Part shown: piece by piece, positions 1 through 64,000 of the stretch | How positions within the stretch are numbered: position 1 is the first letter of the stretch | Layout of the letters: each line of letters opens with the position of its first letter | NCBI GenBank assembly: GCA_001189075.1 | Contig: LFCN01000006.1 | Location: 17,605-81,604 of the forward strand | Reading direction: 5' to 3' | Origin: Parcubacteria bacterium C7867-004 | GTDB lineage: Bacteria; Patescibacteriota; Minisyncoccia; Phycocordibacterales; Phycocordibacteraceae | DNA length: 64,000 nt | The notes under the pieces: generated by a model | What the model was told of the DNA's origin: nothing | The model's database searches: none | What the model saw: the letters and a program-made list of their open reading frames with translations, nothing else | Translations under genes and position numbers: made by a program

Positions 1-1234
1 ACTCGTCTCCCTTGCTCACATGATCGAATACGAGGTCCAGCGCTTCATTGAACTTGAGCGACTGCAGTTTCTGCGTGAACTCTTCCTCCACGCGCAGATC
101 ATACGGTGACAAGGTGACCGGCTCCTCAAGATGTTCCTCGGCGAGCTTCATCACGCGCGCGACCAGATTACCCAGTCCGTTCACCAGATTAGCCGTATAC
201 CATTCATCAAGCCGTTCCCACGTAACATCAGAGTCTTCGGTAGGGTGTACATGCCTGAGGAGCAGATAGCGGGTCGCTTCCGTTCCATACTTCTCCACAA
301 GCTCATACGGACTTATGACGTTGCCGGTCGACTTACTCATGCGCTGTCCGCCTGAGTTTATGAAGCCGTGATAGAAGACCTGGTCGGTGTTCTTGATATC
401 GAGCGACATGAGCATCGCTTGCCACATAAGCGACTGGAACCGGACCTGATCCTTCCCAGCTACCTGCAGCGTCGTTCCCTCCTCCCAGAATTTCTTGAAG
501 TTCCCTTCCTGATCGTCAGGCCAACCGAGCGTCGAGATATAGCTCGTAAGCGCATCGAACCAGACGTACATGACATGGCTCGGGTCTCCGGGAACTGGGA
601 TACCCCAGGACAGTTTCTGTACGTCGCGCGATATGCTGAAATCTTCGAGACCTCCGTTTACGAAATTGAGTGCCTCTTCGCGTCGCCAATCCGGGATTAT
701 GACGTCCTTCCTGTTCAGGTATTCAATCAGTCGGTCCTGGTACTTTGAGAACCGGAAGAAGTAGTTCTCTTCGGTACGTTCCTCAAGCGTAAGGGTTGGG
801 TGCAAGATGCAGCGGTCGCCCTCGAGCTCGCGCTCGGTCTTATACGCTTCGCAACCGACGCAGTAGAGGCCGGTATAAGACTTCTTATAGATATCGCCAG
901 CGGCGTCGCACCGCTTCCACATCTCCGTAGCAGCAGCATAGTGCGCAGGGTCGCTTGTGCGGATGAAGGCGTCGGTCGAGAGGTTCAGCAGTTCGCGGAG
1001 CTTATGCACTTCCTCAGCGTAGTGATCGACATAGTCCTTCACGCTCTGTCCGGCCTTCTCCGCAGCCTCGAATATCTTCTGGCCATGCTCGTCCGTGCCC
1101 GTCGTAAAGAACACGTCTTCCCCGTTCGCGCGCCAGGAGCGTACGAGCGCATCCGCCTGCAGTATCTCCACCGCGAAACCGATATGCGGATCGGCATTCA
1201 CGTACGGCAGGGTCGTGGTGATATAGCGGGCCAT
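1..1234 (-). CDS. metG: methionyl-tRNA synthetase, N-terminal ~411 aa; C-terminus lies beyond the window start
   Basis: Manual minus-strand translation starts MARYITTTLPYVNADPHIGF. It has a class-I HIGH-type motif (here HIGF), a TGTDEHGQKI motif, a CxxC...C zinc knuckle and QRMSKS (KMSKS). No stop codon before the window edge. Confidence 0.8.
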   Translation of the reverse strand, partial: MARYITTTLPYVNADPHIGFAVEILQADALVRSWRANGEDVFFTTGTDEHGQKIFEAAEKAGQSVKDYVDHYAEEVHKLRELLNLSTDAFIRTSDPAHYAAATEMWKRCDAAGDIYKKSYTGLYCVGCEAYKTERELEGDRCILHPTLTLEERTEENYFFRFSKYQDRLIEYLNRKDVIIPDWRREEALNFVNGGLEDFSISRDVQKLSWGIPVPGDPSHVMYVWFDALTSYISTLGWPDDQEGNFKKFWEEGTTLQVAGKDQVRFQSLMWQAMLMSLDIKNTDQVFYHGFINSGGQRMSKSTGNVISPYELVEKYGTEATRYLLLRHVHPTEDSDVTWERLDEWYTANLVNGLGNLVARVMKLAEEHLEEPVTLSPYDLRVEEEFTQKLQSLKFNEALDLVFDHVSKGDE

Positions 1235-1249
1235 GTGTAAGGTGCGGAG

Positions 1250-2317
1250 CTACGCGGCACTCGCCCGAGTGCGCTTGCGACGCTCAAAGTCGTTGAGGAA
1301 CTCGCGCGCTGCTGCAGCGAGTGGAATGGAAAGGAGGACACCAAGGAATCCAGCAAGACTGCCACCCACGATGAGCGCGAGGATCACGAGAAGCGGCGGG
1401 ATACCCACCACCTTGTTCACCACGAGCGGATAGATAAGATTCGCTTCGAACTGGTTCACGATGAAGTAGAGTCCGGCTACGATGAGCCCGAGCGTAAGCC
1501 CGCCGCTCGTGAACGCGACGATAACGGCGACGATACCGGCGATGAAGGAGCCAAATATCGGGATCAGATCGAGTACCGCGGTGAGCACGGCGAGCAGGAG
1601 CGCATACGGTACACCGAGTATGAGAAGACCGAGGTATACAATCACGCCTACGATGAGTGAGAGCAGGAGCTGTCCCTGCATCCACTGCCCTATCTTCTTC
1701 TGCGCACGGCCCCAGAGATCGACAACGTATTCTTCGTGCTTTGCAGGGGTCACGAGCCGCAGGAAGTCCTCGACACCCTTCTCCTGTATCGCGAAATAAA
1801 ATGAGAGGACGATGACGAGTATGAGCGCAAAGATGCCGCCGAAGAAGGTCGAGAGCACCCGGACCGCTCCGCCGGACGTGTCAGCGAACGCGGACTGGAA
1901 CGCGAAGAGCGTGTCGAATATCGATTGCGCCTGATCCTGTCCGGCGGCAATGCGTGCCGTGTCAGCGAATCCCATGAGGGGTCCTGGGATATTCAACGTA
2001 TCAAGATACTCCGGCGCCGTTGAGAGGAAATTCTGCGCATCGTTCAGTATCGGTGGTATGAAGAAGTACACGATAGCGAACAAGGAACCAAAGACTGTGA
2101 GATACATGAGTGCCACCGAAAGGACACGCGGAAGGCGCCGTTTCGTGAAGAATTGCACACCCGGCTCAATCGCCGAAGCGATGACGACAGCGGTGAGGAC
2201 AAGCAGAGCGAGATCGCGGAGCGTCCAGAACGCGAACGCAGCTGCGCAGATCAGCAGGATCATGACGACCGTGCCCGGGGTGATTGTGATTGAGACGTTC
2301 TTGTTCATATGGGTCAT
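1250..2317 (-). CDS. AI-2E family (PerM/UPF0118-like) membrane transporter
   Basis: 355-aa polytopic membrane protein with a hydrophobic profile and motifs typical of the AI-2E/PerM family. Confidence 0.65.
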   Translation of the reverse strand: MTHMNKNVSITITPGTVVMILLICAAAFAFWTLRDLALLVLTAVVIASAIEPGVQFFTKRRLPRVLSVALMYLTVFGSLFAIVYFFIPPILNDAQNFLSTAPEYLDTLNIPGPLMGFADTARIAAGQDQAQSIFDTLFAFQSAFADTSGGAVRVLSTFFGGIFALILVIVLSFYFAIQEKGVEDFLRLVTPAKHEEYVVDLWGRAQKKIGQWMQGQLLLSLIVGVIVYLGLLILGVPYALLLAVLTAVLDLIPIFGSFIAGIVAVIVAFTSGGLTLGLIVAGLYFIVNQFEANLIYPLVVNKVVGIPPLLVILALIVGGSLAGFLGVLLSIPLAAAAREFLNDFERRKRTRASAA

Positions 2318-2358
2318 GCTATCACAGAGGCACGCCCTCCTGAATCCGAGAGTATTCG

Positions 2359-3753
2359 TTAGGAAATGGTGCTTCGAAGTCGTTCCGCGGCTTCCGCTAT
2401 CGTCACCCGTTCCTGCTCGCCGGTATCGCGATGTCGAAGCGTAACCGTATCGAGAAGCTCAGGATTCTCGCCAAGGGTGTCGAAGTCGATCGTGATGCAG
2501 AACGGGGTGCCGATCTCATCCTGACGGCGGTACCGCTTGCCGATGTTGCCATTGTCATCGAACGCGGCACGTACCCCTGCCTTCTTGAAGAGCGCATATA
2601 CGTCGCGCGCCTTGTCCACGAGCTCCGGCTTGTTCTTAAGGAGCGGAAATACGGCTGCTTGATACGGAGCCAGGTGCGGCGCAAGCGCGAGATAGATGCG
2701 CTTCTCTCCCCCGAGCTCATCCTCTCGGTACGCGTCCGCGAACACTGCCAAGAACATGCGTCCCATGCCGACTGAGGTCTCAAGGATCCACGGCACATAC
2801 TTCTCACCGGTCTCCTGATCCAGGTAGCGCAGGTCTACACCCGAGAACTCCATGTGCTGGGTCAGGTCGTAGTCAGAACGGTCATGGATACCTTCGAGCT
2901 CGTCGAATCCGAGCGACGGGAAATTGTATTCGATATCCCACGCGTCCTTCGCATAGAACACGAGATTCTCGTGCTGATGCCACCGGAGGTTCTCTTCCCG
3001 TATACCCTGGGCAAGGTACCAGTTCCACCGGTCCTGCTTTATCTGCTCGTAGGCCTGCTTGTTCTCATTCGGACGGATGAAGTACTGGGTATCCGCCTGC
3101 TCAAGCTCACGGGTACGGAACAGGAAGTTCCTTGGTGCTATCTCGTTGCGGAATGCTTTCCCTATCTGGACGACGCCGAACGGGATCTTGGGGTTCATGG
3201 TGTCGACAATATTGCGGTAGTCGAGATAGATGCCCTGACAGGCTTCACCCGGAAGATACACCGGTTCGCTTCCGTCTGAGGTGAAGTCACCGAGGTTCGA
3301 TTGCACAAGGAGATTGAATGCTCGCGCTTCAGAGAAATTCTTCTTGTGACACTTCGGGCAGGCGATCTCGGCACGATGTGCGTCAAAGAGAGTATTTATC
3401 TCCTCGATAGACATCTTCTCGTCCGCCACGACGCCGACGTTCGCGAGCTCCTTATCAACGCGGATGCGCGTATTGCACTCCTTGCACTCGGCAAGCGGAT
3501 CAGAAAAGCCGCCCACGTGGCCGCTGGCTTCCCAGGTGCGGGGGTTTTTGAACATCGCGGCGTCGAGGCCGTAGTAGTTCTCCTTGTCGTAGACATTCGC
3601 CTTCCACCAGGAACGCTTGAGATTATTCAAAAGCTCGACACCGTTAGGACCGAAGTCATAGGTACCAGCGAGCCCGCCATAGATCTCCGAGCCCGGGAAT
3701 ACGAAACCGCGGCGCTTAGCGAGCGAGACGATGGTATCGAGATCAACAGACAT
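2359..3753 (-). CDS. glyQS: glycyl-tRNA synthetase (class II, dimeric GlyQS type)
   Basis: 464-aa ORF whose N-terminus VSLAKRRGFVFPGSEIYGGLAGTYDFGPNGVELLNNLKRSWW is characteristic of GlyRS. C-terminal anticodon-binding region present. Confidence 0.9.
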   Translation of the reverse strand: MSVDLDTIVSLAKRRGFVFPGSEIYGGLAGTYDFGPNGVELLNNLKRSWWKANVYDKENYYGLDAAMFKNPRTWEASGHVGGFSDPLAECKECNTRIRVDKELANVGVVADEKMSIEEINTLFDAHRAEIACPKCHKKNFSEARAFNLLVQSNLGDFTSDGSEPVYLPGEACQGIYLDYRNIVDTMNPKIPFGVVQIGKAFRNEIAPRNFLFRTRELEQADTQYFIRPNENKQAYEQIKQDRWNWYLAQGIREENLRWHQHENLVFYAKDAWDIEYNFPSLGFDELEGIHDRSDYDLTQHMEFSGVDLRYLDQETGEKYVPWILETSVGMGRMFLAVFADAYREDELGGEKRIYLALAPHLAPYQAAVFPLLKNKPELVDKARDVYALFKKAGVRAAFDDNGNIGKRYRRQDEIGTPFCITIDFDTLGENPELLDTVTLRHRDTGEQERVTIAEAAERLRSTIS

Positions 3754-3763
3754 AAATAGAGGA

Positions 3764-5671
3764 TTATTTCACTTCGCCGAACCCGGGCTGGTACGCCGGA
3801 TCGGTCACAGTGAGTGCAGTCACTTCAGAGGCAGTGGTGGTGAGCGTCTTCTTGGTGAAGCGATCGACACCCGTTACTTCCTGTATGAAGAGCAGTACAG
3901 GACTTGTACCGCGCTGGGACACGCTTGGCAACAATGCGACCTGGAAGGCTCCGAGTTTAGCCACGTTCGCATACCCTGCCCCGACCATGACGTCGCCTGC
4001 GTTCCAGGTAACGATGCGTGAGACCGGATCATAGGTCAACGAGCCGTCGGAAGGGTTCACCGCTCCCGTGAAGCGCACGTATGACGGAAGTTTCGCCGTC
4101 ACGCGCACGTCCCCGACGGAGTTGAGGGTGTTCGAGAGGGCGAACTGGATCGTGTACGTGGACTCCTGGTCCGCGACCGGCGGCCAGGGTCCCGTATTGG
4201 TGAACCCGCCGATGGTGCGGAGCGAGCGGGTCTTGAGCGAGAGATCGGTGCCGATCTTGATTGTTCGCACGAGCGTCGACTGGATGCTCTGCTGCGTGTT
4301 CCCTTCCGCGTTCCTGCCGGCGACTGATATGGTCGCCGTAATGTTCGGCTGACTTACGCCCGCGAGCGCGCCGGCGCTCTTGGTAGCGAAAGTGAACGAA
4401 CCGTTCCCGGTGCCTCCTGGCGCAAGCCGAGTGAGCCCGTCATCCGTCTCTCGGTTGAACACGACGGTAGTATCGGAAGAACGATAGAACCCGTTCATCG
4501 CGACCACGGACGACGCATCGAGTGCATTGCCGGAGAGCTTGATGGATACCTGACCATCGAGTATCTGGCTCGGCAGCGTGTTCACCCATGAGACCAACGC
4601 CTGCACCGGAGATCCGGCCGGAATAACCGGCGTCTCCCCTGAATCGCGATTGATCGAGAGCGTGCTTGATAGGAAGGGCTTTGCGAGCGCTATGGTGCTG
4701 TCGGTCTTCGCGTACTGCACCGCGAGCTCAGGAGCATCCGCGTTCGCCTGGGTCCCCGCTATGAAATGGAAGACGCGCTGTTCCGCGTTCTCAGCGGCGA
4801 GCGTGCCTGTAAGTGTAACGGTCTTCTCTTCTCCGGGAAGGAGCGTGCCGACAGGAACGATCGGTTTCTGTCCGGTCTTAAGCGTGAAGCCGAACGGGAG
4901 CGGTTCGAGCTTCACCGCAACCAGATCAAGAGGGGTCTTCGCGTTCGACTTCACCCGTATCGCAAACGTAAGGGGCTGTCCTGCCTGTGGATCGCTCGCT
5001 GCTTCCGCACGAACCGTGAGCGGCGACGAGATGATGGTTACCTCATAAGTCGTCTCCTTAACGAATACGGCGTCCGATCCCTCGACCCGGTACTCGAGCT
5101 TGATCGGTATGGATATGCGTTCATTCTCCGCACCGGCGAGGATCACGTCAATCGTCTTCTGTGCCATGGCACTCGCTTCGATACCCCCGACCGTATCGCT
5201 CAGGTGCTGCATCGGCTTGGTCTCATCATCGCCGTCGCGCGCGGTCTCCGGAAAATCAACCGAAAGCACGGTTGAGTGGATCAAGACGGGATTCTTGTTC
5301 TCTACCGAGATGAGGAGCGAGATACGTTCCCCACTCGCGATAGCGCTCGGCGCATCCGCAGTTATGAACACCCGGTCGGTCGAGACCGAGCGGCTGCCGA
5401 ATATGAGGAATGCGGCGGCGGCGATAGCGGCGAGCACGAAGAAACCTGCAGCAACGATGAGGAATATAACGGACTTCGAGAGCGGCTTCTTAGGAGGAGG
5501 CGGGAGTGGCGGTGGCGGAGGAACCCAGCCCACGGGCTTGGCTTCCGGCGCCGTGATGGTCGTAAGTACCGGAACCGGGAACGGATCTACCGGCTTCTGT
5601 GCATACAGTTTCTGCTCGAGTTTCTCGAGCGGGTCGGCATTCCCTTCGGGTGCGGGCGTCTGAGGAGGCAT
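3764..5671 (-). CDS. hypothetical membrane-anchored surface protein with repeated beta-sandwich-like domains
   Basis: 635-aa ORF with a Pro-rich N-terminus (PPPPPLPPPPKKP) followed by one TM segment. Long T/S/V-rich repeated extracellular region. No enzymatic motif. Confidence 0.4.
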   Translation of the reverse strand: MPPQTPAPEGNADPLEKLEQKLYAQKPVDPFPVPVLTTITAPEAKPVGWVPPPPPLPPPPKKPLSKSVIFLIVAAGFFVLAAIAAAAFLIFGSRSVSTDRVFITADAPSAIASGERISLLISVENKNPVLIHSTVLSVDFPETARDGDDETKPMQHLSDTVGGIEASAMAQKTIDVILAGAENERISIPIKLEYRVEGSDAVFVKETTYEVTIISSPLTVRAEAASDPQAGQPLTFAIRVKSNAKTPLDLVAVKLEPLPFGFTLKTGQKPIVPVGTLLPGEEKTVTLTGTLAAENAEQRVFHFIAGTQANADAPELAVQYAKTDSTIALAKPFLSSTLSINRDSGETPVIPAGSPVQALVSWVNTLPSQILDGQVSIKLSGNALDASSVVAMNGFYRSSDTTVVFNRETDDGLTRLAPGGTGNGSFTFATKSAGALAGVSQPNITATISVAGRNAEGNTQQSIQSTLVRTIKIGTDLSLKTRSLRTIGGFTNTGPWPPVADQESTYTIQFALSNTLNSVGDVRVTAKLPSYVRFTGAVNPSDGSLTYDPVSRIVTWNAGDVMVGAGYANVAKLGAFQVALLPSVSQRGTSPVLLFIQEVTGVDRFTKKTLTTTASEVTALTVTDPAYQPGFGEVK

Positions 5672-5692
5672 CGTGCTCCAGTATAGCCTACC

Positions 5693-6244
5693 TTAAAGGC
5701 CTGAAGCGGTAATACCCCGATTGATACGCATCACGATATCCCTGCGAGTGATCGGCGAAAGAGGTTCATTGATCTCAATCGACGGCAGCGGTCCGGCATC
5801 GAGACCGAGCGAGCGGAGTATCGTAAGCGCCGCGAGGCACTCGAGCGCGTCTTGCGCGTCTTCGGTCGCCTCGGGAAGAGCACGAAGGAAATCGAGATAG
5901 GTATCGTACAGAACCGAGTCACCCGCTTCCTCATGAACGAGCCTAAGCAGCAGGCTCGCCACGCGCCCGGCACGGAGCCGGCCTTGCTGGTCGAGGTTCC
6001 TGAAATGATCTTCGGTCAGGAGCGCTCCGGACAAGCGCCACCCTTCCTTCCCTCGCACGAGCGTTACTTCAGTCTCCGAAAGCGTCTGGAGCGCACTCGC
6101 GAGCTTCGCTCCTGGCTTCCGCAAGCCTTCGGCACGGGCACGGATAAGTCCCAGGTCGTCCGTAAGGAGCGTGATAAGAGAAGCCGATTCCTTGAGCGAG
6201 GTTCGTTTCAGCACTAGTGCGCGGGTGACGTATTTATGCCGCAT
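5693..6244 (-). CDS. recO: DNA repair protein RecO-like (short form)
   Basis: N-terminus [43 protein letters not shown] matches the RecO N-terminal OB-fold pattern. Start chosen at the internal Met to avoid overlap with ileS. Confidence 0.5.
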
Positions 6245-9200
6245 TGCGCGAAATCCTAAACCTGACCGGTCCCGTTGAGAGCTCGGCAACATGCGCGCCA
6301 TCCTCTGTCCGCTCTATAGTCACCGTATCCTTTGGCGAGAACCCTTCCGTTTTCCTCGCTTCTGCTACCGCGCGCGCGAATGTGCGTTCATCCCCCTCCT
6401 TGATGAGGTCTTCCGTGAGCTCAAAATCGAAATCAATCTTCTCCGCTTCCATCGTTACCGTATTCACATTCACCTCTTCAGCGAGGAGTTTCGCGAGATC
6501 CTTGGAAAGCGTTCCGGGAATGAAAAGTGTCGCCAGTGGCTGACGCACTTTCACATCCGCTTGCTGGCGAAGGCGAAGCGCTTCGGACGCCAGCGTTCGC
6601 ACGCGCTTCATCTCTTCAATGAGTTTCGCGTCGCGTGCATCACTTCCTGAGAGCGCGTGAAGAAGTCCGGAACGGGTGGTTGGCCAGTCTGCCAGGTGCA
6701 CGCTCTCCACGTCCGTACTCATGCGAACTTGGCTAAACACCTCTTCGGCGATGAACGGAGCGAATGGCGCCATAAGGAGCGCGCATGTACGAAGCGTCTC
6801 TTGGAGGGTCTCAAGCGCTGCCGGGTCCCCGTCACGCGCACGGTCGCGGATACTACGCACGTACCACTGCGATACGTCCTCTATGAGGTGAGCGATGGAA
6901 CGAGTAGCATCATAGAGCTTGTATGCATCCATTGCACGAGTTACTTCCGTAACCGTCTCCTTGACGCGTGCGTTCATCCATCGGTCGATTACGGTCTCGC
7001 TGCCGCTTCCCTTCGCGTCCTTGAACAGGGCGTAGAATTTCGCACTGTTATCGAGCCAGCCGATGACGCGAGCTGCTTCCTTTACGGTCTTCTCATCAAA
7101 GTTCTTTGAGTCTCCCGGCTGGTTCACGTAGTACATCCAAAACCGTAAGGTATCGACGCCGAACTTCTCGATCGCCTCCCATGGATTAACCACATTCCCT
7201 TTCGACTTGGACATCTTCGCGCCCTTCTCATCAAGCAAGTGACCGAGGCATATCACGTTCTTATAGGGTGCACCGCGGCCCATAAGCGTTCCTACGGCGA
7301 GAAGCGTGTAGAACCAGCCGCGTGTCTGATCGATCGCCTCGCTGATGAAATCAGCTGGGTATCCTTTTCCATCGATCCACTGCTTGTTCTCGAATGGGTA
7401 GTGATCCTGGGCGAACGGCATGGCTCCCGAGTCGAACCACACATCCATAACTTCAGGAACACGGCGAAGCTCGCTTCCCTCTTCTCCTATGAGAACGACG
7501 TCATCGATATACGGACGGTGCAGATCGAGCTCGTACGCTTCGTTATGCGGAAGCGGCACGAACGGAAGCTCCTTGAACTCGCCGCGCTTGGCGTGCATCG
7601 AGGTTATCGCAGTCCACGCGTCTTTCTTATTCAATCCGGCAGCTACCGTCTCGAGGGACTCGAACGCGATTCCGTGCGAGACGATGAGGATGGTCTCGTC
7701 TTTGTGCGTTCGCTCGAGTTCATAGAGGAAATCACCGAACCGCTCGCGAGCATCCTGATAGCTCTCTCCTCCGGGGATTCGATCGTCGCAAGACGACATC
7801 TTCTCTTTTCGATACGTAAAGAATTCTGAGTACGCAGTACCGTCCTGGTCTCCGAACCCGAACTCACGGAGGCGGTCGTCGGTAACAATCGCGCCTTTGG
7901 GAATGCCTGCGTTTTCAGCGATAATCGCCGCCGTCTGCTGCGCGCGCGCGAATGGCGAGGCGTAGATCTTGGTGATCTTCTCGTTCGCGAGCTTCTTCCC
8001 CGCTTCGGTAACCTGTGTCCTACCCGTTTCCGTTAGCGAGTACTTGTCCCGGTCGACACTATTCAGTATGTTCGCCACGTTATGCTCGGCCTCTCCGTGC
8101 CGCATGATGAAATACCGGTTCCCGCTTTTCTTCGTCATCTGTTTCAGTTCTTCAACCGAGCCGATGGTTACGCGCTCTGTGCCATCTACGTTCTGCCACA
8201 CCGGAAGCGGGGTGCCCCAGTACCGTTCACGAGATATAGCCCAATCACGAACGCCGTTCAGCCATTCGCCCATGCGACCTTCGCGTATGTGCGACGGCTC
8301 CCAATTAACTGCGGCATTGTTCGCGATGAGCTTCTCCTTCAGGTCCTGCATGCGGATGTACCAGGAATCGCGCGCGTAATAGATGAGCGGCGTCTTACAG
8401 CGCCAGCAGAATGGGTACGTGTGCGCATGATTCTCCTGAGAGAAGAACAATTCGCGGCGCTTGAGGTCATCAATGATCTCCACGGCGAGCGTCGGCTTGC
8501 TGTTCGCGTCAGCCTCCTTCACGTAGCGGCCGGCGAGGAATCCGGTACCCGGAACGAATGTCCCGTCCGGCTGCACCAAGTGCACTTTAGGAAGTCCCTC
8601 CTTTTGACCGAGCTCGAAGTCGTCCTGACCGTACATGACCGCCGTATGCACGATGCCGGTACCGTCTTCGGTGGTAACGAACGGAGCGGTGTACACGCGG
8701 AACGCCTTGTCTGCGAACTTCGGCTTCTCCGTTTCAGATGCGGTGTCGCGTGCGAACGGATAGAGCGGCGCATACGACTTGCCCACGAGATCCGCACCAA
8801 CTACGTTCTTGATTACTTCGTGCGTCTTTTCTGTAAATATCTTTTGAACTAATGCTGAAGCGAGGATGTAGGTCCCGCCTTCGGCCTTAACGTATGAATA
8901 TTCGATATCCTTCCCTACCGCGAGCGCGACGTTACCCGGCAGCGTCCACGGCGTCGTGGTCCACGCAAGGAAGTAGGTGCCCGGCTCATCCACTAGCTCG
9001 AACTTCACCGTCACCGACAAATCTTTTACATCCGCGTAGCCCTGCGCGAGCTCATGAGATGAGAGCGCGGTTCCGCAGCGAGTGCACCACGGCACTACCT
9101 TATAGTCCTTGAAGAGGCGTCCGTCATCGGAGACTTTCTTCATGACGTTCCAAACCGATTCCATGAATGACGGGTCGAACGTAAAGTACGCCTTATCCTG

Positions 9201-9623
9201 ATCGACCCAGTACGCGATGCGGTCGGTGAAGCGACCCCACTCCTCGATGTAGGTCATCACGCTTTCGCGACACTTCCTATTGAATGCGGCGATGCCGTAC
9301 TTCTCTATGTCCTGCTTGCCGGAGAAGCTGAGCTGCTTCTCCACCTCGAGCTCTACCGGAAGGCCGTGCGTGTCCCAGCCGGCGCGGCGCGCTACCCGGT
9401 ATCCGCGCATGGTCTTATAGCGCGGGATCGCATCCTTGAAGGAGCGGGATTCTATGTGATGCACACCCGGGCGGCCGTTTGCGGTAGGAGGGCCTTCGTA
9501 GAACACGAAGTCGCCCTTGGGGGGCTTCTTCGCGAGGCTCTTCTCGAAGATGCCATTCGTCTTCCACGACGCGAGAATGCGCTCTTCCCGTTTGACCGCC
9601 TCTGATTTCTCGCTATCAGCCAT
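6234..9623 (-). CDS. ileS: isoleucyl-tRNA synthetase with an inserted histidine-phosphatase (PGAM/SixA-like) domain
   Basis: 1129-aa ORF. N-terminus [17 protein letters not shown] (variant HIGH), CP1 editing domain, [23 protein letters not shown] and KMSKSKGN are all present. Residues ~500-660 read [11 protein letters not shown]...ILIVSHG, a histidine phosphatase fold. Confidence 0.9.
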
Positions 9624-9711
9624 ATCCTACCTATCCTAGCGTTTACCGTATGAAAAGGAAAACGGCCGCGCATAAAGCGAAGCCGCAGCAATAGATCAGT
9701 ACCCGGTCGGT

Positions 9712-10053
9712 CTAGGTCGTGACCGCGACAGGAAGCGGTTTGCCAGCCTTGGCCAGATCCATCAGGTAGGCGACGATCCTGCGGAGGAAATCCGGGACAG
9801 TCGGGTTCCTCGTGAAGCTGAACTCGGTCTGGGTCTGGCGAATGGCCTTCCTGAGGCGCCGCTCCTTGATCCGTTCGTTCCTCCGAACCCTGCCGGCCTC
9901 CGGATGGAGAAGCCTGGTCGCGGCCTCGATGAAGCGTTTCGGGTCGAACCCCTGTCGCTCGCAGAAGGTTTCCACCTTCGTGCGCCAGGTTTTGTGGTCC
10001 CCCGCGATCGAGAGGTCGGCGGTCAGGCTCGTCGGCTCAATGTTCAAGTGCAA
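9712..10053 (-). CDS. hypothetical protein (113 aa)
   Basis: ORF flanked by ~90-nt spacers between ileS and argS. Basic and Arg-rich, with no recognisable motif. Confidence 0.35.
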   Translation of the reverse strand: MHLNIEPTSLTADLSIAGDHKTWRTKVETFCERQGFDPKRFIEAATRLLHPEAGRVRRNERIKERRLRKAIRQTQTEFSFTRNPTVPDFLRRIVAYLMDLAKAGKPLPVAVTT

Positions 10054-10140
10054 CGTAAACCCCCTAACGAATGATGACGCACCCTGTGCGCGCCACGAAA
10101 TCGACGATACTCCTATTCTTTCGTCGGAGCAAGGAGATAT

Positions 10141-11826
10141 CTACATCTTCTCCGGAACCGGAATACCAAGAAGCGTGAGGCCGTTCTCCATCGTCGTAAC
10201 GAAAGCAGCAGCGAGCGCCAGCTTGTACCCCTCATACTCCCCTCCACGGATGCGCTCGTTCGCATAAAAAGAATTCCATTCGCCGGCAAGCTGGGTGAGA
10301 TACTGCACTACCGTATGCGGAGCGCGGAACGCTTCTGCGCGACGTACGGTTTCCGGATACCTCATGAGAAGGCGTTCGAGTTCGAACGCGGCCTCCGGAG
10401 CATCACTCGTATCGGGCTTCATTTCCGACTGCGCGATAACTGACTTGGCGCGCACGAGTGCGTACTGAAGATACGGACCAGAATCTCCTTCAAGAGAAAG
10501 TGATTTCTCGGGATCGAATGCGACGTTCGAACCGGGAGCTGCTCGGAGAATCATGTATTTGAGAGCGCCGATTGCGACTTGCTCGGCCACGAGCGGGTCC
10601 GCGTTGCGCGCTGCGGTAACCGTAAGCAATTCCTGGATCAGTTCCGACGCGGTTATTACGTTGCCCTTGCGGGACGACATCTTTCCGGTCGTGAGCTGCA
10701 GCAAGCCGTGGGCAAGGTGCGACGTCTTCTTCCCGAGTACCGGAGCGATATCTTCGAGTGCGGCGAGTACGACATTGAAATGTCCTATCTGCTCGACGGC
10801 CGTGATGATGATCACGCTGTCAGTTTCCGCGCGCATCTCCTTCAGGTATGCAAGGCCGAGATCCTTAGTCTCATAGGTCGGTGTTCCGCGCGAGGTGACG
10901 AACACGAGCGTGTGCAATCCTTTCTTCTCGCCCTTGTATACGATTGCACCTTCACTCTCTTCGAGGATCCCCTTCTCAACCGCGCTTGCTACCGCCTCAA
11001 GTCCTGGCTTCGTCGTATCGCTATCGAAGAACGTGTAATCAAACCTGGTACCCAGAAGACCGAAAATACGATTGAACTCCTCCATCGACACTTCTCTGCC
11101 CCGTTGCCATAGATGCAGCAACGCGCGATCTTCCTCAGATAGACCCGCGGGGTCGTCTTGCTTCCCGACGACGTCATAGATGCGGACATTGAGCGCATCT
11201 ATCTCAGCTTTGGCCTCTTCGCTTTCTTCATAGGCATTTGATCCCTGCATGTATGCCTTTCCTATCTCCTGCGCTGATGCGGGTTCGGTAACGCCATCAA
11301 GCCTGAGCGCCCAAAGCGCTTTTGCTACCTGAGGACCCACGTCTCCGCCGAACGTATCGCGCAGCACAGTAGCGCCCGATGCTTCGATGAGACGCGAGAT
11401 CGACTCGCCGATGACTGCTCCCATCAGGTGCCCGATATGCATCTCCTTGAACGGGTTCGGGTTGCCATACTCAACCATGATGCGCTGACCTGCATTCGCA
11501 GTTCCCAATCCCCAGTTGGCTCCCCCATCTGCAGCGCTCGCTATCTGCTTGGTAACGACCGCGCGGGCGAGCGTGATGTTCACGAAACCGGGTCCTGCTG
11601 CTTCAACGGTGGAGACCAGTTCTCCGAGCGAATCCTTGAGCATGCTGGCGAGCTCGTCAGCAATATCCCGCGGACTTCTTCCAAGCACCTTCGCGCTAGC
11701 GAGGGCGGCGTTCGTCGCAAAGTCCCCGTTCGCAAGCGTTGCCGGCCACTCGATAGCGAAGTCGACCTCACCCGCTCCGAGCGAGATGAGCGCTTCCTTT
11801 ACTGAGGCTCTCAGAGTCTCTTCCAT
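10141..11826 (-). CDS. argS: arginyl-tRNA synthetase
   Basis: 561-aa ORF with the HIGH motif in context NPNPFKEMHIGHLMGAVIG and a class-I ArgRS layout (N-terminal add-1 domain, C-terminal DALR-like region). Confidence 0.9.
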   Translation of the reverse strand: MEETLRASVKEALISLGAGEVDFAIEWPATLANGDFATNAALASAKVLGRSPRDIADELASMLKDSLGELVSTVEAAGPGFVNITLARAVVTKQIASAADGGANWGLGTANAGQRIMVEYGNPNPFKEMHIGHLMGAVIGESISRLIEASGATVLRDTFGGDVGPQVAKALWALRLDGVTEPASAQEIGKAYMQGSNAYEESEEAKAEIDALNVRIYDVVGKQDDPAGLSEEDRALLHLWQRGREVSMEEFNRIFGLLGTRFDYTFFDSDTTKPGLEAVASAVEKGILEESEGAIVYKGEKKGLHTLVFVTSRGTPTYETKDLGLAYLKEMRAETDSVIIITAVEQIGHFNVVLAALEDIAPVLGKKTSHLAHGLLQLTTGKMSSRKGNVITASELIQELLTVTAARNADPLVAEQVAIGALKYMILRAAPGSNVAFDPEKSLSLEGDSGPYLQYALVRAKSVIAQSEMKPDTSDAPEAAFELERLLMRYPETVRRAEAFRAPHTVVQYLTQLAGEWNSFYANERIRGGEYEGYKLALAAAFVTTMENGLTLLGIPVPEKM

Positions 11827-11895
11827 GCGGCGAGTGTAACAGAAAACAGCCGGGCGCGAAGCGTCCGGCTGTTTTCTTGATGACTACTGCCTTGT

Positions 11896-12036
11896 CTAGG
11901 AGGACTGTCCGTATGCGGCCGACTGTCCGTACGACTGCGTATTCTGCGAGAACGCGTACATGAGTGAACCGACAATTGCGAGTCCTACCAGGAGTATCGC
12001 TGCCGATTCGGTAAGGGTCTTTCCGAGGGTATTCAT
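11896..12036 (-). CDS. small hydrophobic peptide (46 aa), hypothetical
   Basis: Manual translation: MNTLGKTLTESAAILLVGLAIVGSLMYAFSQNTQSYGQSAAYGQSS. One TM helix and a QSYGQS repeat tail. Below the ORF-track length cutoff. Confidence 0.25.
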   Translation of the reverse strand: MNTLGKTLTESAAILLVGLAIVGSLMYAFSQNTQSYGQSAAYGQSS

Positions 12037-12113
12037 AGGATGCGAGTGGTTAGGCTCGTAAACTCACGACACTCGTAGTTAACCAGAGTGCGCCTGAAAT
12101 ATTCGTGAGGAAC

Positions 12114-13415
12114 CTACACGAACGAAGCAGGTACCGGATGCGACTCAGCGAGCGCTCGGATCGCCTCCTTTGCCGAAGCAACGGTCTCGTCGTCACGCTT
12201 AGTGAGCACGTCGAGCATGAGGCGCGCGACCTGCTTGGAATCGTCTTCCATAAATCCACGCGTTGTTATCGCCGGGGTACCGAAGCGTATGCCCGACGGA
12301 TCGAATGGTTTGCGCGTATCGTCAGCGATGGAGTTCTTGTTCAGCGTGATGCCTGCGCGATCAAGCAGCGTCTCCGCTTCCCCGCCTGATATACCGAGCG
12401 AGCCGAATACGTCTGCGAGCAAGAGATGGTTGTCGGTGCCGCCGGCAATAAGCCTGACACCGCCTTCCGTGAATACCTCAGCCATTGCTTGAGCATTCTT
12501 CACAACCTGATGCGCATAGTCCTTGAACGCAGGAGTCGAGGCTTCCGAGAGCATTACGGCTTTCGCCGCTATCTGATGCATGTGCGGGCCGCCCTGGAAT
12601 CCTGGGAAGACGCTGCGGTCAACCAGCGTCGGAAGATTCTGTATGGTCTTTTCAGGCGCCTTGAGCGGAGACGAGACCGTTCCTTTCGTGAGTATCATGC
12701 CGCCGCGCGGCCCGCGCAGCGTCTTGTGCGTGGTTGTGGTGACAATATCGAAACCGTGATCGAACGGGTTCTCCGCCGCTCCTCCGGCGATGAGGCCAGC
12801 AATGTGCGCGACGTCCGCCATTGCGACTGCACCAACCTCATGCGCGATGTCGGCGATACGCTTCCAGTCGAGCGAGCGCGGGTACCCGGAGAATCCGCCG
12901 AGCACGATCTTCGGTCGTTCCCGCTTGGCGGTCTCGAGCATCAGGTCGTAATCGATCTCTCCGGTATCGGGATCCTTCATGCCGTACCGCGTGAAGCGGA
13001 ACAGCTTCGCGATGTAGGTTACAGGAGCACCATGTGTGAGATGTCCCCCATGCGATAGATCCATGCCGAGGATCGCATCTCCAGGCTCGAGCCAGGAGAA
13101 GTACGCGGCGATGTTCGCCGCAGCGCCGCCGAGCGGCTGCACGTTCGCGTGGTCACAGCGGAAGAGTGCCTTCGCGCGCTCAATAGCGAGATTCTCTATC
13201 TGGTCCGTGTATTCCTGGCCGCCGTAGTAGCGTTTTCCCGGATACCCTTCCGAGTACTTGTTCGTGAGTACGCTTCCCATCGCTTCGCGTACTGCCCGCG
13301 AGACGTAATTCTCTGAGGGAATGAGCTCAAGCCCTTCCCGCTCGCGCTTCTCTTCGCCTTCAATTAGGTCGTACAATTCTCGGTCTTCTTGCTTGATATG
13401 GGTGTAGGAATCCAT
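12114..13415 (-). CDS. glyA: serine hydroxymethyltransferase
   Basis: 433-aa ORF. LELIPSENYVSRAVREAMGSVLTNKYSEGYPGKRYYGG and TTTTHKTLRGPRGG (PLP-lysine region) are SHMT signatures. Confidence 0.92.
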   Translation of the reverse strand: MDSYTHIKQEDRELYDLIEGEEKREREGLELIPSENYVSRAVREAMGSVLTNKYSEGYPGKRYYGGQEYTDQIENLAIERAKALFRCDHANVQPLGGAAANIAAYFSWLEPGDAILGMDLSHGGHLTHGAPVTYIAKLFRFTRYGMKDPDTGEIDYDLMLETAKRERPKIVLGGFSGYPRSLDWKRIADIAHEVGAVAMADVAHIAGLIAGGAAENPFDHGFDIVTTTTHKTLRGPRGGMILTKGTVSSPLKAPEKTIQNLPTLVDRSVFPGFQGGPHMHQIAAKAVMLSEASTPAFKDYAHQVVKNAQAMAEVFTEGGVRLIAGGTDNHLLLADVFGSLGISGGEAETLLDRAGITLNKNSIADDTRKPFDPSGIRFGTPAITTRGFMEDDSKQVARLMLDVLTKRDDETVASAKEAIRALAESHPVPASFV

Positions 13416-13457
13416 GCTGGTGGTGTTCGTTTGATAAAAGCCGCTCGGATTCCTATC

Positions 13458-14138
13458 TCATAATCCCTTGAGTATAGACCAAATATCCTCGTGAATCTCC
13501 TCCCGCGTCCGTATGACCCCGTCCCATACACACTCGATCGCCTTCCAGTTCTCATTCCTCTCGGCGAGCATCTCAGCGGAAGAGAACGAATGCTCCATAT
13601 ACCGCATATCGGCTTCTACGGTATCAACCCCTCCTCCCTGCGCCTCGTTCTTCACGCTCCGCTCGCGAGCAAGCAAATCGAGCGATACCTCAAGCGGGAC
13701 ACGCAGATACAAAACAAGGTCCGGACGCGGAACCCTGAGCACCTCATGCTCCATCCGGTCGAGCCAGGTAAGGAATACTTGCCTCTCTGCATCATCCTCT
13801 ATCTTTCCGCCTTGGTGTATCTGATTCGAGCTCGTAAAGCGATCCGCGACGATGGTCTCCCCGTTCGAGAGAGCGCGCCGTATCTCCTCCGCGCTTTCAG
13901 CGCGGTCGCAGGCATAGAGCGTCGAAGCTATCTTCGGATCGAGATTCACAAAATCGCCGCGCTTCCCCGCGAGGCATTCGCCGATAAGGCTTCCGAAGAA
14001 GTTCCTATCGTACGCAGGAAAATCCATCTTCCTGGCCGGGCGGCCTTCCGCATTCAAACGTTCAGCGAGCAGTCGCGACTGCGTGGCTTTCCCTGATCCG
14101 TCGAGTCCGTCGAGGACAATGAACCTACCGCTACTCAT
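13458..14138 (-). CDS. tmk: thymidylate kinase
   Basis: FIVLDGLDGSGKATQ P-loop typical of dTMP kinase; 226 aa. Confidence 0.85.
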   Translation of the reverse strand: MSSGRFIVLDGLDGSGKATQSRLLAERLNAEGRPARKMDFPAYDRNFFGSLIGECLAGKRGDFVNLDPKIASTLYACDRAESAEEIRRALSNGETIVADRFTSSNQIHQGGKIEDDAERQVFLTWLDRMEHEVLRVPRPDLVLYLRVPLEVSLDLLARERSVKNEAQGGGVDTVEADMRYMEHSFSSAEMLAERNENWKAIECVWDGVIRTREEIHEDIWSILKGL

Positions 14139-14572
14139 ACGTCGGTACTTCCTATGCCCCCGCGCGTTGGCTCTTCCATCCGCTCTACCTCCTTCAATGA
14201 GACACGATCGACCGGAAGCACGAGTATCTGCACGAGTCGCTCTCCTTTCGGTATCTCCACCGTCTCGTTCGAGAAATTATAAAGAATCACTTGGTACTCA
14301 TCCCCGTCTCCGCAGAAATCCTCATCGAAGACGCCCACGCCGTTGGCCATCATGAGCCCACGCTTATGGAGCGAGCTGCGTGCGGCCATGAGCACCATGT
14401 GCCCTGCCGGCGGCTTGATAGCGATATTAAGCGGGATGTATCCGATGCTGCGAGCAGGGATCGAAGCGGCAATCCTGGTTACGCAGTCCATCGCGGCTGC
14501 GCGCTCCGTCTTGTATTCCGGAAGCGGAAGATCGATATCGAATCGGCGTATCGGGAGTTCCATACTGAGCAT
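14135..14572 (-). CDS. dut: dUTP pyrophosphatase (dUTPase)
   Basis: Motifs RSSLHKRGLMMANGVGVFDEDFCGD, GERLVQIL and TRGGIGSTD match trimeric dUTPase motifs. Start placed at the internal Met after the upstream gene's stop. Confidence 0.75.
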   Translation of the reverse strand: MLSMELPIRRFDIDLPLPEYKTERAAAMDCVTRIAASIPARSIGYIPLNIAIKPPAGHMVLMAARSSLHKRGLMMANGVGVFDEDFCGDGDEYQVILYNFSNETVEIPKGERLVQILVLPVDRVSLKEVERMEEPTRGGIGSTDV

Positions 14573-14573
14573 T

Positions 14574-15047
14574 CTATCCGAACTGCTTCCCGACAACATT
14601 CTCGGGATGATTCTTATTAAAAAGCCGCTCGCTCCCTTCGAGCAGATACAGGTTCCGGACACCCGAATCGATCATCACATCCCAGCACGCCGTACACGCC
14701 CACCAATGCCCCCAGAGATACACATCGCCTCCTTCTGGCCTCTGCGCACGCTCCACCACCCTTCGCTCCGCATGGTTCTTCGGGTGGCACCCTTCGCAAA
14801 GCTCGTATCCCTGCCCTGTCGGGATGCCGAGCCTCACACGTTCGCACTTATGGGTCTTGTGGAACTCGCTGCCGTTGGCGGCGCGAGCTACGATGACACC
14901 GTTCTGAATGAGCACCGCTCCGGTGGGCATGCTGGTATCGAGCGAATGGAGTCTGGCCTCCTCTTTAGCTGCCTGCATGAAGGCATTGTCCTCTCCGACA
15001 TAGAGGATGGCGCGGTCAGGGGGAAGATACGGATAGTCGAAAGCCAT
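14574..15047 (-). CDS. comEB: dCMP deaminase (ComEB-like cytidine/deoxycytidylate deaminase)
   Basis: Zinc-binding HAERR ... CTAC motifs of the CDA superfamily; 157 aa, typical of dCMP deaminase. Confidence 0.7.
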   Translation of the reverse strand: MAFDYPYLPPDRAILYVGEDNAFMQAAKEEARLHSLDTSMPTGAVLIQNGVIVARAANGSEFHKTHKCERVRLGIPTGQGYELCEGCHPKNHAERRVVERAQRPEGGDVYLWGHWWACTACWDVMIDSGVRNLYLLEGSERLFNKNHPENVVGKQFG

Positions 15048-15121
15048 AGCGCTTTGGCCGTTATACCACGACCGGGTTTACCCGTTTGCCGCCCTACTCC
15101 TCGGGGGCCTATAATCAACCG

Positions 15122-15958
15122 ATGGCCCGCTTCGATACCCTCTACCAGGAGATGCTCACGCGCATTATGAACGAGGGCGTCCGGGAAATGAGCGAACGCA
15201 CGGGACATGAGACTACCGCTATTCCCGGCCTGCATTTCTCCATCGATATCGAGAAGGAAGGATTCCCGCTCCTCACCCTCCGGAAGATCCCGGTAAAGAT
15301 GTTCGTCGCCGAGCAGATCTGGTTCATCGCAGGAACGCGCAAACCCGCGGATTTCCTCCGCGAGTATACGAAGATCTGGGATAACTTCACGAACCCTGCC
15401 GATGTGGTTACCGTCGCGTACGGCTACCGTTGGCGGAAGCATTTCGGGCGCGACCAGCTCGGCGCGCTTATCGATCTCCTGAAAAAAGAGCCGAGTTCCC
15501 GGCATGGCGTGATAGTCACCTGGGACCCGGCGCAGGACGGACTTTCACTCTTCAAGAAGAAGAACGTCCCGTGTCCGTACTCCTTCACCGTGAACATCAT
15601 CGGCGGAAGACTCCATCTTCATAACATCGTCCGTTCGAACGATATGGTACTGGGCTTCCCGGCCGACGTCGCCGGCTTCGCGCTCCTGCAGCTCATCCTC
15701 GCGCAGAAGCTCGGCGTTACGCCCGGCGTGTACTCGCACTCGATCTCGAATGCGCACGTCTATGACAACCAGTACGACGCAGTGAACGAGCTCATCTCCC
15801 GCAAAGACTCGCACAAGGCCATCCAGGTCACGCTTCCCAAGCACACCTTCGAGCGCGCGGAGAAGAAGGACCGGAAGCTCGCCGAGGAGATGATCAAGAA
15901 CATCAGCGACCAGTACGCGCCTCAGGCCGCTATCACCGGGCTTCACGTAGTGCTATAA
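15122..15958 (+). CDS. thyA: thymidylate synthase (ThyA family)
   Basis: Start at MARFDTLYQEML. ThyA-like blocks RTGHETTAIPG and FPLLTLRKIP, plus VPCPYSFTVN (the catalytic Cys region, equivalent to PCHAFFQFYV). Confidence 0.8.
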   Translation: MARFDTLYQEMLTRIMNEGVREMSERTGHETTAIPGLHFSIDIEKEGFPLLTLRKIPVKMFVAEQIWFIAGTRKPADFLREYTKIWDNFTNPADVVTVAYGYRWRKHFGRDQLGALIDLLKKEPSSRHGVIVTWDPAQDGLSLFKKKNVPCPYSFTVNIIGGRLHLHNIVRSNDMVLGFPADVAGFALLQLILAQKLGVTPGVYSHSISNAHVYDNQYDAVNELISRKDSHKAIQVTLPKHTFERAEKKDRKLAEEMIKNISDQYAPQAAITGLHVVL

Positions 15959-15965
15959 CTCCCCT

Positions 15966-16601
15966 ATGGCTATCCTCACTAAGTCCGAGATCCTTGAGCG
16001 CATCGAGAGCGGCAACCTATCGTTCGCGCCGAGTCTCGATAGCTTCCAGCTCCAGATGCACGCGGTTGACCTCCGTCTCGGATTCACGTTCCTCGTACCG
16101 AAATCATGGCGCTTAACGGATAACGGCCGCGAGGCGATAAGCATCGATCCCTTGAAGGGGCACGGCTCCGAATACTTCGACGTCATAGAGCTCGAGCAAG
16201 GCCAGTACTTCGAACTCCTGCCCGAGGAATACGTCCTCGTCTCTACGTTTGAGACCATTAGCGTTCCGAACGACCTCATGGCGGTACTCTATCCCCGCTC
16301 TTCAGTGAACCGCAAAGGGCTTTCGGTCGATCTCACCGGCATCATCGATTCGGGATACCAGGGCCCACTTACACTCCCGATCCGGAACAATACCCGCTCA
16401 CAGGTGATACGCCTCCATCCGGGAGAGCGGTTCTGCCAGCTCGTGTTCGAGGAGCTCGCAACCCCCGTAAAGCAGGTAAAGAAAAGTCGTTGGCACCAGA
16501 AGGATGTCGTCGATAAAGGAAAGAAGGAGAAGTCTAACGAGATGAAGCTCGTCTTCAGCGGCGACCTTAAGAAGCTGAAGAAGGATCACCCGGTACGGTA
16601 G
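15966..16601 (+). CDS. dcd: dCTP deaminase
   Basis: N-terminus MAILTKSEILERIESGNLSF and the dUTPase-like fold motif GIIDSGYQGPLTLPIRN; 211 aa. Confidence 0.75.
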   Translation: MAILTKSEILERIESGNLSFAPSLDSFQLQMHAVDLRLGFTFLVPKSWRLTDNGREAISIDPLKGHGSEYFDVIELEQGQYFELLPEEYVLVSTFETISVPNDLMAVLYPRSSVNRKGLSVDLTGIIDSGYQGPLTLPIRNNTRSQVIRLHPGERFCQLVFEELATPVKQVKKSRWHQKDVVDKGKKEKSNEMKLVFSGDLKKLKKDHPVR

Positions 16602-16603
16602 CC

Positions 16604-17101
16604 ATGTCTCGCCTGAGCTTCATCGCCGCTATCGGAGAGCGCTCGCGCGTCCTCGGGAAAGACGGAGGGCTCGTCTGGGATCTACCAGGAGACCTCGCGC
16701 GTTTCCGTTCCATTACGAAAGGCCATCCCGTTATCATGGGTCGCAAGACCTGGGAATCAATCCCCTTGAAGCATCGACCGATGCCAGCTCGCGCGAATAT
16801 CGTCGTTACACGTGATGCCGCCTATGACGCGCCCGGCGGAATCGTGTGCACCTCTCTTCCCGAGGCCATCGAGCGGGCCAAGAGCGAAGCGGGCGCCGAA
16901 GAGATATTTATCATCGGCGGCACCCGTCTCTTCGAAGAAGCGATGCCTATCGCCGATCGCCTCTATCTCACGCTCGTTGATGATGATGCCGAGGGCGATG
17001 TCTTCTTCCCGCCCTATCCCGACTTCACAAAGATGATCTTCGAAGAAGCGCATGAGGAGAACGGCATCCGCTACCGCTTCGTTGATCTCGAGAGAGAATA
17101 A
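16604..17101 (+). CDS. folA: dihydrofolate reductase
   Basis: SFIAAIGERSRVLGKDGGLVWDLPGDLARFRSITKGHPVIMGRKTWESIP is a classic DHFR N-terminus. 165 aa. Start abuts the dcd stop. Confidence 0.92.
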   Translation: MSRLSFIAAIGERSRVLGKDGGLVWDLPGDLARFRSITKGHPVIMGRKTWESIPLKHRPMPARANIVVTRDAAYDAPGGIVCTSLPEAIERAKSEAGAEEIFIIGGTRLFEEAMPIADRLYLTLVDDDAEGDVFFPPYPDFTKMIFEEAHEENGIRYRFVDLERE

Positions 17102-17104
17102 AAG

Positions 17105-17135
17105 AAAAGCCCCGCACTGCGGGGCTTTTCTTTTA
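17105..17135. terminator. bidirectional rho-independent terminator between folA (+) and rplK (-)
   Basis: Hairpin aaaagccccgcactgcggggctttt with flanking A and T tracts. Confidence 0.8.
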
Positions 17136-17147
17136 CGTACGGAATAC

Positions 17148-17567
17148 TTACGCGACCGTCACGCCCATGGACTTCGCGGTACCCTCAACCATGCGCTCCG
17201 CAGCCTCGATGGAGCCTGCGTTGAGGTCCGGCATCTTCTGCTCTGCGATCTGGCGAACCTGATCCTTGGAGAGTGTGCCGACCTTCGAGAACGGGGTCTT
17301 ACCTGATCCCTTGTCGAGGCCGAGTGCCTTGAGGATGAGACGCGGCATCGGGGACACCTTGAGGATGAAGGTGAAGGTGCGGTCGTCATAGACGGTCATC
17401 TCAACCGGGATAATGACGCCCATCTGGTCGCGAGTCTGCTCGTTGAACTTATTGACGAAATCGCCAATGTTAACGCCGGCAGGTCCGAGCACGGTACCGA
17501 CTGGAGGAGCCGGGGTAGCCTTGCCGCCCGGTATCTGGAGCTTGATCTTCTTAATTGCTTTTGCCAT
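17148..17567 (-). CDS. rplK: 50S ribosomal protein L11
   Basis: [42 protein letters not shown] is canonical L11. Confidence 0.95.
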
Positions 17568-17590
17568 ATGAATTGCTTAGAGACTCTACG

Positions 17591-18160
17591 TTATAGCTTC
17601 CTGATTTGCAAAAAGTCGAGCTCGACGGGGGTCTCGCGACCGAACATCGCGACCATGACCTTCACCTTGCCGCGCTCCTCGTCTATCTCCCCTACCTTGC
17701 CCTCGAGATCCTTGAACGGACCGTCCGCGATGACGATAGGATCATCCTTCATGAGGTCGATGCGATGCTTCGGCACGTCAGCACCCATGCGCTTCATGAG
17801 TGTGTTCACTTCAGATTCTTCCATCGGGACCGGCGTGGTTCCTGAGCCGACGAAGCCGGTTACGCGCGGAGTGTTGCGGACAACGAACCACGAATCCTCA
17901 TCTACAATCATGCGGACCAGAATGTAGCCCGGGTAGATCTTCTCCTCCTCGACGATGCGCTTTCCGCTCTTTACGCGGATCTTCTTCTCGGTCGGTACCA
18001 CAACCTCGAATATCTTGTTCTCCATACCGAGACTCTCGATGCGCTGCTTGAGGTTACGCTCAACGGCGTTCTCGTAGCCGGCGTAGGTGTGAATGGTGTA
18101 CCAGCGCGGGGTAAGATCCTGCGCCTCGTCGGAGAAATGGGGTACGGTCTTCATGTCCAT
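17591..18160 (-). CDS. nusG: transcription termination/antitermination factor NusG
   Basis: RWYTIHTYAGYENAVERNL (NGN domain) and a C-terminal KOW region GPFKDLEGKVGEID. Confidence 0.92.
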   Translation of the reverse strand: MDMKTVPHFSDEAQDLTPRWYTIHTYAGYENAVERNLKQRIESLGMENKIFEVVVPTEKKIRVKSGKRIVEEEKIYPGYILVRMIVDEDSWFVVRNTPRVTGFVGSGTTPVPMEESEVNTLMKRMGADVPKHRIDLMKDDPIVIADGPFKDLEGKVGEIDEERGKVKVMVAMFGRETPVELDFLQIRKL

Positions 18161-18184
18161 AACGGAAGTGGTGAGCGGATAAGA

Positions 18185-18370
18185 TTAGTAGCCCAGGATG
18201 AGCTTGTTCACGATTCCTCCGAACGCGTAGTCGAGCGCAGCGATGAAGAGCGCGACCAGAGCCGAGATAAGAATGATGAGCCCCGTATGGAGGATGGCCT
18301 GATTCCGATCCGGCCAGACGACGTGGGTCATCTCGCCTCGAACGTTTCGCAGATAGGTGAAGAGTTTCAT
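18185..18370 (-). CDS. secE: preprotein translocase subunit SecE
   Basis: 61-aa single-TM protein with the SecE pattern VRGEMTHVVWP, immediately upstream of nusG. Confidence 0.8.
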   Translation of the reverse strand: MKLFTYLRNVRGEMTHVVWPDRNQAILHTGLIILISALVALFIAALDYAFGGIVNKLILGY

Positions 18371-18444
18371 ACGAGTTTTCCAAATAAAAAAGCCCCGCGG
18401 GCCTTATATGCGCACATGATAGTACGGCCTGGTTACTGTGTCAA

Positions 18445-18480
18445 ATGAACAAGGCCCCGCTTGTGCGGGGCCTTGTTCAT
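18445..18480. terminator. long perfect inverted repeat / terminator downstream of the SIMPL-domain gene
   Basis: atgaacaaggccccgc-ttgt-gcggggccttgttcat, a 16-bp perfect inverted repeat 20 nt past the stop of the 18501..19313 gene. Confidence 0.6.
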
Positions 18481-18500
18481 AGCCATACGAACCGAGGATA

Positions 18501-19313
18501 TTAGCGGATCTCGTAGGTGATGGAAACCGTCACCGACGACTCATCCTCTCCTACCGGGAGCCTCGGGGCCTCCGGAGCGACTGCGGACATCATGGAGCCG
18601 CCCTTCCCTGCGTACGAGTCGTACATTGGGTATGACGGGCCGTTCTCATAGAATGTCGCGATCGGACCCAGGTGCACGCCGAGCTCCTTCGCGAGCTTCT
18701 TCGCCTTCTCCTGAGCGTTCTTGATCGCTTCGGCGCGAGCCTCTGCCTTCACGCCGTCCTCGTCATCAACGACGAACTCAGGTCCGGAGATGTTCTGGAC
18801 GCCGATGGATCCCAGCGCCTGGAGCACGTCACCGGCTTTGCTGGTGTCGCGGACCTTGACCTCGACGGTCTGGGATACGTCGTACCCTACGATCTTCGGA
18901 TTGCCTGAGACGATCGGTGGGCATGCGGTTCCCGGATAGCATGGAGCCTGCTGCGAGTACTCATAGCGAGGCGAGACGTTGTACGAGAGGGTCTTAACAT
19001 CCTTCTCCTCGACGTTGAGCGACTCGACGGACTTGAGTGCCGCGTCGATCTTCTCGGTAGCCTGCTTCTGCGCATCAGCGACGTTTGCCGCTGACTCGGT
19101 CACCGAGAAGGTGATGCGTGCCGTATCAGGTACCGCGGTTGCTCGTCCGGTTCCCTCAACCGTAATGGTGTTATACGGATCGCCCGCCTCGCGGCCGAAC
19201 GCACCATCCCACGTCTTCACGAGAAGGAAGAGTGCAAGGAGTGCGAACACGGCCACGAGCGCGAGACGCACGGCCTTGTTGCTGGTTAATTCATTCATAA
19301 GATCGGTTTGCAT
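18501..19313 (-). CDS. SIMPL-domain (DUF541/YggE-like) secreted or membrane-anchored protein
   Basis: N-terminal TM/signal segment. TVEGTGRATAVPDTARITFSVTESA and the C-terminal pattern resemble SIMPL/YggE proteins. Confidence 0.6.
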   Translation of the reverse strand: MQTDLMNELTSNKAVRLALVAVFALLALFLLVKTWDGAFGREAGDPYNTITVEGTGRATAVPDTARITFSVTESAANVADAQKQATEKIDAALKSVESLNVEEKDVKTLSYNVSPRYEYSQQAPCYPGTACPPIVSGNPKIVGYDVSQTVEVKVRDTSKAGDVLQALGSIGVQNISGPEFVVDDEDGVKAEARAEAIKNAQEKAKKLAKELGVHLGPIATFYENGPSYPMYDSYAGKGGSMMSAVAPEAPRLPVGEDESSVTVSITYEIR

Positions 19314-19429
19314 AAGTTCTTCGTATTAATTGAAGGGGTGTACGAGCATGGTATCACGCGTCGTGTCCTCATCCGTTCGGACGTGCCGGCACCCTAAAAG
19401 TGACAGAAGTTTGCTACCATTGCCGCTAT

Positions 19430-20173
19430 ATGGAGATAGTAACGATTCTGGGCATAGCATTAGCGGCCTCTCTGGCTACATTCATCGGAGGGCTCCTGGC
19501 GCTCAAGCTACGCGACAAGCTGCATCTCGTTCTTGGTTTCTCGGCCGGAGCAGTAATCGCGGTTGCGTTCTTCGACCTCATTCCTGAGGCGCTTGAGCTC
19601 GGTATCTCCTTCTTCGACCCGGCGACCGTAATCCTCGCGACTGCGATCGGCTTCTTCCTCTACATGGTCCTTGATCGCACCATCCTGCTGCACACGCATG
19701 CGGACGGCGACTCCGAAGAAGCACACGGGCACACGAAGAAGCGGGGGTGGATCGGTGCCGGATCGCTCTCAAGCCACAGCTTCCTCGACGGATTCGCCAT
19801 CGGCCTCGCCTTCCAAGCGTCGCCGGCCGTGGGTGCAGTTGTTGCGGTTGCGGTGCTCACTCACGATTTCTCAGATGGTATCAATACAGTGAATATGATC
19901 CTCAAGAATGGCGGCACGCGCAAAGAAGCGTTTCACTGGCTCGCGGTTGACGCGGCCGCTCCCCTGCTTGGTGCGACGGCCACCCTGTTCATTACGCTTC
20001 CCGCAAGCACGCTGTCGCTCGTACTCGCGCTCTTCGCGGGATTCTTCCTCTACATCGGTGCATCAGACCTGCTTCCGGAAAGCCACCATGCGCACCCGAA
20101 AGTAATGACGACCGTAATGACGCTCCTTGGTGCCGGTGTGCTCTATACCGTTATCACGCTTGCGGGCGTATAG
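19430..20173 (+). CDS. ZIP family metal (zinc) transporter, ZupT-like
   Basis: Polytopic protein with a His-rich loop HTHADGDSEEAHGHTKK and the ZIP signature HSFLDGFAIGLAF ... HDFSDG. Start taken at MEIVTILG. Confidence 0.75.
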   Translation: MEIVTILGIALAASLATFIGGLLALKLRDKLHLVLGFSAGAVIAVAFFDLIPEALELGISFFDPATVILATAIGFFLYMVLDRTILLHTHADGDSEEAHGHTKKRGWIGAGSLSSHSFLDGFAIGLAFQASPAVGAVVAVAVLTHDFSDGINTVNMILKNGGTRKEAFHWLAVDAAAPLLGATATLFITLPASTLSLVLALFAGFFLYIGASDLLPESHHAHPKVMTTVMTLLGAGVLYTVITLAGV

Positions 20174-20175
20174 CG

Positions 20176-20838
20176 TTACCTCGTCTCAAGCGTAGCGAGC
20201 ATTTCTAGGAGCGCCTTGTGCTCCGGAAGCGCGTTGATATCGAGATCGGGATTCGTCCAGTCGACGTTGCGTTCGAGGATATCGAATCGGAGGACATCAT
20301 TCTCGCGCTCAAGAAAGTAGGAGCTCAAGACCTGTCCCTCGAATCGTTCGATAACGGTTGAGCGGTACGTTCGGCCATTGATGAGGCTCGTCTCGAACCG
20401 GCTGAAGTCCTCTGCGGCCATATCTGATGGTTGATATCGGGTATGCGCCAGGATCACTTCATCCGGAGTCTTCCCTTCCGGAAGCGCGTAACGATAGAAC
20501 GAAAGGTAATGAAACTCTCCGCTTGGGGCGCTCATCTGATAGAAATGGAGCAGGTCTTCTTCCTTGCCATCAGCGCCCGGTAGCTGGACGCCGTCGACAT
20601 ACCCGGCTGGAAGGATAAATGATATCCCCGCTTCTGGTAACGAAGTGGCTGCGGACGTTGGGCAGGCAGCGAACGCGCACTCGGGTCCCGTGCGCCCGAC
20701 TGAGGATCCGTCAGGACAGATCATGGCTTCGAGCGTGCACCCAACCTGTTCGGTCGGTCTCTCAAGCGTATTGCGGTACAGAAAGATACCGAACGCGCCG
20801 ACGAGGATGAGGGCGAGCAAGGCGAGGAGCTGTTTCAT
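20176..20838 (-). CDS. hypothetical secreted protein
   Basis: Probable start MKQLLALLALILVGA (signal/TM), then a Cys-containing region CTLEAMICPDGSSVGRTGPECAFAACP. No recognisable domain. Confidence 0.4.
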   Translation of the reverse strand: MKQLLALLALILVGAFGIFLYRNTLERPTEQVGCTLEAMICPDGSSVGRTGPECAFAACPTSAATSLPEAGISFILPAGYVDGVQLPGADGKEEDLLHFYQMSAPSGEFHYLSFYRYALPEGKTPDEVILAHTRYQPSDMAAEDFSRFETSLINGRTYRSTVIERFEGQVLSSYFLERENDVLRFDILERNVDWTNPDLDINALPEHKALLEMLATLETR

Positions 20839-20842
20839 ATCG

Positions 20843-21238
20843 TTACTTCCGTATGGAATCGCGAATCTCCTCAAGCACGACGAGCTCCGCGCTCTTAACA
20901 GTAGGAGCAGCGGCCTCTTCTTCCTTCTTTACGCGTGCGAGCGCCTCCAGACGGTTCAACGTACGCACGAGCAGGAAGAGCGCGAACGCGGTGATGATAA
21001 AGGTCATCACCGACTGGATGAAGAGTCCGTACTGAATCTCTACACTTCCTCCGAGATTAACTACCAGATCCTTGAAGTCGATGCGCCCGAGTAGAAGACC
21101 GAGCGGCGGTGTAATGACATTCGTCACGAGCGAGTTCGTGACGTTGTTGAACGCCGTACCGATAACAACACCGATTGCGAGATCAATGACATTGCCACGC
21201 AGCGCGAACTTCTTGAACTCTTCGAGGAAGGATTTCAT
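20843..21238 (-). CDS. mscL: large-conductance mechanosensitive channel
   Basis: FKKFALRGNVIDLAIGVVIGTAFNNVTNSLVTNVITPPLGLL is canonical MscL; 131 aa. Confidence 0.92.
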   Translation of the reverse strand: MKSFLEEFKKFALRGNVIDLAIGVVIGTAFNNVTNSLVTNVITPPLGLLLGRIDFKDLVVNLGGSVEIQYGLFIQSVMTFIITAFALFLLVRTLNRLEALARVKKEEEAAAPTVKSAELVVLEEIRDSIRK

Positions 21239-21389
21239 ATTCTTGGGGCGGCTAGAGAGAATCGGACTCTCGATGCGGGTACCACAAACCCGAGTTTTAC
21301 CACTAAACTATAGCCGCCATGTCTGCGTAACGGAAATGCGTTACGTAGGAGCGTTATACCATAATTCGTCGGAAATACTGAGCGCGAAT

Positions 21390-21414
21390 GCGAAAAGCGC
21401 CCGGAGGCGCTTTC
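21390..21414 (-). terminator. terminator downstream of tRNA-Leu(GAG)
   Basis: Hairpin aaagcgcc-cgga-ggcgcttt, followed by a T-rich run on the minus strand. Confidence 0.6.
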
Positions 21415-21421
21415 GTCTTAG

Positions 21422-21503
21422 TGCCCAGGAGAGGACTTGAACCTCCACGCCTTGCGGCACATCCACCTCAAGGATGCATGTATACCAATTTCATCACCTG
21501 GGC
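21422..21503 (-). tRNA. tRNA-Leu(GAG), type II with long variable arm
   Basis: Reverse complement GCCCAGGTGATGAAATTGGTATACATGCATCCTTGAGGTGGATGTGCCGCAAGGCGTGGAGGTTCAAGTCCTCTCCTGGGCA. 7-bp acceptor, anticodon stem CATCC/GGATG, loop TTGAGGT, T-arm GGAGG-TTCAAGT-CCTCT. Confidence 0.85.
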
Positions 21504-21520
21504 AGGTGCGTGCTGTCTCT

Positions 21521-21564
21521 AAAAGAGGCGGCCCGCTTACTATAGCGGGCCGCCTCTTTTTTTA
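21521..21564. terminator. strong bidirectional terminator after rplS
   Basis: gaggcggcccgc-ttactata-gcgggccgcctc, a 12-bp GC-rich stem followed by a TTTTTTT run. Confidence 0.85.
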
Positions 21565-21580
21565 CAAATGTCTTGAAACG

Positions 21581-22132
21581 TTACGCGTTCTCGTCCTTCT
21601 TCTCTTCGCGGGACTCCTCTGCCGCTACTTCGGTAGGGGTCTCGACTCCTTCTTCGCCCGACTCGGCGACAACCTCGACCTCAGGAGTCTCGGTGGCGAG
21701 GACAACTTCCTCCTCGACCGGACTTCCCTCCTCCGCTACCTCGAGCTTCTCGGTCTCGGCGTAATCCTCGGTAGACATCTTAACCATGCGCATGTTGCGG
21801 AGCTGGCGACGAACCTCGCGAGCCACCTTATCGCGGATGAAGTAGAGCTTAGCGCGACGGACCTTCGAGCGCTTCGTGATCTCGATCTTATCGATGATCG
21901 GACTGTAGAGAGGGAAGATCTTCTCGACACCAATACCGGACATGACGGCGCGAACCGTGAAGGTAGCTCCGGCCTCGGTACCGTGCTTAACGGAAAGCAC
22001 GAGACCCTCGAATACCTGGAGGCGGGTCTTGCCCTTCTCGATGACTTTCTGGTGCACGCGCACAGTGTCTCCGGGGCGAACGCCAAGCTTGGCGCGCTCC
22101 ATGGTCGGGACAGGGGTTATAACGCTGTTCAT
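21581..22132 (-). CDS. rplS: 50S ribosomal protein L19 with a ~65-aa acidic C-terminal extension
   Basis: Start at MNSVITPVPTMERAKLGVRPGDTVRVHQKVIEKGKTRLQVFEGLVLS (L19 core). Tail KMSTEDYAETEKLEVAEEGSPVEEEVV...EESREEKKDENA. Confidence 0.85.
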   Translation of the reverse strand: MNSVITPVPTMERAKLGVRPGDTVRVHQKVIEKGKTRLQVFEGLVLSVKHGTEAGATFTVRAVMSGIGVEKIFPLYSPIIDKIEITKRSKVRRAKLYFIRDKVAREVRRQLRNMRMVKMSTEDYAETEKLEVAEEGSPVEEEVVLATETPEVEVVAESGEEGVETPTEVAAEESREEKKDENA

Positions 22133-22157
22133 AGTGGTCAGAACTGTATCACAGCAG

Positions 22158-22898
22158 CTACGAGCGGGCAATGAATGCCTCGCTTCCCGGGAATTTCTGA
22201 GCTGCGGCGAGCATATCGGCTGGCAGTGGCGCGATGATCTCCTTCCGAGACCCATCGAGCATCGGTAGGTCCAAACTATAGGCATGGAGACCGAGACGCG
22301 TGAGTCCGAGGTCGCACGGCTTCCCTTCCGCATAGAGCGGGTCGCACACCACCGGATGATGGAGCGCCTTCAGATGAACGCGTATCTGATGGGTCCTGCC
22401 CGTTTCTGGCATGACACGGACCATGGAGTGCGTACCTATGTCGCTCACTACTTCATACCGCGTAAGCGCATCGCGGAGCGTGCCTTTCGCCTTCGGCTGT
22501 GCGCTCCGGAGCCTAAAGTCCTTCCGGCTACGTCCTATGGAGAACTCGATCACCCCTTTCTCCTCCTTGAGGGTTCCATACACGAACGCTAGGTACGTCT
22601 TCTTTGCTTCCCGCTCCTGGAACACGGCCTTCAGGTGCGCATGCGACTCGGGGGTCTTCGCGAAGATGAGCACGCCGCTCGTGTCGCGATCAAGCCGATG
22701 CACTACGCCCGGACGCGCTATCTCGGTACCGTTCGTAAGTCGCTGCATCTCTCCCACCTCTTTCGAGTCAGGATAGTGTGCCGCGAACCAGTCGCTCGCC
22801 GTCTCATCGGTGGTGTGTCCGTCCGGGTGCGTCATGACGCCCGCAGGCTTTGCTATTGCAACGAGGTCATCGTCTTCATATATGACGGGGAGTTCCAT
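22158..22898 (-). CDS. RluA-family pseudouridine synthase
   Basis: Catalytic motif VVHRLDRDTSGVLIFAKT and a downstream RluA-family block HQIRVHL. Confidence 0.85.
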   Translation of the reverse strand: MELPVIYEDDDLVAIAKPAGVMTHPDGHTTDETASDWFAAHYPDSKEVGEMQRLTNGTEIARPGVVHRLDRDTSGVLIFAKTPESHAHLKAVFQEREAKKTYLAFVYGTLKEEKGVIEFSIGRSRKDFRLRSAQPKAKGTLRDALTRYEVVSDIGTHSMVRVMPETGRTHQIRVHLKALHHPVVCDPLYAEGKPCDLGLTRLGLHAYSLDLPMLDGSRKEIIAPLPADMLAAAQKFPGSEAFIARS

Positions 22899-22993
22899 AG
22901 ACTCACCCTACCCTCTCCTACGGTTATCCGCTAGCAACTGGAGCATAGGGGTTACTTCAAAAACTTCCTGATATGCGGTATGGTTCTACCCAA

Positions 22994-23066
22994 GGGCGAT
23001 TAGCTCAGTTGGTAGAGCGCTTCATTTACACTGAAGATGTCGGGGGTTCGAGCCCTCCATCGCCCA
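22994..23066 (+). tRNA. tRNA-Val(TAC)
   Basis: GGGCGATTAGCTCAGTTGGTAGAGCGCTTCATTTACACTGAAGATGTCGGGGGTTCGAGCCCTCCATCGCCCA. Anticodon stem CTTCA/TGAAG, loop TTTACAC. Confidence 0.85.
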
Positions 23067-23076
23067 CCCAAAAGAA

Positions 23077-23110
23077 AAGCCGCTCAGCTGAGCGGCTTCG
23101 TTCGTTCTTT
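23077..23110. terminator. terminator after tRNA-Val, also downstream of the clpP-like gene on the opposite strand
   Basis: Hairpin aagccgctcagctgagcggctt followed by a T-rich tract. Confidence 0.7.
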
Positions 23111-23111
23111 A

Positions 23112-23645
23112 CTAGGGATACACGACTTCGTCGACAATACCGAGACGCTTTGCGTCTACCCCGGTGAAGTACTTCTGTTCGCGGGACCAGCGTTGCCAAT
23201 CGCTAATGGACTGCCCGCTTCTGCGACTGAAGCAGGCGATATGATCCTGATGCTCGGTCATGCTGGCGCGCACGATGTTGAGGAAGTTCGGATCATCTAC
23301 CCGCACTCCGGTGAGGTCCGGCGCATGGAACATCAGGTCGGCGTGCGGGTAGGCCTTCCGCACATCGCATGCTTGCAGGATATTGAATGCTGCGGAGAAC
23401 GCACGCCCGATAACGAGCCCGTGCACGGGAGCGTTTGAGTTAGCCAGCACATCCGCTATGTGGAAATGCGTGGGAACGGACCCTCCTCTTGAATCTATAT
23501 ACAGGCTGATGGCGGTACTCTCATCTCGCATATTCAAATAGAATACCGAATCGATAATCCGCTTCTGCAGTTCGTCGTCGATCGGACCGCTAATGAGGAT
23601 CATCCGTCGCGCGAGGAGCGCGGCATCCGCCTCGTTCAAGCTCAT
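23112..23645 (-). CDS. clpP: ClpP-family serine protease subunit (orphan, no clpX adjacent)
   Basis: ILISGPIDDELQKRIIDSVFYLN ... ISLYIDSRGGSV ... GRAFSAAFNIL (Ser) ... MFHAP (His) is a ClpP/S14 layout. The ORF-track N-terminal extension overlaps two tRNAs, so the start is set at the internal Met (MSLNEADAALL). Confidence 0.65.
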   Translation of the reverse strand: MSLNEADAALLARRMILISGPIDDELQKRIIDSVFYLNMRDESTAISLYIDSRGGSVPTHFHIADVLANSNAPVHGLVIGRAFSAAFNILQACDVRKAYPHADLMFHAPDLTGVRVDDPNFLNIVRASMTEHQDHIACFSRRSGQSISDWQRWSREQKYFTGVDAKRLGIVDEVVYP

Positions 23646-23768
23646 GGCGTTCTCCCGCAAGGTTGTTGGAAACTTCTTCCGTAAGCGTATACCCTGCCAC
23701 CCGTTCGGCAAACGCTCATGACTGACAGAAAGAGCCCGATGTTCGCGCATCGGGCTCTTTCGCTGCAG

Positions 23769-23850
23769 TGCGCACGAGAGGACTTGAACCTCCAAGGATT
23801 GCTCCATACGCTTCTGAGACGTACGCGTATACCAGTTCCGCCACGTGCGC
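23769..23850 (-). tRNA. tRNA-Leu(CAG), type II
   Basis: Reverse complement GCGCACGTGGCGGAACTGGTATACGCGTACGTCTCAGAAGCGTATGGAGCAATCCTTGGAGGTTCAAGTCCTCTCGTGCGCA. Anticodon stem TACGT/GCGTA, loop CTCAGAA. Confidence 0.8.
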
Positions 23851-23891
23851 GCACCTGCAGACTCTAGCATTCGCAGGGGATTCAGAACATG

Positions 23892-23963
23892 TGCCTCCAG
23901 CTGGAATCGAACCAACATCGACGGCTTAGAAGTCCGCAGCTCTATCCATTGAGCTATGGAGGC
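23892..23963 (-). tRNA. tRNA-Arg(TCT)
   Basis: Reverse complement GCCTCCATAGCTCAATGGATAGAGCTGCGGACTTCTAAGCCGTCGATGTTGGTTCGATTCCAGCTGGAGGCA. Loop CTTCTAA. One A:G mismatch at the loop-closing pair. Confidence 0.75.
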
Positions 23964-23972
23964 CTTGTCACC

Positions 23973-24281
23973 TTATCCGCCCGGAAGGGACGGGTCAACG
24001 AACCGGTACTCCTGGCGATAGCGGAGCTCTTCCGCCTTCCTCTTCTCGAAGATCGCCCGAACCGAATCTATAGGCGCCGCTTCGAATCCTTGTACGGGCG
24101 CCTGCGTGCCGATGGTCTCACCCCGTTCGACTTTCGTAAGGAGCCAGACATTCCAGACGACACTCGCGAGCACCAGTATGAGCGCGGCAGCAAGAAGCAT
24201 GAACCAATCTCGCGCGGGATGCATGCGTTCTCCGTAGCTGAATCGCCGGAGAATGGAGCTTGTGTCAAAAGGAATTTTCAT
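23973..24281 (-). CDS. small single-TM protein, possibly a pilus-assembly accessory (PilP-like position)
   Basis: 102 aa with a TM helix WFMLLAAALILVLASVVWNVWLL, immediately downstream of the pilM/N/O-like genes. Confidence 0.35.
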   Translation of the reverse strand: MKIPFDTSSILRRFSYGERMHPARDWFMLLAAALILVLASVVWNVWLLTKVERGETIGTQAPVQGFEAAPIDSVRAIFEKRKAEELRYRQEYRFVDPSLPGG

Positions 24282-24286
24282 AAGGG

Positions 24287-24832
24287 TTATGGGGCGTCCG
24301 CGGGCCGGGTGCCGATATCGAAGGTTGCGGCGGCGGACCAGGCGGTTGTAGTTGCTCCAGCGGAAGCCGTATCGAACGTAAGACTCGTAAGCACGCTGTC
24401 GTACGGACCGTACTCTATCGCCCCGAGCGTTCGGATAACCGAATCGAACGGGCCGGTGATCTTGAGAGAGAGTGAGAGGTGGTCTCGATCTACGCCGGCG
24501 TTCTTAGCGGGATTCGCCGCAACCGACAGGACTTCGACATCAGCGGCGAAACCCTTGCCCGTCTGCTCAAGGGATTCAAGGAACGGCACGATACCGCTGG
24601 CGGGTACGAAATACTGACGTATGCCAGCCTCTTCCTCGCCGAGCGATGAGAGCGCGGCCTTGGCAGCCTGGATGCGCGAAGATTCCTGGCTCTTCGTCTG
24701 TATGTCGACAGCGAGCTTGCTTGCGGTAGCGCTCATCGTACTTACGCGGTTATACCAGAAGGCATAGGCACCGATGAGCAAGCCAAGGAGCACGACCGCC
24801 AGTATGAATTGTATGAAAGCTGCGCGTCTCAT
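24287..24832 (-). CDS. pilO: type IV pilus assembly protein PilO-like
   Basis: N-terminal TM (FIQFILAVVLLGLLIGAYAFWY) followed by a coiled-coil and periplasmic domain. Third gene in a pilM-pilN-pilO arrangement. Confidence 0.5.
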   Translation of the reverse strand: MRRAAFIQFILAVVLLGLLIGAYAFWYNRVSTMSATASKLAVDIQTKSQESSRIQAAKAALSSLGEEEAGIRQYFVPASGIVPFLESLEQTGKGFAADVEVLSVAANPAKNAGVDRDHLSLSLKITGPFDSVIRTLGAIEYGPYDSVLTSLTFDTASAGATTTAWSAAATFDIGTRPADAP

Positions 24833-25389
24833 GGCATCAAGGAACCCGTAAGGGTTATGGTGAATGATATATCGCTTTCTTTCGCGTACGCGCTGATCGG
24901 CAAGTCCGTAGCAGACACATACGGCTCGCGCGCGAGAGCCGCTTCGTAGCTCCGGAGCGCTTCACGCGTGGTCGCCATTCCCGTAAGGGTCATACGCGCC
25001 TCGGCCTTATCTTTCGCAGGAGTGTAGGTGAACCCGGAAAGCGTGATACCCAGATGAGGCACCCTGAGAATAGCCGCAATAACGGAGCTCGCTGCCGGCG
25101 TCGTCTCAAGCTTAGCCAGATATTTCGTGTCCTTCGCGAGTGCGAGGACGCGCGCGCTCACCTGCTTCTCTTCGTCTCCTGCAAGCGAAGCGGAGAGCGT
25201 GTCGACCAACTCCTGTCGTTCCCGTACCTGACCTCCGAGGTACAAGTACGATGGCAGCAAGAAGACGCCGTGAATTATCACGACGCCCGCAAGGACGAGC
25301 ACGCCGACCGTCATGAGTCGCAGGAAATACAGTTTCCGGAGCGCACGTCCGCGCTCTGCCGGGAGAAGATTGGTAAGTTCAAGAGCCAT
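24829..25389 (-). CDS. pilN: type IV pilus assembly protein PilN-like
   Basis: Short cytoplasmic N-terminus (LLPAERGRALRKLYFLR) and TM typical of PilN; directly follows pilM. Confidence 0.55.
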   Translation of the reverse strand: MALELTNLLPAERGRALRKLYFLRLMTVGVLVLAGVVIIHGVFLLPSYLYLGGQVRERQELVDTLSASLAGDEEKQVSARVLALAKDTKYLAKLETTPAASSVIAAILRVPHLGITLSGFTYTPAKDKAEARMTLTGMATTREALRSYEAALAREPYVSATDLPISAYAKESDISFTITLTGSLMP

Positions 25390-25391
25390 AA

Positions 25392-26477
25392 CTACGGTAC
25401 GTATTCACGGAGCGCGAGCCCGATAGCGGGCGCATAGGCCAGCGACTCGAGATAATCGAGCGGCGGAAGCCAGTGATCGCGGGACGCGAGGTTCGCAAAC
25501 ACGTCGCCGAGCTCGACCGGTATCTTAAGACTCGTCTCGAGATACTCGGAGAGTCCGCGGATCGTGCCGTTCCCACCCACCAGTATCGCGCGTGTTACCG
25601 GCTCATGTGACCCGTCTCCCGCGCTTCGGGTCTGCCAATACTCGAGCCTCCGCACAATCTCCTCGCGGATAACGGAAACCGTTGAGAGCATCGCGGCAAT
25701 GTACTCGTCATTCGCTTCCCCGCTCACTAGGCCCCGCTCCGCCTTCACGCGCTTAGCTTCTTCCTCAGTTACCCCAAAGTGCTTCTGTACGGCGAGTGTG
25801 AGCGCATGCCCGCCGATATCGAGCGTCGTTGCAAAGCGCGGGATACGACGACTGACGATGACCAGCTTTGTGGTGGTCCGTCCGATGTCGATTATGAGCA
25901 CGGTCTCGGTATCGCCATGCGGAAGGAGCGCGCGCGGTACGGAGAACGTCTCGCTCTCGACCGACCGCACCTCGATTCCCACCTCATCGAACAAGGAGAG
26001 CGTCTCTTCGATGACCCGGCGCGCGTATCCTACCCCCACCACCGGCATCAGTTCACCCGGAAGTCCGACCGGTGCGATATCGAATGCTACTTCCGCCGGG
26101 GGGAGCGGCACGAACTCATCAAGATGCCCCTCAACGGCGGTCTTCCATTCCGAGATCGTCCGTCCCGGTACGCTCGCCTCGAAAGGATAGCTCCTTGATT
26201 CCGGCATCGCGATATTCGCGAACTGGATCCGATTCTCTTTGGTCAGCGCGCGCAGCGCATTCAGGACTGCAGGTCGGTCGGTTATCTCGCCGCCTGTTAC
26301 CGCACCCGGTGCAAGACGTTCCTCGCCGTACGCATGGAGCTTCAGTCCGCCCACATGCTCCTTAAGGAGCGCGAGCTTCACGCCGCTCGCTGATATGTCG
26401 ATGCCTGCGGTAGGCAGCGTAAGATAGCGCGGTGGCGCGAGTTCGATACGCAAGAAACGAGAAAGGACATTCGGCAT
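25392..26477 (-). CDS. pilM: type IV pilus assembly protein PilM (actin-like ATPase fold)
   Basis: GIDISASGVKLALL ... LIIDIGRTTTKLVIVS ... ILVGGNGTIRGLSEYL are actin/FtsA-like PilM blocks. Start at MPNVLSRF. Confidence 0.75.
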   Translation of the reverse strand: MPNVLSRFLRIELAPPRYLTLPTAGIDISASGVKLALLKEHVGGLKLHAYGEERLAPGAVTGGEITDRPAVLNALRALTKENRIQFANIAMPESRSYPFEASVPGRTISEWKTAVEGHLDEFVPLPPAEVAFDIAPVGLPGELMPVVGVGYARRVIEETLSLFDEVGIEVRSVESETFSVPRALLPHGDTETVLIIDIGRTTTKLVIVSRRIPRFATTLDIGGHALTLAVQKHFGVTEEEAKRVKAERGLVSGEANDEYIAAMLSTVSVIREEIVRRLEYWQTRSAGDGSHEPVTRAILVGGNGTIRGLSEYLETSLKIPVELGDVFANLASRDHWLPPLDYLESLAYAPAIGLALREYVP

Positions 26478-26535
26478 GATGATGTCGATAGTATAGCGCG
26501 CGCAGCGGACCCACGCGCCAACATACTGAAGAAAA

Positions 26536-26877
26536 CTAGTGCGCGCTCGTACCGGGTGGAACCAAACGGTCAGTCGTGACGAATGCGAACGTATCTCCGT
26601 CCCCGACCGCAAACAACATGCCGTTGCTCTCCAATCCTTTTATGGTCCTCGGTTCGAGATTCGTAACGAACGCGAGCTGGCGTTCCACGAGATCCTCAGG
26701 CTCGCTCACGTATGCCTGGATACCGGATACGATCTGACGCGGACCGGCCTCTTCACCGAAGTCGACGGTTAGTCGCAGGAGCCTCTCCGTCTCAGGGACA
26801 CGCTCGGCTGTCTTCACGGTCCCAATTTTCACTTCTATCTTCGCGAACTCATCTATCGATATCCGAGGCTTATCCAT
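26536..26877 (-). CDS. stand-alone tRNA-binding domain protein (Trbp111/CsaA/EMAP-like; homologous to the MetRS C-terminal domain)
   Basis: DEFAKIEVKIGTVKTAERVPETERLLRLTVDFGEEAGPRQIVSGIQAYV...GMLFA matches the OB-fold tRNA-binding domain signature. Confidence 0.8.
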   Translation of the reverse strand: MDKPRISIDEFAKIEVKIGTVKTAERVPETERLLRLTVDFGEEAGPRQIVSGIQAYVSEPEDLVERQLAFVTNLEPRTIKGLESNGMLFAVGDGDTFAFVTTDRLVPPGTSAH

Positions 26878-27274
26878 GCTGCTTGGTAAGGAAACTGGTA
26901 AGGATGAGCGCTGCTGCCGAAGCGTCTACTTCGGTTCGTCCCGCTCCTGAAGGCCGGAGTCCGTCGAACCCGCGTCTTGCTTCCTGGGTCGTGAGCATCT
27001 CCGGCTCAAAGGAGACTGAAATGGAAGAACGGCGCTCGAGCAGCTGCGCGAATGCTTTCGCTTCCTTGTGGATGGCGTTCTCGTTCCCTGCGAAATCAAG
27101 CGACTCCCCCATCACCACCGCACCCACTTCCTTGCGCTCGATGAGCGAGAGGATCTCGTCGATAAGACGCCCGTCGTTCGGCATGATGCCGTGCGGGAAG
27201 CCCATCTGCCCCGCTTCATCCGAGAGCGCGAGGCCTACTTTCTTCGAGCCGAAATCGATGCCGAGATACCGCAT
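26870..27274 (-). CDS. ruvX: Holliday junction resolvase-like protein RuvX/YqgF
   Basis: MRYLGIDFGSKKVGLALSDE ... AVVMGESLDFAGNENAIHKEAKAFAQLL is canonical YqgF. Confidence 0.85.
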   Translation of the reverse strand: MRYLGIDFGSKKVGLALSDEAGQMGFPHGIMPNDGRLIDEILSLIERKEVGAVVMGESLDFAGNENAIHKEAKAFAQLLERRSSISVSFEPEMLTTQEARRGFDGLRPSGAGRTEVDASAAALILTSFLTKQHG

Positions 27275-27334
27275 GCTGAAATCGTACACGTACGCCGCCC
27301 TCCGTGCTACACTCCCCACCGTACGCCAAGATAC

Positions 27335-27419
27335 GGAGAGATGCGTGAGCGGTCGAAACGAGCGGTCTTGAAAACCGCCAGGCCGAAAGGTCTCGTGGGT
27401 TCGAATCCCACTCTCTCCG
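27335..27419 (+). tRNA. tRNA-Ser(TGA), type II
   Basis: GGAGAGATGCGTGAGCGGTCGAAACGAGCGGTCTTGAAAACCGCCAGGCCGAAAGGTCTCGTGGGTTCGAATCCCACTCTCTCCG. Anticodon stem GCGGT/ACCGC, loop CTTGAAA. Confidence 0.85.
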
Positions 27420-27480
27420 CTACGATACAGTGTTAGTTTCAGGAATCTAGGGGTGCGCGAGTGCTATCATTCCTTTATAT

Positions 27481-27954
27481 ATGGCTCGCGCAGTTTTCTT
27501 CGAATGGGAAGCGACCGAATACGCCTTCGAGCAGAAAGGTGCTGATTGGTATTGGGCGCTCGGTATCATCGCGGTTGCTATCGCTATAACGAGCATCCTG
27601 TTTGGAAACGTCATCCTCGCACTGCTCGTTCTCGCAGCATCCGGCACGCTTGCGATAGCAGTTGCCAAGCACCCAAGAACGCATCTGTTCCGGGTAACTG
27701 ACGAAGGAGTGATGATCGACGAGAACCTCTATACCTACGAGCACATCCTATCGTTCTCGATTCTTGAGTATCTTGATCCTGCATTCCCAACCGCGCTCTC
27801 GATTAAGACGTCGCGCATCTTCGCGCCGCACCTCCTTATCCCTATCGTAGGTCCCGATCCGATGGAGGTTTATGAGTTCTTCGTCCGGCACGTCGAGGAA
27901 GGCAAGCATGACGAGTCGCTCGTCGATCGCATCATCGAACTGCTTCGGCTGTAG
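27481..27954 (+). CDS. hypothetical membrane protein
   Basis: 157 aa with two adjacent TM helices near the N-terminus and a soluble C-terminal domain. No motif recognised. Confidence 0.4.
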   Translation: MARAVFFEWEATEYAFEQKGADWYWALGIIAVAIAITSILFGNVILALLVLAASGTLAIAVAKHPRTHLFRVTDEGVMIDENLYTYEHILSFSILEYLDPAFPTALSIKTSRIFAPHLLIPIVGPDPMEVYEFFVRHVEEGKHDESLVDRIIELLRL

Positions 27955-27997
27955 CTTCGGTTGCGATTAGGGCCCGAAAACGGTAGAGTCCTGTTAC

Positions 27998-28069
27998 GCT
28001 CTTGTCGTTCAATGGATAGGACATAACTTTGCGGAAGTTAAAATGATGGTTCGATTCCATCCAAGAGCA
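27998..28069 (+). tRNA. tRNA-Arg with GCG anticodon (unusual)
   Basis: GCTCTTGTCGTTCAATGGATAGGACATAACTTTGCGGAAGTTAAAATGATGGTTCGATTCCATCCAAGAGCA. Anticodon stem TAACT/AGTTA, loop TTGCGGA, so positions 34-36 read GCG. Confidence 0.7.
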
Positions 28070-28093
28070 CCGAAAATGATATAAGGGAGACAT

Positions 28094-28165
28094 GCTCCTG
28101 TCTTTCAATGGATAGGATAGCTCCCTCCGAAGGAGCCGATGCAGGTTCGATTCCTGCCAGGAGCA
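28094..28165 (+). tRNA. tRNA-Arg(CCG)
   Basis: GCTCCTGTCTTTCAATGGATAGGATAGCTCCCTCCGAAGGAGCCGATGCAGGTTCGATTCCTGCCAGGAGCA. Anticodon stem GCTCC/GGAGC, loop CTCCGAA. Confidence 0.8.
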
Positions 28166-28173
28166 CAGAAAGT

Positions 28174-28205
28174 AAAAACCCGGAACGAGCGTTCCGGGTT
28201 TTTAC
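28174..28205. terminator. bidirectional terminator (tRNA cluster / rpsT)
   Basis: aaaaacccggaacg-agc-gttccgggttttt, flanked by A and T tracts. Confidence 0.85.
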
Positions 28206-28216
28206 TTTCTGTGCCC

Positions 28217-28480
28217 TTATGCTGAAGCGCGCTTGATCGCCTTCGCGAGGCGGGACTTCTTGCGGCTCGCCGCGTTCTTCTTGATGATGCCGCCCTTCGC
28301 TGCCTTATCGATAGCCTTGTATGCCGCCGAAAGAGACTTCTCCGCCTCCTTAACGTCGGTTCCGATAGCCTTTTTCACTACCTTAGTAGTCTCCGTAAGG
28401 GCGCGCTTGCGGCGCACATTGAAAACGTGCTTCTTGAGAGATGCGCGGTGCGCCTTCTTTGCTGATTTCGTGATTGCCAT
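28217..28480 (-). CDS. rpsT: 30S ribosomal protein S20
   Basis: MAITKSAKKAHRASLKKHVFNVRRKRALTETTKV is canonical S20; 87 aa. Confidence 0.92.
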   Translation of the reverse strand: MAITKSAKKAHRASLKKHVFNVRRKRALTETTKVVKKAIGTDVKEAEKSLSAAYKAIDKAAKGGIIKKNAASRKKSRLAKAIKRASA

Positions 28481-28548
28481 GTGTGCCGAATAGTACTACC
28501 CAAACCGGCTAATCGCAAGCTTGCTGCTTGAAATGGTACGATGAGCAC

Positions 28549-29100
28549 ATGATACGGCAGCTGCGGGGTACGGTACTCAGTCACGAGCCTACCGGGATAA
28601 TCGTCGAGGTCGCCGGATGGGGCGTACTAGTGAACATGGCGTCACCCGAGACCGTCCTCCCCGGATCCGAGGTAACCTTGATGACCTATCTCTCCGTAAA
28701 GCAGGACGGTATGGACCTCTACGGTTTCCCCGACGAAGCGGAGCGGCGTTTCTTCGAGCTTCTCCTTCAGGTCTCGGGCGTCGGACCGAAGACCGCCCTT
28801 TCCATACTCAAACGCGCTCCTCGCGAAGCGCTGGAAGGCGCGATCGCTGCGCGCGATCTCGATTACCTCACCCGTGTCATAGGCCTCGGGAAGAAGGCTG
28901 CCGAGAAACTGATCGTCGAACTCTCGGAAAAGGTGGGTGGCTCAACTAAAGTGCATGACGATGCCGACGGCGAGGTGTTCGATACGCTCGTCGCGCTCGG
29001 GTACACGGATCGGGAGGCGAGGAAAGCGGTTGCCGCAGTTCCCAAAGCCATCACCGGAACTGACGCCCGGCTTAAGGCAGCGCTCTCCTCCTCTCGTTAG
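28549..29100 (+). CDS. ruvA: Holliday junction branch-migration complex subunit RuvA
   Basis: MIRQLRGTVLSHEPTGIIVEVAGWGVLVNM (OB domain) and LLLQVSGVGPKTALSIL (HhH). Confidence 0.85.
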   Translation: MIRQLRGTVLSHEPTGIIVEVAGWGVLVNMASPETVLPGSEVTLMTYLSVKQDGMDLYGFPDEAERRFFELLLQVSGVGPKTALSILKRAPREALEGAIAARDLDYLTRVIGLGKKAAEKLIVELSEKVGGSTKVHDDADGEVFDTLVALGYTDREARKAVAAVPKAITGTDARLKAALSSSR

Positions 29101-29102
29101 GT

Positions 29103-30365
29103 ATGGGTACGCTTAAGCGATTGATCGAGTCTCTCCTTCCCCGTCGCGTGTATCGGGCATTGCTGGCTCCGTACCATCTTGCGTGGACCGCACTCATCGC
29201 GCTCAAGTATGGCTTCCCAGCAAATAAGCTCACCGTTATCGGCGTAACCGGGACCAAAGGCAAATCGTCGGTCTCCGAGATGCTGGTAGCAATCCTCGAG
29301 GAAGCGGGACATTCCGTAGCCCTTTCAAGCACGATTCATTTCAAGGTTGGAGATGAGACCCGTCCGAATCTCTATAAGATGACTCTCCCTGGTCGCGGCT
29401 TTATCCAGAAGCTACTCGGCGAAGCCGTCGAGAAAGGCTGCACGCATGCCGTTATCGAGATAACAAGCGAAGCCGCGCTCCAGTACCGACATCTCCTCCT
29501 TTCAATGGATGCGCTGGTGTTCACGAATCTCGAACGCGAGCACATCGAATCCCATGGCGGCATGGAGCAGTACGTTGCCGCAAAGCTCCGTATCGGCAAA
29601 GCGATGGAGCGATCACCGAAGCGGCCGCGCGCCATAATCGCGAACACCGACAATCGGTACGCGGATCGCTTTCTCGCGCTTTCGGTTGAAGAGAAGATCT
29701 CGTTCTCGCTTGCGGATGCGCAGGATATAGAGCGTGCATACGATCACGTCGCGTTTACGTACGACGATGTCCGGTTCTCCCTCCCTCACCCGGGCGACTT
29801 CAGCATCCGGAACGCGCTGGCTTCCGTTAAAGCTAGTCGCTTCCTCGGCGTACCTATCGAGAAAGCGAGCGCGGCGCTTGCGAAGCTAGCGGTTATTCCC
29901 GGCCGCGCGGAGCGTATCGAGGCGGGACAGGACTTCGTGGCCGTTGTTGATTATGCGCACACCCCTGACTCCCTCAAGGCGCTGTATGAGGCATATCAGA
30001 ATAAGAGAAAGATCTGTGTGCTCGGGAACACCGGCGGCGGGCGCGATACTTGGAAGCGACCGGAAATGGGCCGTATTGCCGAAGAGTATTGCGACGAGGT
30101 TATCCTCACGAACGAAGATCCGTATGACGAAGATCCCGATGCTATCGTCCGCATGATGGCCAAGGGTATGAAGCAAAAAACACCGACCATCATCATGGAT
30201 CGGCGAGAAGCGATCGCGCACGCACTTTCGAGCGCGCGTACTGGAGACGTCGTGCTCGTAACCGGAAAAGGAACGGACCCCTACCTTATGGAAGCGAACG
30301 GCGTGAAAACACCATGGAGCGATGCGGGGGTCGTACGTGAAGAGCTCGAAAAGATAGTTCGCTAA
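29103..30365 (+). CDS. murE: Mur ligase family protein, MurE-like
   Basis: VIGVTGTKGKSS (Mur ligase P-loop) and VDYAHTPDSLKAL (MurE-type C-terminal motif). The N-terminal domain appears short. Confidence 0.65.
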   Translation: MGTLKRLIESLLPRRVYRALLAPYHLAWTALIALKYGFPANKLTVIGVTGTKGKSSVSEMLVAILEEAGHSVALSSTIHFKVGDETRPNLYKMTLPGRGFIQKLLGEAVEKGCTHAVIEITSEAALQYRHLLLSMDALVFTNLEREHIESHGGMEQYVAAKLRIGKAMERSPKRPRAIIANTDNRYADRFLALSVEEKISFSLADAQDIERAYDHVAFTYDDVRFSLPHPGDFSIRNALASVKASRFLGVPIEKASAALAKLAVIPGRAERIEAGQDFVAVVDYAHTPDSLKALYEAYQNKRKICVLGNTGGGRDTWKRPEMGRIAEEYCDEVILTNEDPYDEDPDAIVRMMAKGMKQKTPTIIMDRREAIAHALSSARTGDVVLVTGKGTDPYLMEANGVKTPWSDAGVVREELEKIVR

Positions 30366-30381
30366 CTGCTACTATTACCTC

Positions 30382-31323
30382 ATGAAAGGAGATGCATTCT
30401 TTTTCCTCGGCATCATCGCCTTCTTCTTTATCCTTTGGTACGCGAGCGGCGGACCGACGAAGCCGATATCCTTTGCCGGCCCGTACATTACGCCGATAAC
30501 AAACGTCGATACCGTTCAGCAGGGATATGGTGATGCTCCAGACAACAACAGCATCTGGGCGAATATCACCGGTCTCTCGGCAATCGAGAACAGCCTCGCG
30601 GGACTCCAGCGTTCCTCATCAGAGATCCGCGCGTTCGGGAATCCGTCTCCGTATAAGGGACAGGTAACGGTGAGCAGCGCGTCCGGTGCGGGAGCGACGC
30701 GCGCTGACGAGGAATATGTGACGATCCGAAACTCCGGGTCGGCTCCCGTGACGATTTCCGGATGGCGCTTGGTCTCGGGAGCGTCCGGTCGCGGCGAAGA
30801 CATTCCCTGGGGGGCGGTCCTTCCAAAGAAAAGCGGCGTGAACGATCTTGCGCCGATAGTCCTTGCTCCCGGCGAGGAAGCAGCGATCGTAACAGGTGAG
30901 TCCCCTATCGGCGACTCGTTCAAGGAGAACAAGTGCGCGGGCTACCTCGCCAAGAGCCAGAAGTTCGTACCGTCGATACAGACCTCGTGTCCGTCCGCGG
31001 TTGATGAGTTCGATCGCTACTTCACCGGGAACGAGCTGAAGGACGACAAGTGCTATCAGCTCGTACAGAGCACACCGTCCTGCACCACTCCACGAGAAAG
31101 CTCCGGCCTGTCTTCCTCGTGCAGACGGTTGGTTGATGATCAGCTCTCGTATGCCGGATGCGTTGACACGCACCGCTACGAGAGCGATTTCTATGGCACG
31201 ACCTGGCACATATATCTCGAGCACGAGAAGGACCGGAAACAGGTTGAGCTCTGGAAATCGAGTAGGGATGCGGTGAAGCTGCTCGATGAGAATGGCCTTA
31301 CCGTAGACCTCTATACCTATTAG
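30382..31323 (+). CDS. secreted/membrane-anchored lamin-tail-domain (LTD)-like protein
   Basis: N-terminal TM. EEYVTIRNSGSAPVTISGWRLVS is characteristic of LTD/intermediate-filament-tail domains. Cys-rich C-terminal half. Confidence 0.45.
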   Translation: MKGDAFFFLGIIAFFFILWYASGGPTKPISFAGPYITPITNVDTVQQGYGDAPDNNSIWANITGLSAIENSLAGLQRSSSEIRAFGNPSPYKGQVTVSSASGAGATRADEEYVTIRNSGSAPVTISGWRLVSGASGRGEDIPWGAVLPKKSGVNDLAPIVLAPGEEAAIVTGESPIGDSFKENKCAGYLAKSQKFVPSIQTSCPSAVDEFDRYFTGNELKDDKCYQLVQSTPSCTTPRESSGLSSSCRRLVDDQLSYAGCVDTHRYESDFYGTTWHIYLEHEKDRKQVELWKSSRDAVKLLDENGLTVDLYTY

Positions 31324-31352
31324 AGGTATAAATACCGCGCAGCAAAAGAAAT

Positions 31353-31425
31353 GCGCCCATAGCTCAGTTGGTAGAGCAACTCCCTTTTAAGGAGATGGTC
31401 CTTGGTTCAAATCCAAGTGGGCGCA
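31353..31425 (+). tRNA. tRNA-Lys(TTT)
   Basis: GCGCCCATAGCTCAGTTGGTAGAGCAACTCCCTTTTAAGGAGATGGTCCTTGGTTCAAATCCAAGTGGGCGCA. Anticodon loop CTTTTAA. Confidence 0.85.
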
Positions 31426-32073
31426 CTACAACGATAGTGCGAAGCGCTCCAGCGCAGGGCCGAGCGGTAAATCGCCGCTACGTGAGTCGGAAAGGAGCTC
31501 GATGAGAGATACTGAAAGAGCGCGAGCACCATCCTTGCCCCATTTCGTACTCCCCTTCTGCATTAGGTCGCGTGCTTTCCAATGCAGAAGGCCGTGAAGC
31601 GCTTCGGGCGCGTCACCCTGCCGCTCTGCTTTCACGATTTCTTTCCAAAGCGCCTGACCGTCTTTAGCGGCGAGCGCGTTAACGAGTCCCGAATTGAATC
31701 CGCGCTCGCGCTTGGGTAGAGCATCTTCTTTGAATACTTTCGTAGCGATCGCTTCGAGCTTCTTCGCGCGAGCAGCCAGTAGCTTCGGAGCAACGATAGC
31801 GATGGGATTCTCGCTTGCTGCAAGCTCATCAAGTAGTGAGAGCACGATCTCTCCCGTCTCTGCGTCCGCGAACGGATCATCGATGAGCACGAGTGATTTG
31901 GTATGAAACAATCCCTGCGCGCTTATGGCATTCCGAATAGAAGTTTCAGAAAGGCTGTCGCCTTCAAGCCTGAGGTACGCAGCGTCCGGCGCCTTCGTGC
32001 GCGCGGCAGCTACCCACAAGAACGCTTTGGCACGCGCTCTTCCTGCATCGGTTCCGTGGAAGAGGTAGATCAT
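31426..32073 (-). CDS. holA: DNA polymerase III delta subunit (HolA)-like
   Basis: N-terminus MIYLFHGTDAGRARAKAF is the typical HolA start; 215 aa. Confidence 0.5.
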   Translation of the reverse strand: MIYLFHGTDAGRARAKAFLWVAAARTKAPDAAYLRLEGDSLSETSIRNAISAQGLFHTKSLVLIDDPFADAETGEIVLSLLDELAASENPIAIVAPKLLAARAKKLEAIATKVFKEDALPKRERGFNSGLVNALAAKDGQALWKEIVKAERQGDAPEALHGLLHWKARDLMQKGSTKWGKDGARALSVSLIELLSDSRSGDLPLGPALERFALSL

Positions 32074-34463
32074 AACGGTTCGAGATCGCCCCAGCTCGGC
32101 CCCACCTTCGCTTCCGCGAGAAGCGGAATACCGTTCGTTTCTTCGGGCGTAAGTACCGACTCCATAATCTCCTCGATCTTGAGCGCGAGCTCTTTCGCTT
32201 TCTCCTTCCGGATCTCGAACACGAGCTCGTCATGCACCTGGAGCATGAGATGCGCGTCGTCGAGGGCTTTAGCTTCCCGAAGCATTGCATCGATTCGCAC
32301 CATGGCGAGTTTGATGATATCGGCTTGCGTGCCCTGTATCGGCGCGTTGATAGCCATGCGCTCCGCTTGTGCGCGCACATACGGCAACGTCGACTTCATT
32401 TCCGGAAACTGTCGTCGCCGACCGAACATGGTTTCCGTAAAGCCGTTCTTGCGCGCGAAGCCGCGCGTCGACTCGAGATACTTGGCCAGCGTGTCGAAGG
32501 TCACGAAATAATCGTCATAAAACTGATGCGCCTCGGCAGCGCTCGTTCCAAGCTGTGCCTTGAGCGCGTTCACGCCCATACCGTAGAGGATACCGAAGTT
32601 GATGATCTTCGCGCGGCGGCGCATCTCATGATCGACGGCGGACGGCTCCACACCAAAGACAGCGGCGGCCACTTCCCGGTGTACGTCGCGGCCGGAACGG
32701 AAGATGTCCGACAGCTTCTCGTCCTTCGAGAGGATGGCGGCGATCCGGAGCTCGATCTGCGAGTAGTCGAGTCCGACGAGCGTAAAGCCGTCCGCTGGAA
32801 TAAACGCGTGTCGAATCGCGCGCCCCTGCTCGGTGCGTATCGGAATGTTCTGAAGACCTGGGTTCTGGGTCGCCATGCGCCCAGTAACTGCTCCGGTCTG
32901 GAGGAACTCTGTATGGAGGCGATCCTGCTCATCAAGGAGCGGCGGGATGGCTTCTATGTAGGTACCGAGCAGTTTCTGAAGTCCGCGATACTTGAGCACC
33001 TCGCTGATTATCGGGTGCGCCTCGCGCAGCTTCTCGAGCTCCGACTCCTTCGTCGAGCGCTGGCCGGTAGCGGTCTTCTTCTGTCCTTTCGCGGCAAGAC
33101 CGAGCTCATCGAACAGAACGTCGCCGAGCTGCTTCGGCGAGCTTACATTGAACTCTCGCCCCGCCATCTTGTAGATACCCTTCTCGATCTTCTCGAGCTC
33201 CGCGCGATACTCCTTCCGGAGCTTCTCGAGCATCGCGCGGTCGATGCGGACGCCGCATTTCTCCATGGCGCGGAGTACGGGAATGAGCGGCTTCTCCATG
33301 GTCTCGTACAGCTCTTTAAGCCTGCCGGTTGAAGCGAGGCCTTTCTCAAGTGTCGCGTACGCCTCATCAAAGCTCTTTGCTTTCGTATACGCGAGCACAT
33401 CATCGAGCGTCGGGTTCGTGAACTCGGAACACAAGAGCCAGAGCATTACACATGCCTCCTGCAGCCGGGTCGGCTCAACGTCTTCCATCACTTCCTCCAC
33501 AGTGTCTTCGTCCTCGCTTTCGTCACTGTCCTCTCCTCCAAGTAGCGTGCGGACACGCGGTTTCAATGACCGGAACCCGAGCTCGTCGAAGAGTGTCGAG
33601 AGCTTCTCCAGCATTACGGTCTCACGCCATAGTTTCGCCGGAAGATTGAACGCAATGGGAGCGTCGTCGCGGATGGTAGCGAGTGACTTCGAGAAACGTG
33701 CATCCTCTTCGTGCTCCTTGAGGAGCCCGAGAATGCGGGGCTTAACGCCCGCATCGAGCAGCTTCTGCTCATCCTTTTTAATAACCTTGTATAGATTCTC
33801 CATCGTGCCGAACTTCTGCACGAGCTCGGTGCCCGTCTTCTCGCCGATGCCGGGGACGCCCTTGATGTTGTCGGACGGGTCTCCGCGCAGACCCTTCCAA
33901 TCCGGGATCAGTTCCGGCGGAAAGCCGTATCGGTCGATGACTGCCTGCTCGTCATAGAGAATGACGTCGTTAAGCCCTTTCTTGAGCGTATACACCTGGA
34001 CCTTTTTCTCATCAATGAGTTGCATGGTATCCATGTCCCCTGACGCGATGATGATCTCGGTGTCTTTGTCCTTCTTGAGCATTTTTACTATGGTTCCCAG
34101 AATGTCGTCGGCCTCGAATCCTTCGCGTTCATAAATAGGTATCGAGAACGCTTTGAACACATCACGGGATGTTCCGAGCTGGGTGATGAGCGCATCATCT
34201 ATCTTCGATCGGGATCCTTTGTACTCGGCATAGGCTTCGTGTCGGATGGTCGGCTTCGGCAGGTCGTAGCAAGCCACGATGTAATCCGGCGCAAGATCAG
34301 TCGCTATCCGCACGAGCATCGTCGAGAGTCCGTAGAGGGCTCCGGTCGGCGCGCCATCAGGTCCGGTGAATTCCGGAAGGGCATGGTACGCGCGGTGAAT
34401 GATCGCGTGCGCATCAAGCAGCACGAGACGTGTCTTTCCGGTAGAAACTTTTTTAGTGGGCAT
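32070..34463 (-). CDS. polA: DNA polymerase I
   Basis: ~800 aa with a 5'-3' exonuclease N-terminus (LVLLDAHAIIHRAYHAL), a Klenow-like polymerase (RRRAKIINFGILYGMG) and the terminal HDELVFE motif. Start set at MPTKK to limit overlap with tsaE. Confidence 0.92.
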   Translation of the reverse strand: MPTKKVSTGKTRLVLLDAHAIIHRAYHALPEFTGPDGAPTGALYGLSTMLVRIATDLAPDYIVACYDLPKPTIRHEAYAEYKGSRSKIDDALITQLGTSRDVFKAFSIPIYEREGFEADDILGTIVKMLKKDKDTEIIIASGDMDTMQLIDEKKVQVYTLKKGLNDVILYDEQAVIDRYGFPPELIPDWKGLRGDPSDNIKGVPGIGEKTGTELVQKFGTMENLYKVIKKDEQKLLDAGVKPRILGLLKEHEEDARFSKSLATIRDDAPIAFNLPAKLWRETVMLEKLSTLFDELGFRSLKPRVRTLLGGEDSDESEDEDTVEEVMEDVEPTRLQEACVMLWLLCSEFTNPTLDDVLAYTKAKSFDEAYATLEKGLASTGRLKELYETMEKPLIPVLRAMEKCGVRIDRAMLEKLRKEYRAELEKIEKGIYKMAGREFNVSSPKQLGDVLFDELGLAAKGQKKTATGQRSTKESELEKLREAHPIISEVLKYRGLQKLLGTYIEAIPPLLDEQDRLHTEFLQTGAVTGRMATQNPGLQNIPIRTEQGRAIRHAFIPADGFTLVGLDYSQIELRIAAILSKDEKLSDIFRSGRDVHREVAAAVFGVEPSAVDHEMRRRAKIINFGILYGMGVNALKAQLGTSAAEAHQFYDDYFVTFDTLAKYLESTRGFARKNGFTETMFGRRRQFPEMKSTLPYVRAQAERMAINAPIQGTQADIIKLAMVRIDAMLREAKALDDAHLMLQVHDELVFEIRKEKAKELALKIEEIMESVLTPEETNGIPLLAEAKVGPSWGDLEPL

Positions 34464-34911
34464 AGGAAATGTGGCGGGTGCCGTCCGTACGGACCTCAAG
34501 CGAGATGGCGACATCGGCCTGCGGCAGTTCGTCTTTCACCATCTCCGGCCATTCGAGGAGAATGAGGTTCGATGGGTCCGTGATGAGATCCTGAAATCCA
34601 GTGGTGGCGAGGCCGTTCTCCTCCGTAAGCCGGTAGGCATCGAGGTGCACGAGGCGCTCGAAGGAGTTCCCTTCGGGAAGCAGGTACGTCTTTGCGAGTA
34701 CGAACGTCGGACTCGTGACAGGGTCGAGAACGCCAAGGAATCGCGCTATCGCCTGTACGAACGTCGTCTTCCCTGCGCCGAGCTCGCCTGAAAAGGTTAC
34801 GAGTGTCGCCGCGTCCGCTTTCGGCAAGAGCGTGCGAGTAAATCGCTCCGCCTCCTGCTCGAGTTCATCCAGATTTATGAGCGCTCGGCCGGAGGGTTCC
34901 ATGCCATTCAT
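34453..34911 (-). CDS. tsaE: tRNA threonylcarbamoyladenosine biosynthesis protein TsaE
   Basis: TLVTFSGELGAGKTTFVQAIARFLG P-loop typical of YjeE/TsaE. Start at the internal Met (MNGMEPSG). Confidence 0.75.
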   Translation of the reverse strand: MNGMEPSGRALINLDELEQEAERFTRTLLPKADAATLVTFSGELGAGKTTFVQAIARFLGVLDPVTSPTFVLAKTYLLPEGNSFERLVHLDAYRLTEENGLATTGFQDLITDPSNLILLEWPEMVKDELPQADVAISLEVRTDGTRHISYAH

Positions 34912-34941
34912 TGTACCAAGCAGTGCGCTCTGTCGCCCACG

Positions 34942-36630
34942 GTGCGGTATTATGGCTTCATGCAGCAGTTTGATACCGAAGCAGAAGACGCGAAGCTCGC
35001 TTCGCTGCGCGCAAGCGAGGAAGAGGATCTCGTTCGCGTACTTTCCGAGAAGTACGGCATCGCGTACACCGATCTGGGAATCATCCCCGTGAACGTGGAC
35101 GCGCTTCGGCTTATCCCTGAGAAAGAAGCCCGGGAGGCGGAGGTTATCGCCTTCGATAAGAGCGGGAAGCATCTCTCACTAGCGATGCGCAGTCCGGGTA
35201 ATGTCCTGCTCGAACAGGTTGAGCATGCACTTGAGGCCCAGGGCTTCATCCTTTCGCGATTCCTCGCTTCAAGGCATAGCCTCGAGCGCGGCTATGAGCG
35301 CTATAAGGAACTTTCGTTCGCGACCGAGAGCCACGCAGGCGTGTTCGATATCGCCGGTGGCGAGCTCGAGACACTGCGCGCGGAACTCATCAACCTTCCC
35401 GCGCTCCGCGCCCGCATCGACAGCGCACTCGTCGCGAAGCAGCGCGCACAAGTCTCAAAGGTACTCGAGTTCGTGCTCGCAGCGGCGTTCGCCATGCGCG
35501 CATCTGATATCCATCTCGAACCGGAAGAACATGACGTTCGGCTTCGTCTGCGCCTGGACGGTCAGCTCACCGACGCATACTCGTTCGACCCGCACACGTA
35601 CCAGCTCATGTCGTCCCGCATCAAGCTCCTGTCGGGACTCAAGCTGAATGTGCATAATCGCGCACAAGATGGACGCTTTACCGTCCCGGTCTCGGGCGCC
35701 GAAGTCGAGATACGTACCTCGCTCATCCCGGGCGCCTATGGCGAATCATTCGTTATGCGTATCCTCGACCCGAGCATGCTTGGCGTTACGTTCGAGTCGC
35801 TCGGCATACAGCCGAAGCTGCTTGCCCGCCTCGAGACGGAAATAACACGCCCGACCGGCATGCTGCTCACAACCGGACCGACCGGCTCCGGAAAGACGAC
35901 ATCGCTCTACGCATTCCTCAAGCGTATTCATACGCCGGAAGTTAAGATCGTCACCATCGAAGATCCGGTCGAGTACCACCTTCCCGGCATCGTGCAGACA
36001 CAGGCTGACGGAGAGCACTACACCTTCGCGTCAGGACTTCGTTCAGTCCTTCGTCAGGACCCGGACGTGATCATGGTTGGCGAGATCCGCGACAGTGAGG
36101 TGGCAGACACGGCCGTACAGGCAGCACTTACCGGACACTTCGTGTTCTCGACGCTTCATACCAATAACGCGGCAGGAACCTTCCCGCGCCTGGTTGATCT
36201 CGGCGTCGACCCTAAAACGTTCGCCTCTGCGGTGTCGGTAGCCATGGCGCAGCGCCTCGTTCGAAAGCTTGATCCTGAGGCGAGGAAACAGGTGCCCGCT
36301 ACCGACGAGCAGAAGAAGACGATGGAGAAGATACTCTCAACTGTCGAAGATAAGAGCCTGCTCCCCGCTTCCCTCGACACGGTCTGGGTACCAGACCCTA
36401 AGGACGAGGTTACAACCGGATATCGGGGCCGCGTTGGTCTCTACGAAGCGATATTCATGGACGAAGAACTCGGTACCTTCCTGCGGGACAACCCGAGCGA
36501 GGGCGAGATAGCGAAGTCGGTTCGTCGCCAGGGATTCCTCACCATGGCGCAGGACGGCGTGCTTAAAGCGATTGATGGCACCACGTCGCTCGACGAGGTT
36601 CTGAAGGTGGTTGATATTCCCCGCGACTAG
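34942..36630 (+). CDS. pilB: type IV pilus assembly / type II secretion ATPase PilB/GspE family
   Basis: GMLLTTGPTGSGKTTSLYA (Walker A), DPDVIMVGEIRD (Asp box), FVFSTLHTN (His box); 562 aa. Confidence 0.88.
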   Translation: MRYYGFMQQFDTEAEDAKLASLRASEEEDLVRVLSEKYGIAYTDLGIIPVNVDALRLIPEKEAREAEVIAFDKSGKHLSLAMRSPGNVLLEQVEHALEAQGFILSRFLASRHSLERGYERYKELSFATESHAGVFDIAGGELETLRAELINLPALRARIDSALVAKQRAQVSKVLEFVLAAAFAMRASDIHLEPEEHDVRLRLRLDGQLTDAYSFDPHTYQLMSSRIKLLSGLKLNVHNRAQDGRFTVPVSGAEVEIRTSLIPGAYGESFVMRILDPSMLGVTFESLGIQPKLLARLETEITRPTGMLLTTGPTGSGKTTSLYAFLKRIHTPEVKIVTIEDPVEYHLPGIVQTQADGEHYTFASGLRSVLRQDPDVIMVGEIRDSEVADTAVQAALTGHFVFSTLHTNNAAGTFPRLVDLGVDPKTFASAVSVAMAQRLVRKLDPEARKQVPATDEQKKTMEKILSTVEDKSLLPASLDTVWVPDPKDEVTTGYRGRVGLYEAIFMDEELGTFLRDNPSEGEIAKSVRRQGFLTMAQDGVLKAIDGTTSLDEVLKVVDIPRD

Positions 36631-36647
36631 CAAGGTCGCGGGGAATA

Positions 36648-36690
36648 TGAAAACCGCACGCTTTCGCGTGCGGTTTTCATATCTTTATCT
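36648..36690 (+). terminator. rho-independent terminator after pilB
   Basis: gaaaaccgcacgc-tttc-gcgtgcggttttc followed by a T-rich run, preceded by a second hairpin ccccgcgac...gtcgcgggg that overlaps the stop codon. Confidence 0.8.
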
Positions 36691-36889
36691 CCCGCGCATA
36701 ACCCTCCAGGCACTCCTTCCGCAAGCGGAAGGTGAACGAGTAGCCTGAGGATGATTCCAGCGCTCCGCGAACAAGCGCGGTACCAGAAAGTCCTTGGGTA
36801 AACGCCCTGAAGCCGTCAAGCCTTGCCTAGAGGGTCATGCGCACGATGTAAAGAGAATTCGGCCCGTATGAAGGAGCCGATATGATAGA

Positions 36890-37900
36890 ATGCTAGCACA
36901 GTCGAATCTTATGTCAACCCCTGTCGAACTCCCCCGCCTCAGAGACCAAGCACTGGACTCCGCGCTCAGGCCTTCTGTGTGGGACGACTATGTAGGCCAG
37001 GGTCACGTAAAAGCCAATGTTTCCGTGGTTTTAGAGGCGGCGAAGATGCGCGGGGACATGCCCGAGCACATCCTTTTCTATGGTCCGCCGGGTGTAGGAA
37101 AGACTACCCTCGCTCACCTCATAGCCACCTCGCTCGATGCGCCACTCAAGACTACCTCCGGCGTCGCTATCGAGCGGGCCGCGGACCTCGCGAGCATCCT
37201 TACGAACCTCGAGCCCGGCACCGTATTGTTCATCGACGAGATTCATCAGCTCTCGCCGAAGGTGGAGGAGCTCCTCTACCCGGCTCTTGAGTCTGGTTCG
37301 CTCGACATCATCCTCGGAAAGGGGCCATCCGCACGTACCGTAGAGCTCGCACTCCCCCCATTCACGCTCGTAGGGGCTACAACTCGCGTCTCGCACCTCT
37401 CCTCTCCGCTTCGTTCTCGCTTCGGCGGTGGCGTGTATCAACTCGATTTCTATACGCACGAGGACCTGAAGTCGATCATCAAGCGTTCAGCAAGCGTACT
37501 CGGTCTCGAAGCACCTGACGAAGTTATCGAGCGCGTAGCGAGCCGCAGTCGCGCAACCCCTCGCGTTGCGAACGCGCTTCTTAAGCGTGTGCGCGACTAT
37601 TCGCAAGTGGAAGGCCGCGCTCTTTCAGCTGAAGTAGCGGATCTCGCATGCGAGCTCTTCGGCATCGACACCTTGGGTCTTACGAAAGACGACCGCCGCT
37701 ATCTCACCGCGCTCAGGGATTCTTTCAAGGGCGGTCCTGCCGGCATCCGCGCACTCGCATCCTCGCTCCACGAGGACCCGGACACTGTCGAGAACGTGTA
37801 CGAGCCGTATCTCCTTCGTCTCGGATTCGTTGAACGTTCTCCGCGCGGCCGCATCCTTACACAGAAAGGAAAGGACTACCTAAATTTTCTGAAAGCTTGA
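36890..37900 (+). CDS. ruvB: Holliday junction ATP-dependent DNA helicase RuvB
   Basis: [49 protein letters not shown] is canonical RuvB; 336 aa. Confidence 0.95.
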   Translation: [336 protein letters not shown]

Positions 37901-37902
37901 GC

Positions 37903-38433
37903 TTACAGTCCCTGGCCAGTTGTGCCGCTTGCTCGCGCAACAAGCTCATCACGCAACAGTTCTGCGTCCGCTCTGGTGACTCCCGGCAGCCTGCCTTCAG
38001 CTCCTGCGCCGAAGGTACCGTATCTCGACACTGACGCGCTGGCTCCTGCCGTCTGGATATGTAGATCAGAAAGTCCGAGGATGCGTGCGAGAATTCCACG
38101 ATTAATATCCACATTCTGTATTCTCGAATACGGTATCGTCACATATTTCTTCCAAATTATTCCCGACTCTTTCCGAAACCCTTTATCGGTCAGTTCGTAA
38201 CGATAGAAGTAATAGGTGTATTTCGCCCAGATGTAGGTGAGAGCTGCAAGCACTGCAAATACCAGAACTGACCAGAGAGCGAAGCGCGGAAGATCGAAAT
38301 AATCATCAACCACAAATAGTGCTTCGAGCCACACGAACGATGACCAGATGACAATGAAAATCGCAGCGACGAGCGTGTGTAACAGCGAGCCCCAAAAGAA
38401 AAGCCAGACTGCTTTTGCATCTAATTGTTTCAT
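37903..38433 (-). CDS. bacterial PH-domain (bPH_2/YdbS-like) membrane protein
   Basis: Two N-terminal TM helices followed by YYFYRYELTDKGFRKESGIIWKKYVTIPYSRIQNVDINRGILARILGLSDLHIQTAG, a typical bPH_2 pattern. Confidence 0.6.
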   Translation of the reverse strand: MKQLDAKAVWLFFWGSLLHTLVAAIFIVIWSSFVWLEALFVVDDYFDLPRFALWSVLVFAVLAALTYIWAKYTYYFYRYELTDKGFRKESGIIWKKYVTIPYSRIQNVDINRGILARILGLSDLHIQTAGASASVSRYGTFGAGAEGRLPGVTRADAELLRDELVARASGTTGQGL

Positions 38434-38517
38434 ATCAGAAGAGTAGCATGGCTATCCTTGGAAAGGTCGAGTTGAGACAAGGGCTCAGATTCAAGAGTCT
38501 TTTGGTATAGTGAACGC

Positions 38518-39078
38518 ATGTCAGGACACAGCAAATGGTCACAGATAAAGCGGCAGAAGGGCGTCGCTGACGGCGCGAAGTCAAAGGCGTTCGGCAGATT
38601 CTCAAAGCTCATCGCTCTTGAATCAAAGAAGGCTGCCGGAAACCTGTCTTCCCCCGGTCTCGCGAACACCATCGCGCGTGCCAAGGCCATAAACATGCCC
38701 AAGGACAGCATCGACCGCGCAGTCGCCAAGGGCATCTCTAAAGATTCCGGTGAACTTATCCAAGTCGTGTACGAGTGGTACGGCCCCGGCGGCGTCGCCA
38801 TCATCATCGATGCGCTTACGGACAACACGAACCGCACAACGCAAGAGATCAAGCATTTGATAACGAAGAACGGATTTGAGTTGGGCGCACAGGGTTCGGC
38901 CGCCTGGGCGTTCAAGAAATCCGGTAGTGGTGCATTCGAGCCAAACGAGCCCTTGATGGACCTGTCCGAATCCGACGAAGAGGCGCTCGGAAAGATATTT
39001 GACCAGATAGATGAGAATGATGACATCCAGCGCGTGTATACGAACGCTCGTGGGTACGAAGATAACGAGAGCGATTAA
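38518..39078 (+). CDS. yebC: YebC/PmpR-family probable transcriptional regulator (short, 186 aa)
   Basis: MSGHSKWSQIKRQKGVADGAKSKAFGRFSKLI is canonical YebC N-terminus, with a YEWYGPGGVAIIIDALTDNTNRT block. A middle subdomain appears deleted. Confidence 0.85.
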   Translation: MSGHSKWSQIKRQKGVADGAKSKAFGRFSKLIALESKKAAGNLSSPGLANTIARAKAINMPKDSIDRAVAKGISKDSGELIQVVYEWYGPGGVAIIIDALTDNTNRTTQEIKHLITKNGFELGAQGSAAWAFKKSGSGAFEPNEPLMDLSESDEEALGKIFDQIDENDDIQRVYTNARGYEDNESD

Positions 39079-39080
39079 CG

Positions 39081-39566
39081 ATGCGGATTCTCGCTATTGA
39101 TCCGGGATACGACCGCATGGGACTTGCAGTTGTAGAGGGTGACCCGTCGCGCCCCACCCATGTCTGGAGCGACTGCGTACTTCCGCCAAAGGGCGCGCGC
39201 GAGGAACGTCTCCAGCACGTACACGATGCCGTTGCGGACGCGATACGCACCTACGTACCCGATCGCGTTGCCATAGAAACCCTATTCTGGAGCACGAATA
39301 ACAAGCGGTCGGCGCTCGGGGTGGCCGAGGCGCGCGGTGCGGTTCTTTCGGCCGCAGGCGAGGCAGGCGTCCCCGTATCGGAACATTCGCCTCAGCAGGT
39401 GAAGCTCGCGGTAACCGGATACGGGAATGCGGATAAGAAAGCGGTCGCTCTCATGATTCCCCGACTGCTCTCGCTCCCACCAAAACAACGACTCGACGAC
39501 GAGCTCGATGCAATAGCGATAGCCATTGCCTCGCTCTCGCAGCGACTATCCCCATCGGGCACGTAG
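39081..39566 (+). CDS. ruvC: crossover junction endodeoxyribonuclease RuvC
   Basis: MRILAIDPGYDRMGLAVVEG ... AIETLFWSTNNKRSALGVAEARG ... DELDAIAIAIASL is canonical RuvC. Confidence 0.92.
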   Translation: MRILAIDPGYDRMGLAVVEGDPSRPTHVWSDCVLPPKGAREERLQHVHDAVADAIRTYVPDRVAIETLFWSTNNKRSALGVAEARGAVLSAAGEAGVPVSEHSPQQVKLAVTGYGNADKKAVALMIPRLLSLPPKQRLDDELDAIAIAIASLSQRLSPSGT

Positions 39567-39648
39567 CTCGCATTGCAAAGCGCGCCCGTTCTGATGAAAT
39601 AGGAGGGCTTCGCGTTCGCGCGAATATAATCAAGCGTAATGCACGTAT

Positions 39649-39762
39649 ATGGAGGAAGATGAGATTCTAGATCCAATCGAAAAGGAGGATGAGGACGAGC
39701 TCGACGAGGAAGACCTTGAAGACGACGATCTCGTAGAAGAAGAGGAAGAAGACGAGATCTAA
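39649..39762 (+). CDS. putative 37-aa highly acidic peptide
   Basis: Manual translation MEEDEILDPIEKEDEDELDEEDLEDDDLVEEEEEDEI, followed 1 nt later by a GC-rich hairpin (gaacggcccc-agta-tggggccgttc). No obvious SD. Confidence 0.25.
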   Translation: MEEDEILDPIEKEDEDELDEEDLEDDDLVEEEEEDEI

Positions 39763-39811
39763 AGGAACGGCCCCAGTATGGGGCCGTTCTTCGTGATAGC
39801 ATGGGTCCATT

Positions 39812-42013
39812 ATGTCGAAAGGAATCAAGAAACGGGGCGGACTCCACAAGCATCTCGCCGATCCCCATCCCCTGCTCAGGGTTGCGTATTTCCTTGTTGG
39901 TGCACTCCTTCTCGTAGCGGGTGCGGGAATTCTGTGGGCAGCCCTCACCCCAATTCCCGACCTCAACTCCTTCGATTCCCGTAAGGTAGCCCAGTCGACG
40001 AAGATCTACGACCGTACGGGAAAGACCGTCCTCTACGATCTCAATCACGACGTCAGGCGCAATGTCGTCACTCTCTCCGAGATATCTCCGAATCTTCAAA
40101 AGGCAGCTATCGCTATCGAAGACTCTGATTTCTATCATCACAGCGGCGTAAGCTTCACCTCGACCGCCCGTGCCATCATCGTCGACATTAAGACGCAGTC
40201 GTTTGCGCAGGGCGGCTCGACCATAACGCAGCAGGTAGTGAAGAACACCATCCTCTCCGGACGGAAGGACCTGATACGCAAGTTCCAGGAGTGGGTGCTC
40301 GCCTGGAAACTGGAGCAGCGCTACACGAAGAACCAGATCCTCGAGTTCTATTTCAATGTGACTCCGTACGGCGGGACGCTCTATGGCGCGGAGGTCGCTT
40401 CCCGTGCATTCTTCGGAAAGTCCGCATCGGATCTCTCGGTTGCTGAGGCGGCGTACCTTGCAGCGATCCCTCAGCTCCCTACCTACTACTCCCCGTACGG
40501 CAACAACCGCAAGGATCTCGATGAGCGCAAGGACCTCGTCCTTTCGCGCATGAAAGTTCTTGGCTACCTCACCGAAGAGGAATATCAGGCCGCCAAGAAA
40601 GACGAGGTTATCTTCAGCCGACAGCGGGACAACTCCATCCTTGCCCCGCACTTCGTGTTCTACATCGAGCAACAGCTCGAACAGAAGTACGGCCCTGATG
40701 TTGTTACCGAAGGACTCTCCGTTATAACGACGCTTGATGCCGAGCTCCAGAATGCGGCCCAGACCATCGTTAAGGACTATGCGACCGCCAACACTGCTAA
40801 GTTCAACGCCTCGAATGCGGCACTGGTAGCCATCGACCCTAAGACGGGACAGATACTGGCGATGGTGGGGTCACGCGATTACTTCGATGAGGACATAGAC
40901 GGCAACTACAACTCGGCCATCGCGCTTCGCCAGCCGGGCTCGTCCTTCAAGCCGTTCGTATACGCGACCGCTCTTGAGAAGGGTTACACCCCGGAGTCGG
41001 TGGTGTTCGACCTTCCGACGCAGTTCTCGACAGTGTGCGCCGCGTCCGAAACCACGAACAGTGAACCTCCCTGCTACGCACCAGGAAACTACGACGACAA
41101 GTTCCGTGGACCAATGACCTTCACTACTGCACTCGCGCAGTCCATTAACATTCCGGCGGTCCAGACGCTCTACCTCGCCGGTATTAAGAACGTCATCGGA
41201 CTCGCTGAACGCTTGGGCATCACGACCCTCGGAGACGCAAAGGAATACGGCCTTTCGTTCGCGCTTGGCGCCGCTGAAGTGAAGCTGCTCGACCTCGTAA
41301 GCGCATACAGTGTCTTTGCGAATGACGGCGTACGCAATCCTGCGGTCGGCATCCTTGAGATACGCGATATGAAGGGCAAGGTGATCGAGAAGTTCACCGC
41401 AGCCCCTCAGCAAGCGATCGATGCGGGTGTTGCTCGCCAGATATCCAGCATGCTCTCGAATAACGAGGCACGCTTCCCTGAGTATCCTCCGAACAACCCG
41501 CTCCACTTCAACGAGTACGATGTCGCGGCGAAGACCGGAACCACGAACGAGTCCCGTGACGCTTGGACCGTAGGCTTCACCCCGACTATCGCCGTCGGTG
41601 TCTGGGCAGGAAACAATAACAATACGCCGATGGTGAAGGAGATCGCGGGCTACATCGTAGCGCCGATGTGGCATGCGTTCATGGCCGAGGCACTTCAGAA
41701 AATGCCGGAAGAGGTATTCAACGAGCCGCCCGCCATCTCTGAGTCTGCCGCACCTGCACTTCGCGGTATCATTTACGTTCCGTCAGGCGCAGGCACGCAA
41801 GCTCACAGCCTCCTTCACTGGACCGACAAGGAGAACCCGCTCGGCCCTCCTCCTGCTAATCCGTTCCGTGATCCGCAGTATGCGTACTGGGAATATCCTA
41901 TCCAGACCTGGCTCGCGAACGGTTCGCCGACCCTGTTCGGCGCACAAGCCACATCAACGGCGAGCTCGACGCCCGGCATTGGAATCGACGGCAGCGACAT
42001 CGGAGGCCAATAG
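39812..42013 (+). CDS. penicillin-binding protein 1A (bifunctional transglycosylase/transpeptidase)
   Basis: N-terminal TM. GT51 motifs AIEDSDFYHHSGV ... GGSTITQQ, and transpeptidase motifs SGSSFKP ... KTGTT; 733 aa. Confidence 0.9.
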   Translation: MSKGIKKRGGLHKHLADPHPLLRVAYFLVGALLLVAGAGILWAALTPIPDLNSFDSRKVAQSTKIYDRTGKTVLYDLNHDVRRNVVTLSEISPNLQKAAIAIEDSDFYHHSGVSFTSTARAIIVDIKTQSFAQGGSTITQQVVKNTILSGRKDLIRKFQEWVLAWKLEQRYTKNQILEFYFNVTPYGGTLYGAEVASRAFFGKSASDLSVAEAAYLAAIPQLPTYYSPYGNNRKDLDERKDLVLSRMKVLGYLTEEEYQAAKKDEVIFSRQRDNSILAPHFVFYIEQQLEQKYGPDVVTEGLSVITTLDAELQNAAQTIVKDYATANTAKFNASNAALVAIDPKTGQILAMVGSRDYFDEDIDGNYNSAIALRQPGSSFKPFVYATALEKGYTPESVVFDLPTQFSTVCAASETTNSEPPCYAPGNYDDKFRGPMTFTTALAQSINIPAVQTLYLAGIKNVIGLAERLGITTLGDAKEYGLSFALGAAEVKLLDLVSAYSVFANDGVRNPAVGILEIRDMKGKVIEKFTAAPQQAIDAGVARQISSMLSNNEARFPEYPPNNPLHFNEYDVAAKTGTTNESRDAWTVGFTPTIAVGVWAGNNNNTPMVKEIAGYIVAPMWHAFMAEALQKMPEEVFNEPPAISESAAPALRGIIYVPSGAGTQAHSLLHWTDKENPLGPPPANPFRDPQYAYWEYPIQTWLANGSPTLFGAQATSTASSTPGIGIDGSDIGGQ

Positions 42014-42014
42014 A

Positions 42015-42046
42015 AAAAGCGCCCGGAGGGGCGCTTTTTCTTTCTT
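42015..42046. terminator. bidirectional terminator between PBP1A (+) and dnaN (-)
   Basis: aaaaagcgccc-ggag-gggcgcttttt. Confidence 0.85.
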
Positions 42047-42056
42047 CCCGCGATCT

Positions 42057-43157
42057 CTACTGGTTCATCGGCATCACGAGATAGAGGAACGAGGCGTCCC
42101 CGGTTCCCCGCAGCACCATGGCGCGTCCTATGCCGCTTGCCGCCAGCGTCACGCTTTCAGCCGTAATGGAAGGGAGTGGGGCGGACAGGTAGCGGTGATT
42201 GAAGGAAAGCTCGACGCCGTCGCCTGAAATAGCACCCATGACCGCTTCGTCCGAATCCCCCACATCGGCATTCTGTGCGGAAAGCGAGATACGCTTCTGT
42301 CCCGGATCGAACCCGAGCTTCACTTTCTGGAATGCGTCCGAGAAGATAGCGGTCCGCTTGAGCGCGGCTTCAAAATCCTTCTTGAGGAGTGTCGCTTCGG
42401 CGATGAAGGTCTTAGGGATTATCTGCGCGTAGTCAGGGTAGTTCGCCGCAACGAGACGGGTCGTAACGACACCCCGACTCCAGAAGAACGCGCACTGGTG
42501 ATCATCCACGCTTACCCGTATGTCCTCGTCTGGGAGCGCCTGCATGATATCTACGGCATTCTTTGCAGGGATGAGCATCGTGAAGGGTGCGATCGTCTCC
42601 TTGAGCGATATCTTTTTCTCCGCAAGACGGAACGAATCGGTCGCAACCGCCTTGAGCACACCACCCTCGGCACTTATAAGAACGCTCGCGAGCTCAGGAC
42701 GAACGCTCGAGGTAGAGGCATACGACATTACGGACGTAACGAGAGCTCGTAGAACGCTTCCTGGAAGCGAGAATGACACTGCGCCGGACTCAGGGAGCGG
42801 AAGCGTAGGGAAATCCTCGTAGGGAAGCGTTTTGAGCGTACTGCGCCCGCTTCCTCCCGACACCGAGACCGTGTCTCCGGAGTGTTCGAGTGTAAGGGTG
42901 CCGTTCCCCGAAAGAGAGGCGGCGATATCCCGCAACGTTGAGGCGGGAAGCGCTACGACACCCGGTTCCTTTATCGTGCCTTCGGCTTTCATGTCGACGC
43001 CGGTCTCAAGGTTTGTGGCACGGAACTTGATACCGTCATCTCCCGCTATGATCGCTATGCCCGCGAGAACGGGAAGCGTTCCGCTCCTGCGCTCAGCGAA
43101 TCGTGCGACGTTCTGCACCGTTTCCGCGAAGACCTTCTTTTCCAGGGTTAGTATCAT
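42057..43157 (-). CDS. dnaN: DNA polymerase III beta sliding clamp
   Basis: 366-aa ORF with a three-domain clamp pattern, directly downstream of dnaA. Confidence 0.85.
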   Translation of the reverse strand: MILTLEKKVFAETVQNVARFAERRSGTLPVLAGIAIIAGDDGIKFRATNLETGVDMKAEGTIKEPGVVALPASTLRDIAASLSGNGTLTLEHSGDTVSVSGGSGRSTLKTLPYEDFPTLPLPESGAVSFSLPGSVLRALVTSVMSYASTSSVRPELASVLISAEGGVLKAVATDSFRLAEKKISLKETIAPFTMLIPAKNAVDIMQALPDEDIRVSVDDHQCAFFWSRGVVTTRLVAANYPDYAQIIPKTFIAEATLLKKDFEAALKRTAIFSDAFQKVKLGFDPGQKRISLSAQNADVGDSDEAVMGAISGDGVELSFNHRYLSAPLPSITAESVTLAASGIGRAMVLRGTGDASFLYLVMPMNQ

Positions 43158-43382
43158 AAATAAGAAATACGAAGAGTAAGAAGGGGGTGTTGATAGGTGG
43201 AAAACTCAATTATCGCCCGTACTTTCTCGGCTAGGCGAGACTGCAGATTCTCGCATGCTGTTGAAAACCTCCCAGTTGTTGCTGCTATCTGGGGACAAGT
43301 GCCTCGCGGCACCGGACCTGTCCCCGGCAATCCCTTCTCTGCCCCCGTGCTGTAAGAAAGGTTATACATACGATATCCCCAA

Positions 43383-44732
43383 TTATACCAACAGCGTGCG
43401 AATATCCTGAATCTCCTTTGCGAGCTCCTGATCAACCAGGATCTCCCGCTTCACCTTCTCGCACGAGTGTATGACGGTAGTGTGGTCGCGACCACCAAGC
43501 TTCGAGCCTATGGTCGGATACGAGACACTGAAATCTTCACGTAGCAGGTACATGATCACCTGCCTAGGACGCACCACCTCCCTCCTGCGTGTCTTCTCAT
43601 AGATACTCTCCTCGTCTATGCCGTAGTACTCGGCAACCTTTGAGACCACATGCTTCACGGACACGGTCTTCTGTGGGCGTGCGAACGAGCGCAGCGACTG
43701 GCGCACTTCAGCAAGATCCGGCGGCACGCCCTTCACCTGGGTATGGCAGACGACGCTGTTTATGACTCCCTCAAGCTCGCGGATCGAGCCGGATATCGAG
43801 ATAGCGATGTATTCGATAACCTCATCGGACAGGTTCACGCCGTGCGCAGCGGCCTTCTTCCGCACGATAGCCATGCGGCTCTCGATATCCGGCTCTCCGA
43901 TGTCTATGGTCATGCCGCTCGCTAAGCGGCCGCGCAGACGTTCCGCGATATCAGGAATCGCTACCGGCGCCCTATCGGACGAGAAGATGATCTGCTTGTT
44001 GTTGTCGTAGAGCGCGTTAAAGAGATGGAAGAGCTCTTCCTGGGTCTTCTCCTGGCGAGAGAGGAACTGCACGTCGTCCATAATCAACAGGTCGAACTGG
44101 CGGTACTTCTCCTTGAAGCGGCTCGAGGTGCCCGCCTGGATGGCGTCGGCGAACTCCGACTTGAACTTCTCCGATGCGAGATAGAAGACTTTGCGGCTAG
44201 GGTACAGCTTCTTATACTGGTTCCCGATGGCTTGTATAAGGTGCGTCTTCCCGCGGCCGGTGTCTCCGTAGATGAAGAGTGGGTTGTACGTTATTCCAGG
44301 ACGCTTCATGGCCGTTTCTGCCGCCATATAGGCCAGCTGGTTGAAGTCCCCTATCACGAACGAGTCGAAGGTATAGCGCGGATTCAGGTTGTCGCTCTTG
44401 TTTATATAGAACTCGTCGAGCGGCATCTCGGTGGTCTGCTGCGGGATACGCTTCACCTCTTTCGGCTTGCGGCGATCGTCTTTCACGATCATGTACTCGA
44501 TATTCCGGTACTCGTAGGAGACGGAGCGGATGATCTTGAGCAGGAGCGCGTTGAATTTCTTGAGATACCAGTCCCTGAAGAACTGGCTCGGCACCCCGAC
44601 GAAGACAATGCCGTCTTCGATCTTTACGATAGAGCTGTCACGGAACCAGGTGTTGAAATTCGCCGGCGAAATGGAGAGCTCCACTTGAGTAAGGACATAT
44701 TCCCAGAGCTCGCGCGCATCAAGTCGGTTCAT
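43383..44732 (-). CDS. dnaA: chromosomal replication initiator protein DnaA
   Basis: [22 protein letters not shown] (Walker A), [10 protein letters not shown] (Walker B), and the C-terminal DNA-binding [15 protein letters not shown]. Confidence 0.95.
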
Positions 44733-44794
44733 CGTGGGCGTATTATACGGGCGCGCCAGAGAAAGAGCGAACCTCCCCCTAACGAGGCATTTGC

Positions 44795-44823
44795 TTGCAG
44801 CTGGGCTGTCAACCTGGTACTAT
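44795..44823 (+). promoter_or_regulatory. candidate sigma70-like promoter upstream of rpmH
   Basis: TTGCAG - 17 nt - TACTAT. Spacing to the rpmH ATG is very short (~12 nt), so the transcript would be near-leaderless or the true promoter lies elsewhere. Confidence 0.3.
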
Positions 44824-44835
44824 CCTGTGCATACC

Positions 44836-44973
44836 ATGCCTAAGCGCACCTACCAGCCAAAGAAGCGTAAGCGCGCCCGCACCCACGGATTCCGTGCCCG
44901 CACCGCAACCAGCACCGGCCGAAACGTGCTTCTTCGCCGCCGCCGCAAGGGTCGCGCTAAGCTCACCGTCTAA
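44836..44973 (+). CDS. rpmH: 50S ribosomal protein L34
   Basis: [45 protein letters not shown] is canonical L34. Confidence 0.95.
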
Positions 44974-45299
44974 TGCTTCCACGTAAACTGCGCCTTACTC
45001 GGGCGCATTTTGCGCTCCACGGCTCTGAAAAACGGGTCGTAAGCCCGCATTTTTCCGTTTCGGTACGCCCTACGGCCGTAAGCGGGGGGTGTGCAGCCGT
45101 TATATCGAAGAAAGTCGCCAAGCTCTCCGTTACCCGACACAAGCTGAAGCGTCGGATACTTGCCGTGATGGGCCCGTGGTGCGGCGAGAGCCGGTCTCTG
45201 GTGGTGTATGCTCGCCCGGGCAGCGCCGAGCTTGGTTTTGATGAGCTCTCGCAAGAGCTTGAGGGGCTCCTGGTTCGCGCGCTCGGACAGATACGGTAG
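44973..45299 (+). CDS. rnpA: ribonuclease P protein component
   Basis: ATG overlaps the rpmH stop (TAATG). LRLTRAHFALHGSEKRVVSPHFSVSV...ISKKVAKLSVTRHKLKRR is RnpA-like. Confidence 0.8.
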   Translation: MLPRKLRLTRAHFALHGSEKRVVSPHFSVSVRPTAVSGGCAAVISKKVAKLSVTRHKLKRRILAVMGPWCGESRSLVVYARPGSAELGFDELSQELEGLLVRALGQIR

Positions 45300-45309
45300 A
45301 CTGTCCTCC

Positions 45310-46050
45310 ATGGCTTCCCTCTTTCACACGTTCATATACGTTCCGATCTACAACTTGCTGATATTCTTCGTGGATATCATTCCCGGGGGCGACGTCGGTC
45401 TCGCGGTGATCGCAGCGACGCTCGTCGTCCGTCTCATAATCATGCCGCTCTCGTTCGCGCAGCTTCGTACCGGTCGCGTCATGCGACTCCTTCAGCCGGA
45501 AATGAAGGAGATACAGGTGAAGTACAAGGACGACCCTGAGCGAAAGGCCAAGGAGACCTTCGCGCTCTACAAGCGGTACGGACTCAATCCGTTCGCCGGC
45601 ATATTCACCGCTCTTCTGCAGATCCCTATACTGCTCGGGCTCTATTTCGTATTCAACAGCCACACCCTCCTTACTATCGATACCGCCATGCTCTATGGCT
45701 TTGTGTCGGCGCCGTCCGTAATAACCCCCCTCTTCCTTGGCATTTTCTCGGTAGCAGGAACCAGCATATTCCTTGCTGCTCTTGCGGCCCTGCTTCAGGG
45801 CGCCCAGATCTGGTACGCGGTCCCTGTCCCACCCAAACCCGAGAAGCCGGGCACTGACCTATCGGCAGACTTCGCACGCAGCATGGCACTTAATATGCGT
45901 TTTCTGCTTCCGGTTATCATCGGCGTAGCCGCGTTCTACACCTCAAACGCGATCGCGCTCTACTTCATTACCACGGCGCTCGTGAGCATCGTTCAGGAAT
46001 TCGTCGTTCGCAAACAGAAGGTCGAGCCGGTAGAGGTTGCCGCCGCCTAG
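45310..46050 (+). CDS. yidC: membrane protein insertase YidC (short form)
   Basis: Start MASLFHTFIYVPIYNLLIFF ... LAVIAATLVVRLIIMPLSFAQLRTGRVMRLLQPEMKEIQVKYKDDPERKAKETFALYKRYGLNPF is the canonical YidC/Oxa1 core. Confidence 0.85.
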   Translation: MASLFHTFIYVPIYNLLIFFVDIIPGGDVGLAVIAATLVVRLIIMPLSFAQLRTGRVMRLLQPEMKEIQVKYKDDPERKAKETFALYKRYGLNPFAGIFTALLQIPILLGLYFVFNSHTLLTIDTAMLYGFVSAPSVITPLFLGIFSVAGTSIFLAALAALLQGAQIWYAVPVPPKPEKPGTDLSADFARSMALNMRFLLPVIIGVAAFYTSNAIALYFITTALVSIVQEFVVRKQKVEPVEVAAA

Positions 46051-46056
46051 AACAGT

Positions 46057-46088
46057 ACAGAAAAGGCCGCAAATGCGGCCTTTTCTGT
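46057..46088. terminator. bidirectional terminator after yidC
   Basis: acagaaaaggccgc-aaat-gcggccttttctgt. Confidence 0.85.
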
Positions 46089-46103
46089 ACTCAGTACTTT
46101 GTA

Positions 46104-47339
46104 TTAGAGATCGTACGACCAGAGGGAGCCGTCCCTCTGGTTCGTGAAGATGAGCACATCCGATTCGCGGTCAACCGTCAGTGCTACGGCGTCTATCTCC
46201 ACATCCCCTACCTGCAAAGGATCAACGATAAGGGTTGCGAGACGAGTGTCGAGATCGACCCTCCAGAGACGGTCGGTAAAGGCGTAGGCGCCCTGGTACC
46301 AGTCGTCCGGCGAAGCCTTTGATAGCGTGGTCGGAACGCCGCAGTACACTCCCCTGCCCCCTGCTTCCCATGCGCACTTATCCGCGATGGTTGCGAGCGG
46401 AAGCGGCGTTACGGTGCGGGTCGCTATGTTCATGATCTGCGTGTACAAGGTTCCCTTGTCGACGTAGCTGAACAAGACTGAGGTGCCGGTCGGATCCGCA
46501 AGCGTCGTGAGTCCCCGGAGCGGGCCGAGAAGACGAACGAACGAACCGTTCGCCCGGCTTACCAGGAACGCATACCCATCGAGCTCTTTGGACGCCTTGG
46601 TTGCAAGGACGAAATCGCCTCCCGAGAAGCTCGCGCGTAATTGTGCGAGCGCTGAGGTGAAGACGGTGGCTGTTCCGGTCCCGTCGGGCGCAGATACCGT
46701 TCCTGTTGAGCCGTTGCTTGAGGGCAAAAGTGAGAAGACGGTGCTAGTTCCCCGGACGATGATCTGGCTCAGGTTCTGTTCCAGGAAGTAGCCGTCATTC
46801 TCGCTGCCGTCGGTCGGAAGCGAATACGTATCAACATGCTCGGTGCCGTCATTAGCGCGCGTGAGGAACTGGGCGAATGCTCGCTTCCCGTCGCTGGTCC
46901 ACGCGGCTTCCTGGACTCCCGGCAGGGTCCGGTTGCTAATACGCGTAAGAAGCCGGTCGTGAACGAGGAAGGAGAACACGTTTCCGCTCTGGCGCTCTAT
47001 GTAGCGGACTTCAACTTCGGCAGGCTTTGATTCCTGGCTGCTGGTTGCGGTAGAGGTCGCGGACGAAGAAATGATCACAGGCGGGAGATAGATGGCCGCC
47101 ACACCCTTAGCAACAGGACCATCGGTTATGCGAAGCAACCGCGGAGCCACAACGACCCCTGCCCCCTGCACTGGTCCCACGTCAGTTGAATCATCTGGGG
47201 CCCGATCACCGCTTGGTGTGAATGGTGTGACATCAACGTTAAGCTTCGCACCCGGTGCGAATACGAAGAACCAGAGCGCAGCAACGAGGCCGAGGATGAC
47301 GATGACGCCCGCGATGATGATGAGTACTCGTCGGTTCAT
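46104..47339 (-). CDS. hypothetical membrane-anchored protein (411 aa)
   Basis: N-terminal TM (VLIIIAGVIVILGLVAALWFFVF) and a large extracellular domain with no recognisable catalytic motif. First gene upstream of the T4SS-like block on the same strand. Confidence 0.4.
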   Translation of the reverse strand: MNRRVLIIIAGVIVILGLVAALWFFVFAPGAKLNVDVTPFTPSGDRAPDDSTDVGPVQGAGVVVAPRLLRITDGPVAKGVAAIYLPPVIISSSATSTATSSQESKPAEVEVRYIERQSGNVFSFLVHDRLLTRISNRTLPGVQEAAWTSDGKRAFAQFLTRANDGTEHVDTYSLPTDGSENDGYFLEQNLSQIIVRGTSTVFSLLPSSNGSTGTVSAPDGTGTATVFTSALAQLRASFSGGDFVLATKASKELDGYAFLVSRANGSFVRLLGPLRGLTTLADPTGTSVLFSYVDKGTLYTQIMNIATRTVTPLPLATIADKCAWEAGGRGVYCGVPTTLSKASPDDWYQGAYAFTDRLWRVDLDTRLATLIVDPLQVGDVEIDAVALTVDRESDVLIFTNQRDGSLWSYDL

Positions 47340-47341
47340 AT

Positions 47342-48190
47342 CTAGAAGGTGCAGTTGGTCTGCTGGCTAAGTGGTTTCCTGCAGTCGCACTGGAATTCGC
47401 CCGTTGAGGCGAGTTTGTTCTTTGTCGGCCACTCCTGAAGTGATTTGTCGCATGCTGCCTGGGTGGTAAAGGGTCCTTGCTGCTGTGTTGTCGCGGTGCC
47501 TCCGCCGTCCGGCTCGAACTTGCCGCGCCAGCCGTAGGTTGCTGCAGCCGCTGGTGGGGTGCAGTTGCAGGTCGGATCGCTGAGAGCGTTGGTCGTTGAT
47601 AGCTGTACCTTGCATCCGGCCTGAGACGCGCAACAAGTCTGTTCTGCGGCCGTTACCACCTTAACTCCGTTCGGTATGGTGGTGCAGCTCCCTGCTGGAG
47701 CCTTTACGCACGCCTTGTTCTTACAGATCTTCCCGATAGCGCAGGTTACCGAACACGTCCCATCTCCCAATTCCGCTGATGGCCCGAAGTTCGACGTCGT
47801 ACTCGTATCAAGCTTGCCAAGCCCGCCTATCTTGAGGCTCAGGATGTCCGGATTGATTATGGAAAACACGACGACCGGGGAAAGAACAAGAATGAGCCCG
47901 CCGATCGCCATAGCGATGAGGTTTTTGGCCTCCTTCTTCTCGGTAAAACTGTCTCCACCCATGTACATGATGCCAGCCCGCATGATTTGAAGCACTGCGA
48001 TAACCGCGGCAAGTCCGATACAGATGCGATAGAGATTGTTAAGGAAGAGCGGAAGCGAGCTCGATTTGCCTAGACCCTCGAGAAACGGAGCGTTCTGGGT
48101 CAACGGCACAAAGCTTGTGTCGACCGCAGCGCCCGCAATCAGAGGAGTGCTAATGAAGAGCGCGAGTACCAAGAGAGGGATGTATTTCAT
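47342..48190 (-). CDS. VirB2/TrbC-like pilin fused to a cysteine-rich C-terminal domain
   Basis: Signal peptide MKYIPLLVLALFISTPLIAGAA. Two hydrophobic helices, ICIGLAAVIAVLQIMRAGIMYM and LIAMAIGGLILVLSPVVVFSII, separated by a short polar loop (pilin-like). Then ~150 aa containing >=15 Cys (CSVTCAIGKICKNKACVK...CDCRKP). Confidence 0.5.
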   Translation of the reverse strand: MKYIPLLVLALFISTPLIAGAAVDTSFVPLTQNAPFLEGLGKSSSLPLFLNNLYRICIGLAAVIAVLQIMRAGIMYMGGDSFTEKKEAKNLIAMAIGGLILVLSPVVVFSIINPDILSLKIGGLGKLDTSTTSNFGPSAELGDGTCSVTCAIGKICKNKACVKAPAGSCTTIPNGVKVVTAAEQTCCASQAGCKVQLSTTNALSDPTCNCTPPAAAATYGWRGKFEPDGGGTATTQQQGPFTTQAACDKSLQEWPTKNKLASTGEFQCDCRKPLSQQTNCTF

Positions 48191-48193
48191 AGA

Positions 48194-49192
48194 CTATAGA
48201 CCGAATATACCGAGGAATCCGCCGGTCGCACCGAACTCAACCGCGGTGCGCGTCTCCGCGTTCTGGAAATGAGACCGCTCGCTCGCTGAAAGCCTGAGCT
48301 GCGCAGTCCCCTTCCCGTTTCCGGTAGCACGTACCGTGATGTCTTTATCAGCACCGGCAGTAGAGCCATTAACCGTCCACGCAAGCGTCGGTGGAACCGC
48401 AAAGAAGTAGGCTACCGAACGGAAGGTCGCTTCGGTGTCGGGCATGGAGAACGAGGTCGAGACGACGTTATCAAAATCAGGTCCAAGCAATGGATCGTTG
48501 CGATAGATACGCACGACGGGATCGGTAGGCGAAACCGTCGTACTCGCCTCCCCCACAAGCGTACTGTCGGGACTCGTCACAGTTACGGTAATAGGTGCGT
48601 TACGGTATCGAACTGGTGCGTCAGCGGTGATGGTGGACTTCCCGATACCGGAGACGTCGGTAAGAAGCTGATCGCCGAGCCGCCAGTTGTACACCAAGCT
48701 TGAGTTCGGAAGCCGAGCACCGGGCGAAGTCCTCAGATCAGCGAGCGCAACGAGACGAACCCGTCCCTGGGACGCCACTTGCGGCATTCCCTTATAGAAC
48801 GGGTGCACGGTTGAAACAGGCTCGACGACAAGTGAGACCTCGGCAGGACGAATGACGCGCGTAATACTGTAGGTCTGTCCCGTCGGATCTTTTACAGAGG
48901 TCACTACCGTCGTCTTCTCACCGCTCGCTCCCATCTGGAATTCGGCACCGGCCGTGCCGCTCCCCTCAAACACTTTCGTGCCGTTAACGGTAATCGTTAC
49001 GGTGCTTGCGGAAAGATCGATGAGCGTACTTTGAGGGTATATCTGCACGACCTGATAGGGACGGGGATAGTATGGATTGAGCGTTACCGTAAGGGGTGCG
49101 GCCCCGCCAATATCGAGCTGAGCACGGGCTGCCCCGGGCGCCATTCCTGAAAAGAGGGCGAGAGCAAGGATGAGGCCGAAGAGCGGGCGCAT
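48194..49192 (-). CDS. hypothetical secreted protein (332 aa)
   Basis: Signal peptide MRPLFGLILALALFSGMAPGAARA. T/S/V-rich beta-rich sequence. Within the T4SS-like block. Confidence 0.4.
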   Translation of the reverse strand: MRPLFGLILALALFSGMAPGAARAQLDIGGAAPLTVTLNPYYPRPYQVVQIYPQSTLIDLSASTVTITVNGTKVFEGSGTAGAEFQMGASGEKTTVVTSVKDPTGQTYSITRVIRPAEVSLVVEPVSTVHPFYKGMPQVASQGRVRLVALADLRTSPGARLPNSSLVYNWRLGDQLLTDVSGIGKSTITADAPVRYRNAPITVTVTSPDSTLVGEASTTVSPTDPVVRIYRNDPLLGPDFDNVVSTSFSMPDTEATFRSVAYFFAVPPTLAWTVNGSTAGADKDITVRATGNGKGTAQLRLSASERSHFQNAETRTAVEFGATGGFLGIFGL

Positions 49193-49250
49193 GTAGCTAG
49201 TATATACCGCTACAGGGCATAGCCTCCATTACGACGTGGGTACTGCCCTT

Positions 49251-49784
49251 CTATCGACCCCTACCAGGGGCAATGATTTCGGTGACGCCATTCTTGTGGA
49301 GTATCTCAAGTGCTTCTTCGAACAACTTCACGATCTTTTTCTCTTTATAGTAGGCCATGAGTACGAATATGGTGTTCGCGGGCACCAACTGTACGAACGG
49401 GATTATCTCTATGGCCATCATGGTGAAAAAACGCACCCACAACCATTTTATAAGGGCTTTCTTCCACCATCCCCCGCTTATCTTCCCCATGCACCAGAAC
49501 GTGAGGATCAATCCCATGGCGACCGAGATAAAAAATGCCACTACGGTGAGTATCAGACTCAGATCGAGCGGCCAATCAAGGATGTCCTTGGTTATCGACG
49601 CCCCGAGGATAATGAACGGAAAGCTCGGACGCGGCGGCAATTTGGTAAGCAGAAGCTCGGCATCCTCGTCCTCGAATTTCTCATCCTTCGACTCGAACAG
49701 TTCTCGTATACGGCTAAACGCCCAGTCGATAAGTTCTGCTCGAGCCTCTGCGAATATTTCTTCCGGGGATCGATCGTTTTCCAC
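49251..49784 (-). CDS. hypothetical membrane protein (177 aa), lower-GC gene
   Basis: Acidic N-terminus followed by 3 predicted TM helices. Visibly AT-richer than its flanks. Confidence 0.4.
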   Translation of the reverse strand: MENDRSPEEIFAEARAELIDWAFSRIRELFESKDEKFEDEDAELLLTKLPPRPSFPFIILGASITKDILDWPLDLSLILTVVAFFISVAMGLILTFWCMGKISGGWWKKALIKWLWVRFFTMMAIEIIPFVQLVPANTIFVLMAYYKEKKIVKLFEEALEILHKNGVTEIIAPGRGR

Positions 49785-49795
49785 GGAGGTATGCG

Positions 49796-51619
49796 TTAGG
49801 TACCTGCAGCAGCGTTCCTATCCTTTTCCTGCTGGATCTTTAGGAGCTGTGATGGGTCGGAGGTGATGATCTGATCCTCGGTGTATGACGCAACAACCTT
49901 GATGGCGACGTGCTTCAATCCCGCGAAGAACAACCCCTCCCCTACCCCTGACTCAAGCAGAAGGAACTTTTCCTGATCGGTTAGATTGAAGGTTTCTTTC
50001 AGCACGTCGATGGTTGTCGGAGACTGCTTGAGGAGCAGCTGCATCGAAGAGTTCGTGAGTATTGGTCTACCATAGGGGCTCCTGAGGAAGTCTTCGACGT
50101 CCTGGGTGATAGTGGCGAGACCGAGATAGTATTTGCGGCCGCGCTTGGCGATGCTGTAGAGGAATGAGGCCGTATCCTCCGACTTCATCATCCACCACGC
50201 CTCGTCGATAACCAGGAGGCGCTGCTTGAGCTCATGTCTGACTGCGTTCCAGATGAAGTGCGTGATGATGTACATCGCTACCGGCTTCAGCTCGTCCTCC
50301 ATATCGCGCACGGAGAAGACGATGAACTGCTTATTGATGTCGACGTTGGTCGGCTGGTTGATGAAGCCTGCCCAGGTGCCGTGGGTGTACTTCGAGAGGC
50401 GCGTAACGAGCGATTCCGAGCCTTCCATGCCGGAGAGTACGTTCTCGAAGTCGGAGAGAAGCGGGGGCTCGACACCGGTAAAGTCCGCATCCCCGGTAAT
50501 ATCCTTGAGCGCATAGGTCTCAGTTATTGCACGGTCTACAATCGCATCTTCTTCAGGAGAAAGTCCTCCGAGCATGATACGGAAGAGTCCCACGAGGTTG
50601 ATGATGTTGCTCCGGAGTATGTCTGCGGGCTCCTCGTCCTCTTTGACAGGGGGAAGGTCGAACGGATTGATGTGGTTCTCGGATGAGAGAGAGATGTTAA
50701 ATGTGCGTCCGCCGGTAGCCTGCGCGAGGAACTCGTACTCGCGCTCTGGGTCGATAACGATAACGTCCGTACCGAACATGAGCGAACGGAGCACCTCGAG
50801 CTTAACCGCGTACGACTTTCCGGAACCAGACTTCGCGAATACAACGGAGTTGTAGTTCTCGAGCGAGAACCGATCGAAGAGGATGAGCGACGCGTTATGG
50901 CGATTGATGCCGTAGAGGATGCCGCGATCGCTCGTGAGATCGAAGGAGACGAACGGGAATAAGGACGACAGAGGCCCGGAATTCAGCTTGCTCGTCACTT
51001 CCAACTCATCGAGCGCGAGCGGAAGTGTGGAGCGGAAGCCTTGTTCCTGCTGGAAGAGCGCAGGCTTGGTGTACACGAGCTTCGCGTCGAGGATGCCGCG
51101 CACTTCCCCTTCGATCTTGTCGAGATCGTCTTTCGAGTTCCCGTATATCGTGAGGTACAAGCCCACCTCGAAGATGTGCTCCTCTGCTTGCTGGAGTTGG
51201 TCGCGCAGCTGCTCGAGATCGCGGTATGCCGTATCGAGCATTGGGTCACGAACGAGCCCCTTCTCTGCCCTATCGGAGATCTGGCTTTCTATCTCGGCGA
51301 CCTTCTTCTGGAAGCCACGGAGCGCCGTTCCGGTATCGACCGGATGGATGAAGATGCCGATATCGAGCACCTTATCCATGTTTATAATCGGGCTGAACCA
51401 GCTGTCTACGAGGAAGCGCGGGTATGAAATGGTGTAGAACGAGCGGGAGAACTTCTCGCCGAGCTCGAGTTCGCGAGCGCCAACCTTGAGTGCTGCCGGA
51501 GCTATAGCGTCAGCGAGCTGCAGCTCCCCTTCCGCATAGATATCCTTCGGAAGCACGGACGCCGGCCTCGGTGCCTCTCCTTCGTTCTTATTCTTTCCTA
51601 GAAAATCAAGCAGTGCCAT
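49796..51619 (-). CDS. virB4: T4SS ATPase VirB4/TrbE/PrgJ family, ATPase (C-terminal) portion
   Basis: VVFAKSGSGKSYAVKLEVL (Walker A), RLLVIDEAWWMM (Walker B, DEAW), plus a VirB4-type C-terminal block; 607 aa. Confidence 0.85.
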   Translation of the reverse strand: MALLDFLGKNKNEGEAPRPASVLPKDIYAEGELQLADAIAPAALKVGARELELGEKFSRSFYTISYPRFLVDSWFSPIINMDKVLDIGIFIHPVDTGTALRGFQKKVAEIESQISDRAEKGLVRDPMLDTAYRDLEQLRDQLQQAEEHIFEVGLYLTIYGNSKDDLDKIEGEVRGILDAKLVYTKPALFQQEQGFRSTLPLALDELEVTSKLNSGPLSSLFPFVSFDLTSDRGILYGINRHNASLILFDRFSLENYNSVVFAKSGSGKSYAVKLEVLRSLMFGTDVIVIDPEREYEFLAQATGGRTFNISLSSENHINPFDLPPVKEDEEPADILRSNIINLVGLFRIMLGGLSPEEDAIVDRAITETYALKDITGDADFTGVEPPLLSDFENVLSGMEGSESLVTRLSKYTHGTWAGFINQPTNVDINKQFIVFSVRDMEDELKPVAMYIITHFIWNAVRHELKQRLLVIDEAWWMMKSEDTASFLYSIAKRGRKYYLGLATITQDVEDFLRSPYGRPILTNSSMQLLLKQSPTTIDVLKETFNLTDQEKFLLLESGVGEGLFFAGLKHVAIKVVASYTEDQIITSDPSQLLKIQQEKDRNAAAGT

Positions 51620-51623
51620 AGAA

Positions 51624-52265
51624 TTATGCGTTGGTGAGACGGATCGGATTTTCGAGTTCGCTCAAGTTGAAGGAGCGGTATAGAAGCTCGATTATCTCTT
51701 CCGTGCCGAGCGGCACCGCACGCACGCCGCTTGAGCCGAGCCCTGATACGACGAGTGCCATTCTCTGCTCGAGCTGCACCCGATGCTCCTCGAAGGAAGC
51801 CTCAGGACCGGTGCTTCCTGATTTCTTCGCTCCGCCGCGACCGAGGAACGAGATTGCGCTCGCCACTTCCCCACCTGCGCTAGGTGCGTAGGGAACAATG
51901 ACATAGAACATCTTCGTCATGATGTCGTTCGTGTCGATGAAATTGCGGATGAACTGCTCGTATTCGCGCAGCTGGAGTTTCATGAGTTCGGTAGTCTGAG
52001 TGCCAGCTCGACTCTCGAGAAGAGCGAGGTACGGACGGATATCCGTTTTCCGAGAATGAATAACGATCTCGACGCTGAAGTCGAGTGTATTGAGGAAACT
52101 CTGGAAACCCTGCACGACTCCTTGCTGCTCGTCTTCACCCTTGAGCGCGAAGTTTATCGACGAGCACATGAGTATGCCGCGATAGCCGTCATTCTTTAGG
52201 ATGACGACGCCGTTGCGGACCTCCTTAACAGGAACGAACGATTGAGTTGTTTTAGGTGCGGGCAT
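51624..52265 (-). CDS. putative VirB4 N-terminal-domain protein (separate ORF, 4 nt upstream of the ATPase ORF)
   Basis: ~213 aa (from the internal Met). Position and size are consistent with the N-terminal domain of ~800-aa VirB4 proteins. Ends LTNA-stop, then TTCT, then the ATG of the next ORF. Confidence 0.35.
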   Translation of the reverse strand: MPAPKTTQSFVPVKEVRNGVVILKNDGYRGILMCSSINFALKGEDEQQGVVQGFQSFLNTLDFSVEIVIHSRKTDIRPYLALLESRAGTQTTELMKLQLREYEQFIRNFIDTNDIMTKMFYVIVPYAPSAGGEVASAISFLGRGGAKKSGSTGPEASFEEHRVQLEQRMALVVSGLGSSGVRAVPLGTEEIIELLYRSFNLSELENPIRLTNA

Positions 52266-52269
52266 GCGG

Positions 52270-52686
52270 TTATCGGCCGGGAGCGGGCGGGTTATCTTGG
52301 ATATCGAGCGAGCGTGCAAGATCGTGCAACCGTCCTCGCGTCATGCCGAGCTTCGCACGATCTTCGGGAACTGGAGCCGCCGGAGCCGCTACGGTCGATG
52401 CTACCGGCTTCTCTTTCTTCCAGAGGTAGAGACGGTCCGCGATGAGGTACTTGAATCCGGCCTCCATGATCTCGACGAACGGCTTGTTGTTGATCTTGTA
52501 GAACGCGAGGGCTGCGGTGAACGCCGCAACCGGTATTGCAAGGAGAATGCCGACTAGGCGCGGGAGATAGAGCACGAGTATGGCGCAGAGACCGACGCCG
52601 CCTGCGATGTAGATGAACTGCTTAAGTGTGAAAGGGCCGAATATCTTGTCTTCGACCTCGATGAACTGCGGTACCTGGTACTCCAT
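52270..52686 (-). CDS. PrgI-family (VirB3-like) small membrane protein
   Basis: MEYQVPQFIEVEDKIFGPFTLKQFIYIAGGVGLCAILVLYL followed by a second TM; size, N-terminal motif and position (immediately upstream of VirB4) match PrgI/VirB3 analogues of monoderm T4SS. Confidence 0.6.
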   Translation of the reverse strand: MEYQVPQFIEVEDKIFGPFTLKQFIYIAGGVGLCAILVLYLPRLVGILLAIPVAAFTAALAFYKINNKPFVEIMEAGFKYLIADRLYLWKKEKPVASTVAAPAAPVPEDRAKLGMTRGRLHDLARSLDIQDNPPAPGR

Positions 52687-52747
52687 TACTAGCAGTATAC
52701 CAGTCGACGGCGCGAGTGCGCCGTCGTTTTCATCTGATTAGCTGAAA

Positions 52748-53173
52748 CTAGTGGTGTCCTCCCCCGCCGTGACCGTGACCACCTCCGCCATGATCATCCT
52801 TCTTTCCGCCTCCATGTCCGCCGCCGCCGGCCATCTCTTTCCATCGCTTGAGTCCGGTCCATACGATAGAAAAGAATGCTCCAAAAAAACCTATACCTCT
52901 TTTGACCCACTTATTATCCATAAACCCCTCTCCGTGATGGCCTCCGCCAGACGTGCTCGAGTGCGAACTCCCGGTCAAGGTTGCGGCTCCATGAGCCCCG
53001 TTTGATGCTCTGTGTTCGGCTTCGCCATGTGCTGCGAGCCTCTCTCGTGCTGCAGCCGCAGCGCTTTCCGCTGCCGGATCGTGAGGCGGGACTACCGGAT
53101 CAGTCGAACCAGGAGTCGCAGGTGTCCCTTCGCTTCTTGATGCTTCGTGATTTGCTGGAGGATGTTCGGACAT
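52748..53173 (-). CDS. small Gly/His-rich membrane protein (141 aa)
   Basis: Central TM (IGFFGAFFSIVWTGL) and a C-terminus GGGGHGGGKKDDHGGGGHGHGGGGHH. Also SGGGHHGEGF upstream. Confidence 0.4.
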   Translation of the reverse strand: MSEHPPANHEASRSEGTPATPGSTDPVVPPHDPAAESAAAAARERLAAHGEAEHRASNGAHGAATLTGSSHSSTSGGGHHGEGFMDNKWVKRGIGFFGAFFSIVWTGLKRWKEMAGGGGHGGGKKDDHGGGGHGHGGGGHH

Positions 53174-53222
53174 GGATAAAGCTTATCAGCGCTCGGGCCT
53201 CAATACAAAGACGGAAATCGCA

Positions 53223-54116
53223 CTACGCGATAGGTTCGCGATACGGGTCAGAACCTGGCAACCGTGATGGCGGAGGCACCGTTGCTATCTGCGGGGGCGG
53301 GATCGGGGCTGAAAAAACAGGCGGCTGCGGCGCAGGAGGAACCTCGGTATAGGAAACCGTCTGCGGCACTGCCTCTGGCTGCATAATCGCAGGATGAGGT
53401 ACTGGAGCGGGAGGAGTTTGAGGGTGCGGAATATATACATGCACCGATGCAGCAGACTGCCAGCCGATCGGAGAGGCCGGCTGCACGGTGGAAACCGTAT
53501 GCTGAACCTGAAGAGGAACTGCAGGTGCTGAGACCGGGGCTGGGGCTATGGGTGGTGTCACTTCGGCCACGGGCGGTTCGCTTATTACTGGTATCTGTCG
53601 AGCCACTTCAGGCGCTGGCGCTGGAACAGGCATCGGTGCAGGCACAGACGAGCCTGGAAGGGTTACTGGCGAAGGAGCCGCGGCATATTCTAGTGCGGGC
53701 GGAGGCAACACAGGTGTCGATTGCTGTGGCGCAGGAGTAGCTGCGGCAACCGGAACCGTAGTGAGCGATATGGGAACACGAACGCTACCGTCAGTCATTG
53801 CGCTACCTCCACCAGTCATAATCGCGTCTCGAAGCGGCATAAACACCTCTTTATTTAGGTCGGCAACAAGTCTGGTGGCAGTTGGTGTATCGATTCCTAA
53901 GGTCTGCAGCGCGCCAATAAAATCATCAGGCTTCATGAGCCCAAGAAGCATGTCCCGGATCAATTCCGTAATCGAACCGACAGTGTCGATATGGAGACCG
54001 TAACGAGTCTGAAGACCGACCATGAAGTCGATGCCAGCACCATCCGAGAGCGTATCTTGAATAGCTTTCGGTGCCGCGTCATACGCAGCGAGCAGTTGTT
54101 CTTGAGGACGCGACAT
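53223..54116 (-). CDS. hypothetical protein with Pro/Ala/Val-rich low-complexity C-terminal two-thirds
   Basis: ~100-aa N-terminal globular part, then PVxAP-type repeats for ~200 aa. Confidence 0.4.
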   Translation of the reverse strand: MSRPQEQLLAAYDAAPKAIQDTLSDGAGIDFMVGLQTRYGLHIDTVGSITELIRDMLLGLMKPDDFIGALQTLGIDTPTATRLVADLNKEVFMPLRDAIMTGGGSAMTDGSVRVPISLTTVPVAAATPAPQQSTPVLPPPALEYAAAPSPVTLPGSSVPAPMPVPAPAPEVARQIPVISEPPVAEVTPPIAPAPVSAPAVPLQVQHTVSTVQPASPIGWQSAASVHVYIPHPQTPPAPVPHPAIMQPEAVPQTVSYTEVPPAPQPPVFSAPIPPPQIATVPPPSRLPGSDPYREPIA

Positions 54117-54134
54117 ACCGTACTGTTCAGTTAC

Positions 54135-56255
54135 CTATATTGTAATGCCTGCCCAACGTTCCTTCACTTTTGGATTCGCAGCAAGCAATGCGTCGAACTC
54201 CACTCTTTTCGGAGACGTAGCAGGAAGAGACCGTAGGTATCCAAGTACTGTTCGTAGCTCGCCAGGATTGAGTTTGTTGGGATCAATTGTCGCAAGCTGT
54301 CGACCTGACATATTCTGGTGAACTTCTGCGCGCGCAAGGATTGCCGGCTTAAGCTTGCCAATGTCTTCGTTGGACATGCCACCGATGGTTCCTGCGGCAC
54401 GCGTTCCTTCAAATCGCTTATCGCGGGCATCCCTGAGGGCGCCCTGTTGAGCGCCCGTAAGCTTGTCATTCTTGATGACAGCATCAAACTGATCGTCAGA
54501 GATATTTGCCGCGAAATTCTCATCCGAAAGGAGACCAGCGTGGTCGTTTGATTTTGCAAGCTCGGAAAGATCTTTCGCTGACCAGCGCTTAAGAGCCGTC
54601 TGCGCCGCCTTCTTCTGATCCGGAGTGGCGGCAGGGTCGTTGATCGTTGTCAGTTGTTCTTGAATCGCATCAAATCGGCCCTTTCGGAGCTGGCCCTTCT
54701 GGCCCTCATCAAGCTTGTCGCTCTTCATGAGACTTTCGAACTGCTCAGGAGTAAGATTCTGTGCCATTGAGGCGATACCTTCCTTGATTCCATGAAGCTC
54801 TTCAAGCTGTTTGGTAGAGAGTGACGCCAAGTACTGCTTACTGTCATCGCCAATTACGCCATGACCTTCCTCCTGGTCATGTGCCTCCTTCTCAAGCGTC
54901 TGCTTCTTCACCTCACCTAGGTATTCTCGCTCAAGTTCCTTTCCGGCCTTTCCTTCCTTAATGTCCTCATACAGATGCTTGGCGTCACCAAACGTTGCGT
55001 GTTCCGCTGGCTTCGCTCCGGCAGTGATTCCGGCTGCTCCGAGCACAGAACCCACGCCTGCCCTGCGGATATCGAGGTTGGCCTTCTCGAGCGGACGCAG
55101 TATGCGGTTCACGGCGACCTGCCCTGCCCTACCGCCAAAGCCGGTCTTCTGTTGCAGACGTCGGAGCGCAAACGCGCCGCCGCCGACACCGTAGTTCGCT
55201 ACTCGGGCGGCGGAACCAAACGTAACCGCGCTCGCCGTATTCATCGCGAACTTAGCACCCATTGCACCCATCTTGTTCGCAACTATAAGCGACGCCATCA
55301 TGAATCCGATGATAACGGCGAATACGAGCACGACCTGCACGTTCCCGGCAGCCGCTTGCGCACCGGCAACGCCACCCGTACCCGCGATCGCTTCACCCAG
55401 TTTTCCGCTTGAGCCCTGTGCGAGCGTCTCTGTTAGTTTAAGACTTATGAAGATAAGGAGGAGATATGCAGGAGCGAAGAACGCCTGAGAGAAGAGTTTG
55501 CTCCACCACTCGTCGGCAAGCTTCTTGAGTGACGGTATGGCCATGCCCGCGAATCCTATCGGCGAGGTAACCATAAGGAGCGAGAGCACCACGACTCGAT
55601 AGATGAACATGATTGCCCCTGCCAACAGCACCATCGCGGTTATCATGACGAATATCGCGAGGCAGATGAGCACGATTGCCGAGGCGAGGGGCTTCGTTGC
55701 GTTCACGCCGTCCCCTCCGGTCCAAATGCTGCCGATGCCGGCCCGATCGGATACCAGTCCCGAGATTCCCACGTTAACGCAGGGATCTGCGGGCGCTGAA
55801 GGGTCACACTTCTGGCCTGCCTGTTCCGCAAACACCGAAGCAAGGCCGTTCGAAACGTCGATTATGGCCTGGGTAGCAAACAAGCTGAAGTTCACGAGCA
55901 CGGCGAAGAGGATCAAGCGCGGTATCGCTTTCTTCGCGCTTATACCGCCGCCATGCCCATGCCCTCCTCCGTCAACATTAAGGATGAGCATTACGCCCAT
56001 GAATATGAATCCAAAGAGAAGGCCAATATTCGCTATGTCGCGCATCACTCCCCAGGCGACGAGCATCGCATCTGAAGTGCCGAAATAGGTTCCGAACTGG
56101 TACACGGTCCGGATTACCGCCCAGTTGAATACGAGACCTACGAGCCAGAGAATTAGATTCGCGAGACCCAGCATCGCCACCCCGAGCGGGTACAGGACAA
56201 TACCGAAGAGCCACTCCCCTCCTCCGACGACTGCGTTAATGAAACCCGATATCAT
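54135..56255 (-). CDS. VirB6/TrbL-like polytopic T4SS membrane protein with a long repeat-containing hydrophilic tail
   Basis: ~360-aa N-terminal region with >=6 TM helices and a HGHGGG loop. C-terminal ~340 aa hydrophilic with an internal ~60-aa repeat (EQFESLMKSDKLDEGQKGQLRKGRFDAI vs DQFDAVIKNDKLTGAQQGALRDARDKRFE). Confidence 0.55.
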   Translation of the reverse strand: MISGFINAVVGGGEWLFGIVLYPLGVAMLGLANLILWLVGLVFNWAVIRTVYQFGTYFGTSDAMLVAWGVMRDIANIGLLFGFIFMGVMLILNVDGGGHGHGGGISAKKAIPRLILFAVLVNFSLFATQAIIDVSNGLASVFAEQAGQKCDPSAPADPCVNVGISGLVSDRAGIGSIWTGGDGVNATKPLASAIVLICLAIFVMITAMVLLAGAIMFIYRVVVLSLLMVTSPIGFAGMAIPSLKKLADEWWSKLFSQAFFAPAYLLLIFISLKLTETLAQGSSGKLGEAIAGTGGVAGAQAAAGNVQVVLVFAVIIGFMMASLIVANKMGAMGAKFAMNTASAVTFGSAARVANYGVGGGAFALRRLQQKTGFGGRAGQVAVNRILRPLEKANLDIRRAGVGSVLGAAGITAGAKPAEHATFGDAKHLYEDIKEGKAGKELEREYLGEVKKQTLEKEAHDQEEGHGVIGDDSKQYLASLSTKQLEELHGIKEGIASMAQNLTPEQFESLMKSDKLDEGQKGQLRKGRFDAIQEQLTTINDPAATPDQKKAAQTALKRWSAKDLSELAKSNDHAGLLSDENFAANISDDQFDAVIKNDKLTGAQQGALRDARDKRFEGTRAAGTIGGMSNEDIGKLKPAILARAEVHQNMSGRQLATIDPNKLNPGELRTVLGYLRSLPATSPKRVEFDALLAANPKVKERWAGITI

Positions 56256-56258
56256 GTT

Positions 56259-57800
56259 CTATTCTTTGTCGATCGAGCACGATCGTGAAGAGGCAAGACG
56301 AGTGAGCTGCGTATAGAGCGACGACGGGTCTCCATCTCCCGTATCAACCGACTCCCGACTCACCAGCGCGAAGGCATCTGGGCTCGGGAGCACGAGTCCA
56401 TTATATTCATCGAATATGGTCGCGTAGGCCGCGGTCTGGTCTCCAGGAGCATTCTTAGCTGTCTGCATCTTCGCATTGATTGCATCTAGTGCCGAGAGAG
56501 AATTGGCTCCTGCCACGAGATTCTCGCCTGCTCTGGAGATGATCTGGTCAGGAGTAAGAGATTCGCTACCGAGGGTTAATGCCGTGCCTGGGCAGCGGCT
56601 CCGTACTCCTTCCGCCGCATCGCGGAGTCTGGTCCAGCCTGCATTGAAATCAGAGATATTGCGGCGCTGCTCGGTGAGTGTTTCTTCGAAACGTTCGCCG
56701 AGACTCTTCGTGACGTCATTCGTCTGGGTTGGGCTAGTTGCCTGGTCAAGCGGGGACACTCCTCCTCCAGAAGAAGGGCGTGACGAGCCTGAGAGGCCTC
56801 CTCCCCCATCCGAGCCAAGCAACTGCCCCATCAGCTGGTTCATGAGCGCGCCGATAATCTCGTTCAACTCATCCGCGGTAACAATCTTGTCGATGTTGGA
56901 ACCGAGAGTCTTATTGAGCTGCTCATGTATAACGCTACCTGGTGTCTTTACGGCATAGTCATAACAATCGTCTTGTTGGGCGAGCGACACGGTCTTCGTC
57001 TCGCTCAGGTTGCCGGTGGCGTTGCCGTTCTCGTCGACACTTAATCCCGAACCGATAGTTCGGAGCTCTACGTTGCTCGTGGTTGTCGTCGGAGCGGTCT
57101 TGCAGTCCCCGCGCCACTGCATAAAGCCACGGTTCCAGGAGAATTCCTGAAGACGATTTCCGGTCGCTTCCTCAACCTCGCCGGTGATGAAACGATTGAG
57201 GGCCATCTCGGCAGCATAGGGATTATTTTGCGGGTTCAGCGTTGATGAGATCCACGCGTTCCATCCACCTTTGGTGAACTCCCCCTGGAGGAATGCGCGG
57301 TCGTCCTCGCTCACCTGATTCAAGGTGTACGGGTACTTTGTGTAGAACGATTCCGGGCTGGTTGAGAGGTAGTACGCGAGACGCGCACCGTCGAGGATTC
57401 TGTCCTGGAAAGGTGTCGTTGCTATATCTTGATTCGAAAGCTCAGTGAAGAATCGCGACACTACCGCATCCCCCACTCCTCGCAGGTTATGTTTCAGATC
57501 GGTAACGAATGCAGGCGAGCCCTGAAAGCCGCTGTTAATCCAGTTCACGAGACTCTTCACGAGCGATTTACGCGCAAGCTCGATAACCTGCCACGCAAGA
57601 GTGTCGAGCACGAATTCCTTCGTCTTGCCGGCAGCGTCAGCGAAAGCCGACACGGTGTTCTGTACGAGATTCGTGACGTCGATGACGGGCAATCCGGCGT
57701 TTGCCTTCTGCGGGAGGGAGACCGTACCGACTGAGATAAGGATAGAGAGGCCGAGGACCGAAGCTATGATGCGCTGCGAGAATGTTGGTCCGCCGTCCAT
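56259..57800 (-). CDS. hypothetical secreted protein (513 aa)
   Basis: Signal peptide ending ...PQKANA. Gly/Ser-rich linker (GSDGGGGLSGSSRPSSGGG). No recognisable motif. Confidence 0.4.
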   Translation of the reverse strand: MDGGPTFSQRIIASVLGLSILISVGTVSLPQKANAGLPVIDVTNLVQNTVSAFADAAGKTKEFVLDTLAWQVIELARKSLVKSLVNWINSGFQGSPAFVTDLKHNLRGVGDAVVSRFFTELSNQDIATTPFQDRILDGARLAYYLSTSPESFYTKYPYTLNQVSEDDRAFLQGEFTKGGWNAWISSTLNPQNNPYAAEMALNRFITGEVEEATGNRLQEFSWNRGFMQWRGDCKTAPTTTTSNVELRTIGSGLSVDENGNATGNLSETKTVSLAQQDDCYDYAVKTPGSVIHEQLNKTLGSNIDKIVTADELNEIIGALMNQLMGQLLGSDGGGGLSGSSRPSSGGGVSPLDQATSPTQTNDVTKSLGERFEETLTEQRRNISDFNAGWTRLRDAAEGVRSRCPGTALTLGSESLTPDQIISRAGENLVAGANSLSALDAINAKMQTAKNAPGDQTAAYATIFDEYNGLVLPSPDAFALVSRESVDTGDGDPSSLYTQLTRLASSRSCSIDKE

Positions 57801-57801
57801 A

Positions 57802-58830
57802 TTATTTATTTGCCGCAGCCGCGTCGCGGGCGGTCTTTATGATGTAGTACCCTTCCACTCCTTCAAGCGGTGTGACCTGTAGAGCCTCGAATACGCCGCT
57901 CAAGCCTGCGAACGAAGCGACCACTCGAGCACCGTACGTTTCGTAGAGCGCGATACCCATGAGTGCCCGTATCGGATCTTCGTTCATGGTGCTCATGTCT
58001 TCGCTCATCTCGCCCATGTGGATGAGCGCGTTCACGATGGCGAGGTGCGACTGCGCTATCTCGTCGGGCACCGGGATCTTGATGAGCGCGTTCGCGATGT
58101 TCTCGTATGCCTTCGCTACGTCCTTGAGCTTCTTGAGCGACTCGTTGTCGCCTTTTATCGCACGTCCGAAGTACACCAGCTCGTTCTGATCGGAAGGAAC
58201 GGTGTTCTCCGCAAACGCCTGTTCGGCCGCAATCGCGTACGCGCGTGCTGCAGATGCGCCCGTCTCACCTGACCGTTTAACGTCCTTGGCGCTATAAGTG
58301 TCTGGTGCGGCGCTGGTTTCCGAAAGATTCTGAACGCCGGCCTCGACGAATGAGACAATCTCGTCGGTTGTAGGAGGAGTCGATCCCCGATTCGTCATGT
58401 ACTGCTTGAAGAGCGCCTGCGCGAAGCGGTCTGTGAGCGAGTTCGGTGCAGCGGCGGTTCCGGGTATTGAGTCGATGTCAGTTTCCTCAGGAGCCGGTGC
58501 TACTTCCACCTTCGGCTGTATGAGTCCTTGCGCTACCGCGTCGCCGTCGAGCACGCCCTTCTTAAACGACTCAGCCTCGTTCGGATCAGTTCCGTAGAGT
58601 GCCTCCTGCCAATCGAGGAGCCCATCTTGGTCCGTATCCTTCGAGGCGTATTCGCGCAAAAGCTCCTGCGAGTTCTCCGCATTCGCCACCAGAATGTTCC
58701 CGAAGAACGGAACAGGACCCGAAAGCACGTACGAACCCGCCATCATCACGACAGCAATAAACGAGGCAGCTATGATGCGGATGGTCGGTGCCGAATGAGC
58801 CATAATCCTTAGCAAAATAATAGCACGCAC
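57802..58830 (-). CDS. hypothetical membrane-anchored protein (342 aa)
   Basis: N-terminal TM (IIAASFIAVVMMAGSYVL); predicted extracytoplasmic remainder. First gene of the accessory block on the minus strand. Confidence 0.4.
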   Translation of the reverse strand: MRAIILLRIMAHSAPTIRIIAASFIAVVMMAGSYVLSGPVPFFGNILVANAENSQELLREYASKDTDQDGLLDWQEALYGTDPNEAESFKKGVLDGDAVAQGLIQPKVEVAPAPEETDIDSIPGTAAAPNSLTDRFAQALFKQYMTNRGSTPPTTDEIVSFVEAGVQNLSETSAAPDTYSAKDVKRSGETGASAARAYAIAAEQAFAENTVPSDQNELVYFGRAIKGDNESLKKLKDVAKAYENIANALIKIPVPDEIAQSHLAIVNALIHMGEMSEDMSTMNEDPIRALMGIALYETYGARVVASFAGLSGVFEALQVTPLEGVEGYYIIKTARDAAAANK

Positions 58831-58882
58831 GACTCATCCGCTCTTCACCTATAAAGGTATGTGCACTGTGCACACCGCGAAG

Positions 58883-59656
58883 CTATATCTTCGTCGCGAG
58901 CGCGAGCCATGTCGAAAGCGAAAGATCCTCGGCACGCACTGTCGGTGCTATTCCCGCGGCGGCCAACGCATCCGCAACTGCTTTCTTCGACGCAAGGTCC
59001 TCGAGGTTGTTGCCCAGCTGCTTCCGTTTGTGCGCGAATCCTGCATGAAGTACCTCGAAAAAGCGGTCTTCACGGGCGGAATCACTAAATGATTCCTTGG
59101 ATATATCCCGAATATGAAGGACGGCCGAATCAACGTTTGGGGCCGGGCGAAAGGCGCCTCGGGGGACCGTGAATACATAGGAAGGCGTTCCATATGCCTT
59201 AACGGAGAGCGAAAGCAGGCTCTCCTTCTTCGAGCGAGCGATCCGTTCAGCCACCTCTTTCTGCACTAGAAGGGTCATGGAACTCGGCTGATTGTTCGCG
59301 GTTAGGAACTGACGGATGATCTCGCCGGTTATGTAGTACGGGATATTAGCTACAACCGCATAGGGTTTTGGTATCGACCCGGCATCGAAATTCCGTATGT
59401 CTCCTTGTGAAAGGGTCAGTCTCCCCTCCCCGATCTCAGGCGCGAACGTGCCTTCGAGCGTCTCGATAAGCGCGTGATCTGCTTCTACCGCGATAACCTG
59501 CGCGCCTGACGCGAGCAGCGCGCGCGTGAGCATGCCGGTTCCGGGACCTACCTCAAGCACGGTATCTCCAGGAGCGAGTCCCGCCGCCGCAACGATACGG
59601 TCAGCCGTCTGCTGATGCATCAGGAAGTTCTGCCCGAGGGATTTCTTCGCAAACAT
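58883..59656 (-). CDS. rsmA: 16S rRNA (adenine1518/1519-N6) dimethyltransferase RsmA/KsgA
   Basis: KKSLGQNFLMHQQTADRIV ... VLEVGPGTGMLTRALL (SAM motif) ... ANIPYYITGEII. Confidence 0.92.
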   Translation of the reverse strand: MFAKKSLGQNFLMHQQTADRIVAAAGLAPGDTVLEVGPGTGMLTRALLASGAQVIAVEADHALIETLEGTFAPEIGEGRLTLSQGDIRNFDAGSIPKPYAVVANIPYYITGEIIRQFLTANNQPSSMTLLVQKEVAERIARSKKESLLSLSVKAYGTPSYVFTVPRGAFRPAPNVDSAVLHIRDISKESFSDSAREDRFFEVLHAGFAHKRKQLGNNLEDLASKKAVADALAAAGIAPTVRAEDLSLSTWLALATKI

Positions 59657-59658
59657 AC

Positions 59659-61584
59659 TTAGAATATGTGTATCACGTCTTCAATATAGGGATCGTTCTC
59701 GCCTTCCGAATAGGAGACGAGGCTCTCGTCGATGTCGCGAAGGAATGAGGACGGCTCGGAGAAGAAGTCGGTGCCATAGATGCGACGGACACGCGCGAAC
59801 GTAAGGTACAGACGACGCTTCGCACGCGTAACCGCAACATAGAACAGTCGGCGCTCTTCTTCCTCGTCGCGCTTCTCGTCGTCATGACCTGAATGCGGGA
59901 AGAGTCCTTCCTCCATGCCGGTTACGAACACCGTATCGAACTCGAGTCCTTTCGCAGCGTGAACCGTCATAAGGGTTACGCCTCCCTTCACTCCATTGGC
60001 TAGTGGTGCATCCATCTCATCCTGGTCTCCGGCGAGCGCGGACTCAGCGAGGAATGCGGCAAGACCTTCTTCGCCGGGAAGCATGTCGAAGCGACTTGCA
60101 AGCGTGGCGAGCTCTTTAGCGTTCTCAAGTCGTTCCTGGTCTTCCTCCCCGCCCTTCTGGAGGCTTGCTGCCATCCCGGACTTCTCGATAACGAGCTTCA
60201 CGAACGCGGACGGGATTGCTACCTTCGCCGTGTCGGCCAGTTCCTCGACCAGTCGCTCGAATGTCTCGACTTTAGCTCGCTCCGCGGGCTTCAATTCCCC
60301 TCGTTTCCCTTCCGTTAACTTTCCGAGCGTTACTTTCCCGATTCCGCGCGTTGGCGATTGCACGGCGCGCATGCGATCCGCTTCGCGCGTCGGATCAAGC
60401 GCGAGTCTGACCCAGGCGAGCACATCCTTCACTTCCTTGCGATCAAGGAACCGCGTACCGAGGACCTTGTACGGCACTCCCGCTCCGAGGAACGCTTCTT
60501 CGAGCGCCCGCGACTGGAAGTTAGTCCGGAACAATACCGCGATATCTTCAGGCTTCGTTCCTGCACGGATACTGGTCTGTATCTGTCGCGCGACGAAGCG
60601 CGCTTCCTGTTCCGCATTCCCCGCCTGGTACAGCCGTATCGGTTCCCCGTCGGGGTTATCGGTTACCGCATGCTTCTCTTTGCGATTGCGGTTCTTCTCG
60701 ATGATCTGGTTCCCCGCCGCAACGATCGTCTTAGTCGAGCGGTAGTTATGCGCGAGCACGATGGTCTTGGCGGAAGGATACGTTTCATCGAAACCAAGGA
60801 GGTTCTCGATGGTCGCTCCGCGCCAGGTATAGATCGTCTGATCGATGTCTCCCACTACGAACAGGTTCTTATGCGTCGCTGACAGATACCCTGCGAGCGT
60901 TCCTTGGAGACCGTTGGTGTCCTGGTACTCGTCTACGTGCACGTGCGAGAAGAGTTCCTGTGCCTGCGCACGGACATCTTCGTGATCACGTAGTAATCGG
61001 ACCGGAAGCGATATGAGATCATCGAAGTCGAGCGCTTTCTCTTTGCGCACTATCGCTTCGTAGCGGGGCCATACTTCTGATACCACCCTCGAGTTGAAGC
61101 TCGCCCGCCCGTGCTTCTCCTTGAACTGTTCCGGCGTGTTCCCCTCCCCTTTCTCTTTCGAGATGCGTGAGAGAACGAACCCAGGCGAGAGCTCCTTCGG
61201 ATCGATATCCATCTCTTTCAGCACCTGCTTGATTGCGGCTTTCGAATCATCCCGATCGAATATCGTGAAATAGCGCGGGACGTTTACGCGGGTGCCGTAC
61301 CGCTGCAGGAGCTCGCGGCCGAGTCCGTGGAACGTAGCCACGAATGGCAACGGCGCGTCCCCGAGCCGTTCCGACAGGCGTTCCCGCATCTCCCTCGCCG
61401 CCTTGTTCGTGAACGTTACGGCGAGTATGCGGTTTGCGGGAACCCCCTCGCGGATGAGGTGGTAGATACGCGTGGTTAGCACCCTCGTCTTCCCCGATCC
61501 GGCTCCCGCAAGCACCGAAACCGGACCATCTATGGTCAAAACCGCTTCCCGCTGCGCATCGTTAAGGCCCTCAAGGTACTGCAT
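59659..61584 (-). CDS. ATP-dependent DNA helicase, UvrD/PcrA/Rep family
   Basis: LNDAQREAVLTIDGPVSVLAGAGSGKTRVLTTR (motif I), HVDEYQDTN (motif II), and the other SF1A blocks; 641 aa. Confidence 0.9.
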   Translation of the reverse strand: MQYLEGLNDAQREAVLTIDGPVSVLAGAGSGKTRVLTTRIYHLIREGVPANRILAVTFTNKAAREMRERLSERLGDAPLPFVATFHGLGRELLQRYGTRVNVPRYFTIFDRDDSKAAIKQVLKEMDIDPKELSPGFVLSRISKEKGEGNTPEQFKEKHGRASFNSRVVSEVWPRYEAIVRKEKALDFDDLISLPVRLLRDHEDVRAQAQELFSHVHVDEYQDTNGLQGTLAGYLSATHKNLFVVGDIDQTIYTWRGATIENLLGFDETYPSAKTIVLAHNYRSTKTIVAAGNQIIEKNRNRKEKHAVTDNPDGEPIRLYQAGNAEQEARFVARQIQTSIRAGTKPEDIAVLFRTNFQSRALEEAFLGAGVPYKVLGTRFLDRKEVKDVLAWVRLALDPTREADRMRAVQSPTRGIGKVTLGKLTEGKRGELKPAERAKVETFERLVEELADTAKVAIPSAFVKLVIEKSGMAASLQKGGEEDQERLENAKELATLASRFDMLPGEEGLAAFLAESALAGDQDEMDAPLANGVKGGVTLMTVHAAKGLEFDTVFVTGMEEGLFPHSGHDDEKRDEEEERRLFYVAVTRAKRRLYLTFARVRRIYGTDFFSEPSSFLRDIDESLVSYSEGENDPYIEDVIHIF

Positions 61585-61728
61585 TGTTCCGTCACTATAA
61601 CGCGGAGCAGTATTTCCTTCCTAACTAGTGTATTCTGGCCAAGTATTACGCAACTCTTTTGACATTTTGTCCCTATTTTCGCTCTCCACTTCCTTCATGA
61701 ACGCCCTGGTTGACCCTCCCTGCCCAGC

Positions 61729-61758
61729 GTTTATACTATCTTCATCGAGTGAACCTCT
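61729..61758 (+). promoter_or_regulatory. candidate sigma70-like promoter for the M23 peptidase gene
   Basis: TTGACC - 18 nt - TACTAT about 100 nt upstream of the ATG at 61862. A perfect palindrome atggcttatgtaagccat lies just downstream at ~61772-61789. Confidence 0.3.
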
Positions 61759-61861
61759 GACACGCAAGGATGGCTTATGTAAGCCATTTTGTATTCTGAA
61801 GAACGACTGAATATTCCCTGTTTCCTCTATCCCAGACCCTCTCAACCTTGTCGACTCCCCA

Positions 61862-62953
61862 GTGCTCAATGCGAGCCGACATGCATACTGGATTCCTGGC
61901 GCTCTAATCGCCGCAAGCCTCCTTCTGGGGATAGGAATCACCCTCACCCCGACTGCTGCGGGAGCCTTCTGGCCATTTTCAATAACGAACGCATCGGAAT
62001 CCTCCCCGATGCTCCACGACAGCAGCATCGACCTGCTTGAAGCCGCTACGAACTCCGATCCGAACCCTGCCAAGGGTAGCGGCGACATACTTACGACCGG
62101 AGGATCGGCCCTTATCGCGTATAGCGGCCCGGGCGGGACCATCGTGAACATCGACAAGAGCGTTACGGGAGGCCGCATCTCGAGCTACACCGTCCGTGAA
62201 GGCGATTCCCTCTCCGATATCGCAGACATGTTTGACGTTTCGGTAAACACCATACTCTGGGCGAACAATCTGACCGCCAAGAGTGCCATCGCTCCAGGAA
62301 GCACTCTTATCATCCTGCCGGTCTCCGGTCTTCGCCACACCATCACGTCAGGCGAGACGCTCGCGAGCCTCGCGAAGGATTACGGATCGGATGCGGACGA
62401 GATCGCCTCGTATAACGGTCTCGAGGCGGGAAGCGGCCTTACCAAGGGACAGAGCATCATCATTCCTGGAGGCGAGATAAAGGCACCGGCTAAGACTGTC
62501 GCGAAGGCAGCCGCTAAGGCGAAGACGGTTGCGAAGGCCAAGATTCGTACGGGTGGTGCCATGGGCAGCATCCTTCCTACGGGAGACACGAGCAATGCGG
62601 CGTCGAGCGGATTCGCGAATCCGGTACCGGCAGGTCGCCTTTCTCAGGGCATCCATGGGTGGAACGGTGTCGACCTCGCTGCCCCGAATGGCAGCCCTAT
62701 CTACGCAGCTTCGGGAGGTACCGTTATTATCTCTCGCATAGGCGGATGGAACGGCGGATACGGCAACTACGTCGTTATCGACCATGGCAATAACGTGCAG
62801 ACGCTGTACTCGCACATGAGCACCGACCTGGTCTCTGTCGGACAGTCGGTAGCTCGCGGCGAGCAGATAGGCTCGGTCGGCAAGACCGGTGAAGCAACCG
62901 GCTTCCATCTCCACTTCGAGGTGCGAGGCGCGAAGAATCCATTCGGGAACTAA
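61862..62953 (+). CDS. LysM-domain-containing M23-family peptidoglycan metalloendopeptidase
   Basis: Two LysM-like repeats (YTVREGDSLSDIADMF ... HTITSGETLASLAKDY) and an M23 domain (HGWNGVDLAA ... VVIDHGNNVQTLYSHM ... GFHLHFEV). Confidence 0.85.
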   Translation: MLNASRHAYWIPGALIAASLLLGIGITLTPTAAGAFWPFSITNASESSPMLHDSSIDLLEAATNSDPNPAKGSGDILTTGGSALIAYSGPGGTIVNIDKSVTGGRISSYTVREGDSLSDIADMFDVSVNTILWANNLTAKSAIAPGSTLIILPVSGLRHTITSGETLASLAKDYGSDADEIASYNGLEAGSGLTKGQSIIIPGGEIKAPAKTVAKAAAKAKTVAKAKIRTGGAMGSILPTGDTSNAASSGFANPVPAGRLSQGIHGWNGVDLAAPNGSPIYAASGGTVIISRIGGWNGGYGNYVVIDHGNNVQTLYSHMSTDLVSVGQSVARGEQIGSVGKTGEATGFHLHFEVRGAKNPFGN

Positions 62954-63019
62954 GACGGGAATCTCATACAAACTAAAAGCCGCGGTTATCGCGGCTTTTA
63001 GTTTCCTACATCTCAACGC

Positions 63020-63373
63020 CTATGTGTTCAGGTGTGCCTTGCAGGTAGTCGCTGCGGCGTCAGCGGCGAGACGATCTTCCTCGATCATCTCACCCGATAC
63101 GGTGCATACGCCGTAGGTCCCTTCGTCGATTCGAGCGAGCGCGGCGAGCACTTCGTTATAGCGGATCTCGAGATCCTTGAGAATCGCCGTGTTGTCCTCG
63201 TAGTGCGATATGAGGTCAGCTGCATCATTCGGATCTGATTCCTGGCCGGTCTCCTGCGGAAGGGCTTCCCAATCGTTCGGGTTCTCTGGGTTCCTCCGGC
63301 CGATGGTTGCGAGCTCTGCTTCAAGGTTCGCCTTCTCGTCAACGAGAGCGGCACGGTACGGTTCTGTATTCAT
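63020..63373 (-). CDS. DksA/TraR-family-like small protein (degenerate zinc finger)
   Basis: 117 aa with a coiled-coil N-terminus and C-terminal GVCTVSGEMIEEDRLAADAAATTCKAH, resembling the TraR/DksA C4 finger but with only two Cys. Confidence 0.5.
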   Translation of the reverse strand: MNTEPYRAALVDEKANLEAELATIGRRNPENPNDWEALPQETGQESDPNDAADLISHYEDNTAILKDLEIRYNEVLAALARIDEGTYGVCTVSGEMIEEDRLAADAAATTCKAHLNT

Positions 63374-63427
63374 TGCGCGTACTGTAGCACACGAACGTGC
63401 GTCGTTAAAAGCGAGCAGCAGCAGCCG

Positions 63428-64000
63428 TTATTTGCTGGTTTTCAGTCGCTGAAGAAGTGCCTCGAATGCTGCTTCGTTGCGGGCGATGAGGAGGGTTCCT
63501 TTGTCCGCATAGCCGTACAGTATGAGTGAGCGTCCGCTCGTATCCTTCAGTACGCGAACGTCGCGATTGGCGACTACGGCATCCGAGAACCGGGTCTGTG
63601 CCTGCGCCTGAACGCTGATCGGTTGGGTCGTCGGGGTCGTACTAGCTTGTGGCGTTGATGTCGAGACTGCTGGCACGGGTACCACCACGGTCTCTGCAGG
63701 GAAGAGCGGGTACAGGGAGGCAAGATCACGTTCCATGAGCGGCTCCCAGGTGAGCATGCCGGCATAGGTTCGTTCATAGGAATCAACACGAAGCGCGAAG
63801 AACGGACGTGTTTCCCCTGCGCTTATGACGCCCACCGTACTTTCTGAAGCGATGTTGCGGAGCAGGATGTCCGGTGCGGGAAGTTCCAGTGCCTCGATAA
63901 GTACTCCTCCGGCAGCTGGTTTGCGAAGCGGTATTCCCTTCGTATCCGATACCGATTCGGTGACATAGGTCACGAGAACGTTTCCGGCAACCACTCCCCC
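63428..64000 (-). CDS. hypothetical protein (partial; N-terminus may extend beyond the window end)
   Basis: ORF reaching the window edge. T/P/Q-rich linker (PVPAVSTSTPQASTTPTTQP). No motif. Confidence 0.3.
   Translation of the reverse strand, partial: GGVVAGNVLVTYVTESVSDTKGIPLRKPAAGGVLIEALELPAPDILLRNIASESTVGVISAGETRPFFALRVDSYERTYAGMLTWEPLMERDLASLYPLFPAETVVVPVPAVSTSTPQASTTPTTQPISVQAQAQTRFSDAVVANRDVRVLKDTSGRSLILYGYADKGTLLIARNEAAFEALLQRLKTSK

Follow-up and report, generated by a model that had tools for sequence, protein, structure and literature searches.

A histidine phosphatase domain nested within the type-2 isoleucyl-tRNA synthetase of Patescibacteria

The ileS gene of Parcubacteria bacterium C7867-004 encodes the organism's housekeeping type-2 isoleucyl-tRNA synthetase (IleRS), and nested in it is a member of branch 1 of the histidine phosphatase superfamily. 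Judged from its sequence, this domain is complete and is predicted to be active. Phosphatases of the family are linked repeatedly to IleRS and valyl-tRNA synthetase (ValRS) across the Patescibacteria (CPR), as the product of a neighbouring gene, as inserts at four or more sites in IleRS and three in ValRS, and often in several copies. We lean, if only slightly, toward the reading that the phosphatase activity is functionally coupled to Ile/Val-tRNA charging within an intact type-2 IleRS. The relevant features of the 64-kb stretch of DNA analysed here (the window) are collected in Table 1.

Table 1. Coordinates of ileS, its nested phosphatase domain and the flanking genes in the window
Feature	Position	Strand	Remark
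ileS, type-2 IleRS with nested phosphatase domain	6234..9623	-	one 1129-aa ORF; stop codon 6234..6236
IleRS N-terminal part, aa 1-495: first catalytic-core half and CP1/editing domain	8139..9623	-	aa 8-495 align to 8c8w residues 9-476
GVHH, HIGH variant	9456..9467	-	coordinates verified
Threonine-rich editing peptide	8931..8963	-	coordinates verified
Further motif of the N-terminal part	8619..8663	-	coordinates verified
10-residue motif of the N-terminal part, N-terminal of the insert	8214..8243	-	
Inserted segment, aa 496-697: histidine phosphatase domain and short linkers (KKSGN...PLPHNEAY)	7533..8138	-	gap against 8c8w
Pfam His_Phos_1 (PF00300), aa 505-671	7611..8111	-	E 3.7e-35, whole protein
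RHG motif, aa 508-510: R508 and predicted nucleophile H509	8094..8102	-	invariant in fused and free-standing relatives examined
R560, second phosphate-pocket arginine	7944..7946	-	aligns with the Arg of PhoE 1EBB/1H2E
E587, predicted general acid (RLREFGFGD)	7863..7865	-	conserved in all copies checked except copy 1 of P0234
H650, second catalytic histidine (IVSHG)	7674..7676	-	alignment with relatives
IleRS C-terminal part, aa 698-1129, with anticodon-recognition domains	6237..7532	-	aa 698-1059 align to 8c8w residues 485-850
Motif of the C-terminal part	7425..7445	-	coordinates verified
KMSKS	7203..7217	-	coordinates verified
argS (arginyl-tRNA synthetase), upstream neighbour of ileS	10141..11826	-	Pfam
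recO, conserved downstream neighbour of ileS	5693..6301	-	RecO_N
argS-ileS spacer, 517 bp	9624..10140	-	position of the free phosphatase gene in relatives

The identity of the host enzyme is clear. Its sequence is identical to the record 'isoleucyl-tRNA synthetase [Parcubacteria bacterium C7867-004]' found in a homologue search, it scores 847.9 bits against the equivalog model TIGR00392 ileS (cut-off 621.4), and a Pfam scan returned tRNA-synt_1, Anticodon_1 (aa 880-1030) and His_Phos_1. The best relatives, in both sequence and fold, are the structures of P. megaterium IleRS2 (8C8U/8C8V/8C8W). The resemblance to IleRS2, which also includes T. thermophilus 1ILE, extends over the aligned halves (753 bits), the fold (TMt 0.78), KMSKS, the editing motifs, the type-2 C-terminal domains and the [A/G]XHH form of the HIGH motif, a variant that has been tied to mupirocin hyper-resistance (2026 preprint). 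The element GTGIVH...D is present alongside the class I signature and the editing motifs. With the GVHH variant, KMSKS and the editing motifs all kept, the IleRS half looks intact, and Ile charging and Val editing are predicted from these motifs. Two specialised groups were set aside by their NCBIfam models: the acquired mupirocin-resistance enzymes MupA and MupB, whose exception models gave 713 and 680 bits against a cut-off of 1900, and the IleRS with a GNAT domain (NF040702, 312.8 bits against 1999), no acetyltransferase domain having appeared in the Pfam scan.

In the alignment to 8c8w, residue 495 of the window enzyme pairs with residue 476 and residue 698 with residue 485, so that about 202 residues stand in place of the roughly 8 found at this point in IleRS2 and the 3-21 found in relatives that have no insert. 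A first-pass annotation of the DNA had counted about 250 residues between PLPVW and DVWFDSG, as opposed to 60-70 in canonical enzymes, and had placed the extra segment in the connective peptide. The count is correct; the placement is not, for the insert lies outside CP1 (the editing insertion), in the second half of the catalytic core, where it occupies the tip of a surface hairpin. This hairpin bears a CxxC...CxxC motif in relatives; the cysteines are lost from the window enzyme, and several fused relatives keep both the cysteines and the insert. Against PF00300 the whole protein scored 121.8 bits and the excised segment (7554..8126) 126.8 bits (E 1.1e-36), with a gathering score of 21.7 and coverage of profile positions 2-168 of 194. 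On this sequence evidence the assignment cannot be a chance match, and the annotation's central proposal, a histidine phosphatase domain nested in IleRS, was borne out. A frameshift, a chimera and a separate gene were each considered and excluded: the ORF is continuous, GC content is flat over the insert, and the domain is in frame at 80 of 80 related genome loci, lying, where the contig permits, within one frame of about 1100-1350 aa that has no stop.

Structure prediction agrees with independent folding of the insert, which the first-pass annotation had proposed as a check. It appears as an autonomous domain in the full-length AlphaFold model (pLDDT 90-96), and the excised domain was modelled by AF2 with a pLDDT of 94.8 and a pTM of 0.91. 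Foldseek matched the latter model with probability 1.00 and TM 0.70-0.78 over about 190 columns to PspA, HFP, PhoE, GpgP and CobC. The PF00300 profile, the RHG motif with its Arg/His and Glu set and the modelled alpha/beta phosphoglycerate-mutase-like fold together place the insert in branch 1. Assignment to dPGM, SixA, CobC or PspA, on the other hand, was rejected, as every curated cut-off was missed. Archaeal dPGM was the best NCBIfam match (NF038349, 104.4 bits against 225); pgm_1 (TIGR01258) gave 31.6 against 81.7 and GpmB 72 against 261, and the matches to long dPGMs span only the first ~95 residues. The CobC models TIGR03162 and NF011580 gave 84.6 against 162.9 and 56.4 against 250, and the PSP model gave 70.8 against 350. 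For SixA (TIGR00249) the score was 41.8 against 74.5 bits with a match limited to aa 5-74 of the segment, and the insert has a cap region, unlike the short (~155 aa), cap-less SixA fold. The earlier description of the motifs as very close to SixA/CobC was thus too strong; the nearest structures, at 22-28% identity, are cap-bearing small-molecule phosphatases of the PspA, PhoE, HFP and TIGAR type.

Comparison with characterised free branch-1 phosphatases, namely PhoE (1EBB/1H2E), PspA (4IJ5/6), HFP (9MMH), GpgP Rv2419c, CobC and TIGAR, shows what is shared and what is not. The fold (TM 0.70-0.78, rmsd 2.5-3 A), the R-H...R...E...H set and a similar length of some 200 aa with the cap counted are common to all. 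These enzymes, however, are free and oligomeric whereas the insert is nested in another enzyme, and the loop that follows RHGExxxN reads ...LNS/LDS...LT.xG in the insert and GW.D in the free phosphatases. The closest free relatives in our survey are 'PhoE-like' phosphatases of Patescibacteria themselves (the P0211 family), which share the catalytic and N-terminal Asn motifs but are separate gene products; the sole aligned free member of that family is 34-41% identical to IleRS inserts and 26% identical to the window insert.

The motifs quoted in the first-pass annotation (RHG, the R560 block, RLREFGFG and SHG) are all present, and its view that the catalytic residues are intact holds for the relatives as well. 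R508, H509, R560, E587 and H650 align with the catalytic residues of PhoE, the counterpart of R560 lying in STSGRALETA (Arg58 by the numbering of that alignment). All five are invariant in 70 fused sequences (53 close and 17 distant) and in 119 free homologues, and the R, H, R, E, H set is kept in 20 of the 21 full-length domain copies checked. These facts bear on a non-catalytic reading, whereby the domain would be a structural, dimerisation or tRNA/partner-binding element that replaced a lost zinc knuckle, its catalytic residues being relics. The window enzyme lacks the CxxC...CxxC cysteines found on either side of the insertion point in relatives, which is in keeping with such a replacement, and other class Ia synthetases have non-catalytic modules in the region, such as the leucine-specific domain of LeuRS. 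Nevertheless, several fused relatives retain the cysteines together with the insert, and even though the inserts share no more than 35-50% identity, the five catalytic residues, N515 and R628 show little or no variation among them, as also in almost all copies of the multi-copy proteins. Relic residues would not outlast such divergence, and we regard the non-catalytic reading as very improbable.

Branch-1 enzymes hydrolyse phosphomonoesters through a phospho-histidine. By analogy, the nested domain would be a phosphomonoesterase working via a phospho-H509 intermediate, and its substrate would be a small phosphate ester or a terminal phosphate group. Of the substrates proposed at first, Ap4A and (p)ppGpp are chemically unlikely, as their chemistry is atypical for the family: the former has no phosphomonoester and the terminal phosphates of the latter are linked only as phosphoanhydrides. 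A phosphoprotein, also proposed, is possible, yet the cap-bearing fold resembles that of small-molecule enzymes.

The fusion extends well beyond the window, consistent with the idea of a lineage-wide insert. PF00300 is present in all 120 of the 120 best homologue clusters, and the fusion was found in frame in at least 391 species-representative genomes of Patescibacteria, mostly Paceibacteria. In other CPR IleRS the same domain occurs at three further sites, sometimes in two or three copies: site B in the Peregrinibacteria cluster P0275 and in P0128, P0162 and P0161, site C in the last three of these, and site A', with tandem arrays also seen. In ValRS, three sites are occupied, and the copy number in three clusters (P0234, P0124 and P0280) ranges from one to four or more. 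The ValRS and multi-site cases are few (each cluster has one to six sequences), and metagenome assemblies are their source. In tandem arrays, copies at different positions have diverged to about 30% identity, and the domain tree is star-like at 30-40% identity, grouping only copies of the same site and position. As a gauge of the number or direction of transfers this tree was dropped because of its star-like shape. Fused and free states are interleaved on a neighbour-joining (NJ) tree of the IleRS skeleton; the trees are unbootstrapped, so the count of independent insertions is uncertain.

The free state is itself informative. In all six contexts checked (L081-L086), the free-standing phosphatase is encoded by a separate 189-aa gene between argS and an insert-less ileS, which it abuts or overlaps in two of the six. 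The partner IleRS has 931-983 aa and, where the insert would lie, an intact short CxxC hairpin. The argS-ileS-recO order of these loci recurs in the window; because this block is conserved in the lineages concerned, descent, and not selection, may account for some of the adjacency. The spacer between argS and ileS in the window holds a 113-aa ORF (9712..10053) with no family match, and searches of this spacer by tblastn and six-frame hmmsearch found no decayed free phosphatase gene (best E about 0.3-1). No second His_Phos gene lies within the 64-kb window, in a genome of about 686 kb. The surroundings of ileS in the window include the nucleotide-metabolism genes SHMT, Tmk, dUTPase, DCD and DHFR. 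The median pI is 9.85 for the free-standing homologues and 5.25 for the inserted domains. That the basic pI might signal RNA or partner binding, needless once the domain is tethered, was considered and rejected; the contrast is a lineage composition effect, since the free-gene loci have 32-40% GC and also encode basic ArgRS and IleRS.

In the coupled reading, the domain would act on something that the synthetase binds, makes or is inhibited by. The free neighbouring gene probably encodes a protein that works together with IleRS, an association that nesting would make permanent; an unrelated metabolic enzyme is then probably not what the domain represents. Several substrates can be put forward speculatively. 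Roughly in order of preference, the candidates would be a phosphomonoester of nucleotide type linked to the reaction, such as an NMP or a nucleotide phosphorylated at the 2' or 3' position; a tRNA whose phosphorylated 3' end prevents charging; and a phosphorylated residue of the synthetase itself.

Having stated this preference, we would note that the nearest characterised relatives are ordinary metabolic phosphatases, which was counted against coupling. The domain could be an ordinary housekeeping enzyme for small molecules that a streamlined genome houses in or beside an essential, constitutively expressed gene with no mechanistic tie to charging; a phosphoserine phosphatase, a nucleotidase and the phosphoglycerate mutase that is 'missing' from some Parcubacteria would be examples. 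Thus, its closest structures and profiles are metabolic (PspA, S. pombe PGM, TIGAR, CobC and archaeal dPGM), the nucleotide-metabolism genes named above lie nearby, and a passage of Jaffe et al. was counted in favour. The divergence of tandem copies by position points the same way, as it could mean differing small-molecule specificities unrelated to tRNA charging. However, the dPGM, PSP and CobC cut-offs were all missed, and the insert has no counterpart of the GW-D loop motif of PhoE, which also occurs in dPGM. Furthermore, a metabolic role unconnected with charging leaves unexplained both the repeated insertion into IleRS and ValRS at several sites and the fact that the free gene always sits beside ileS, not beside glycolytic genes. 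We therefore hold this alternative to be unlikely, albeit with a likelihood that deserves to be kept in mind.

The histidine phosphatase family also includes the protein phosphatases SixA, Sts-1 and PGAM5, and a further alternative is that the domain serves repair. It would remove a charging-blocking phosphate or pyrophosphate from a CCA end (2'/3'-phosphorylated or pyrophosphorylated, by RNases or RelA-SpoT-type toxins), or a phospho-Ser/Thr/His set on the synthetase by a HipA-type kinase toxin, as a built-in repair or antitoxin module. The domain's attachment to two enzymes that handle tRNA, at several sites on the periphery of the catalytic core, and the operon tie to argS and ileS would fit, as would the presence in the family of protein phosphatases and of the bifunctional RNase H/acid phosphatase (NF005567, PRK07238; M. 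tuberculosis Rv2228c type), where the phosphatase is joined to an enzyme that acts on nucleic acid. On the phosphatase half of the latter the insert reaches 85 bits, far under the cut-off of 326, and that fusion is end to end, with the phosphatase C-terminal and a different partner. Against repair stand the acidity of the inserted domains, the composition effect behind the basic pI of the free ones, and the capped PhoE/PspA-like fold of the model, which is not of the open SixA type; nor are Ile/Val specificity and up to four copies obviously expected. Taken as an explanation of the window domain, repair seems to us quite improbable. A broader form, that nested phosphatases are an unrecognised accessory activity of class Ia synthetases, acting in cis on a phosphorylated or pyrophosphorylated tRNA 3' end or on a toxin-kinase phosphate as repair or counter-defence before charging in CPR IleRS and ValRS, is doubtful to a similar, marginally lesser degree. 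If it were true, coupling would have left its evolutionary mark in the repeated independent capture of the domain at four or more sites and in its operon link with ileS.

To our knowledge, extra catalytic domains nested in the cores of aminoacyl-tRNA synthetases are rare, although synthetases are among the best-studied enzymes. The leucine-specific domain of LeuRS is a nested module of a class Ia synthetase and is non-catalytic. Like INS, a lineage-specific insertion module in ARD2 of IleRS2 (2026 preprint), it is nested, lineage-variable and located in a peripheral loop; both, however, are small modules with no enzymatic activity that serve to bind tRNA or adjust catalysis, whereas the window insert is a complete second enzyme as predicted. 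The only curated model we met of an IleRS with an extra catalytic domain is NF040702 (ileS_w_GNAT), where the extra domain is of GNAT type and appears to lie in a different region. In the searchable literature, including a 2026 survey of 96,219 IleRS, no description of the IleRS-phosphatase fusion was found, in line with the first-pass annotation, which knew of none.

An apparently active second enzyme thus lies inside an essential synthetase in hundreds of Patescibacteria species. In databases the fused proteins are often named just 'class I tRNA ligase family protein', and the insert is absent from large surveys of IleRS architecture. Should the domain prove a divergent PGM, it could account for steps that appear 'missing' when the metabolism of these bacteria is reconstructed. 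The three-way association with IleRS and ValRS, through a neighbouring gene, several nested sites and multiple copies, is hard to explain without a functional link, and it would point either to a phosphate-dependent step tied to the charging of Ile- and Val-tRNA or to an unusual arrangement by which minimal genomes house metabolic enzymes.

The ileS gene of the window encodes, in one uninterrupted frame, an isoleucyl-tRNA synthetase with a histidine phosphatase nested inside it. The host is assigned to ileS by NCBIfam (TIGR00392, 848 bits; cut-off 621), matches tRNA-synt_1 (Pfam, E 1.6e-117) and Anticodon_1, and keeps the IleRS signatures intact: the HIGH variant GVHH, KMSKS, the threonine-rich editing peptide and GTGIVH...D. 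An identical database protein, encoded on a 686-kb contig, is named 'isoleucyl-tRNA synthetase [Parcubacteria bacterium C7867-004]'. The nesting had been proposed in the first-pass annotation, and the Pfam profile bears it out, the excised segment 7554..8126 matching His_Phos_1 at E 1.1e-36; the motifs quoted there were all found. A separate gene or a frame error was excluded by the single ORF and by a GC content that stays level throughout the ileS region, with no step at the insert. The HIGH signature itself (window 9456..9467, aa 53-56) is an [A/G]XHH variant, which according to a 2026 IleRS preprint gives mupirocin hyper-resistance in IleRS2; GVHH is common to the closest homologues, with G53 and H55 at least 90% conserved and H56 invariant.

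Features of the window's ileS locus, and insertion sites of the same domain in related IleRS (P-numbers are protein clusters found in the searches)
Feature	Position	Strand	Remarks
argS	10141..11826	minus	
ileS with insert	6234..9623	minus	one uninterrupted ORF, 1129 aa
Inserted segment	7533..8138, aa 496-697	minus	~202 residues in place of ~8 in 8c8w
His_Phos_1 (PF00300)	aa 505-671 of window IleRS	minus	Pfam E 3.7e-35
RHG	8094..8102	minus	coordinates confirmed by translation
R560	7944..7946	minus	coordinates confirmed by translation
E587	7863..7865	minus	coordinates confirmed by translation
H650	7674..7676	minus	coordinates confirmed by translation
Site B	directly behind DCWFESGSMPYA...		Peregrinibacteria P0204/P0275; also P0128, P0162, P0161
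Site C	behind ...LPLRxTYxFLSTYAxxDGWxPT, where the segment with KMSKS meets the first anticodon-recognition domain		P0128, P0162, P0161
Site A'	behind second CxxC		P0161
Site A, tandem pairs			P0182, P0165, P0242

The insertion point was set by alignment to the Priestia megaterium IleRS2 (8c8w), the closest solved enzyme. Window aa 8-495 pair with its residues 9-476, and aa 698-1059 with 485-850; the extent of the replacement follows from where these blocks end (495/476) and restart (698/485). The insert thus occupies the tip of a hairpin (site A) upstream of DVWFDSG. CxxC...CxxC motifs flank this hairpin in relatives and are retained by some fused ones; in the window protein the cysteines have been lost. 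In a full-length AlphaFold2 model built on a 53-sequence alignment (mean pLDDT 83, pTM 0.73; TMt 0.78 against IleRS2 structures), no other part is modelled as confidently as the insert (90-96 in blocks of 10 residues), and the domain modelled alone reaches pLDDT 94.8 and pTM 0.91. As modelled, the phosphatase is an autonomous fold on the surface of the IleRS catalytic core, which answers the earlier question of whether it folds independently. The excised-domain model superposes on small-molecule histidine phosphatases (PspA phosphoserine phosphatase, riboflavin-pathway HFP, TIGAR, S. pombe PGM, GpgP, PhoE and CobC) with TM 0.70-0.78, rmsd 2.5-3 Å and 22-28% identity. Because the predicted fold is capped and PhoE/PspA-like, it suggests a substrate that is small, or a terminal phosphate group.

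By sequence alignment, R508/H509, R560, E587 and H650 fall on the catalytic residues of PhoE. All are present in the window protein, as the first-pass annotation had stated; across 53 close sequences R508, H509, R560 and H650 never vary, and conservation of E587 is at least 90%. Among 17 distant fused sequences, whose inserts are only 35-51% identical, there is no variation at these five residues or at R628, and a decaying relic is therefore ruled out. This invariance also contradicts a non-catalytic structural module, which we regard as very improbable. With roles carried over from the histidine phosphatase family, H509 would attack a phosphomonoester to form phospho-histidine, R508, R560 and H650 would hold the phosphate, and E587 would protonate the leaving group. 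Ap4A and (p)ppGpp, the candidate substrates put forward earlier, match the chemistry of a phosphomonoesterase poorly. A complete synthetase and a complete branch-1 histidine-phosphatase catalytic apparatus are present in one polypeptide.

The fusion is lineage-wide, a point on which the earlier annotation had sought a comparison. PF00300 occurs in each of the 120 best homologue clusters, which come from Patescibacteria/Paceibacterota MAGs and are 62-71% identical and 1093-1189 aa long, and a scan of species-representative genomes confirmed at least 391 loci with the fusion, Zambryski-, Nomura-, Kaiser-, Adler-, Taylor- and Vogelbacteria being among those listed. In 80 of 80 fetched loci, where the contig allows, a single frame free of stops and ~1100-1350 aa long contains the domain, and none has a second copy within 6 kb. 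One locus labelled 'Bacillota bacterium MAG132' (L002, JBLNCF010000015.1) encodes a fused IleRS with an insert 55% identical to the window's; wrong binning or labelling of a Patescibacteria contig is likelier here than a true Bacillota case. P0264, a site-A fused IleRS of 1066 aa, carries an extra insertion of ~150 aa without assignment in the editing-domain region (about aa 337-489).

Patescibacteria also have free-standing phosphatases of ~189 aa (318 clusters at E<=1e-10), in which the catalytic residues are invariant; P0211, the single free member aligned, is 34-41% identical to IleRS inserts. In all six contexts examined, the free gene has argS on one side and, on the other, an ileS without insert (931-983 aa), which it abuts or overlaps in two; recO and a DUF11/CLIPPER protein come next. 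The window order matches (minus strand): argS, a 517-bp spacer, ileS with the insert, recO, the DUF11 protein and a class II synthetase. The insert-less IleRS has a short CxxC...CxxC hairpin exactly at the position of the window's insert. No remnant of a free phosphatase gene was found in the window's argS-ileS spacer. That spacer is filled by a 113-aa ORF (9712..10053, minus), a putative gene without a Pfam match, at the very place that the free phosphatase gene takes in relatives; it has no detectable similarity to that phosphatase. An NJ tree built on the IleRS skeleton does not separate the enzymes that have a free partner from those fused at site A, the two kinds being interleaved; since bootstrap support is lacking, we read this only as hinting that gain or loss was repeated. 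A charge contrast between free and inserted domains, and the domain phylogeny, were dropped as arguments.

Several observations concern the surrounding genes. At 3764..5671 (minus) lies a 635-aa protein, probably exposed at the cell surface, whose N-terminus is rich in proline; it has a single predicted membrane helix, matches DUF11/CLIPPER weakly, and is conserved downstream of recO, in matching order, in the distant relatives L081 and L085. Locus L082, on one Patescibacteria contig, has a bAvd gene and a reverse transcriptase (RVT_1) between ileS and recO (10716..12078), which looks like a diversity-generating retroelement; L084 (5652..6819) has an RHH antitoxin/ParE-YafQ-type toxin pair and an HD_3 phosphohydrolase gene in the interval between the free phosphatase gene and ileS. 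Just upstream of argS in the window is a compact thymidylate/folate cluster (12114..17101: SHMT, thymidylate kinase, dUTPase, a dCTP deaminase-like gene and DHFR), and nine tRNA genes (His, Leu x2, Val, Arg x3, Ser, Lys) lie within ~10 kb at 21244..31426. There, a mechanical ORF for ClpP (23112..23918; Pfam match from aa 98) overlaps tRNA-Leu (23768..23850) and reaches into tRNA-Arg (23891..23963), so its true start must be further downstream.

Searched exhaustively with the insert as query, 1.84 billion representative proteins gave 18,601 matches at E<=1e-3, with IleRS or IleRS fragments the majority of the best 150. Several IleRS proteins carry the same domain at sites other than A (table). 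NCBIfam assigns another three clusters to valyl-tRNA synthetase; P0234 scores 849 bits where the cut-off is 704, and has the same name at JGI. These ValRS contain one to four or more copies, placed where sites A and B would lie in ValRS and at an additional, fourth site behind PMISPQWF. R, H, R, E and H are kept in 20 of the 21 full-length copies inspected, the sole exception being E-to-A in copy 1 of P0234. In these metagenomic ValRS (P0234, 1538 aa; P0124, a fragment of 1161 aa; P0280, 1140 aa) as many as three sites are occupied by intact His_Phos domains, and in P0234 a stretch of ~250 aa behind the first (roughly aa 626-870) has no domain assignment. Free tandem di-domain phosphatases of ~400 aa are also among the best matches (P0160, P0185, P0197, P0210, P0212, P0227, P0235, P0243, P0252, P0269); P0160 is annotated as a Woesearchaeota (DPANN) archaeon protein, hence duplicated related phosphatases occur in other ultra-small-cell lineages too.

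The association with IleRS/ValRS recurs in three forms: a separate gene next door, domains nested at several sites, and multiple copies. Given this recurrence and the gene order, we lean towards a predicted phosphatase activity functionally tied to Ile/Val-tRNA charging. That an unrelated metabolic enzyme is simply housed in an essential gene seems unlikely: the domain reaches no dPGM, PSP or CobC cut-off, and the IleRS/ValRS specificity would be left unexplained. A repair or antitoxin module that dephosphorylates the tRNA end or the synthetase is a more doubtful proposition still.

Both parts belong to known families, type-2 IleRS and His_Phos_1; what is new is their combination. Fused proteins are already in public databases with automatic Pfam labels, often named just 'class I tRNA ligase family protein'. 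The first-pass annotation knew of no account of the fusion, and none was found in the full text of 8 million papers and preprints (subscription-only literature lying outside this scope); in the 2026 preprint, whose annotation of domain architectures covered 96,219 IleRS, no phosphatase is mentioned. With only automatic labels and no published description found, the sequences are known and the feature appears undescribed. The fusion would surprise a synthetase specialist and is amenable to direct test, and the pattern of multiple sites, ValRS hosts and free genes alters how the window's fusion is to be interpreted.

Follow-up and report, generated by a model that had tools for sequence, protein, structure and literature searches.

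A chromosomal, probably non-conjugative type IV secretion locus of the Patescibacteria type in Parcubacteria bacterium C7867-004

Introduction

Nearly all ultra-small Patescibacteria (CPR) carry a non-conjugative chromosomal type IV secretion system (T4SS) cluster beside the replication origin, and only 109 relaxases were found in 3,035 genomes of the phylum. This machine is thought to be central to the life of these biosynthetically poor bacteria on host cells, and no T4SS before it had been shown to be indispensable to the organism that carries it. For Paceibacteria, the survey by Quinonero-Coronel et al. (2025, Microb Genom, PMC12102498) describes an arrangement in which a VirB4 derived from MPF_FATA, a free-standing TrsD, PrgI/VirB3, VirB6 and a VirB2-like pilin are encoded beside dnaA, dnaN, rnpA, rpmH and ksgA (rsmA), with no relaxase nearby. 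The locus described here, located in a 64-kb stretch of DNA ("the window"), has the same components and the same neighbors, and differs from that arrangement in nothing essential. The C7867-004 genome (GCA_001189075.1) is itself listed there as VirB4-positive, and the type of the locus, its position near the origin and its VirB4 are already published and are not new. To what is taken here from the survey we add a fold-level view of the unannotated neighbors, the size of the g513 family and its TrbJ-like N-terminus, the variable pilin ectodomain, and evolutionary rates relative to DnaA.

Epibiotic growth of the Saccharibacterium Candidatus Southlakia epibionticum ML1 depends on its homologous T4SS (SEML1_0004-0019), whose genes are essential (Wang et al. 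2023, Cell, PMC10633639). The synteny comparison with Saccharibacteria that the preliminary description had proposed revealed a common VirB6 ... PrgI - TrsD-like - VirB4 order, with dnaA/dnaN adjacent and VirB2-like pilins in both (PMC10633639); the VirB3-TrsD-VirB4 order of the window corresponds to SEML1_0010-0008, which were scored as essential (PMC10633639). Both loci also encode exported Ig-like proteins downstream of virB4, and neither contains a relaxase or a coupling protein (T4CP). The S. epibionticum locus differs in having six short tandem pilins, two large cell-wall hydrolases beside virB4 and an NTF2-like (VirB8-like) protein, whereas the window encodes a single pilin, extended by a long Cys-rich region, with no hydrolase in the cluster and no detected NTF2-like protein.

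Two further systems can be compared. The trs region of the staphylococcal conjugative plasmid pGO1, of the MPF_FATA subclass with TrsD, shares the contiguous order TrsC(VirB3)-TrsD-TrsE(VirB4) and a TrbL-family VirB6 (TrsL), and it also has a small CagC/VirB2-like protein; however, pGO1 is a mobile plasmid with a VirD4-like T4CP, relaxases, a CHAP hydrolase and topoisomerase III, none of which is present in the window. The diderm P-type systems (R388 Trw, Ti VirB/Trb) share a VirB2-type pilin and a TrbL/VirB6-type channel protein, and their trbJ-trbL or virB5-virB6 order is matched by a TrbJ-like gene directly upstream of the VirB6-like gene; in contrast, no homologues of VirB7/9/10, VirB8, VirB11, VirB1 or VirD4 were found in the window, and its VirB4 is of the monoderm type. 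Taken as a whole, the locus is in our judgment likely to be a chromosomal non-conjugative Patescibacteria T4SS of 12 genes, with a probable role in host-dependent growth.

Results and Discussion

Gene order and boundaries of the locus

The preliminary description had placed eleven co-directional genes between yidC and rsmA. ORF inspection confirmed these 11 densely packed minus-strand genes at 47342-58830, and the same set was found in the independent gene calls of the public assembly. The count was correct for that interval, but the cluster is not complete with eleven, because yidC and the pilin gene are separated by a twelfth, co-directional gene (g411), for which synteny holds in 63 of the 80 related loci (Table 1). 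The intergenic gaps across the cluster are only 1-61 nt long. An inverted repeat sits between the convergent yidC and g411 genes; from its sequence, this hairpin looks like a bidirectional terminator shared with yidC and is likely to be the 3′ end of the T4SS transcription unit. Judging from their spacing, the 12 genes are probably co-transcribed towards this terminator-like hairpin. A promoter/terminator scan of the locus gave results at chance level, and so did a DnaA-box search for oriC placement.

Table 1. Cluster genes and adjoining inverted repeat, with positions in the window
Feature	Position	Strand	Description	Basis
Inverted repeat	46054..46091	.	perfect 18-nt arms AGTACAGAAAAGGCCGCA / TGCGGCCTTTTCTGTACT, 100% complementary, 2-nt loop	
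g411	46104..47339	-	411 aa; one N-terminal TM anchor, beta-rich ectodomain; last gene of the cluster	synteny
Pilin	47342..48190	-	VirB2/TrbC-like T4SS pilin	PF18895 and TrbC, mainly via orthologues
g332	48194..49192	-	secreted; three tandem Ig/FN3-like beta-sandwich domains, short hydrophobic C-terminal tail	
g177	49251..49784	-	small polytopic membrane protein	2-3 hydrophobic segments; present in public gene calls
VirB4	49796..51619	-	VirB4-family ATPase, MPF_FATA / CD1110 type, 607 aa, without N-terminal domain	NF045971, PF19044
TrsD	51624..52265	-	TrsD family, 213 aa (start ATG at 52265); homologue of the VirB4 N-terminal domain	VirB4 N-terminal models, TrsD NF041427
PrgI	52270..52686	-	PrgI/VirB3-like two-TM protein, 138 aa	PF12666
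Gly/His-rich ORF	52748..53173	-	141 aa	gene call in public assembly
Pro-rich protein	53223..54116	-	297 aa; small N-terminal globular part, Pro-rich (19% Pro) C-terminal region	
VirB6-like	54135..56255	-	extended VirB6/TrbL-like polytopic membrane protein	orthologue matches to TrbL / TrbL_4
g513	56259..57800	-	signal-anchored, mostly helical; directly upstream of VirB6-like gene	
g342	57802..58803	-	333 aa from ATG at 58803; first gene of the cluster	public gene call

The order uvrD-rsmA-[cluster]-yidC-rnpA-rpmH-dnaA-dnaN is kept in 80 species-level genomes of Paceibacteria, down to about 50% DnaA identity. The GC content is uniform, and neither flanking direct (att-like) repeats nor an adjacent tRNA were found in the 64-kb window. 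This fixed synteny, the even GC content, the lack of an att repeat or tRNA and the lack of a match to a relaxase, T4CP, VirB11 or integrase among the ORFs scanned argue that the locus is chromosomal and vertically inherited.

The VirB4, TrsD and PrgI module

The preliminary description had reported a VirB4 ATPase split over two ORFs. For the 607-aa ORF the assignment was borne out: it scored 366.6 bits with the CD1110-type VirB4 model NF045971 (curated cut-off 325; aligned model positions 183-733 of 752), and PF19044 matched with an E-value of 1.7e-24. Walker A lies at residues 262-269 (window 50813-50836) and Walker B at residues 468-473 (window 50201-50218), the latter being kept in 79 of 79 orthologues. 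Furthermore, this VirB4 is 100% identical to the database protein of Parcubacteria bacterium C7867-004 and 73-94% identical to hundreds of Paceibacteria VirB4 proteins. VirB4 is better conserved than DnaA in 57 of 59 loci (identities of 74.5% and 52.9%, respectively, in the deepest group). The identity relative to DnaA and the retention of Walker B point to strong purifying selection on VirB4.

The second half of the call did not stand, and the other ORF encodes a separate, conserved TrsD. This protein matches VirB4 models in their N-terminal parts only (CD1110 positions 2-115; Mbov_0397 positions 102-233), and the TrsD model NF041427 was matched by 34 of 37 orthologues, with a best E-value of 1.3e-10. 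The public gene call has 213 aa and carries PF26593 (TraC-like). Its start is likely the ATG at 52265, which leaves no overlap with PrgI, and the gene ends 4 nt before the virB4 ATG. With single-sequence templates, which have low power, hhalign gave a weak match to pGO1 TrsD (E 0.007) and none to full-length PrgJ. A frameshift pseudogene was rejected as the cause of the split, since the 607-aa and the ~210-aa ORF beside it are separate in 76 of the 80 related genomes; the homologue clusters listed for VirB4, at least 120, are 590-615 aa long, which also counts against a broken gene. By these comparisons, the apparently split VirB4 is a natural, conserved TrsD + VirB4 gene pair and not a disruption.

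The PrgI/VirB3-like call was upheld by its profile, with 42.6 bits for PF12666 against a cut-off of 27; the protein was found in 75 of 80 loci and its TM hairpin spans residues 20-65. By sequence, PrgI/VirB3, TrsD and VirB4 form a predicted inner-membrane energy module of Gram-positive (MPF_FATA, pGO1-like) ancestry. The reading of the locus as a monoderm-type T4SS core of PrgI, VirB4, VirB6 and a VirB2-like pilin agrees with all the tests run, with the Cell study (PMC10633639) and with the survey (PMC12102498).

Missing parts of conjugative and outer-membrane machinery

No relaxase, T4CP (VirD4/TcpA), VirB11 or integrase was matched among the window ORFs of at least 186 aa, a set from which two ORFs of 189 aa (17591-18160) and 198 aa (38430-39026) were left out; within that scope, the absence of VirD4, VirB11, relaxase and integrase stated in the preliminary description holds. 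All window ORFs of at least 400 aa belong to other families or to the cluster and none matches a T4CP; the only T2SSE ATPase encoded there, of 562 aa, is a PilB that carries an MshEN domain. As had been stated for VirB7/9/10, no cluster protein has a Pfam or NCBIfam match to the VirB7/VirB9/VirB10 outer-membrane core, nor to VirB11. A VirB8-like (NTF2-like) component gave no sequence or profile match in any cluster protein, and no VirB1-like component was found inside the cluster; an M23/LysM peptidase is encoded 3 kb from it.

We also considered whether the locus might serve conjugation together with a T4CP and a relaxase from another part of the genome, or be what is left of an integrative conjugative element (ICE) in decay. 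The ancestry of its VirB4 family (CD1110/MPF_FATA) is conjugative, linkage between T4CP genes and virB4 is often lacking, and a T4CP or relaxase could be encoded elsewhere in the ~0.78 Mb genome; many distant T4CP homologues were found in the 2025 survey (PMC12102498). However, the position between core genes is fixed across deep divergence, no integrase was matched among the ORFs scanned, an att repeat and a tRNA target are lacking, relaxases are as scarce in the phylum as noted above, and a VirB4 more constrained than DnaA does not indicate decay. An ICE or ICE remnant was rejected on the fixed synteny, the lack of flanking repeats or tRNA and the VirB4 constraint, and we regard this alternative altogether as highly improbable. 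The earlier claim that the locus is chromosomal and probably not conjugative is consistent with the synteny in 80 genomes, with the lack of relaxase and T4CP among the window ORFs scanned, and with the published class.

The locus could be a machine that takes up host DNA, nucleotides or other macromolecules, like the H. pylori ComB or the archaeal Ced systems, and so offsets missing biosynthesis. The lack of a T4CP or relaxase among the ORFs scanned in the window and the reduced genome are in line with import, which is also favored by published hypotheses (PMC11665869; PMC12102498, concluding remarks), and in S. epibionticum ComEC is dispensable while the T4SS is essential. On the other hand, the archaeal importer model for CedB (NF041017) gave only 35 bits with the window VirB4 against a cut-off of 700, in the P-loop region only, ComB-like VirB7/9/10 proteins are lacking, and import by a monoderm T4SS is not known. 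We consider import a tentative possibility, which is a sub-case of the Patescibacteria T4SS explanation and not a separate machine. Export of protein effectors that would manipulate or harm the host bacterium on injection, as by effector-translocating T4SSs, is likewise doubtful, though conceivable: exporters without a T4CP are known (Bordetella Ptl and Brucella VirB), effector delivery has been speculated upon (PMC11665869), and the variable surface-exposed proteins are consistent with host contact, but neither candidate effectors nor recognizable secretion signals were identified, and no T4CP that would recruit substrates was found in the window.

VirB6-like protein and pilin

The VirB6-like protein of the window has itself no match in Pfam or NCBIfam, so that the earlier VirB6 call was not sustained directly; it was recovered through syntenic orthologues that score above the gathering thresholds of TrbL (L008, 31.5 bits, and L047, 29.8 bits; cut-off 25.9) or TrbL_4 (L029, 29 bits; cut-off 27). 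TrbL was matched by 9 of 41 orthologues. Using hhalign, residues 214-272 aligned with pGO1 TrsL (E 1.8e-4), over the conserved R...SP...WW region, and with R388 TrwI (E 0.0047). A PDB profile search with the orthologue alignment gave nothing significant. About 6-8 TM segments lie in residues 14-332; the C-terminal ~370 aa are hydrophilic and helical and include an internal repeat. These data support a putative "extended" VirB6 that is recognizable through its orthologues only.

The pilin call fared similarly: the window protein falls just below the PF18895 cut-off (24.8 versus 26.6 bits; TrbC E 0.002), but 26 of 28 orthologues match PF18895 (T4SS_pilin; best E 2.4e-10) and 11 of 28 match TrbC/VirB2, which supports its assignment as a VirB2-like pilin. 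The protein, with 15 Cys in all, begins with a signal peptide, followed by a conserved two-TM hairpin (~residues 46-119); its C-terminal ectodomain is rich in Cys and hypervariable between species in length and sequence (orthologues of 140-474 aa, with ~40% of the query conserved). A pilus is not known from the Paceibacteria lineage, and with an ectodomain of 170 aa on each subunit the pilin may not fit into a VirB2-type filament. By sequence comparison, the predicted cytoplasmic/inner-membrane core (VirB4, TrsD, PrgI) is more conserved than DnaA and every exposed component is fast-evolving, a pattern that fits an essential engine with host-adapted surfaces.

Companion proteins

The proteins g332, g411, g513, g342 and g177 are lineage-specific envelope proteins around the T4SS core. 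The most widely syntenic of them, g332, gave generic Ig/FN3 matches and no T4SS-specific relative in structure comparison, and a PDB profile search with its orthologue alignment gave nothing significant. In g411 a single hydrophobic segment (residues 1-33) was found; its best PDB profile match, to TolB, was not significant (E ~0.08-0.15, a beta-propeller-like signal), and none of 41 orthologues had a Pfam match. For g177 the position is conserved and the sequence is not: in 55 of 72 loci the gene after virB4 is an ORF on the same strand that encodes 2-3 TM segments, and tblastn detected the protein in 4 loci only.

The g513 protein is a member of a family that has no name and is very large, with cluster representatives numbering in the thousands. 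Its N-terminus bears a TrbJ/VirB5-like motif, the resemblance to TrbJ being confined to ~50 N-terminal residues. Comparisons by hhalign with R388 TrwJ and pGO1 TrsF were negative (single-sequence templates, low power), and a PDB profile search with the orthologue alignment found nothing significant. In g342, an N-terminal TM anchor precedes a helical ectodomain with one TSP3-type Ca-binding repeat; PF18884 matched below its cut-off (E 3.3e-4), the protein was found in 34 of 80 loci, and the PDB profile search gave nothing significant, its one match being to the Ca-repeat in a surface protein of biofilms (E 0.005). It showed no hhalign match to PrgL, PrgD or TrwG, again with single-sequence templates of low power.

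VirB4 is the ATPase of pilus biogenesis in known systems. The locus might serve mainly as an attachment organelle, in which VirB4 only builds a pilin-based fiber or surface layer to anchor the epibiont to its host and nothing is translocated. The hypervariable Cys-rich pilin ectodomain and the Ig-like and Ca-repeat surface proteins of the cluster are in line with such an organelle, but the window also encodes a type IV pilus system (PilB, PilM), which already serves adhesion in the phylum, and the strongly conserved VirB6 channel protein argues for translocation; attachment as the main function appears rather improbable.

Proposed function

In the non-conjugative Patescibacteria T4SS that we propose, VirB4 (with TrsD) would dock on a PrgI/VirB6 membrane platform and power the extraction of the pilin and its assembly, either into a filament on the surface or into a short conduit. 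Contact with the host cell would be made by the variable ectodomains and the companion proteins, and macromolecules would then cross the contact site with neither a relaxase nor a coupling protein of the system's own. The cluster is probably required for host-dependent growth, by analogy with the one homologous locus for which essentiality is known, that of the Saccharibacterium S. epibionticum.

A bolder variant, which we regard as unlikely, is a chimera in which the Gram-positive-type PrgI-TrsD-VirB4 module drives a diderm-type pilus, with the g513 family as a divergent VirB5/TrbJ tip protein, a TrbL-type VirB6 and a VirB2-type pilin whose subunits bear a fast-evolving Cys-rich host-recognition domain. 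If true, it would be a true conjugative-type pilus in a monoderm, a conduit drawing host material, and its core structure would include three families without a name, g513, g332 and g411. The g513 family, the variable Cys-rich pilin ectodomain and the contrast in rate between core and surface are concrete targets for structural and genetic work.

The Gly/His-rich and Pro-rich ORFs

The Pro-rich protein was found in 24 of 80 loci, with a coverage of ~0.34, and has no TM segment, no signal peptide and no match to a Pfam or NCBIfam family. The Gly/His-rich ORF had no tblastn match in the 80 loci and is missing from the nearest relatives; it is specific to the C7867-004 genome, and its status as a component is uncertain. 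In one related locus (L001), the PrgI gene comes 7 nt after the Pro-rich gene.

Organization of the T4SS cluster

The preliminary description had placed eleven co-directional T4SS genes from position 47342 onwards. These genes are indeed present, but the count had to be corrected, because a twelfth gene (46104-47339) lies within the conserved block. The cluster thus comprises 12 minus-strand ORFs with intergenic gaps of 1-61 nt, and the same 12 genes, the 141-aa and 177-aa ORFs included, are found in the public calls of an assembly with identical proteins. A perfect 18-nt hairpin, common to the convergent yidC, follows the twelfth gene. The cluster is flanked on the left by dnaN-dnaA and, divergently, by rpmH-rnpA-yidC, and on the right by rsmA and uvrD. 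The remainder of the window is housekeeping chromosome, with genes for tRNA synthetases, PolA, RuvAB, SHMT, ThyA, a PBP and type IV pilus proteins.

Coordinates of the T4SS cluster and of other features in the window
Feature	Position	Strand	Remark
T4SS operon	46104-58830	-	12 ORFs
Twelfth gene	46104-47339	-	
VirB4 ORF	49796-51619	-	607 aa
GC-rich hairpin	52705-52726		9-bp stem, 8 GC pairs
Gly/His-rich ORF	52748-53173	-	141 aa
VirB6-like ORF	54135-56255	-	706 aa
dnaA	43383-44732		
LysM+M23 peptidase	61862-62953	+	
Isoleucyl-tRNA synthetase	6234-9623	-	1129 aa
Type IV pilus genes	24829-26612	-	
Type IV pilus genes	34942-36630	+	
ORF outside the recombinase scan	17591-18160		189 aa
ORF outside the recombinase scan	38430-39026		198 aa

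The GC-rich hairpin, a strong one, occupies part of the 61 nt that separate the Gly/His-rich ORF from prgI; its T-run lies on the plus strand, antisense to the operon. The operon is transcribed towards dnaA, so that it would be head-on to replication if oriC lies beside dnaA; such an orientation is not what is usually seen for a cluster that is essential and supposed to be highly expressed. A DnaA-box search for oriC revealed no cluster above chance.

VirB4, TrsD and PrgI form the cytoplasmic and inner-membrane core

The ATPase assignment was confirmed. The VirB4 ORF scored 366.6 bits against NF045971 (CD1110 family; cut-off 325), contained a P-loop_TraG domain (E 1.7e-24), and carried both a Walker A motif (AKSGSGKS, residues 262-269) and a Walker B motif (LLVIDE, residues 468-473), the latter being retained in 79/79 orthologues. 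The ORF is 100% identical to the C7867-004 protein annotated as 'Type IV secretory pathway VirB4 component-like protein'. The PrgI/VirB3-like protein was likewise recognized, with 42.6 bits against PF12666 (cut-off 27).

VirB4 had been described as split over two ORFs, of which only the ATPase ORF is VirB4 itself; the supposed N-terminal half is a separate gene, trsD. The 213/231-aa ORF aligned only to the N-terminal regions of VirB4 models (CD1110 positions 2-115), and the 607-aa ORF spanned model positions 183-733. All 37 tested orthologues of the smaller ORF matched VirB4 N-terminal regions, and 34/37 matched the TrsD/TraD family (best E 1.3e-10). TrsD is an ORF of its own, of about 210 aa, in 76/80 related genomes, and 120 VirB4 homologue clusters among the matches listed are 590-615 aa long. 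A frameshift as the cause of the split was ruled out by these separate ORFs and by the intact junction (stop-ttct-ATG). Hence, the two ORFs represent a natural TrsD + VirB4 pair, the same pairing as in plasmid pGO1, where the order is TrsC-TrsD-TrsE.

The pilin and the VirB6-like protein are recognized through their orthologues

The VirB2/TrbC-like pilin of the window scored 24.8 bits against PF18895, below the cut-off of 26.6, but its identity was supported by its orthologues, 26/28 of which matched T4SS_pilin and 11/28 TrbC/VirB2. Conservation is limited to the signal peptide and a two-TM hairpin. The Cys-rich ectodomain at the C terminus is about 60 to 340 aa long, depending on the orthologue, and can hardly be aligned, except for a recurring CC...CCG motif.

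The polytopic VirB6-like protein gave no match in Pfam, NCBIfam or PDB sequence searches, and the earlier call stands through its syntenic orthologues: 9/41 matched TrbL/VirB6 and 1/41 TrbL_4, three of them above gathering scores (L008, 31.5 bits; L047, 29.8 bits; L029, 29.0 bits). In profile comparisons, residues 214-272 aligned with a conserved helix containing Trp, both that of pGO1 TrsL (E 1.8e-4) and that of R388 TrwI (E 0.0047). About 6-8 TM segments precede a hydrophilic tail of about 370 aa, and the protein therefore corresponds to an 'extended VirB6' as meant in PMC12857230. The tail contains a repeat of about 60 aa (residues 471-610; pattern L..QF..L.K.DKL...Q.G.LR..R), whose alignment score of 73 exceeded those of shuffled sequences (mean 22, maximum 41). 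A GGGHGHGGG-type Gly/His motif was observed in an extracytoplasmic loop (residues ~95-103). The 141-aa ORF, which is specific to this genome and has no counterpart in the closest relatives, carries one of the same type in its tail; these motifs may bind metal.

The cluster is a conserved chromosomal locus rather than a mobile element

As had been proposed, the window appears to lack conjugation and integration functions: relaxase, T4CP and VirB11 gave no match among ORFs big enough to encode one, and no recombinase was matched among the scanned ORFs of at least 186 aa, a set from which the 189- and 198-aa ORFs were left out. The GC content is level across the locus, and neither flanking direct repeats nor an adjacent tRNA gene was found.

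We compared the locus across the genomes of 80 Paceibacteria species representatives that had been recovered with VirB4. The gene order uvrD-rsmA-g342-g513-VirB6-Pro-rich-PrgI-TrsD-VirB4-(small TM ORF)-g332-pilin-g411, followed by yidC-rnpA-rpmH and dnaA-dnaN, where the g-numbers denote unannotated companion proteins, recurs to about 50% DnaA identity. In a Kaiserbacteria-type subset (L018-L045) PrgI through g411 are kept beside yidC/dnaA, and the ORFs upstream of PrgI have no similarity to g342, g513, the VirB6-like protein or other window sequence, which suggests either two separable modules or extreme divergence upstream of PrgI.

Identity to the window was higher for VirB4 than for DnaA in 57/59 genomes, a comparison somewhat biased by the ranking of loci by VirB4 similarity. 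In the deepest group the median identities were 74.5% (VirB4), 52.9% (DnaA), 37.9% (DnaN), 49.5% (TrsD) and 47.1% (PrgI), and the exposed or membrane proteins (VirB6-like, g513, g342, g332 and g411) showed 26-28%. This is consistent with a cytoplasmic engine that is indispensable and whose surfaces diverge rapidly.

Both the system and its occurrence in the C7867-004 genome have been published before. A survey of 3,035 Patescibacteria genomes (Quinonero-Coronel et al. 2025, PMC12102498) describes a monophyletic Patescibacteria VirB4 clade nested in MPF_FATA, with TrsD, PrgI/VirB3, VirB6 and VirB2-like pilins widespread near virB4, relaxases almost absent, and a Paceibacteria locus adjoining dnaA, dnaN, rnpA, rpmH and ksgA; its Table S1 lists Parcubacteria bacterium C7867-004 (GCA_001189075.1) as 'Presence of VirB4: Yes'. 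The homologous S. epibionticum locus, which like the window has the order VirB6...PrgI-TrsD-VirB4 and adjoins dnaA/dnaN, was essential for epibiotic growth by Tn-seq (Wang et al. 2023, PMC10633639). Later reviews name effector export or DNA/nucleotide import as the leading hypotheses on its function.

With minor corrections, the observation of the preliminary description holds, and its interpretation, a translocation or attachment machine rather than a conjugative element, is supported. We are highly confident that the cluster encodes an envelope machine that is powered by VirB4, is inherited vertically and acts at the host interface without relaxase or linked coupling protein. It would probably build a surface structure from its pilin-like protein and import or export macromolecules. 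What is new here concerns the unnamed companion families, the ectodomain of the pilin and a component that may be TrbJ-like.

Companion proteins and other genes of the window

Among the companions, g411 combines a single TM anchor with a beta-rich ectodomain; its TolB-like profile signal was not significant, and 0/41 orthologues had a Pfam match. In g342, a TM anchor is accompanied by a single TSP3-type Ca repeat. The position of g177 is occupied by a small polytopic ORF after virB4 in 55/72 loci, with no conservation of sequence. Neither a VirB8-like nor a VirB1-like protein was identified within the cluster. A LysM+M23 peptidase, encoded on the opposite strand two genes upstream of the cluster and at the same place in the 3 closest relatives with a long enough flank, could take the place of the VirB1-type cell-wall hydrolase that is missing.

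The 64 kb that contain the T4SS also encode type IV pilus components, namely PilM, a weak PilN-like ORF and a PilB ATPase that carries an MshEN domain; in Saccharibacteria both systems are essential. In addition, the catalytic tRNA-synt_1 domain of the isoleucyl-tRNA synthetase is interrupted by a complete histidine-phosphatase domain (His_Phos_1, residues 505-671).

Follow-up and report, generated by a model that had tools for sequence, protein, structure and literature searches.

A VirB2/TrbC-like pilin with a variable, cysteine-rich C-terminal extension in a Parcubacteria type IV secretion operon

Layout of the gene and its product

The window (the whole 64,000-nucleotide stretch of Parcubacteria (Paceibacteria) DNA analysed here) carries a gene in which a pilin-like N-terminal half is joined to a cysteine-rich C-terminal half. 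The gene begins with ATG and encodes 282 amino acids plus a stop codon, and its product is identical to an NCBI protein of "Parcubacteria bacterium C7867-004". A preliminary description had placed a pilin with a Cys-rich C-terminal domain at 47342-47800, and this reading is upheld, those coordinates covering the C-terminal half of the gene. The gene and the parts of its product are as follows.

47342..48190, minus strand: pilin gene with Cys-rich C-terminal extension, of the VirB2/TrbC-like type of type IV secretion system (T4SS) (open reading frame; exact NCBI match; PF18895 and PF04956 matches)
48125..48190, minus strand: predicted signal peptide, aa 1-22, MKYIPLLVLALFISTPLIAGAA (hydropathy; helix 4-21 in the AlphaFold2 model)
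47840..48064, minus strand: pilin core, aa 43-117, two hydrophobic helices and a short charged loop, GGDSFTEKKEAKN (PF18895; AlphaFold2)
47765..47839, minus strand: flexible Ser/Thr/Gly-rich linker, aa 118-142 (pLDDT <50 at aa 127-139)
47702..47764, minus strand: module A, aa 143-163, a four-cysteine beta-hairpin, C-x3-C-x5-C-x4-C (Cys positions; strands 154-157 and 160-163 in the model)
47552..47701, minus strand: module B, aa 164-213, six cysteines (C..CC..C..CxC), one helix and strands (Cys positions; model)
47345..47551, minus strand: terminal module, aa 214-282, a beta-beta-alpha-beta unit (pLDDT 94-98)

Cleavage of the signal peptide is predicted around AGA/A by the -3/-1 rule. Hydropathy places the hydrophobic helices at approximately residues 52-76 and 90-113, with the loop DSFTEKKEAKN between them and a hydrophilic tail after the second, while the AlphaFold2 model has helices at 43-78 and 82-112. 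The mature protein would be about 260 aa long, including a 140-aa extension that is predicted to be folded, and thus lacks the small size of VirB2/TrbC pilins. The full-length AlphaFold2 model has a pTM of 0.42; a model of the C-terminal part alone reaches a pLDDT of 88.7 overall and 94-97 in the terminal module. Module A is present as a tandem duplicate in some orthologues (P0003, P0006, P0020 and P0024). The terminal module is always found at the extreme C-terminus and contains invariant cysteines (C247, C268, C270 and C280) together with the conserved motifs YGWRG, GPF and PLSxQ.

Identity of the N-terminal half

The protein matches the T4SS_pilin family, PF18895, over aa 43-107 with E=2.3e-5 and 24.8 bits, just below the gathering cut-off of 26.6, and PF04956 (TrbC/VirB2) with E=2e-3. 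At E<=1e-3, T4SS_pilin is found in 107 of 120 family members and TrbC in 65. The layout is also that of a VirB2/TrbC pilin, namely a cleavable signal peptide, two helices and a short charged loop. Together with the T4SS operon described below, these matches support the assignment of the N-terminal half to the VirB2/TrbC-type T4SS pilins, as originally suggested; the match is clear at the level of the family and marginal for this particular sequence.

Two other kinds of pilin were considered and rejected. A type IV pilus pilin would carry a class III signal motif (G|F/M-x-x-x-E), which is absent from the first 45 residues, and a single N-terminal helix, whereas this protein has a classical signal peptide and then two hydrophobic helices. 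A sortase-dependent pilin or adhesin is contradicted by the lack of an LPXTG-like motif and by the end of the protein, ...QQTNCTF, which has no hydrophobic tail. Separate type IV pilus genes, for PilM and PilB, do occur elsewhere in the window.

When both halves of the protein were searched against all six reading frames of the window, neither a second pilin gene nor silent copies of the C-terminal region turned up. Since no other pilin gene was found in these 64 kb, a role at the tip of a pilus, one of those first proposed, becomes less likely for this protein.

The type IV secretion operon

The pilin gene sits in a conserved, tightly packed T4SS operon of 12 genes on the minus strand, flanked by yidC, dnaA, dnaN, ksgA and uvrD. 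The members that matter here are listed below.

46104..47339, minus strand: downstream operon gene, 411 aa, with an N-terminal membrane anchor (no known family)
48194..49192, minus strand: upstream operon gene, 332 aa, with a signal peptide and zero Cys (no known family)
49796..51619, minus strand: VirB4-type ATPase, C-terminal part, 607 aa (TraG P-loop domain, E=1.7e-24; NF045971)
51624..52319, minus strand: TrsD/TraC-like protein, equivalent to the N-terminal part of VirB4 as a separate open reading frame (positions 2-115 of VirB4 models)
52270..52686, minus strand: PrgI/VirB3-like membrane protein (PF12666, E=9.2e-11)
54135..56255, minus strand: 706-aa protein with six hydrophobic segments, candidate VirB6-like channel subunit (matches no family)

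The VirB4 gene, which lies two genes away from the pilin gene, scores 366.6 bits against NF045971 (CD1110-family VirB4; cut-off 325), and the separation of the TrsD-like reading frame from the rest of VirB4 is also seen in two orthologous loci (L001 and L003). PrgI/VirB3, TrsD-like and VirB4 proteins are thus all encoded with the pilin, as expected of a T4SS cluster with VirB3 and VirB4. The six hydrophobic segments of the 706-aa protein suggest a VirB6-like function.

Fifty-four orthologous loci were fetched, 50 from GTDB species genomes and four from metagenome contigs, and the same gene order is found in them as far as each contig reaches. In 53 of the 54 the 411-aa gene comes after the pilin gene, and in 53, again, the 332-aa gene comes before it; the single exceptions are, respectively, L047, a contig that stops within its pilin gene, and L054, which begins about 150 nt upstream of its pilin match. 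These two flanking proteins have no family match and no sequence match in the PDB. Pfam searches detected no relaxase or coupling-protein (T4CP) domains among the operon proteins and no VirB7/9/10 core in the operon. The nearby TraF-like peptidase that had been suggested as a check was not found: a Pfam scan of some 56 long-ORF proteins detected no TraF/S26-type peptidase in the operon or in the scanned open reading frames of the window.

With its monoderm-type VirB4, TrsD, PrgI/VirB3, candidate VirB6-like protein and location in the dnaA region, the operon is the chromosomal, origin-proximal Patescibacteria T4SS described in 2025 (Quinonero-Coronel et al., PMC12102498). The source genome, GCA_001189075.1, was included in the dataset of that study, and the pilin gene would be retrieved by its VirB2 search. 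In the one species tested, epibiotic growth requires the Patescibacteria T4SS, a system whose function has been described as completely unknown (PMC11665869; PMC12857230). T4SS pilins also rank among the most highly expressed unknown genes of host-attached Paceibacteria (PMC10936435).

The cysteine-rich extension

The protein contains 15 cysteines, of which C57 lies in the first hydrophobic helix and 14 lie at residues 146-280. The cysteine motifs quoted in the preliminary description are all present in the translation; its estimate of at least 15 cysteines in the C-terminal half holds as to richness and is one too high as to number, the fifteenth being C57. The probability of at least 14 cysteines in 143 residues is about 5e-12, given the background of 0.73% in the long open reading frames of the window, and the pilin gene is the most Cys-rich genuine open reading frame there. 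One frame that is richer still, at 1287..1880, is spurious and lies within an AI-2E transporter gene.

The Cys-rich part probably lies outside the cell, since a cleavable signal peptide is followed by two membrane helices; the topology check that had been called for therefore points away from the cytoplasm. The extension has an even number of cysteines in 42 of 43 orthologues, and there is no histidine anywhere in the 282-aa protein, a combination that fits disulfides better than metal sites. The extension is thus probably disulfide-bearing, in agreement with the early characterization of the domain as disulfide-rich. A Pfam scan of about 56 long-ORF proteins and a CxxC motif scan revealed no thiol-disulfide oxidoreductase or VKOR in the 64-kb window, where CxxC matches are limited to tRNA synthetases. 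MdbA-like oxidoreductases and VKOR are enriched among CPR genomes (bioRxiv 10.1101/335083).

Every one of the 43 scorable species-level loci has an extension, of 78-297 aa. The architecture of pilin and extension in one open reading frame is seen in 161 distinct proteins, and 50 species genomes assembled independently of one another carry it. A search for the Cys-rich module as a separate protein in other genomes had been suggested, and its outcome was negative. A phmmer search of 1.84 billion representatives with the extension returned 19 matches, all of them pilin fusions of 200-393 aa in which the aligned part is at the C-terminal end, and the search found the extension neither as a standalone protein nor in a non-pilin fusion. 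A second, different extension of 285 aa gave seven matches, every one a pilin. No Pfam family matched the C-terminal part in any of 120 members, and the extension has no match in NCBIfam or PHROG and no sequence relative in the PDB; Foldseek against the PDB and a structure search of BFVD with the extension likewise gave nothing at E<=1e-3. In the AlphaFold2 model, then, the extension is a confidently predicted fold without a match in Pfam, PDB or BFVD. No description of a Cys-rich extension or of disulfide features in Patescibacteria T4SS pilins was found in the literature; the word "cysteine" occurs once in PMC12102498, with reference to VirB1, and the extension is unmentioned there.

Variation of the extension and its probable exchange between relatives

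The two halves of the protein differ sharply in conservation. Median identity in the core is 74.5% across 122 homologues, whereas modules A and B are detectable in only 23 of these and the terminal module in 35 (BLASTP). At the DNA level the pilin core is the most conserved stretch locally, where blastn similarity extends to as many as 72% of 36 loci, and it is followed by a region with the opposite behavior.

47384..47804, minus strand: hypervariable island, with zero blastn-detectable similarity in 36 of 36 orthologous loci

This island, which the preliminary description did not mention, is bordered by the conserved pilin core on one side and by the conserved downstream gene on the other. 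Homology among orthologues breaks in the linker, at about aa 121-133, with blastn alignments ending at aa 133, 123 and 121 in loci L007, L014 and L011, respectively. DNA homology with the nearest relative ends at 47792 and restarts at 47341.

Mosaicism is also evident from the terminal modules themselves. At least four unrelated terminal cassettes occur, with hhalign probabilities of <=4.7% for distant homology between the four main ones, and the terminal module type of the protein studied here forms a cluster of 47 of the 161 distinct pilins. The identities of core and terminal module are uncorrelated (rho -0.05). When cassette type was mapped onto a 42-taxon VirB4 tree, 23 changes were needed, compared with 23.8 for shuffled labels, so that the distribution looks random; the trees are neighbor-joining trees without support values and the cassettes were classed by single-linkage BLAST clustering, which makes the count of exchange events approximate. 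A foreign origin of the cassette is not apparent from composition, since its GC content of 0.585 matches the 0.58-0.59 of the two flanking genes; that of the pilin core is 0.53. From these comparisons, the extension reads as a replaceable cassette set on a conserved core and among conserved flanking genes. The most likely route of exchange would be recombination within the conserved flanks.

A proposed decorated pilus subunit and its alternatives

We lean towards the view that the protein is the decorated subunit of a pilus or stalk, with an exchangeable domain that would recognize a target. The precursor would be inserted via Sec and YidC and would then lose its signal peptide, leaving the two-helix hairpin in the membrane with both ends extracellular. 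The 140-aa C-terminal region would fold outside as three small modules with seven disulfides, tethered by the flexible linker of about 25 residues. A machine containing VirB4, TrsD, PrgI and VirB6-like proteins would then pull the subunits into a pilus or a short stalk. Every subunit would show its Cys-rich region on the filament surface, because pilin termini face outward in conjugative pili; the N- and C-terminal parts of F pilin, for example, sit on the pilus exterior (PMC7555446). The likeliest role of such a structure would be recognition of, or adhesion to, the surface of a host or target cell, with the cassette setting the specificity. A bolder version, that the filament is coated along its full length by disulfide-knotted receptor-binding cassettes that are exchanged horizontally between species, through recombination in the pilin core and the downstream gene, and set the choice of host cell, is possible but doubtful.

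An unlikely alternative that nonetheless deserves some weight is that the protein is a membrane-anchored surface protein that forms no filament, the hairpin being an anchor or a channel-proximal T4SS component. The Cys-rich region, borne on the linker at the cell surface, would then make contact with a partner cell or with the envelope of its own cell, and no polymerization would be involved. Monoderm (FATA-type) T4SSs, the kin of the Patescibacteria VirB4, are generally without pili (PMC12102498; PMC12857230), which counts against a decorated pilus, as does the Pfam score of this protein marginally under the gathering threshold. In addition, helical packing could suffer from a bulky C-terminal domain, the pTM of 0.42 shows that the model treats the two halves as separate units, and VirB2 of Gram-negative systems is needed for substrate transfer as well (PMC12857230). 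However, the exceptional conservation of the core, in protein and in DNA, is better explained by tight subunit-subunit or subunit-machine packing than by a simple anchor, the outward termini of VirB2-family filaments permit a C-terminal appendage topologically, and the position of the pilin gene in the T4SS operon is fixed in all 54 fetched loci.

Removal of the C-terminal region after export is improbable, whether the region is viewed as a pro-region or as a soluble disulfide-rich effector, toxin or signal. C-terminal trimming before assembly is established for the TrbC pilin of IncP/RP4 (Eisenbrandt et al. 1999), and here the disordered linker, in which orthologue homology breaks exactly, would be open to a protease. 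The TraF/S26-type peptidase was nevertheless not found in the operon or the scanned open reading frames, and no instance of the extension as a gene of its own, or joined to a non-pilin, turned up; its occurrence only on pilins suggests that it functions while tethered. With genomes of only about 0.7 Mb, keeping a confidently predicted folded domain of 78-297 aa, with an even Cys count, in every scorable orthologue would also be expensive if it were just a pro-peptide.

We give still less credence to the idea that the cassette is mainly a shield or decoy without a specific ligand, its turnover being driven by pilus-using phages, predators or host defences. The extreme and phylogenetically unstructured turnover of unrelated cassettes does recall that of surface antigens in an arms race, and conjugative pili are classic phage receptors. 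The conserved non-Cys motifs within a cassette type (YGWRG, GPF and PLSxQ) suggest a functional surface rather than bulk, and the shield reading is compatible with a binding role as well. Lastly, a false fusion created by a frameshift or assembly error, or a generic secreted Cys-rich protein unrelated to pilins, might be suspected from the slightly low Pfam score but can be rejected on the family matches (107 of 120 relatives), the fixed place of the gene in the T4SS operon and the recurrence of the one-ORF architecture across independently assembled genomes.

Relation to other pilins and variable surface proteins

The decorated subunit proposed here has much in common with the VirB2/TrbC/TraA pilins (PF04956; Agrobacterium T-pilus, RP4 and F), which have the same signal peptide, hydrophobic hairpin and short charged loop, are related by HMM similarity, and are likewise encoded beside VirB3/VirB4 homologues. 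Both of their termini are extracytoplasmic, on the outside of the filament, as proposed for the Parcubacteria pilin. Known members are approximately 70-120 aa when mature and have no appended domain, whereas the Parcubacteria pilin is more than twice that size and bears a 14-Cys extension of three modules. The Parcubacteria host is also monoderm and, unlike the VirB2/TrbC/TraA systems, its operon has no detected VirB7/9/10, relaxase or coupling protein; nor was cyclization or a TraF-type peptidase found for its pilin. To our knowledge, VirB2-type filaments offer no precedent for a folded domain of about 15 kDa on each subunit, and we know of no VirB2-family pilus of the conjugative type in which the major subunit is a modular adhesin. 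Fusions of peptides to the C-terminus of F pilin, engineered by Rondot and coworkers in 1998, were reportedly displayed on F pili, and provide a precedent for a tolerated, exposed C-terminal appendage on a VirB2-family pilin. Those fusions are short artificial epitopes, in contrast to the natural, predicted folded domain of 78-297 aa that all of the Parcubacteria orthologues carry.

Closer relatives are the published Patescibacteria VirB2-like pilins (PF18895; PMC12102498; Wang et al. 2023, PMC10633639), with which the present protein shares its domain family and a chromosomal T4SS. Those pilins are described as small, and their variability is ascribed to 2-11 divergent pilin genes in tandem, an arrangement found mainly in Saccharimonadia and Microgenomatia, whereas the Parcubacteria locus has one pilin gene in the window and places the variability in the fused C-terminal cassette. 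The Bartonella Trw and Anaplasma T4SSs, with their variable VirB2 paralogues, also diversify a surface-exposed pilus subunit, presumably for host-cell binding or evasion (PMC12102498). They do so by duplicating whole small pilins, and the Parcubacteria pilin does so by domain replacement on a conserved core.

Certain unrelated systems resemble this last arrangement. The receptor-binding C-termini of phage tail fibers and the C-termini of polymorphic toxins are exchanged modules attached to a conserved N-terminal assembly part, and the type IV pilin of Neisseria, PilE, has a hypervariable, disulfide-bonded C-terminal region. These share with the Parcubacteria pilin a sharp homology breakpoint at the module junction, but they belong to unrelated families and machines, and the extension shows no likeness to phage proteins by sequence (PHROG) or by fold (BFVD).

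If the bolder version above holds, the range of host cells open to an ultrasmall episymbiont for attachment or feeding would depend on cassette identity rather than species phylogeny. The 140-aa variable region is the probable contact surface with the partner cell, and the cassettes make the host specificity of uncultured Paceibacteria testable. The fused domain, predicted to be folded, also widens the range of the VirB2 family, whose members are usually regarded as short helical peptides. Each cassette type would add a compact and probably disulfide-rich fold, predicted with confidence, that is new to Pfam, PDB and BFVD. Annotation pipelines call these proteins "pilin" or "hypothetical", and the additional domains are thereby overlooked.

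A VirB2-family pilin in a Patescibacteria T4SS operon

The pilin ORF (47342..48190, minus strand; 282 aa, ATG start) encodes a protein identical to the NCBI entry [quoted passage not shown], from a genome that a published survey placed in Paceibacteria. The protein scores 24.8 bits (E=2.3e-5) with PF18895 (T4SS_pilin), whose cut-off is 26.6, and E=2e-3 with PF04956 (TrbC/VirB2). When 5.8 billion proteins were searched, 359 relatives came up; the 120 listed are mostly 260-420 aa long and come from Patescibacteria/Paceibacterota metagenomes, and several are already named "pilin" by NCBI. Of 120 relatives, PF18895 is matched by 107 and PF04956 by 65. AlphaFold2, given a 120-sequence alignment, predicts a hairpin of two helices (residues 43-78 and 82-112). 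Together with the place of the gene in a type IV secretion system (T4SS) operon, these matches bear out the preliminary description of the N-terminal half as pilin-like (VirB2/TrbC-type), and the protein is a VirB2-family pilin of a Patescibacteria T4SS. Readings as a type IV pilus pilin or a sortase pilin were rejected, the defining motifs being absent in each case. Separate type IV pilus genes for PilM (25395..26639, minus strand; PF11104, E=4.4e-33) and a PilB-type T2SSE ATPase (34792..36627, plus strand; E=1.9e-103) are present in the window, and so the organism owns a type IV pilus system apart from the T4SS pilin.

The pilin gene is the second to last in a tightly packed minus-strand operon, with intergenic gaps mostly of 1-60 nt. 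The operon lies between ksgA and uvrD at one end and yidC, dnaA and dnaN at the opposite end.

Genes of the T4SS operon, in order of transcription
Gene 1, 57802..58830, minus strand: 342 aa, weak TSP3 repeat match
Gene 2: 513 aa, no family
Gene 3: 706 aa, six hydrophobic segments, possibly VirB6-like
Gene 4: 297 aa, no family
Gene 5: 141 aa, no family
Gene 6: PrgI/VirB3 (PF12666)
Gene 7, 51624..52319, minus strand: TrsD-like, the N-terminal part of VirB4
Gene 8, 49796..51619, minus strand: VirB4 ATPase (NF045971, 366.6 bits, over the cut-off)
Gene 9: 177 aa, membrane protein
Gene 10, 48194..49192, minus strand: 332 aa, secreted
Gene 11, 47342..48190, minus strand: pilin
Gene 12, 46104..47339, minus strand: 411 aa, membrane-anchored

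Quinonero-Coronel et al. (2025; PMC12102498) surveyed Patescibacteria T4SSs that consist of VirB4, TrsD, PrgI/VirB3, VirB6 and VirB2-like pilins, lack a relaxase and lie close to dnaA, dnaN, ksgA and rnpA. The operon is this chromosomal, origin-proximal T4SS, and the pilin with it belongs to a known system; the source genome was part of the survey dataset, and the pilin gene would satisfy the VirB2 search criteria used there. Related T4SS genes are essential to the epibiotic growth of Southlakia epibionticum (PMC10633639), and the function of Patescibacteria T4SSs has been described as completely unknown (PMC11665869).

Several other operon products deserve comment. The 342-aa protein has an N-terminal membrane segment and a sub-cut-off match (E=3.3e-4) to PF18884, the bacterial thrombospondin type 3 calcium-binding repeat. 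VirB4 is split over two ORFs 4 nt apart, a 231-aa TrsD/TraC-like N-terminal part, corresponding to the "TrsD" of the survey (PMC12102498), and a 607-aa ATPase; the same split in two unrelated metagenome contigs (L001 and L003) shows that it is genuine and not a frameshift. The 332-aa and 411-aa genes stand on either side of the pilin gene in almost all orthologous loci, at 31-73% identity. Their products, the first secreted and devoid of cysteine and the second with one N-terminal membrane anchor, have no match in Pfam, NCBIfam, PHROGs or PDB sequences, and are candidates for pilus-associated or assembly factors.

A cysteine-rich extension confined to the pilin

Hydropathy of the pilin indicates a signal peptide (residues 1-22) and two hydrophobic helices (about 52-76 and about 90-113) with the loop DSFTEKKEAKN between them; the rest of the protein is a hydrophilic tail. 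With the signal peptide cleaved and two membrane spans, the C-terminus returns to the outside of the cell, so the cysteine-rich part is extracytoplasmic rather than cytoplasmic, in keeping with the surface location first proposed. The preliminary description had counted at least 15 cysteines in the C-terminal half; its cysteine-rich character is confirmed, while the real number there is 14 (residues 146 to 280), the remaining one of the protein's 15 lying in the first hydrophobic helix. Against a background of 0.73% cysteine in the other long ORFs of the window, at least 14 in 143 residues has a binomial probability of about 5e-12. The pilin has no histidine. The VirB4 ATPase has no cysteine, and the other operon proteins have 0-4 each, against the pilin's 15; an ORF with 5.6% cysteine at 1287..1880 (minus strand) is a spurious frame within an AI-2E family transporter gene (1250..2317, minus strand).

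Modelled alone, residues 140-282 give a mean pLDDT of 88.7, rising to 94-97 over the last 60 residues, so that the extension is confidently predicted as a folded region behind a flexible-looking linker.

Parts of the extension
Linker, aa ~118-142: Ser/Thr/Gly-rich, pLDDT <50 for aa 127-139
Module A, aa 143-163: four-cysteine beta-hairpin
Module B, aa 164-213: six-cysteine helix-and-strand module
Terminal module, aa 214-282: four-cysteine beta-beta-alpha-beta, with conserved YGWRG, GPF and PLSxQ

Of 54 orthologous loci fetched, 50 came from scanning GTDB species genomes and four from metagenome contigs; all keep the order prgI - trsD - virB4 - (177 aa) - 332 aa - pilin - 411 aa as far as the contigs reach. 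The extension is clade-wide: in 43 complete, scorable orthologues it measures 78-297 aa (median 186), and in 42 of these it has an even number of cysteines, the signature of fully paired disulfides. MdbA-like oxidoreductases and VKOR, reportedly enriched in CPR bacteria, could form such bonds (bioRxiv 10.1101/335083); neither is encoded in the 64-kb window of a genome of about 0.7-0.8 Mb.

A stand-alone form of the module, a possibility raised in the preliminary description, was not found. An exhaustive phmmer search of 1.84 billion cluster representatives with the extension alone returned 19 proteins, all of 200-393 aa with the match at the C-terminus and hence all pilin fusions, and a different, 285-aa extension from an orthologue matched just seven proteins, every one a pilin. 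At the sensitivity of these searches, the extension modules appear only in this pilin.

The extension behaves as an exchangeable cassette

Across 122 relatives the two-helix core (aa 43-117) has a median identity of 74.5% to the query, whereas modules A and B are detectable in 23 and the terminal module in 35, the two assorting independently. In proteins that have the terminal module, identity to the query over that module is uncorrelated with identity over the core (Spearman rho -0.05), and one relative is 34% identical in the core and 68% in the terminal module. When 161 distinct pilins were grouped by their last 72 residues with single-linkage clustering, four main terminal cassettes (n=47, 46, 32 and 15) plus singletons emerged, and profile-profile comparison found no relationship between the four (probability <=4.7%). 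On a neighbour-joining VirB4 tree without support values (42 taxa, 77-93% identical), cassette type requires 23 parsimony changes against a mean of 23.8 for shuffled labels, and 39% of the shuffles required 23 changes or fewer. On a core tree of the same kind, 56 changes were observed against 69.9 for shuffled labels and a possible minimum of 3.

The same behavior is seen at the DNA level. In the closest relative (L007; VirB4 93% identical), homology spans the 332-aa gene and the pilin core, ends at window position 47792 (aa 133) and restarts at 47341, beside the start codon of the 411-aa gene. By blastn against 36 loci, the share of loci that align is highest in the pilin core (at most 72%), falls to zero over 47384..47804 and recovers in the downstream gene; the segment 47342..47800 singled out in the preliminary description coincides almost exactly with this hypervariable island. 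Close relatives thus carry unrelated cassettes in its place, and the extension, judged from these comparisons, behaves as an exchangeable cassette. Its GC content (0.585) is at the level of the two flanking genes, with no compositional anomaly, and no silent cassette copies were found within the 64-kb window.

Proposed role of the extension

No description of a cysteine-rich extension fused to the pilin, of its modules, of its confinement to pilins or of its cassette-like exchange was found in the survey (PMC12102498), a 2025 T4SS review (PMC12857230), the Southlakia paper (PMC10633639) or targeted searches of open-access and bioRxiv literature. Published variability of Patescibacteria pilins takes the form of tandem arrays of small paralogues (PMC12102498), whereas here it lies inside a single gene.

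We infer display, polymerization and binding by the extension along the following lines. Seven disulfides would form outside the cell, and the subunit would be extracted into a pilus or short stalk by VirB4, TrsD, PrgI and the VirB6-like protein. The N- and C-terminal parts of F-pilin are on the filament exterior (PMC7555446), and by analogy every subunit would display its cassette on the filament surface. The cassette might then bind a partner cell and set specificity, and cassettes could spread through homologous recombination in the conserved flanks. The role as a tip suggested in the preliminary description is unlikely, if meant as tip-only, because this is the single pilin gene found in the operon and in the 64-kb window. 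Judged roughly from the geometry of the F-pilus, a domain of 15 kDa on each subunit would barely fit sterically. T4SS pilins rank among the most strongly expressed genes without known function in methanogen-attached Paceibacteria (PMC10936435), in line with an abundant structure at the surface. To a T4SS specialist, VirB2 subunits that each carry a folded domain would come as a surprise. The extension is also a specific candidate for what sets host specificity in this uncultured group.

The protein might instead be a non-polymerizing anchor or channel component, as could be expected from the usual lack of pili in monoderm T4SSs; so strongly conserved a core speaks for tight packing, and we consider this alternative unlikely, though a serious one. 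It is less probable still that the extension is removed after export, like RP4 TrbC in its processing, or set free as a soluble factor: the operon and the scanned ORFs of the window yielded no peptidase, the searches turned up no free-standing module, and the extension would be a costly pro-peptide. A shield or decoy without a ligand, driven by phage pressure, would be compatible with a binding role. It seems very improbable; conserved motifs other than the cysteines in each cassette type hint at a functional surface. An artefact or a generic secreted protein is hardly credible given the PF18895 matches in 107 of 120 relatives, the shared gene order of 54 loci and the presence of the extension in 43 scorable orthologues.

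Other observations

A class I aminoacyl-tRNA synthetase of the Ile/Val/Leu type (6237..9626, minus strand; 1130 aa; tRNA-synt_1 and Anticodon_1) carries a histidine phosphatase domain (PF00300 His_Phos_1, E=3.7e-35) inserted in the middle of its catalytic region at residues 506-672, which is unusual for such an enzyme. Directly after a Mur ligase gene lies a gene for a 321-aa Lamin Tail Domain protein (30358..31320, plus strand; PF00932, E=7.7e-11), possibly another surface protein. Many MAGs from automated binning (loci L006, L007, L013, L015 and others) bear the title "uncultured Candidatus Saccharibacteria bacterium"; they contain a Paceibacteria-type operon with VirB4 86-93% identical to that of the window, and these class-level titles are therefore probably mislabelled.
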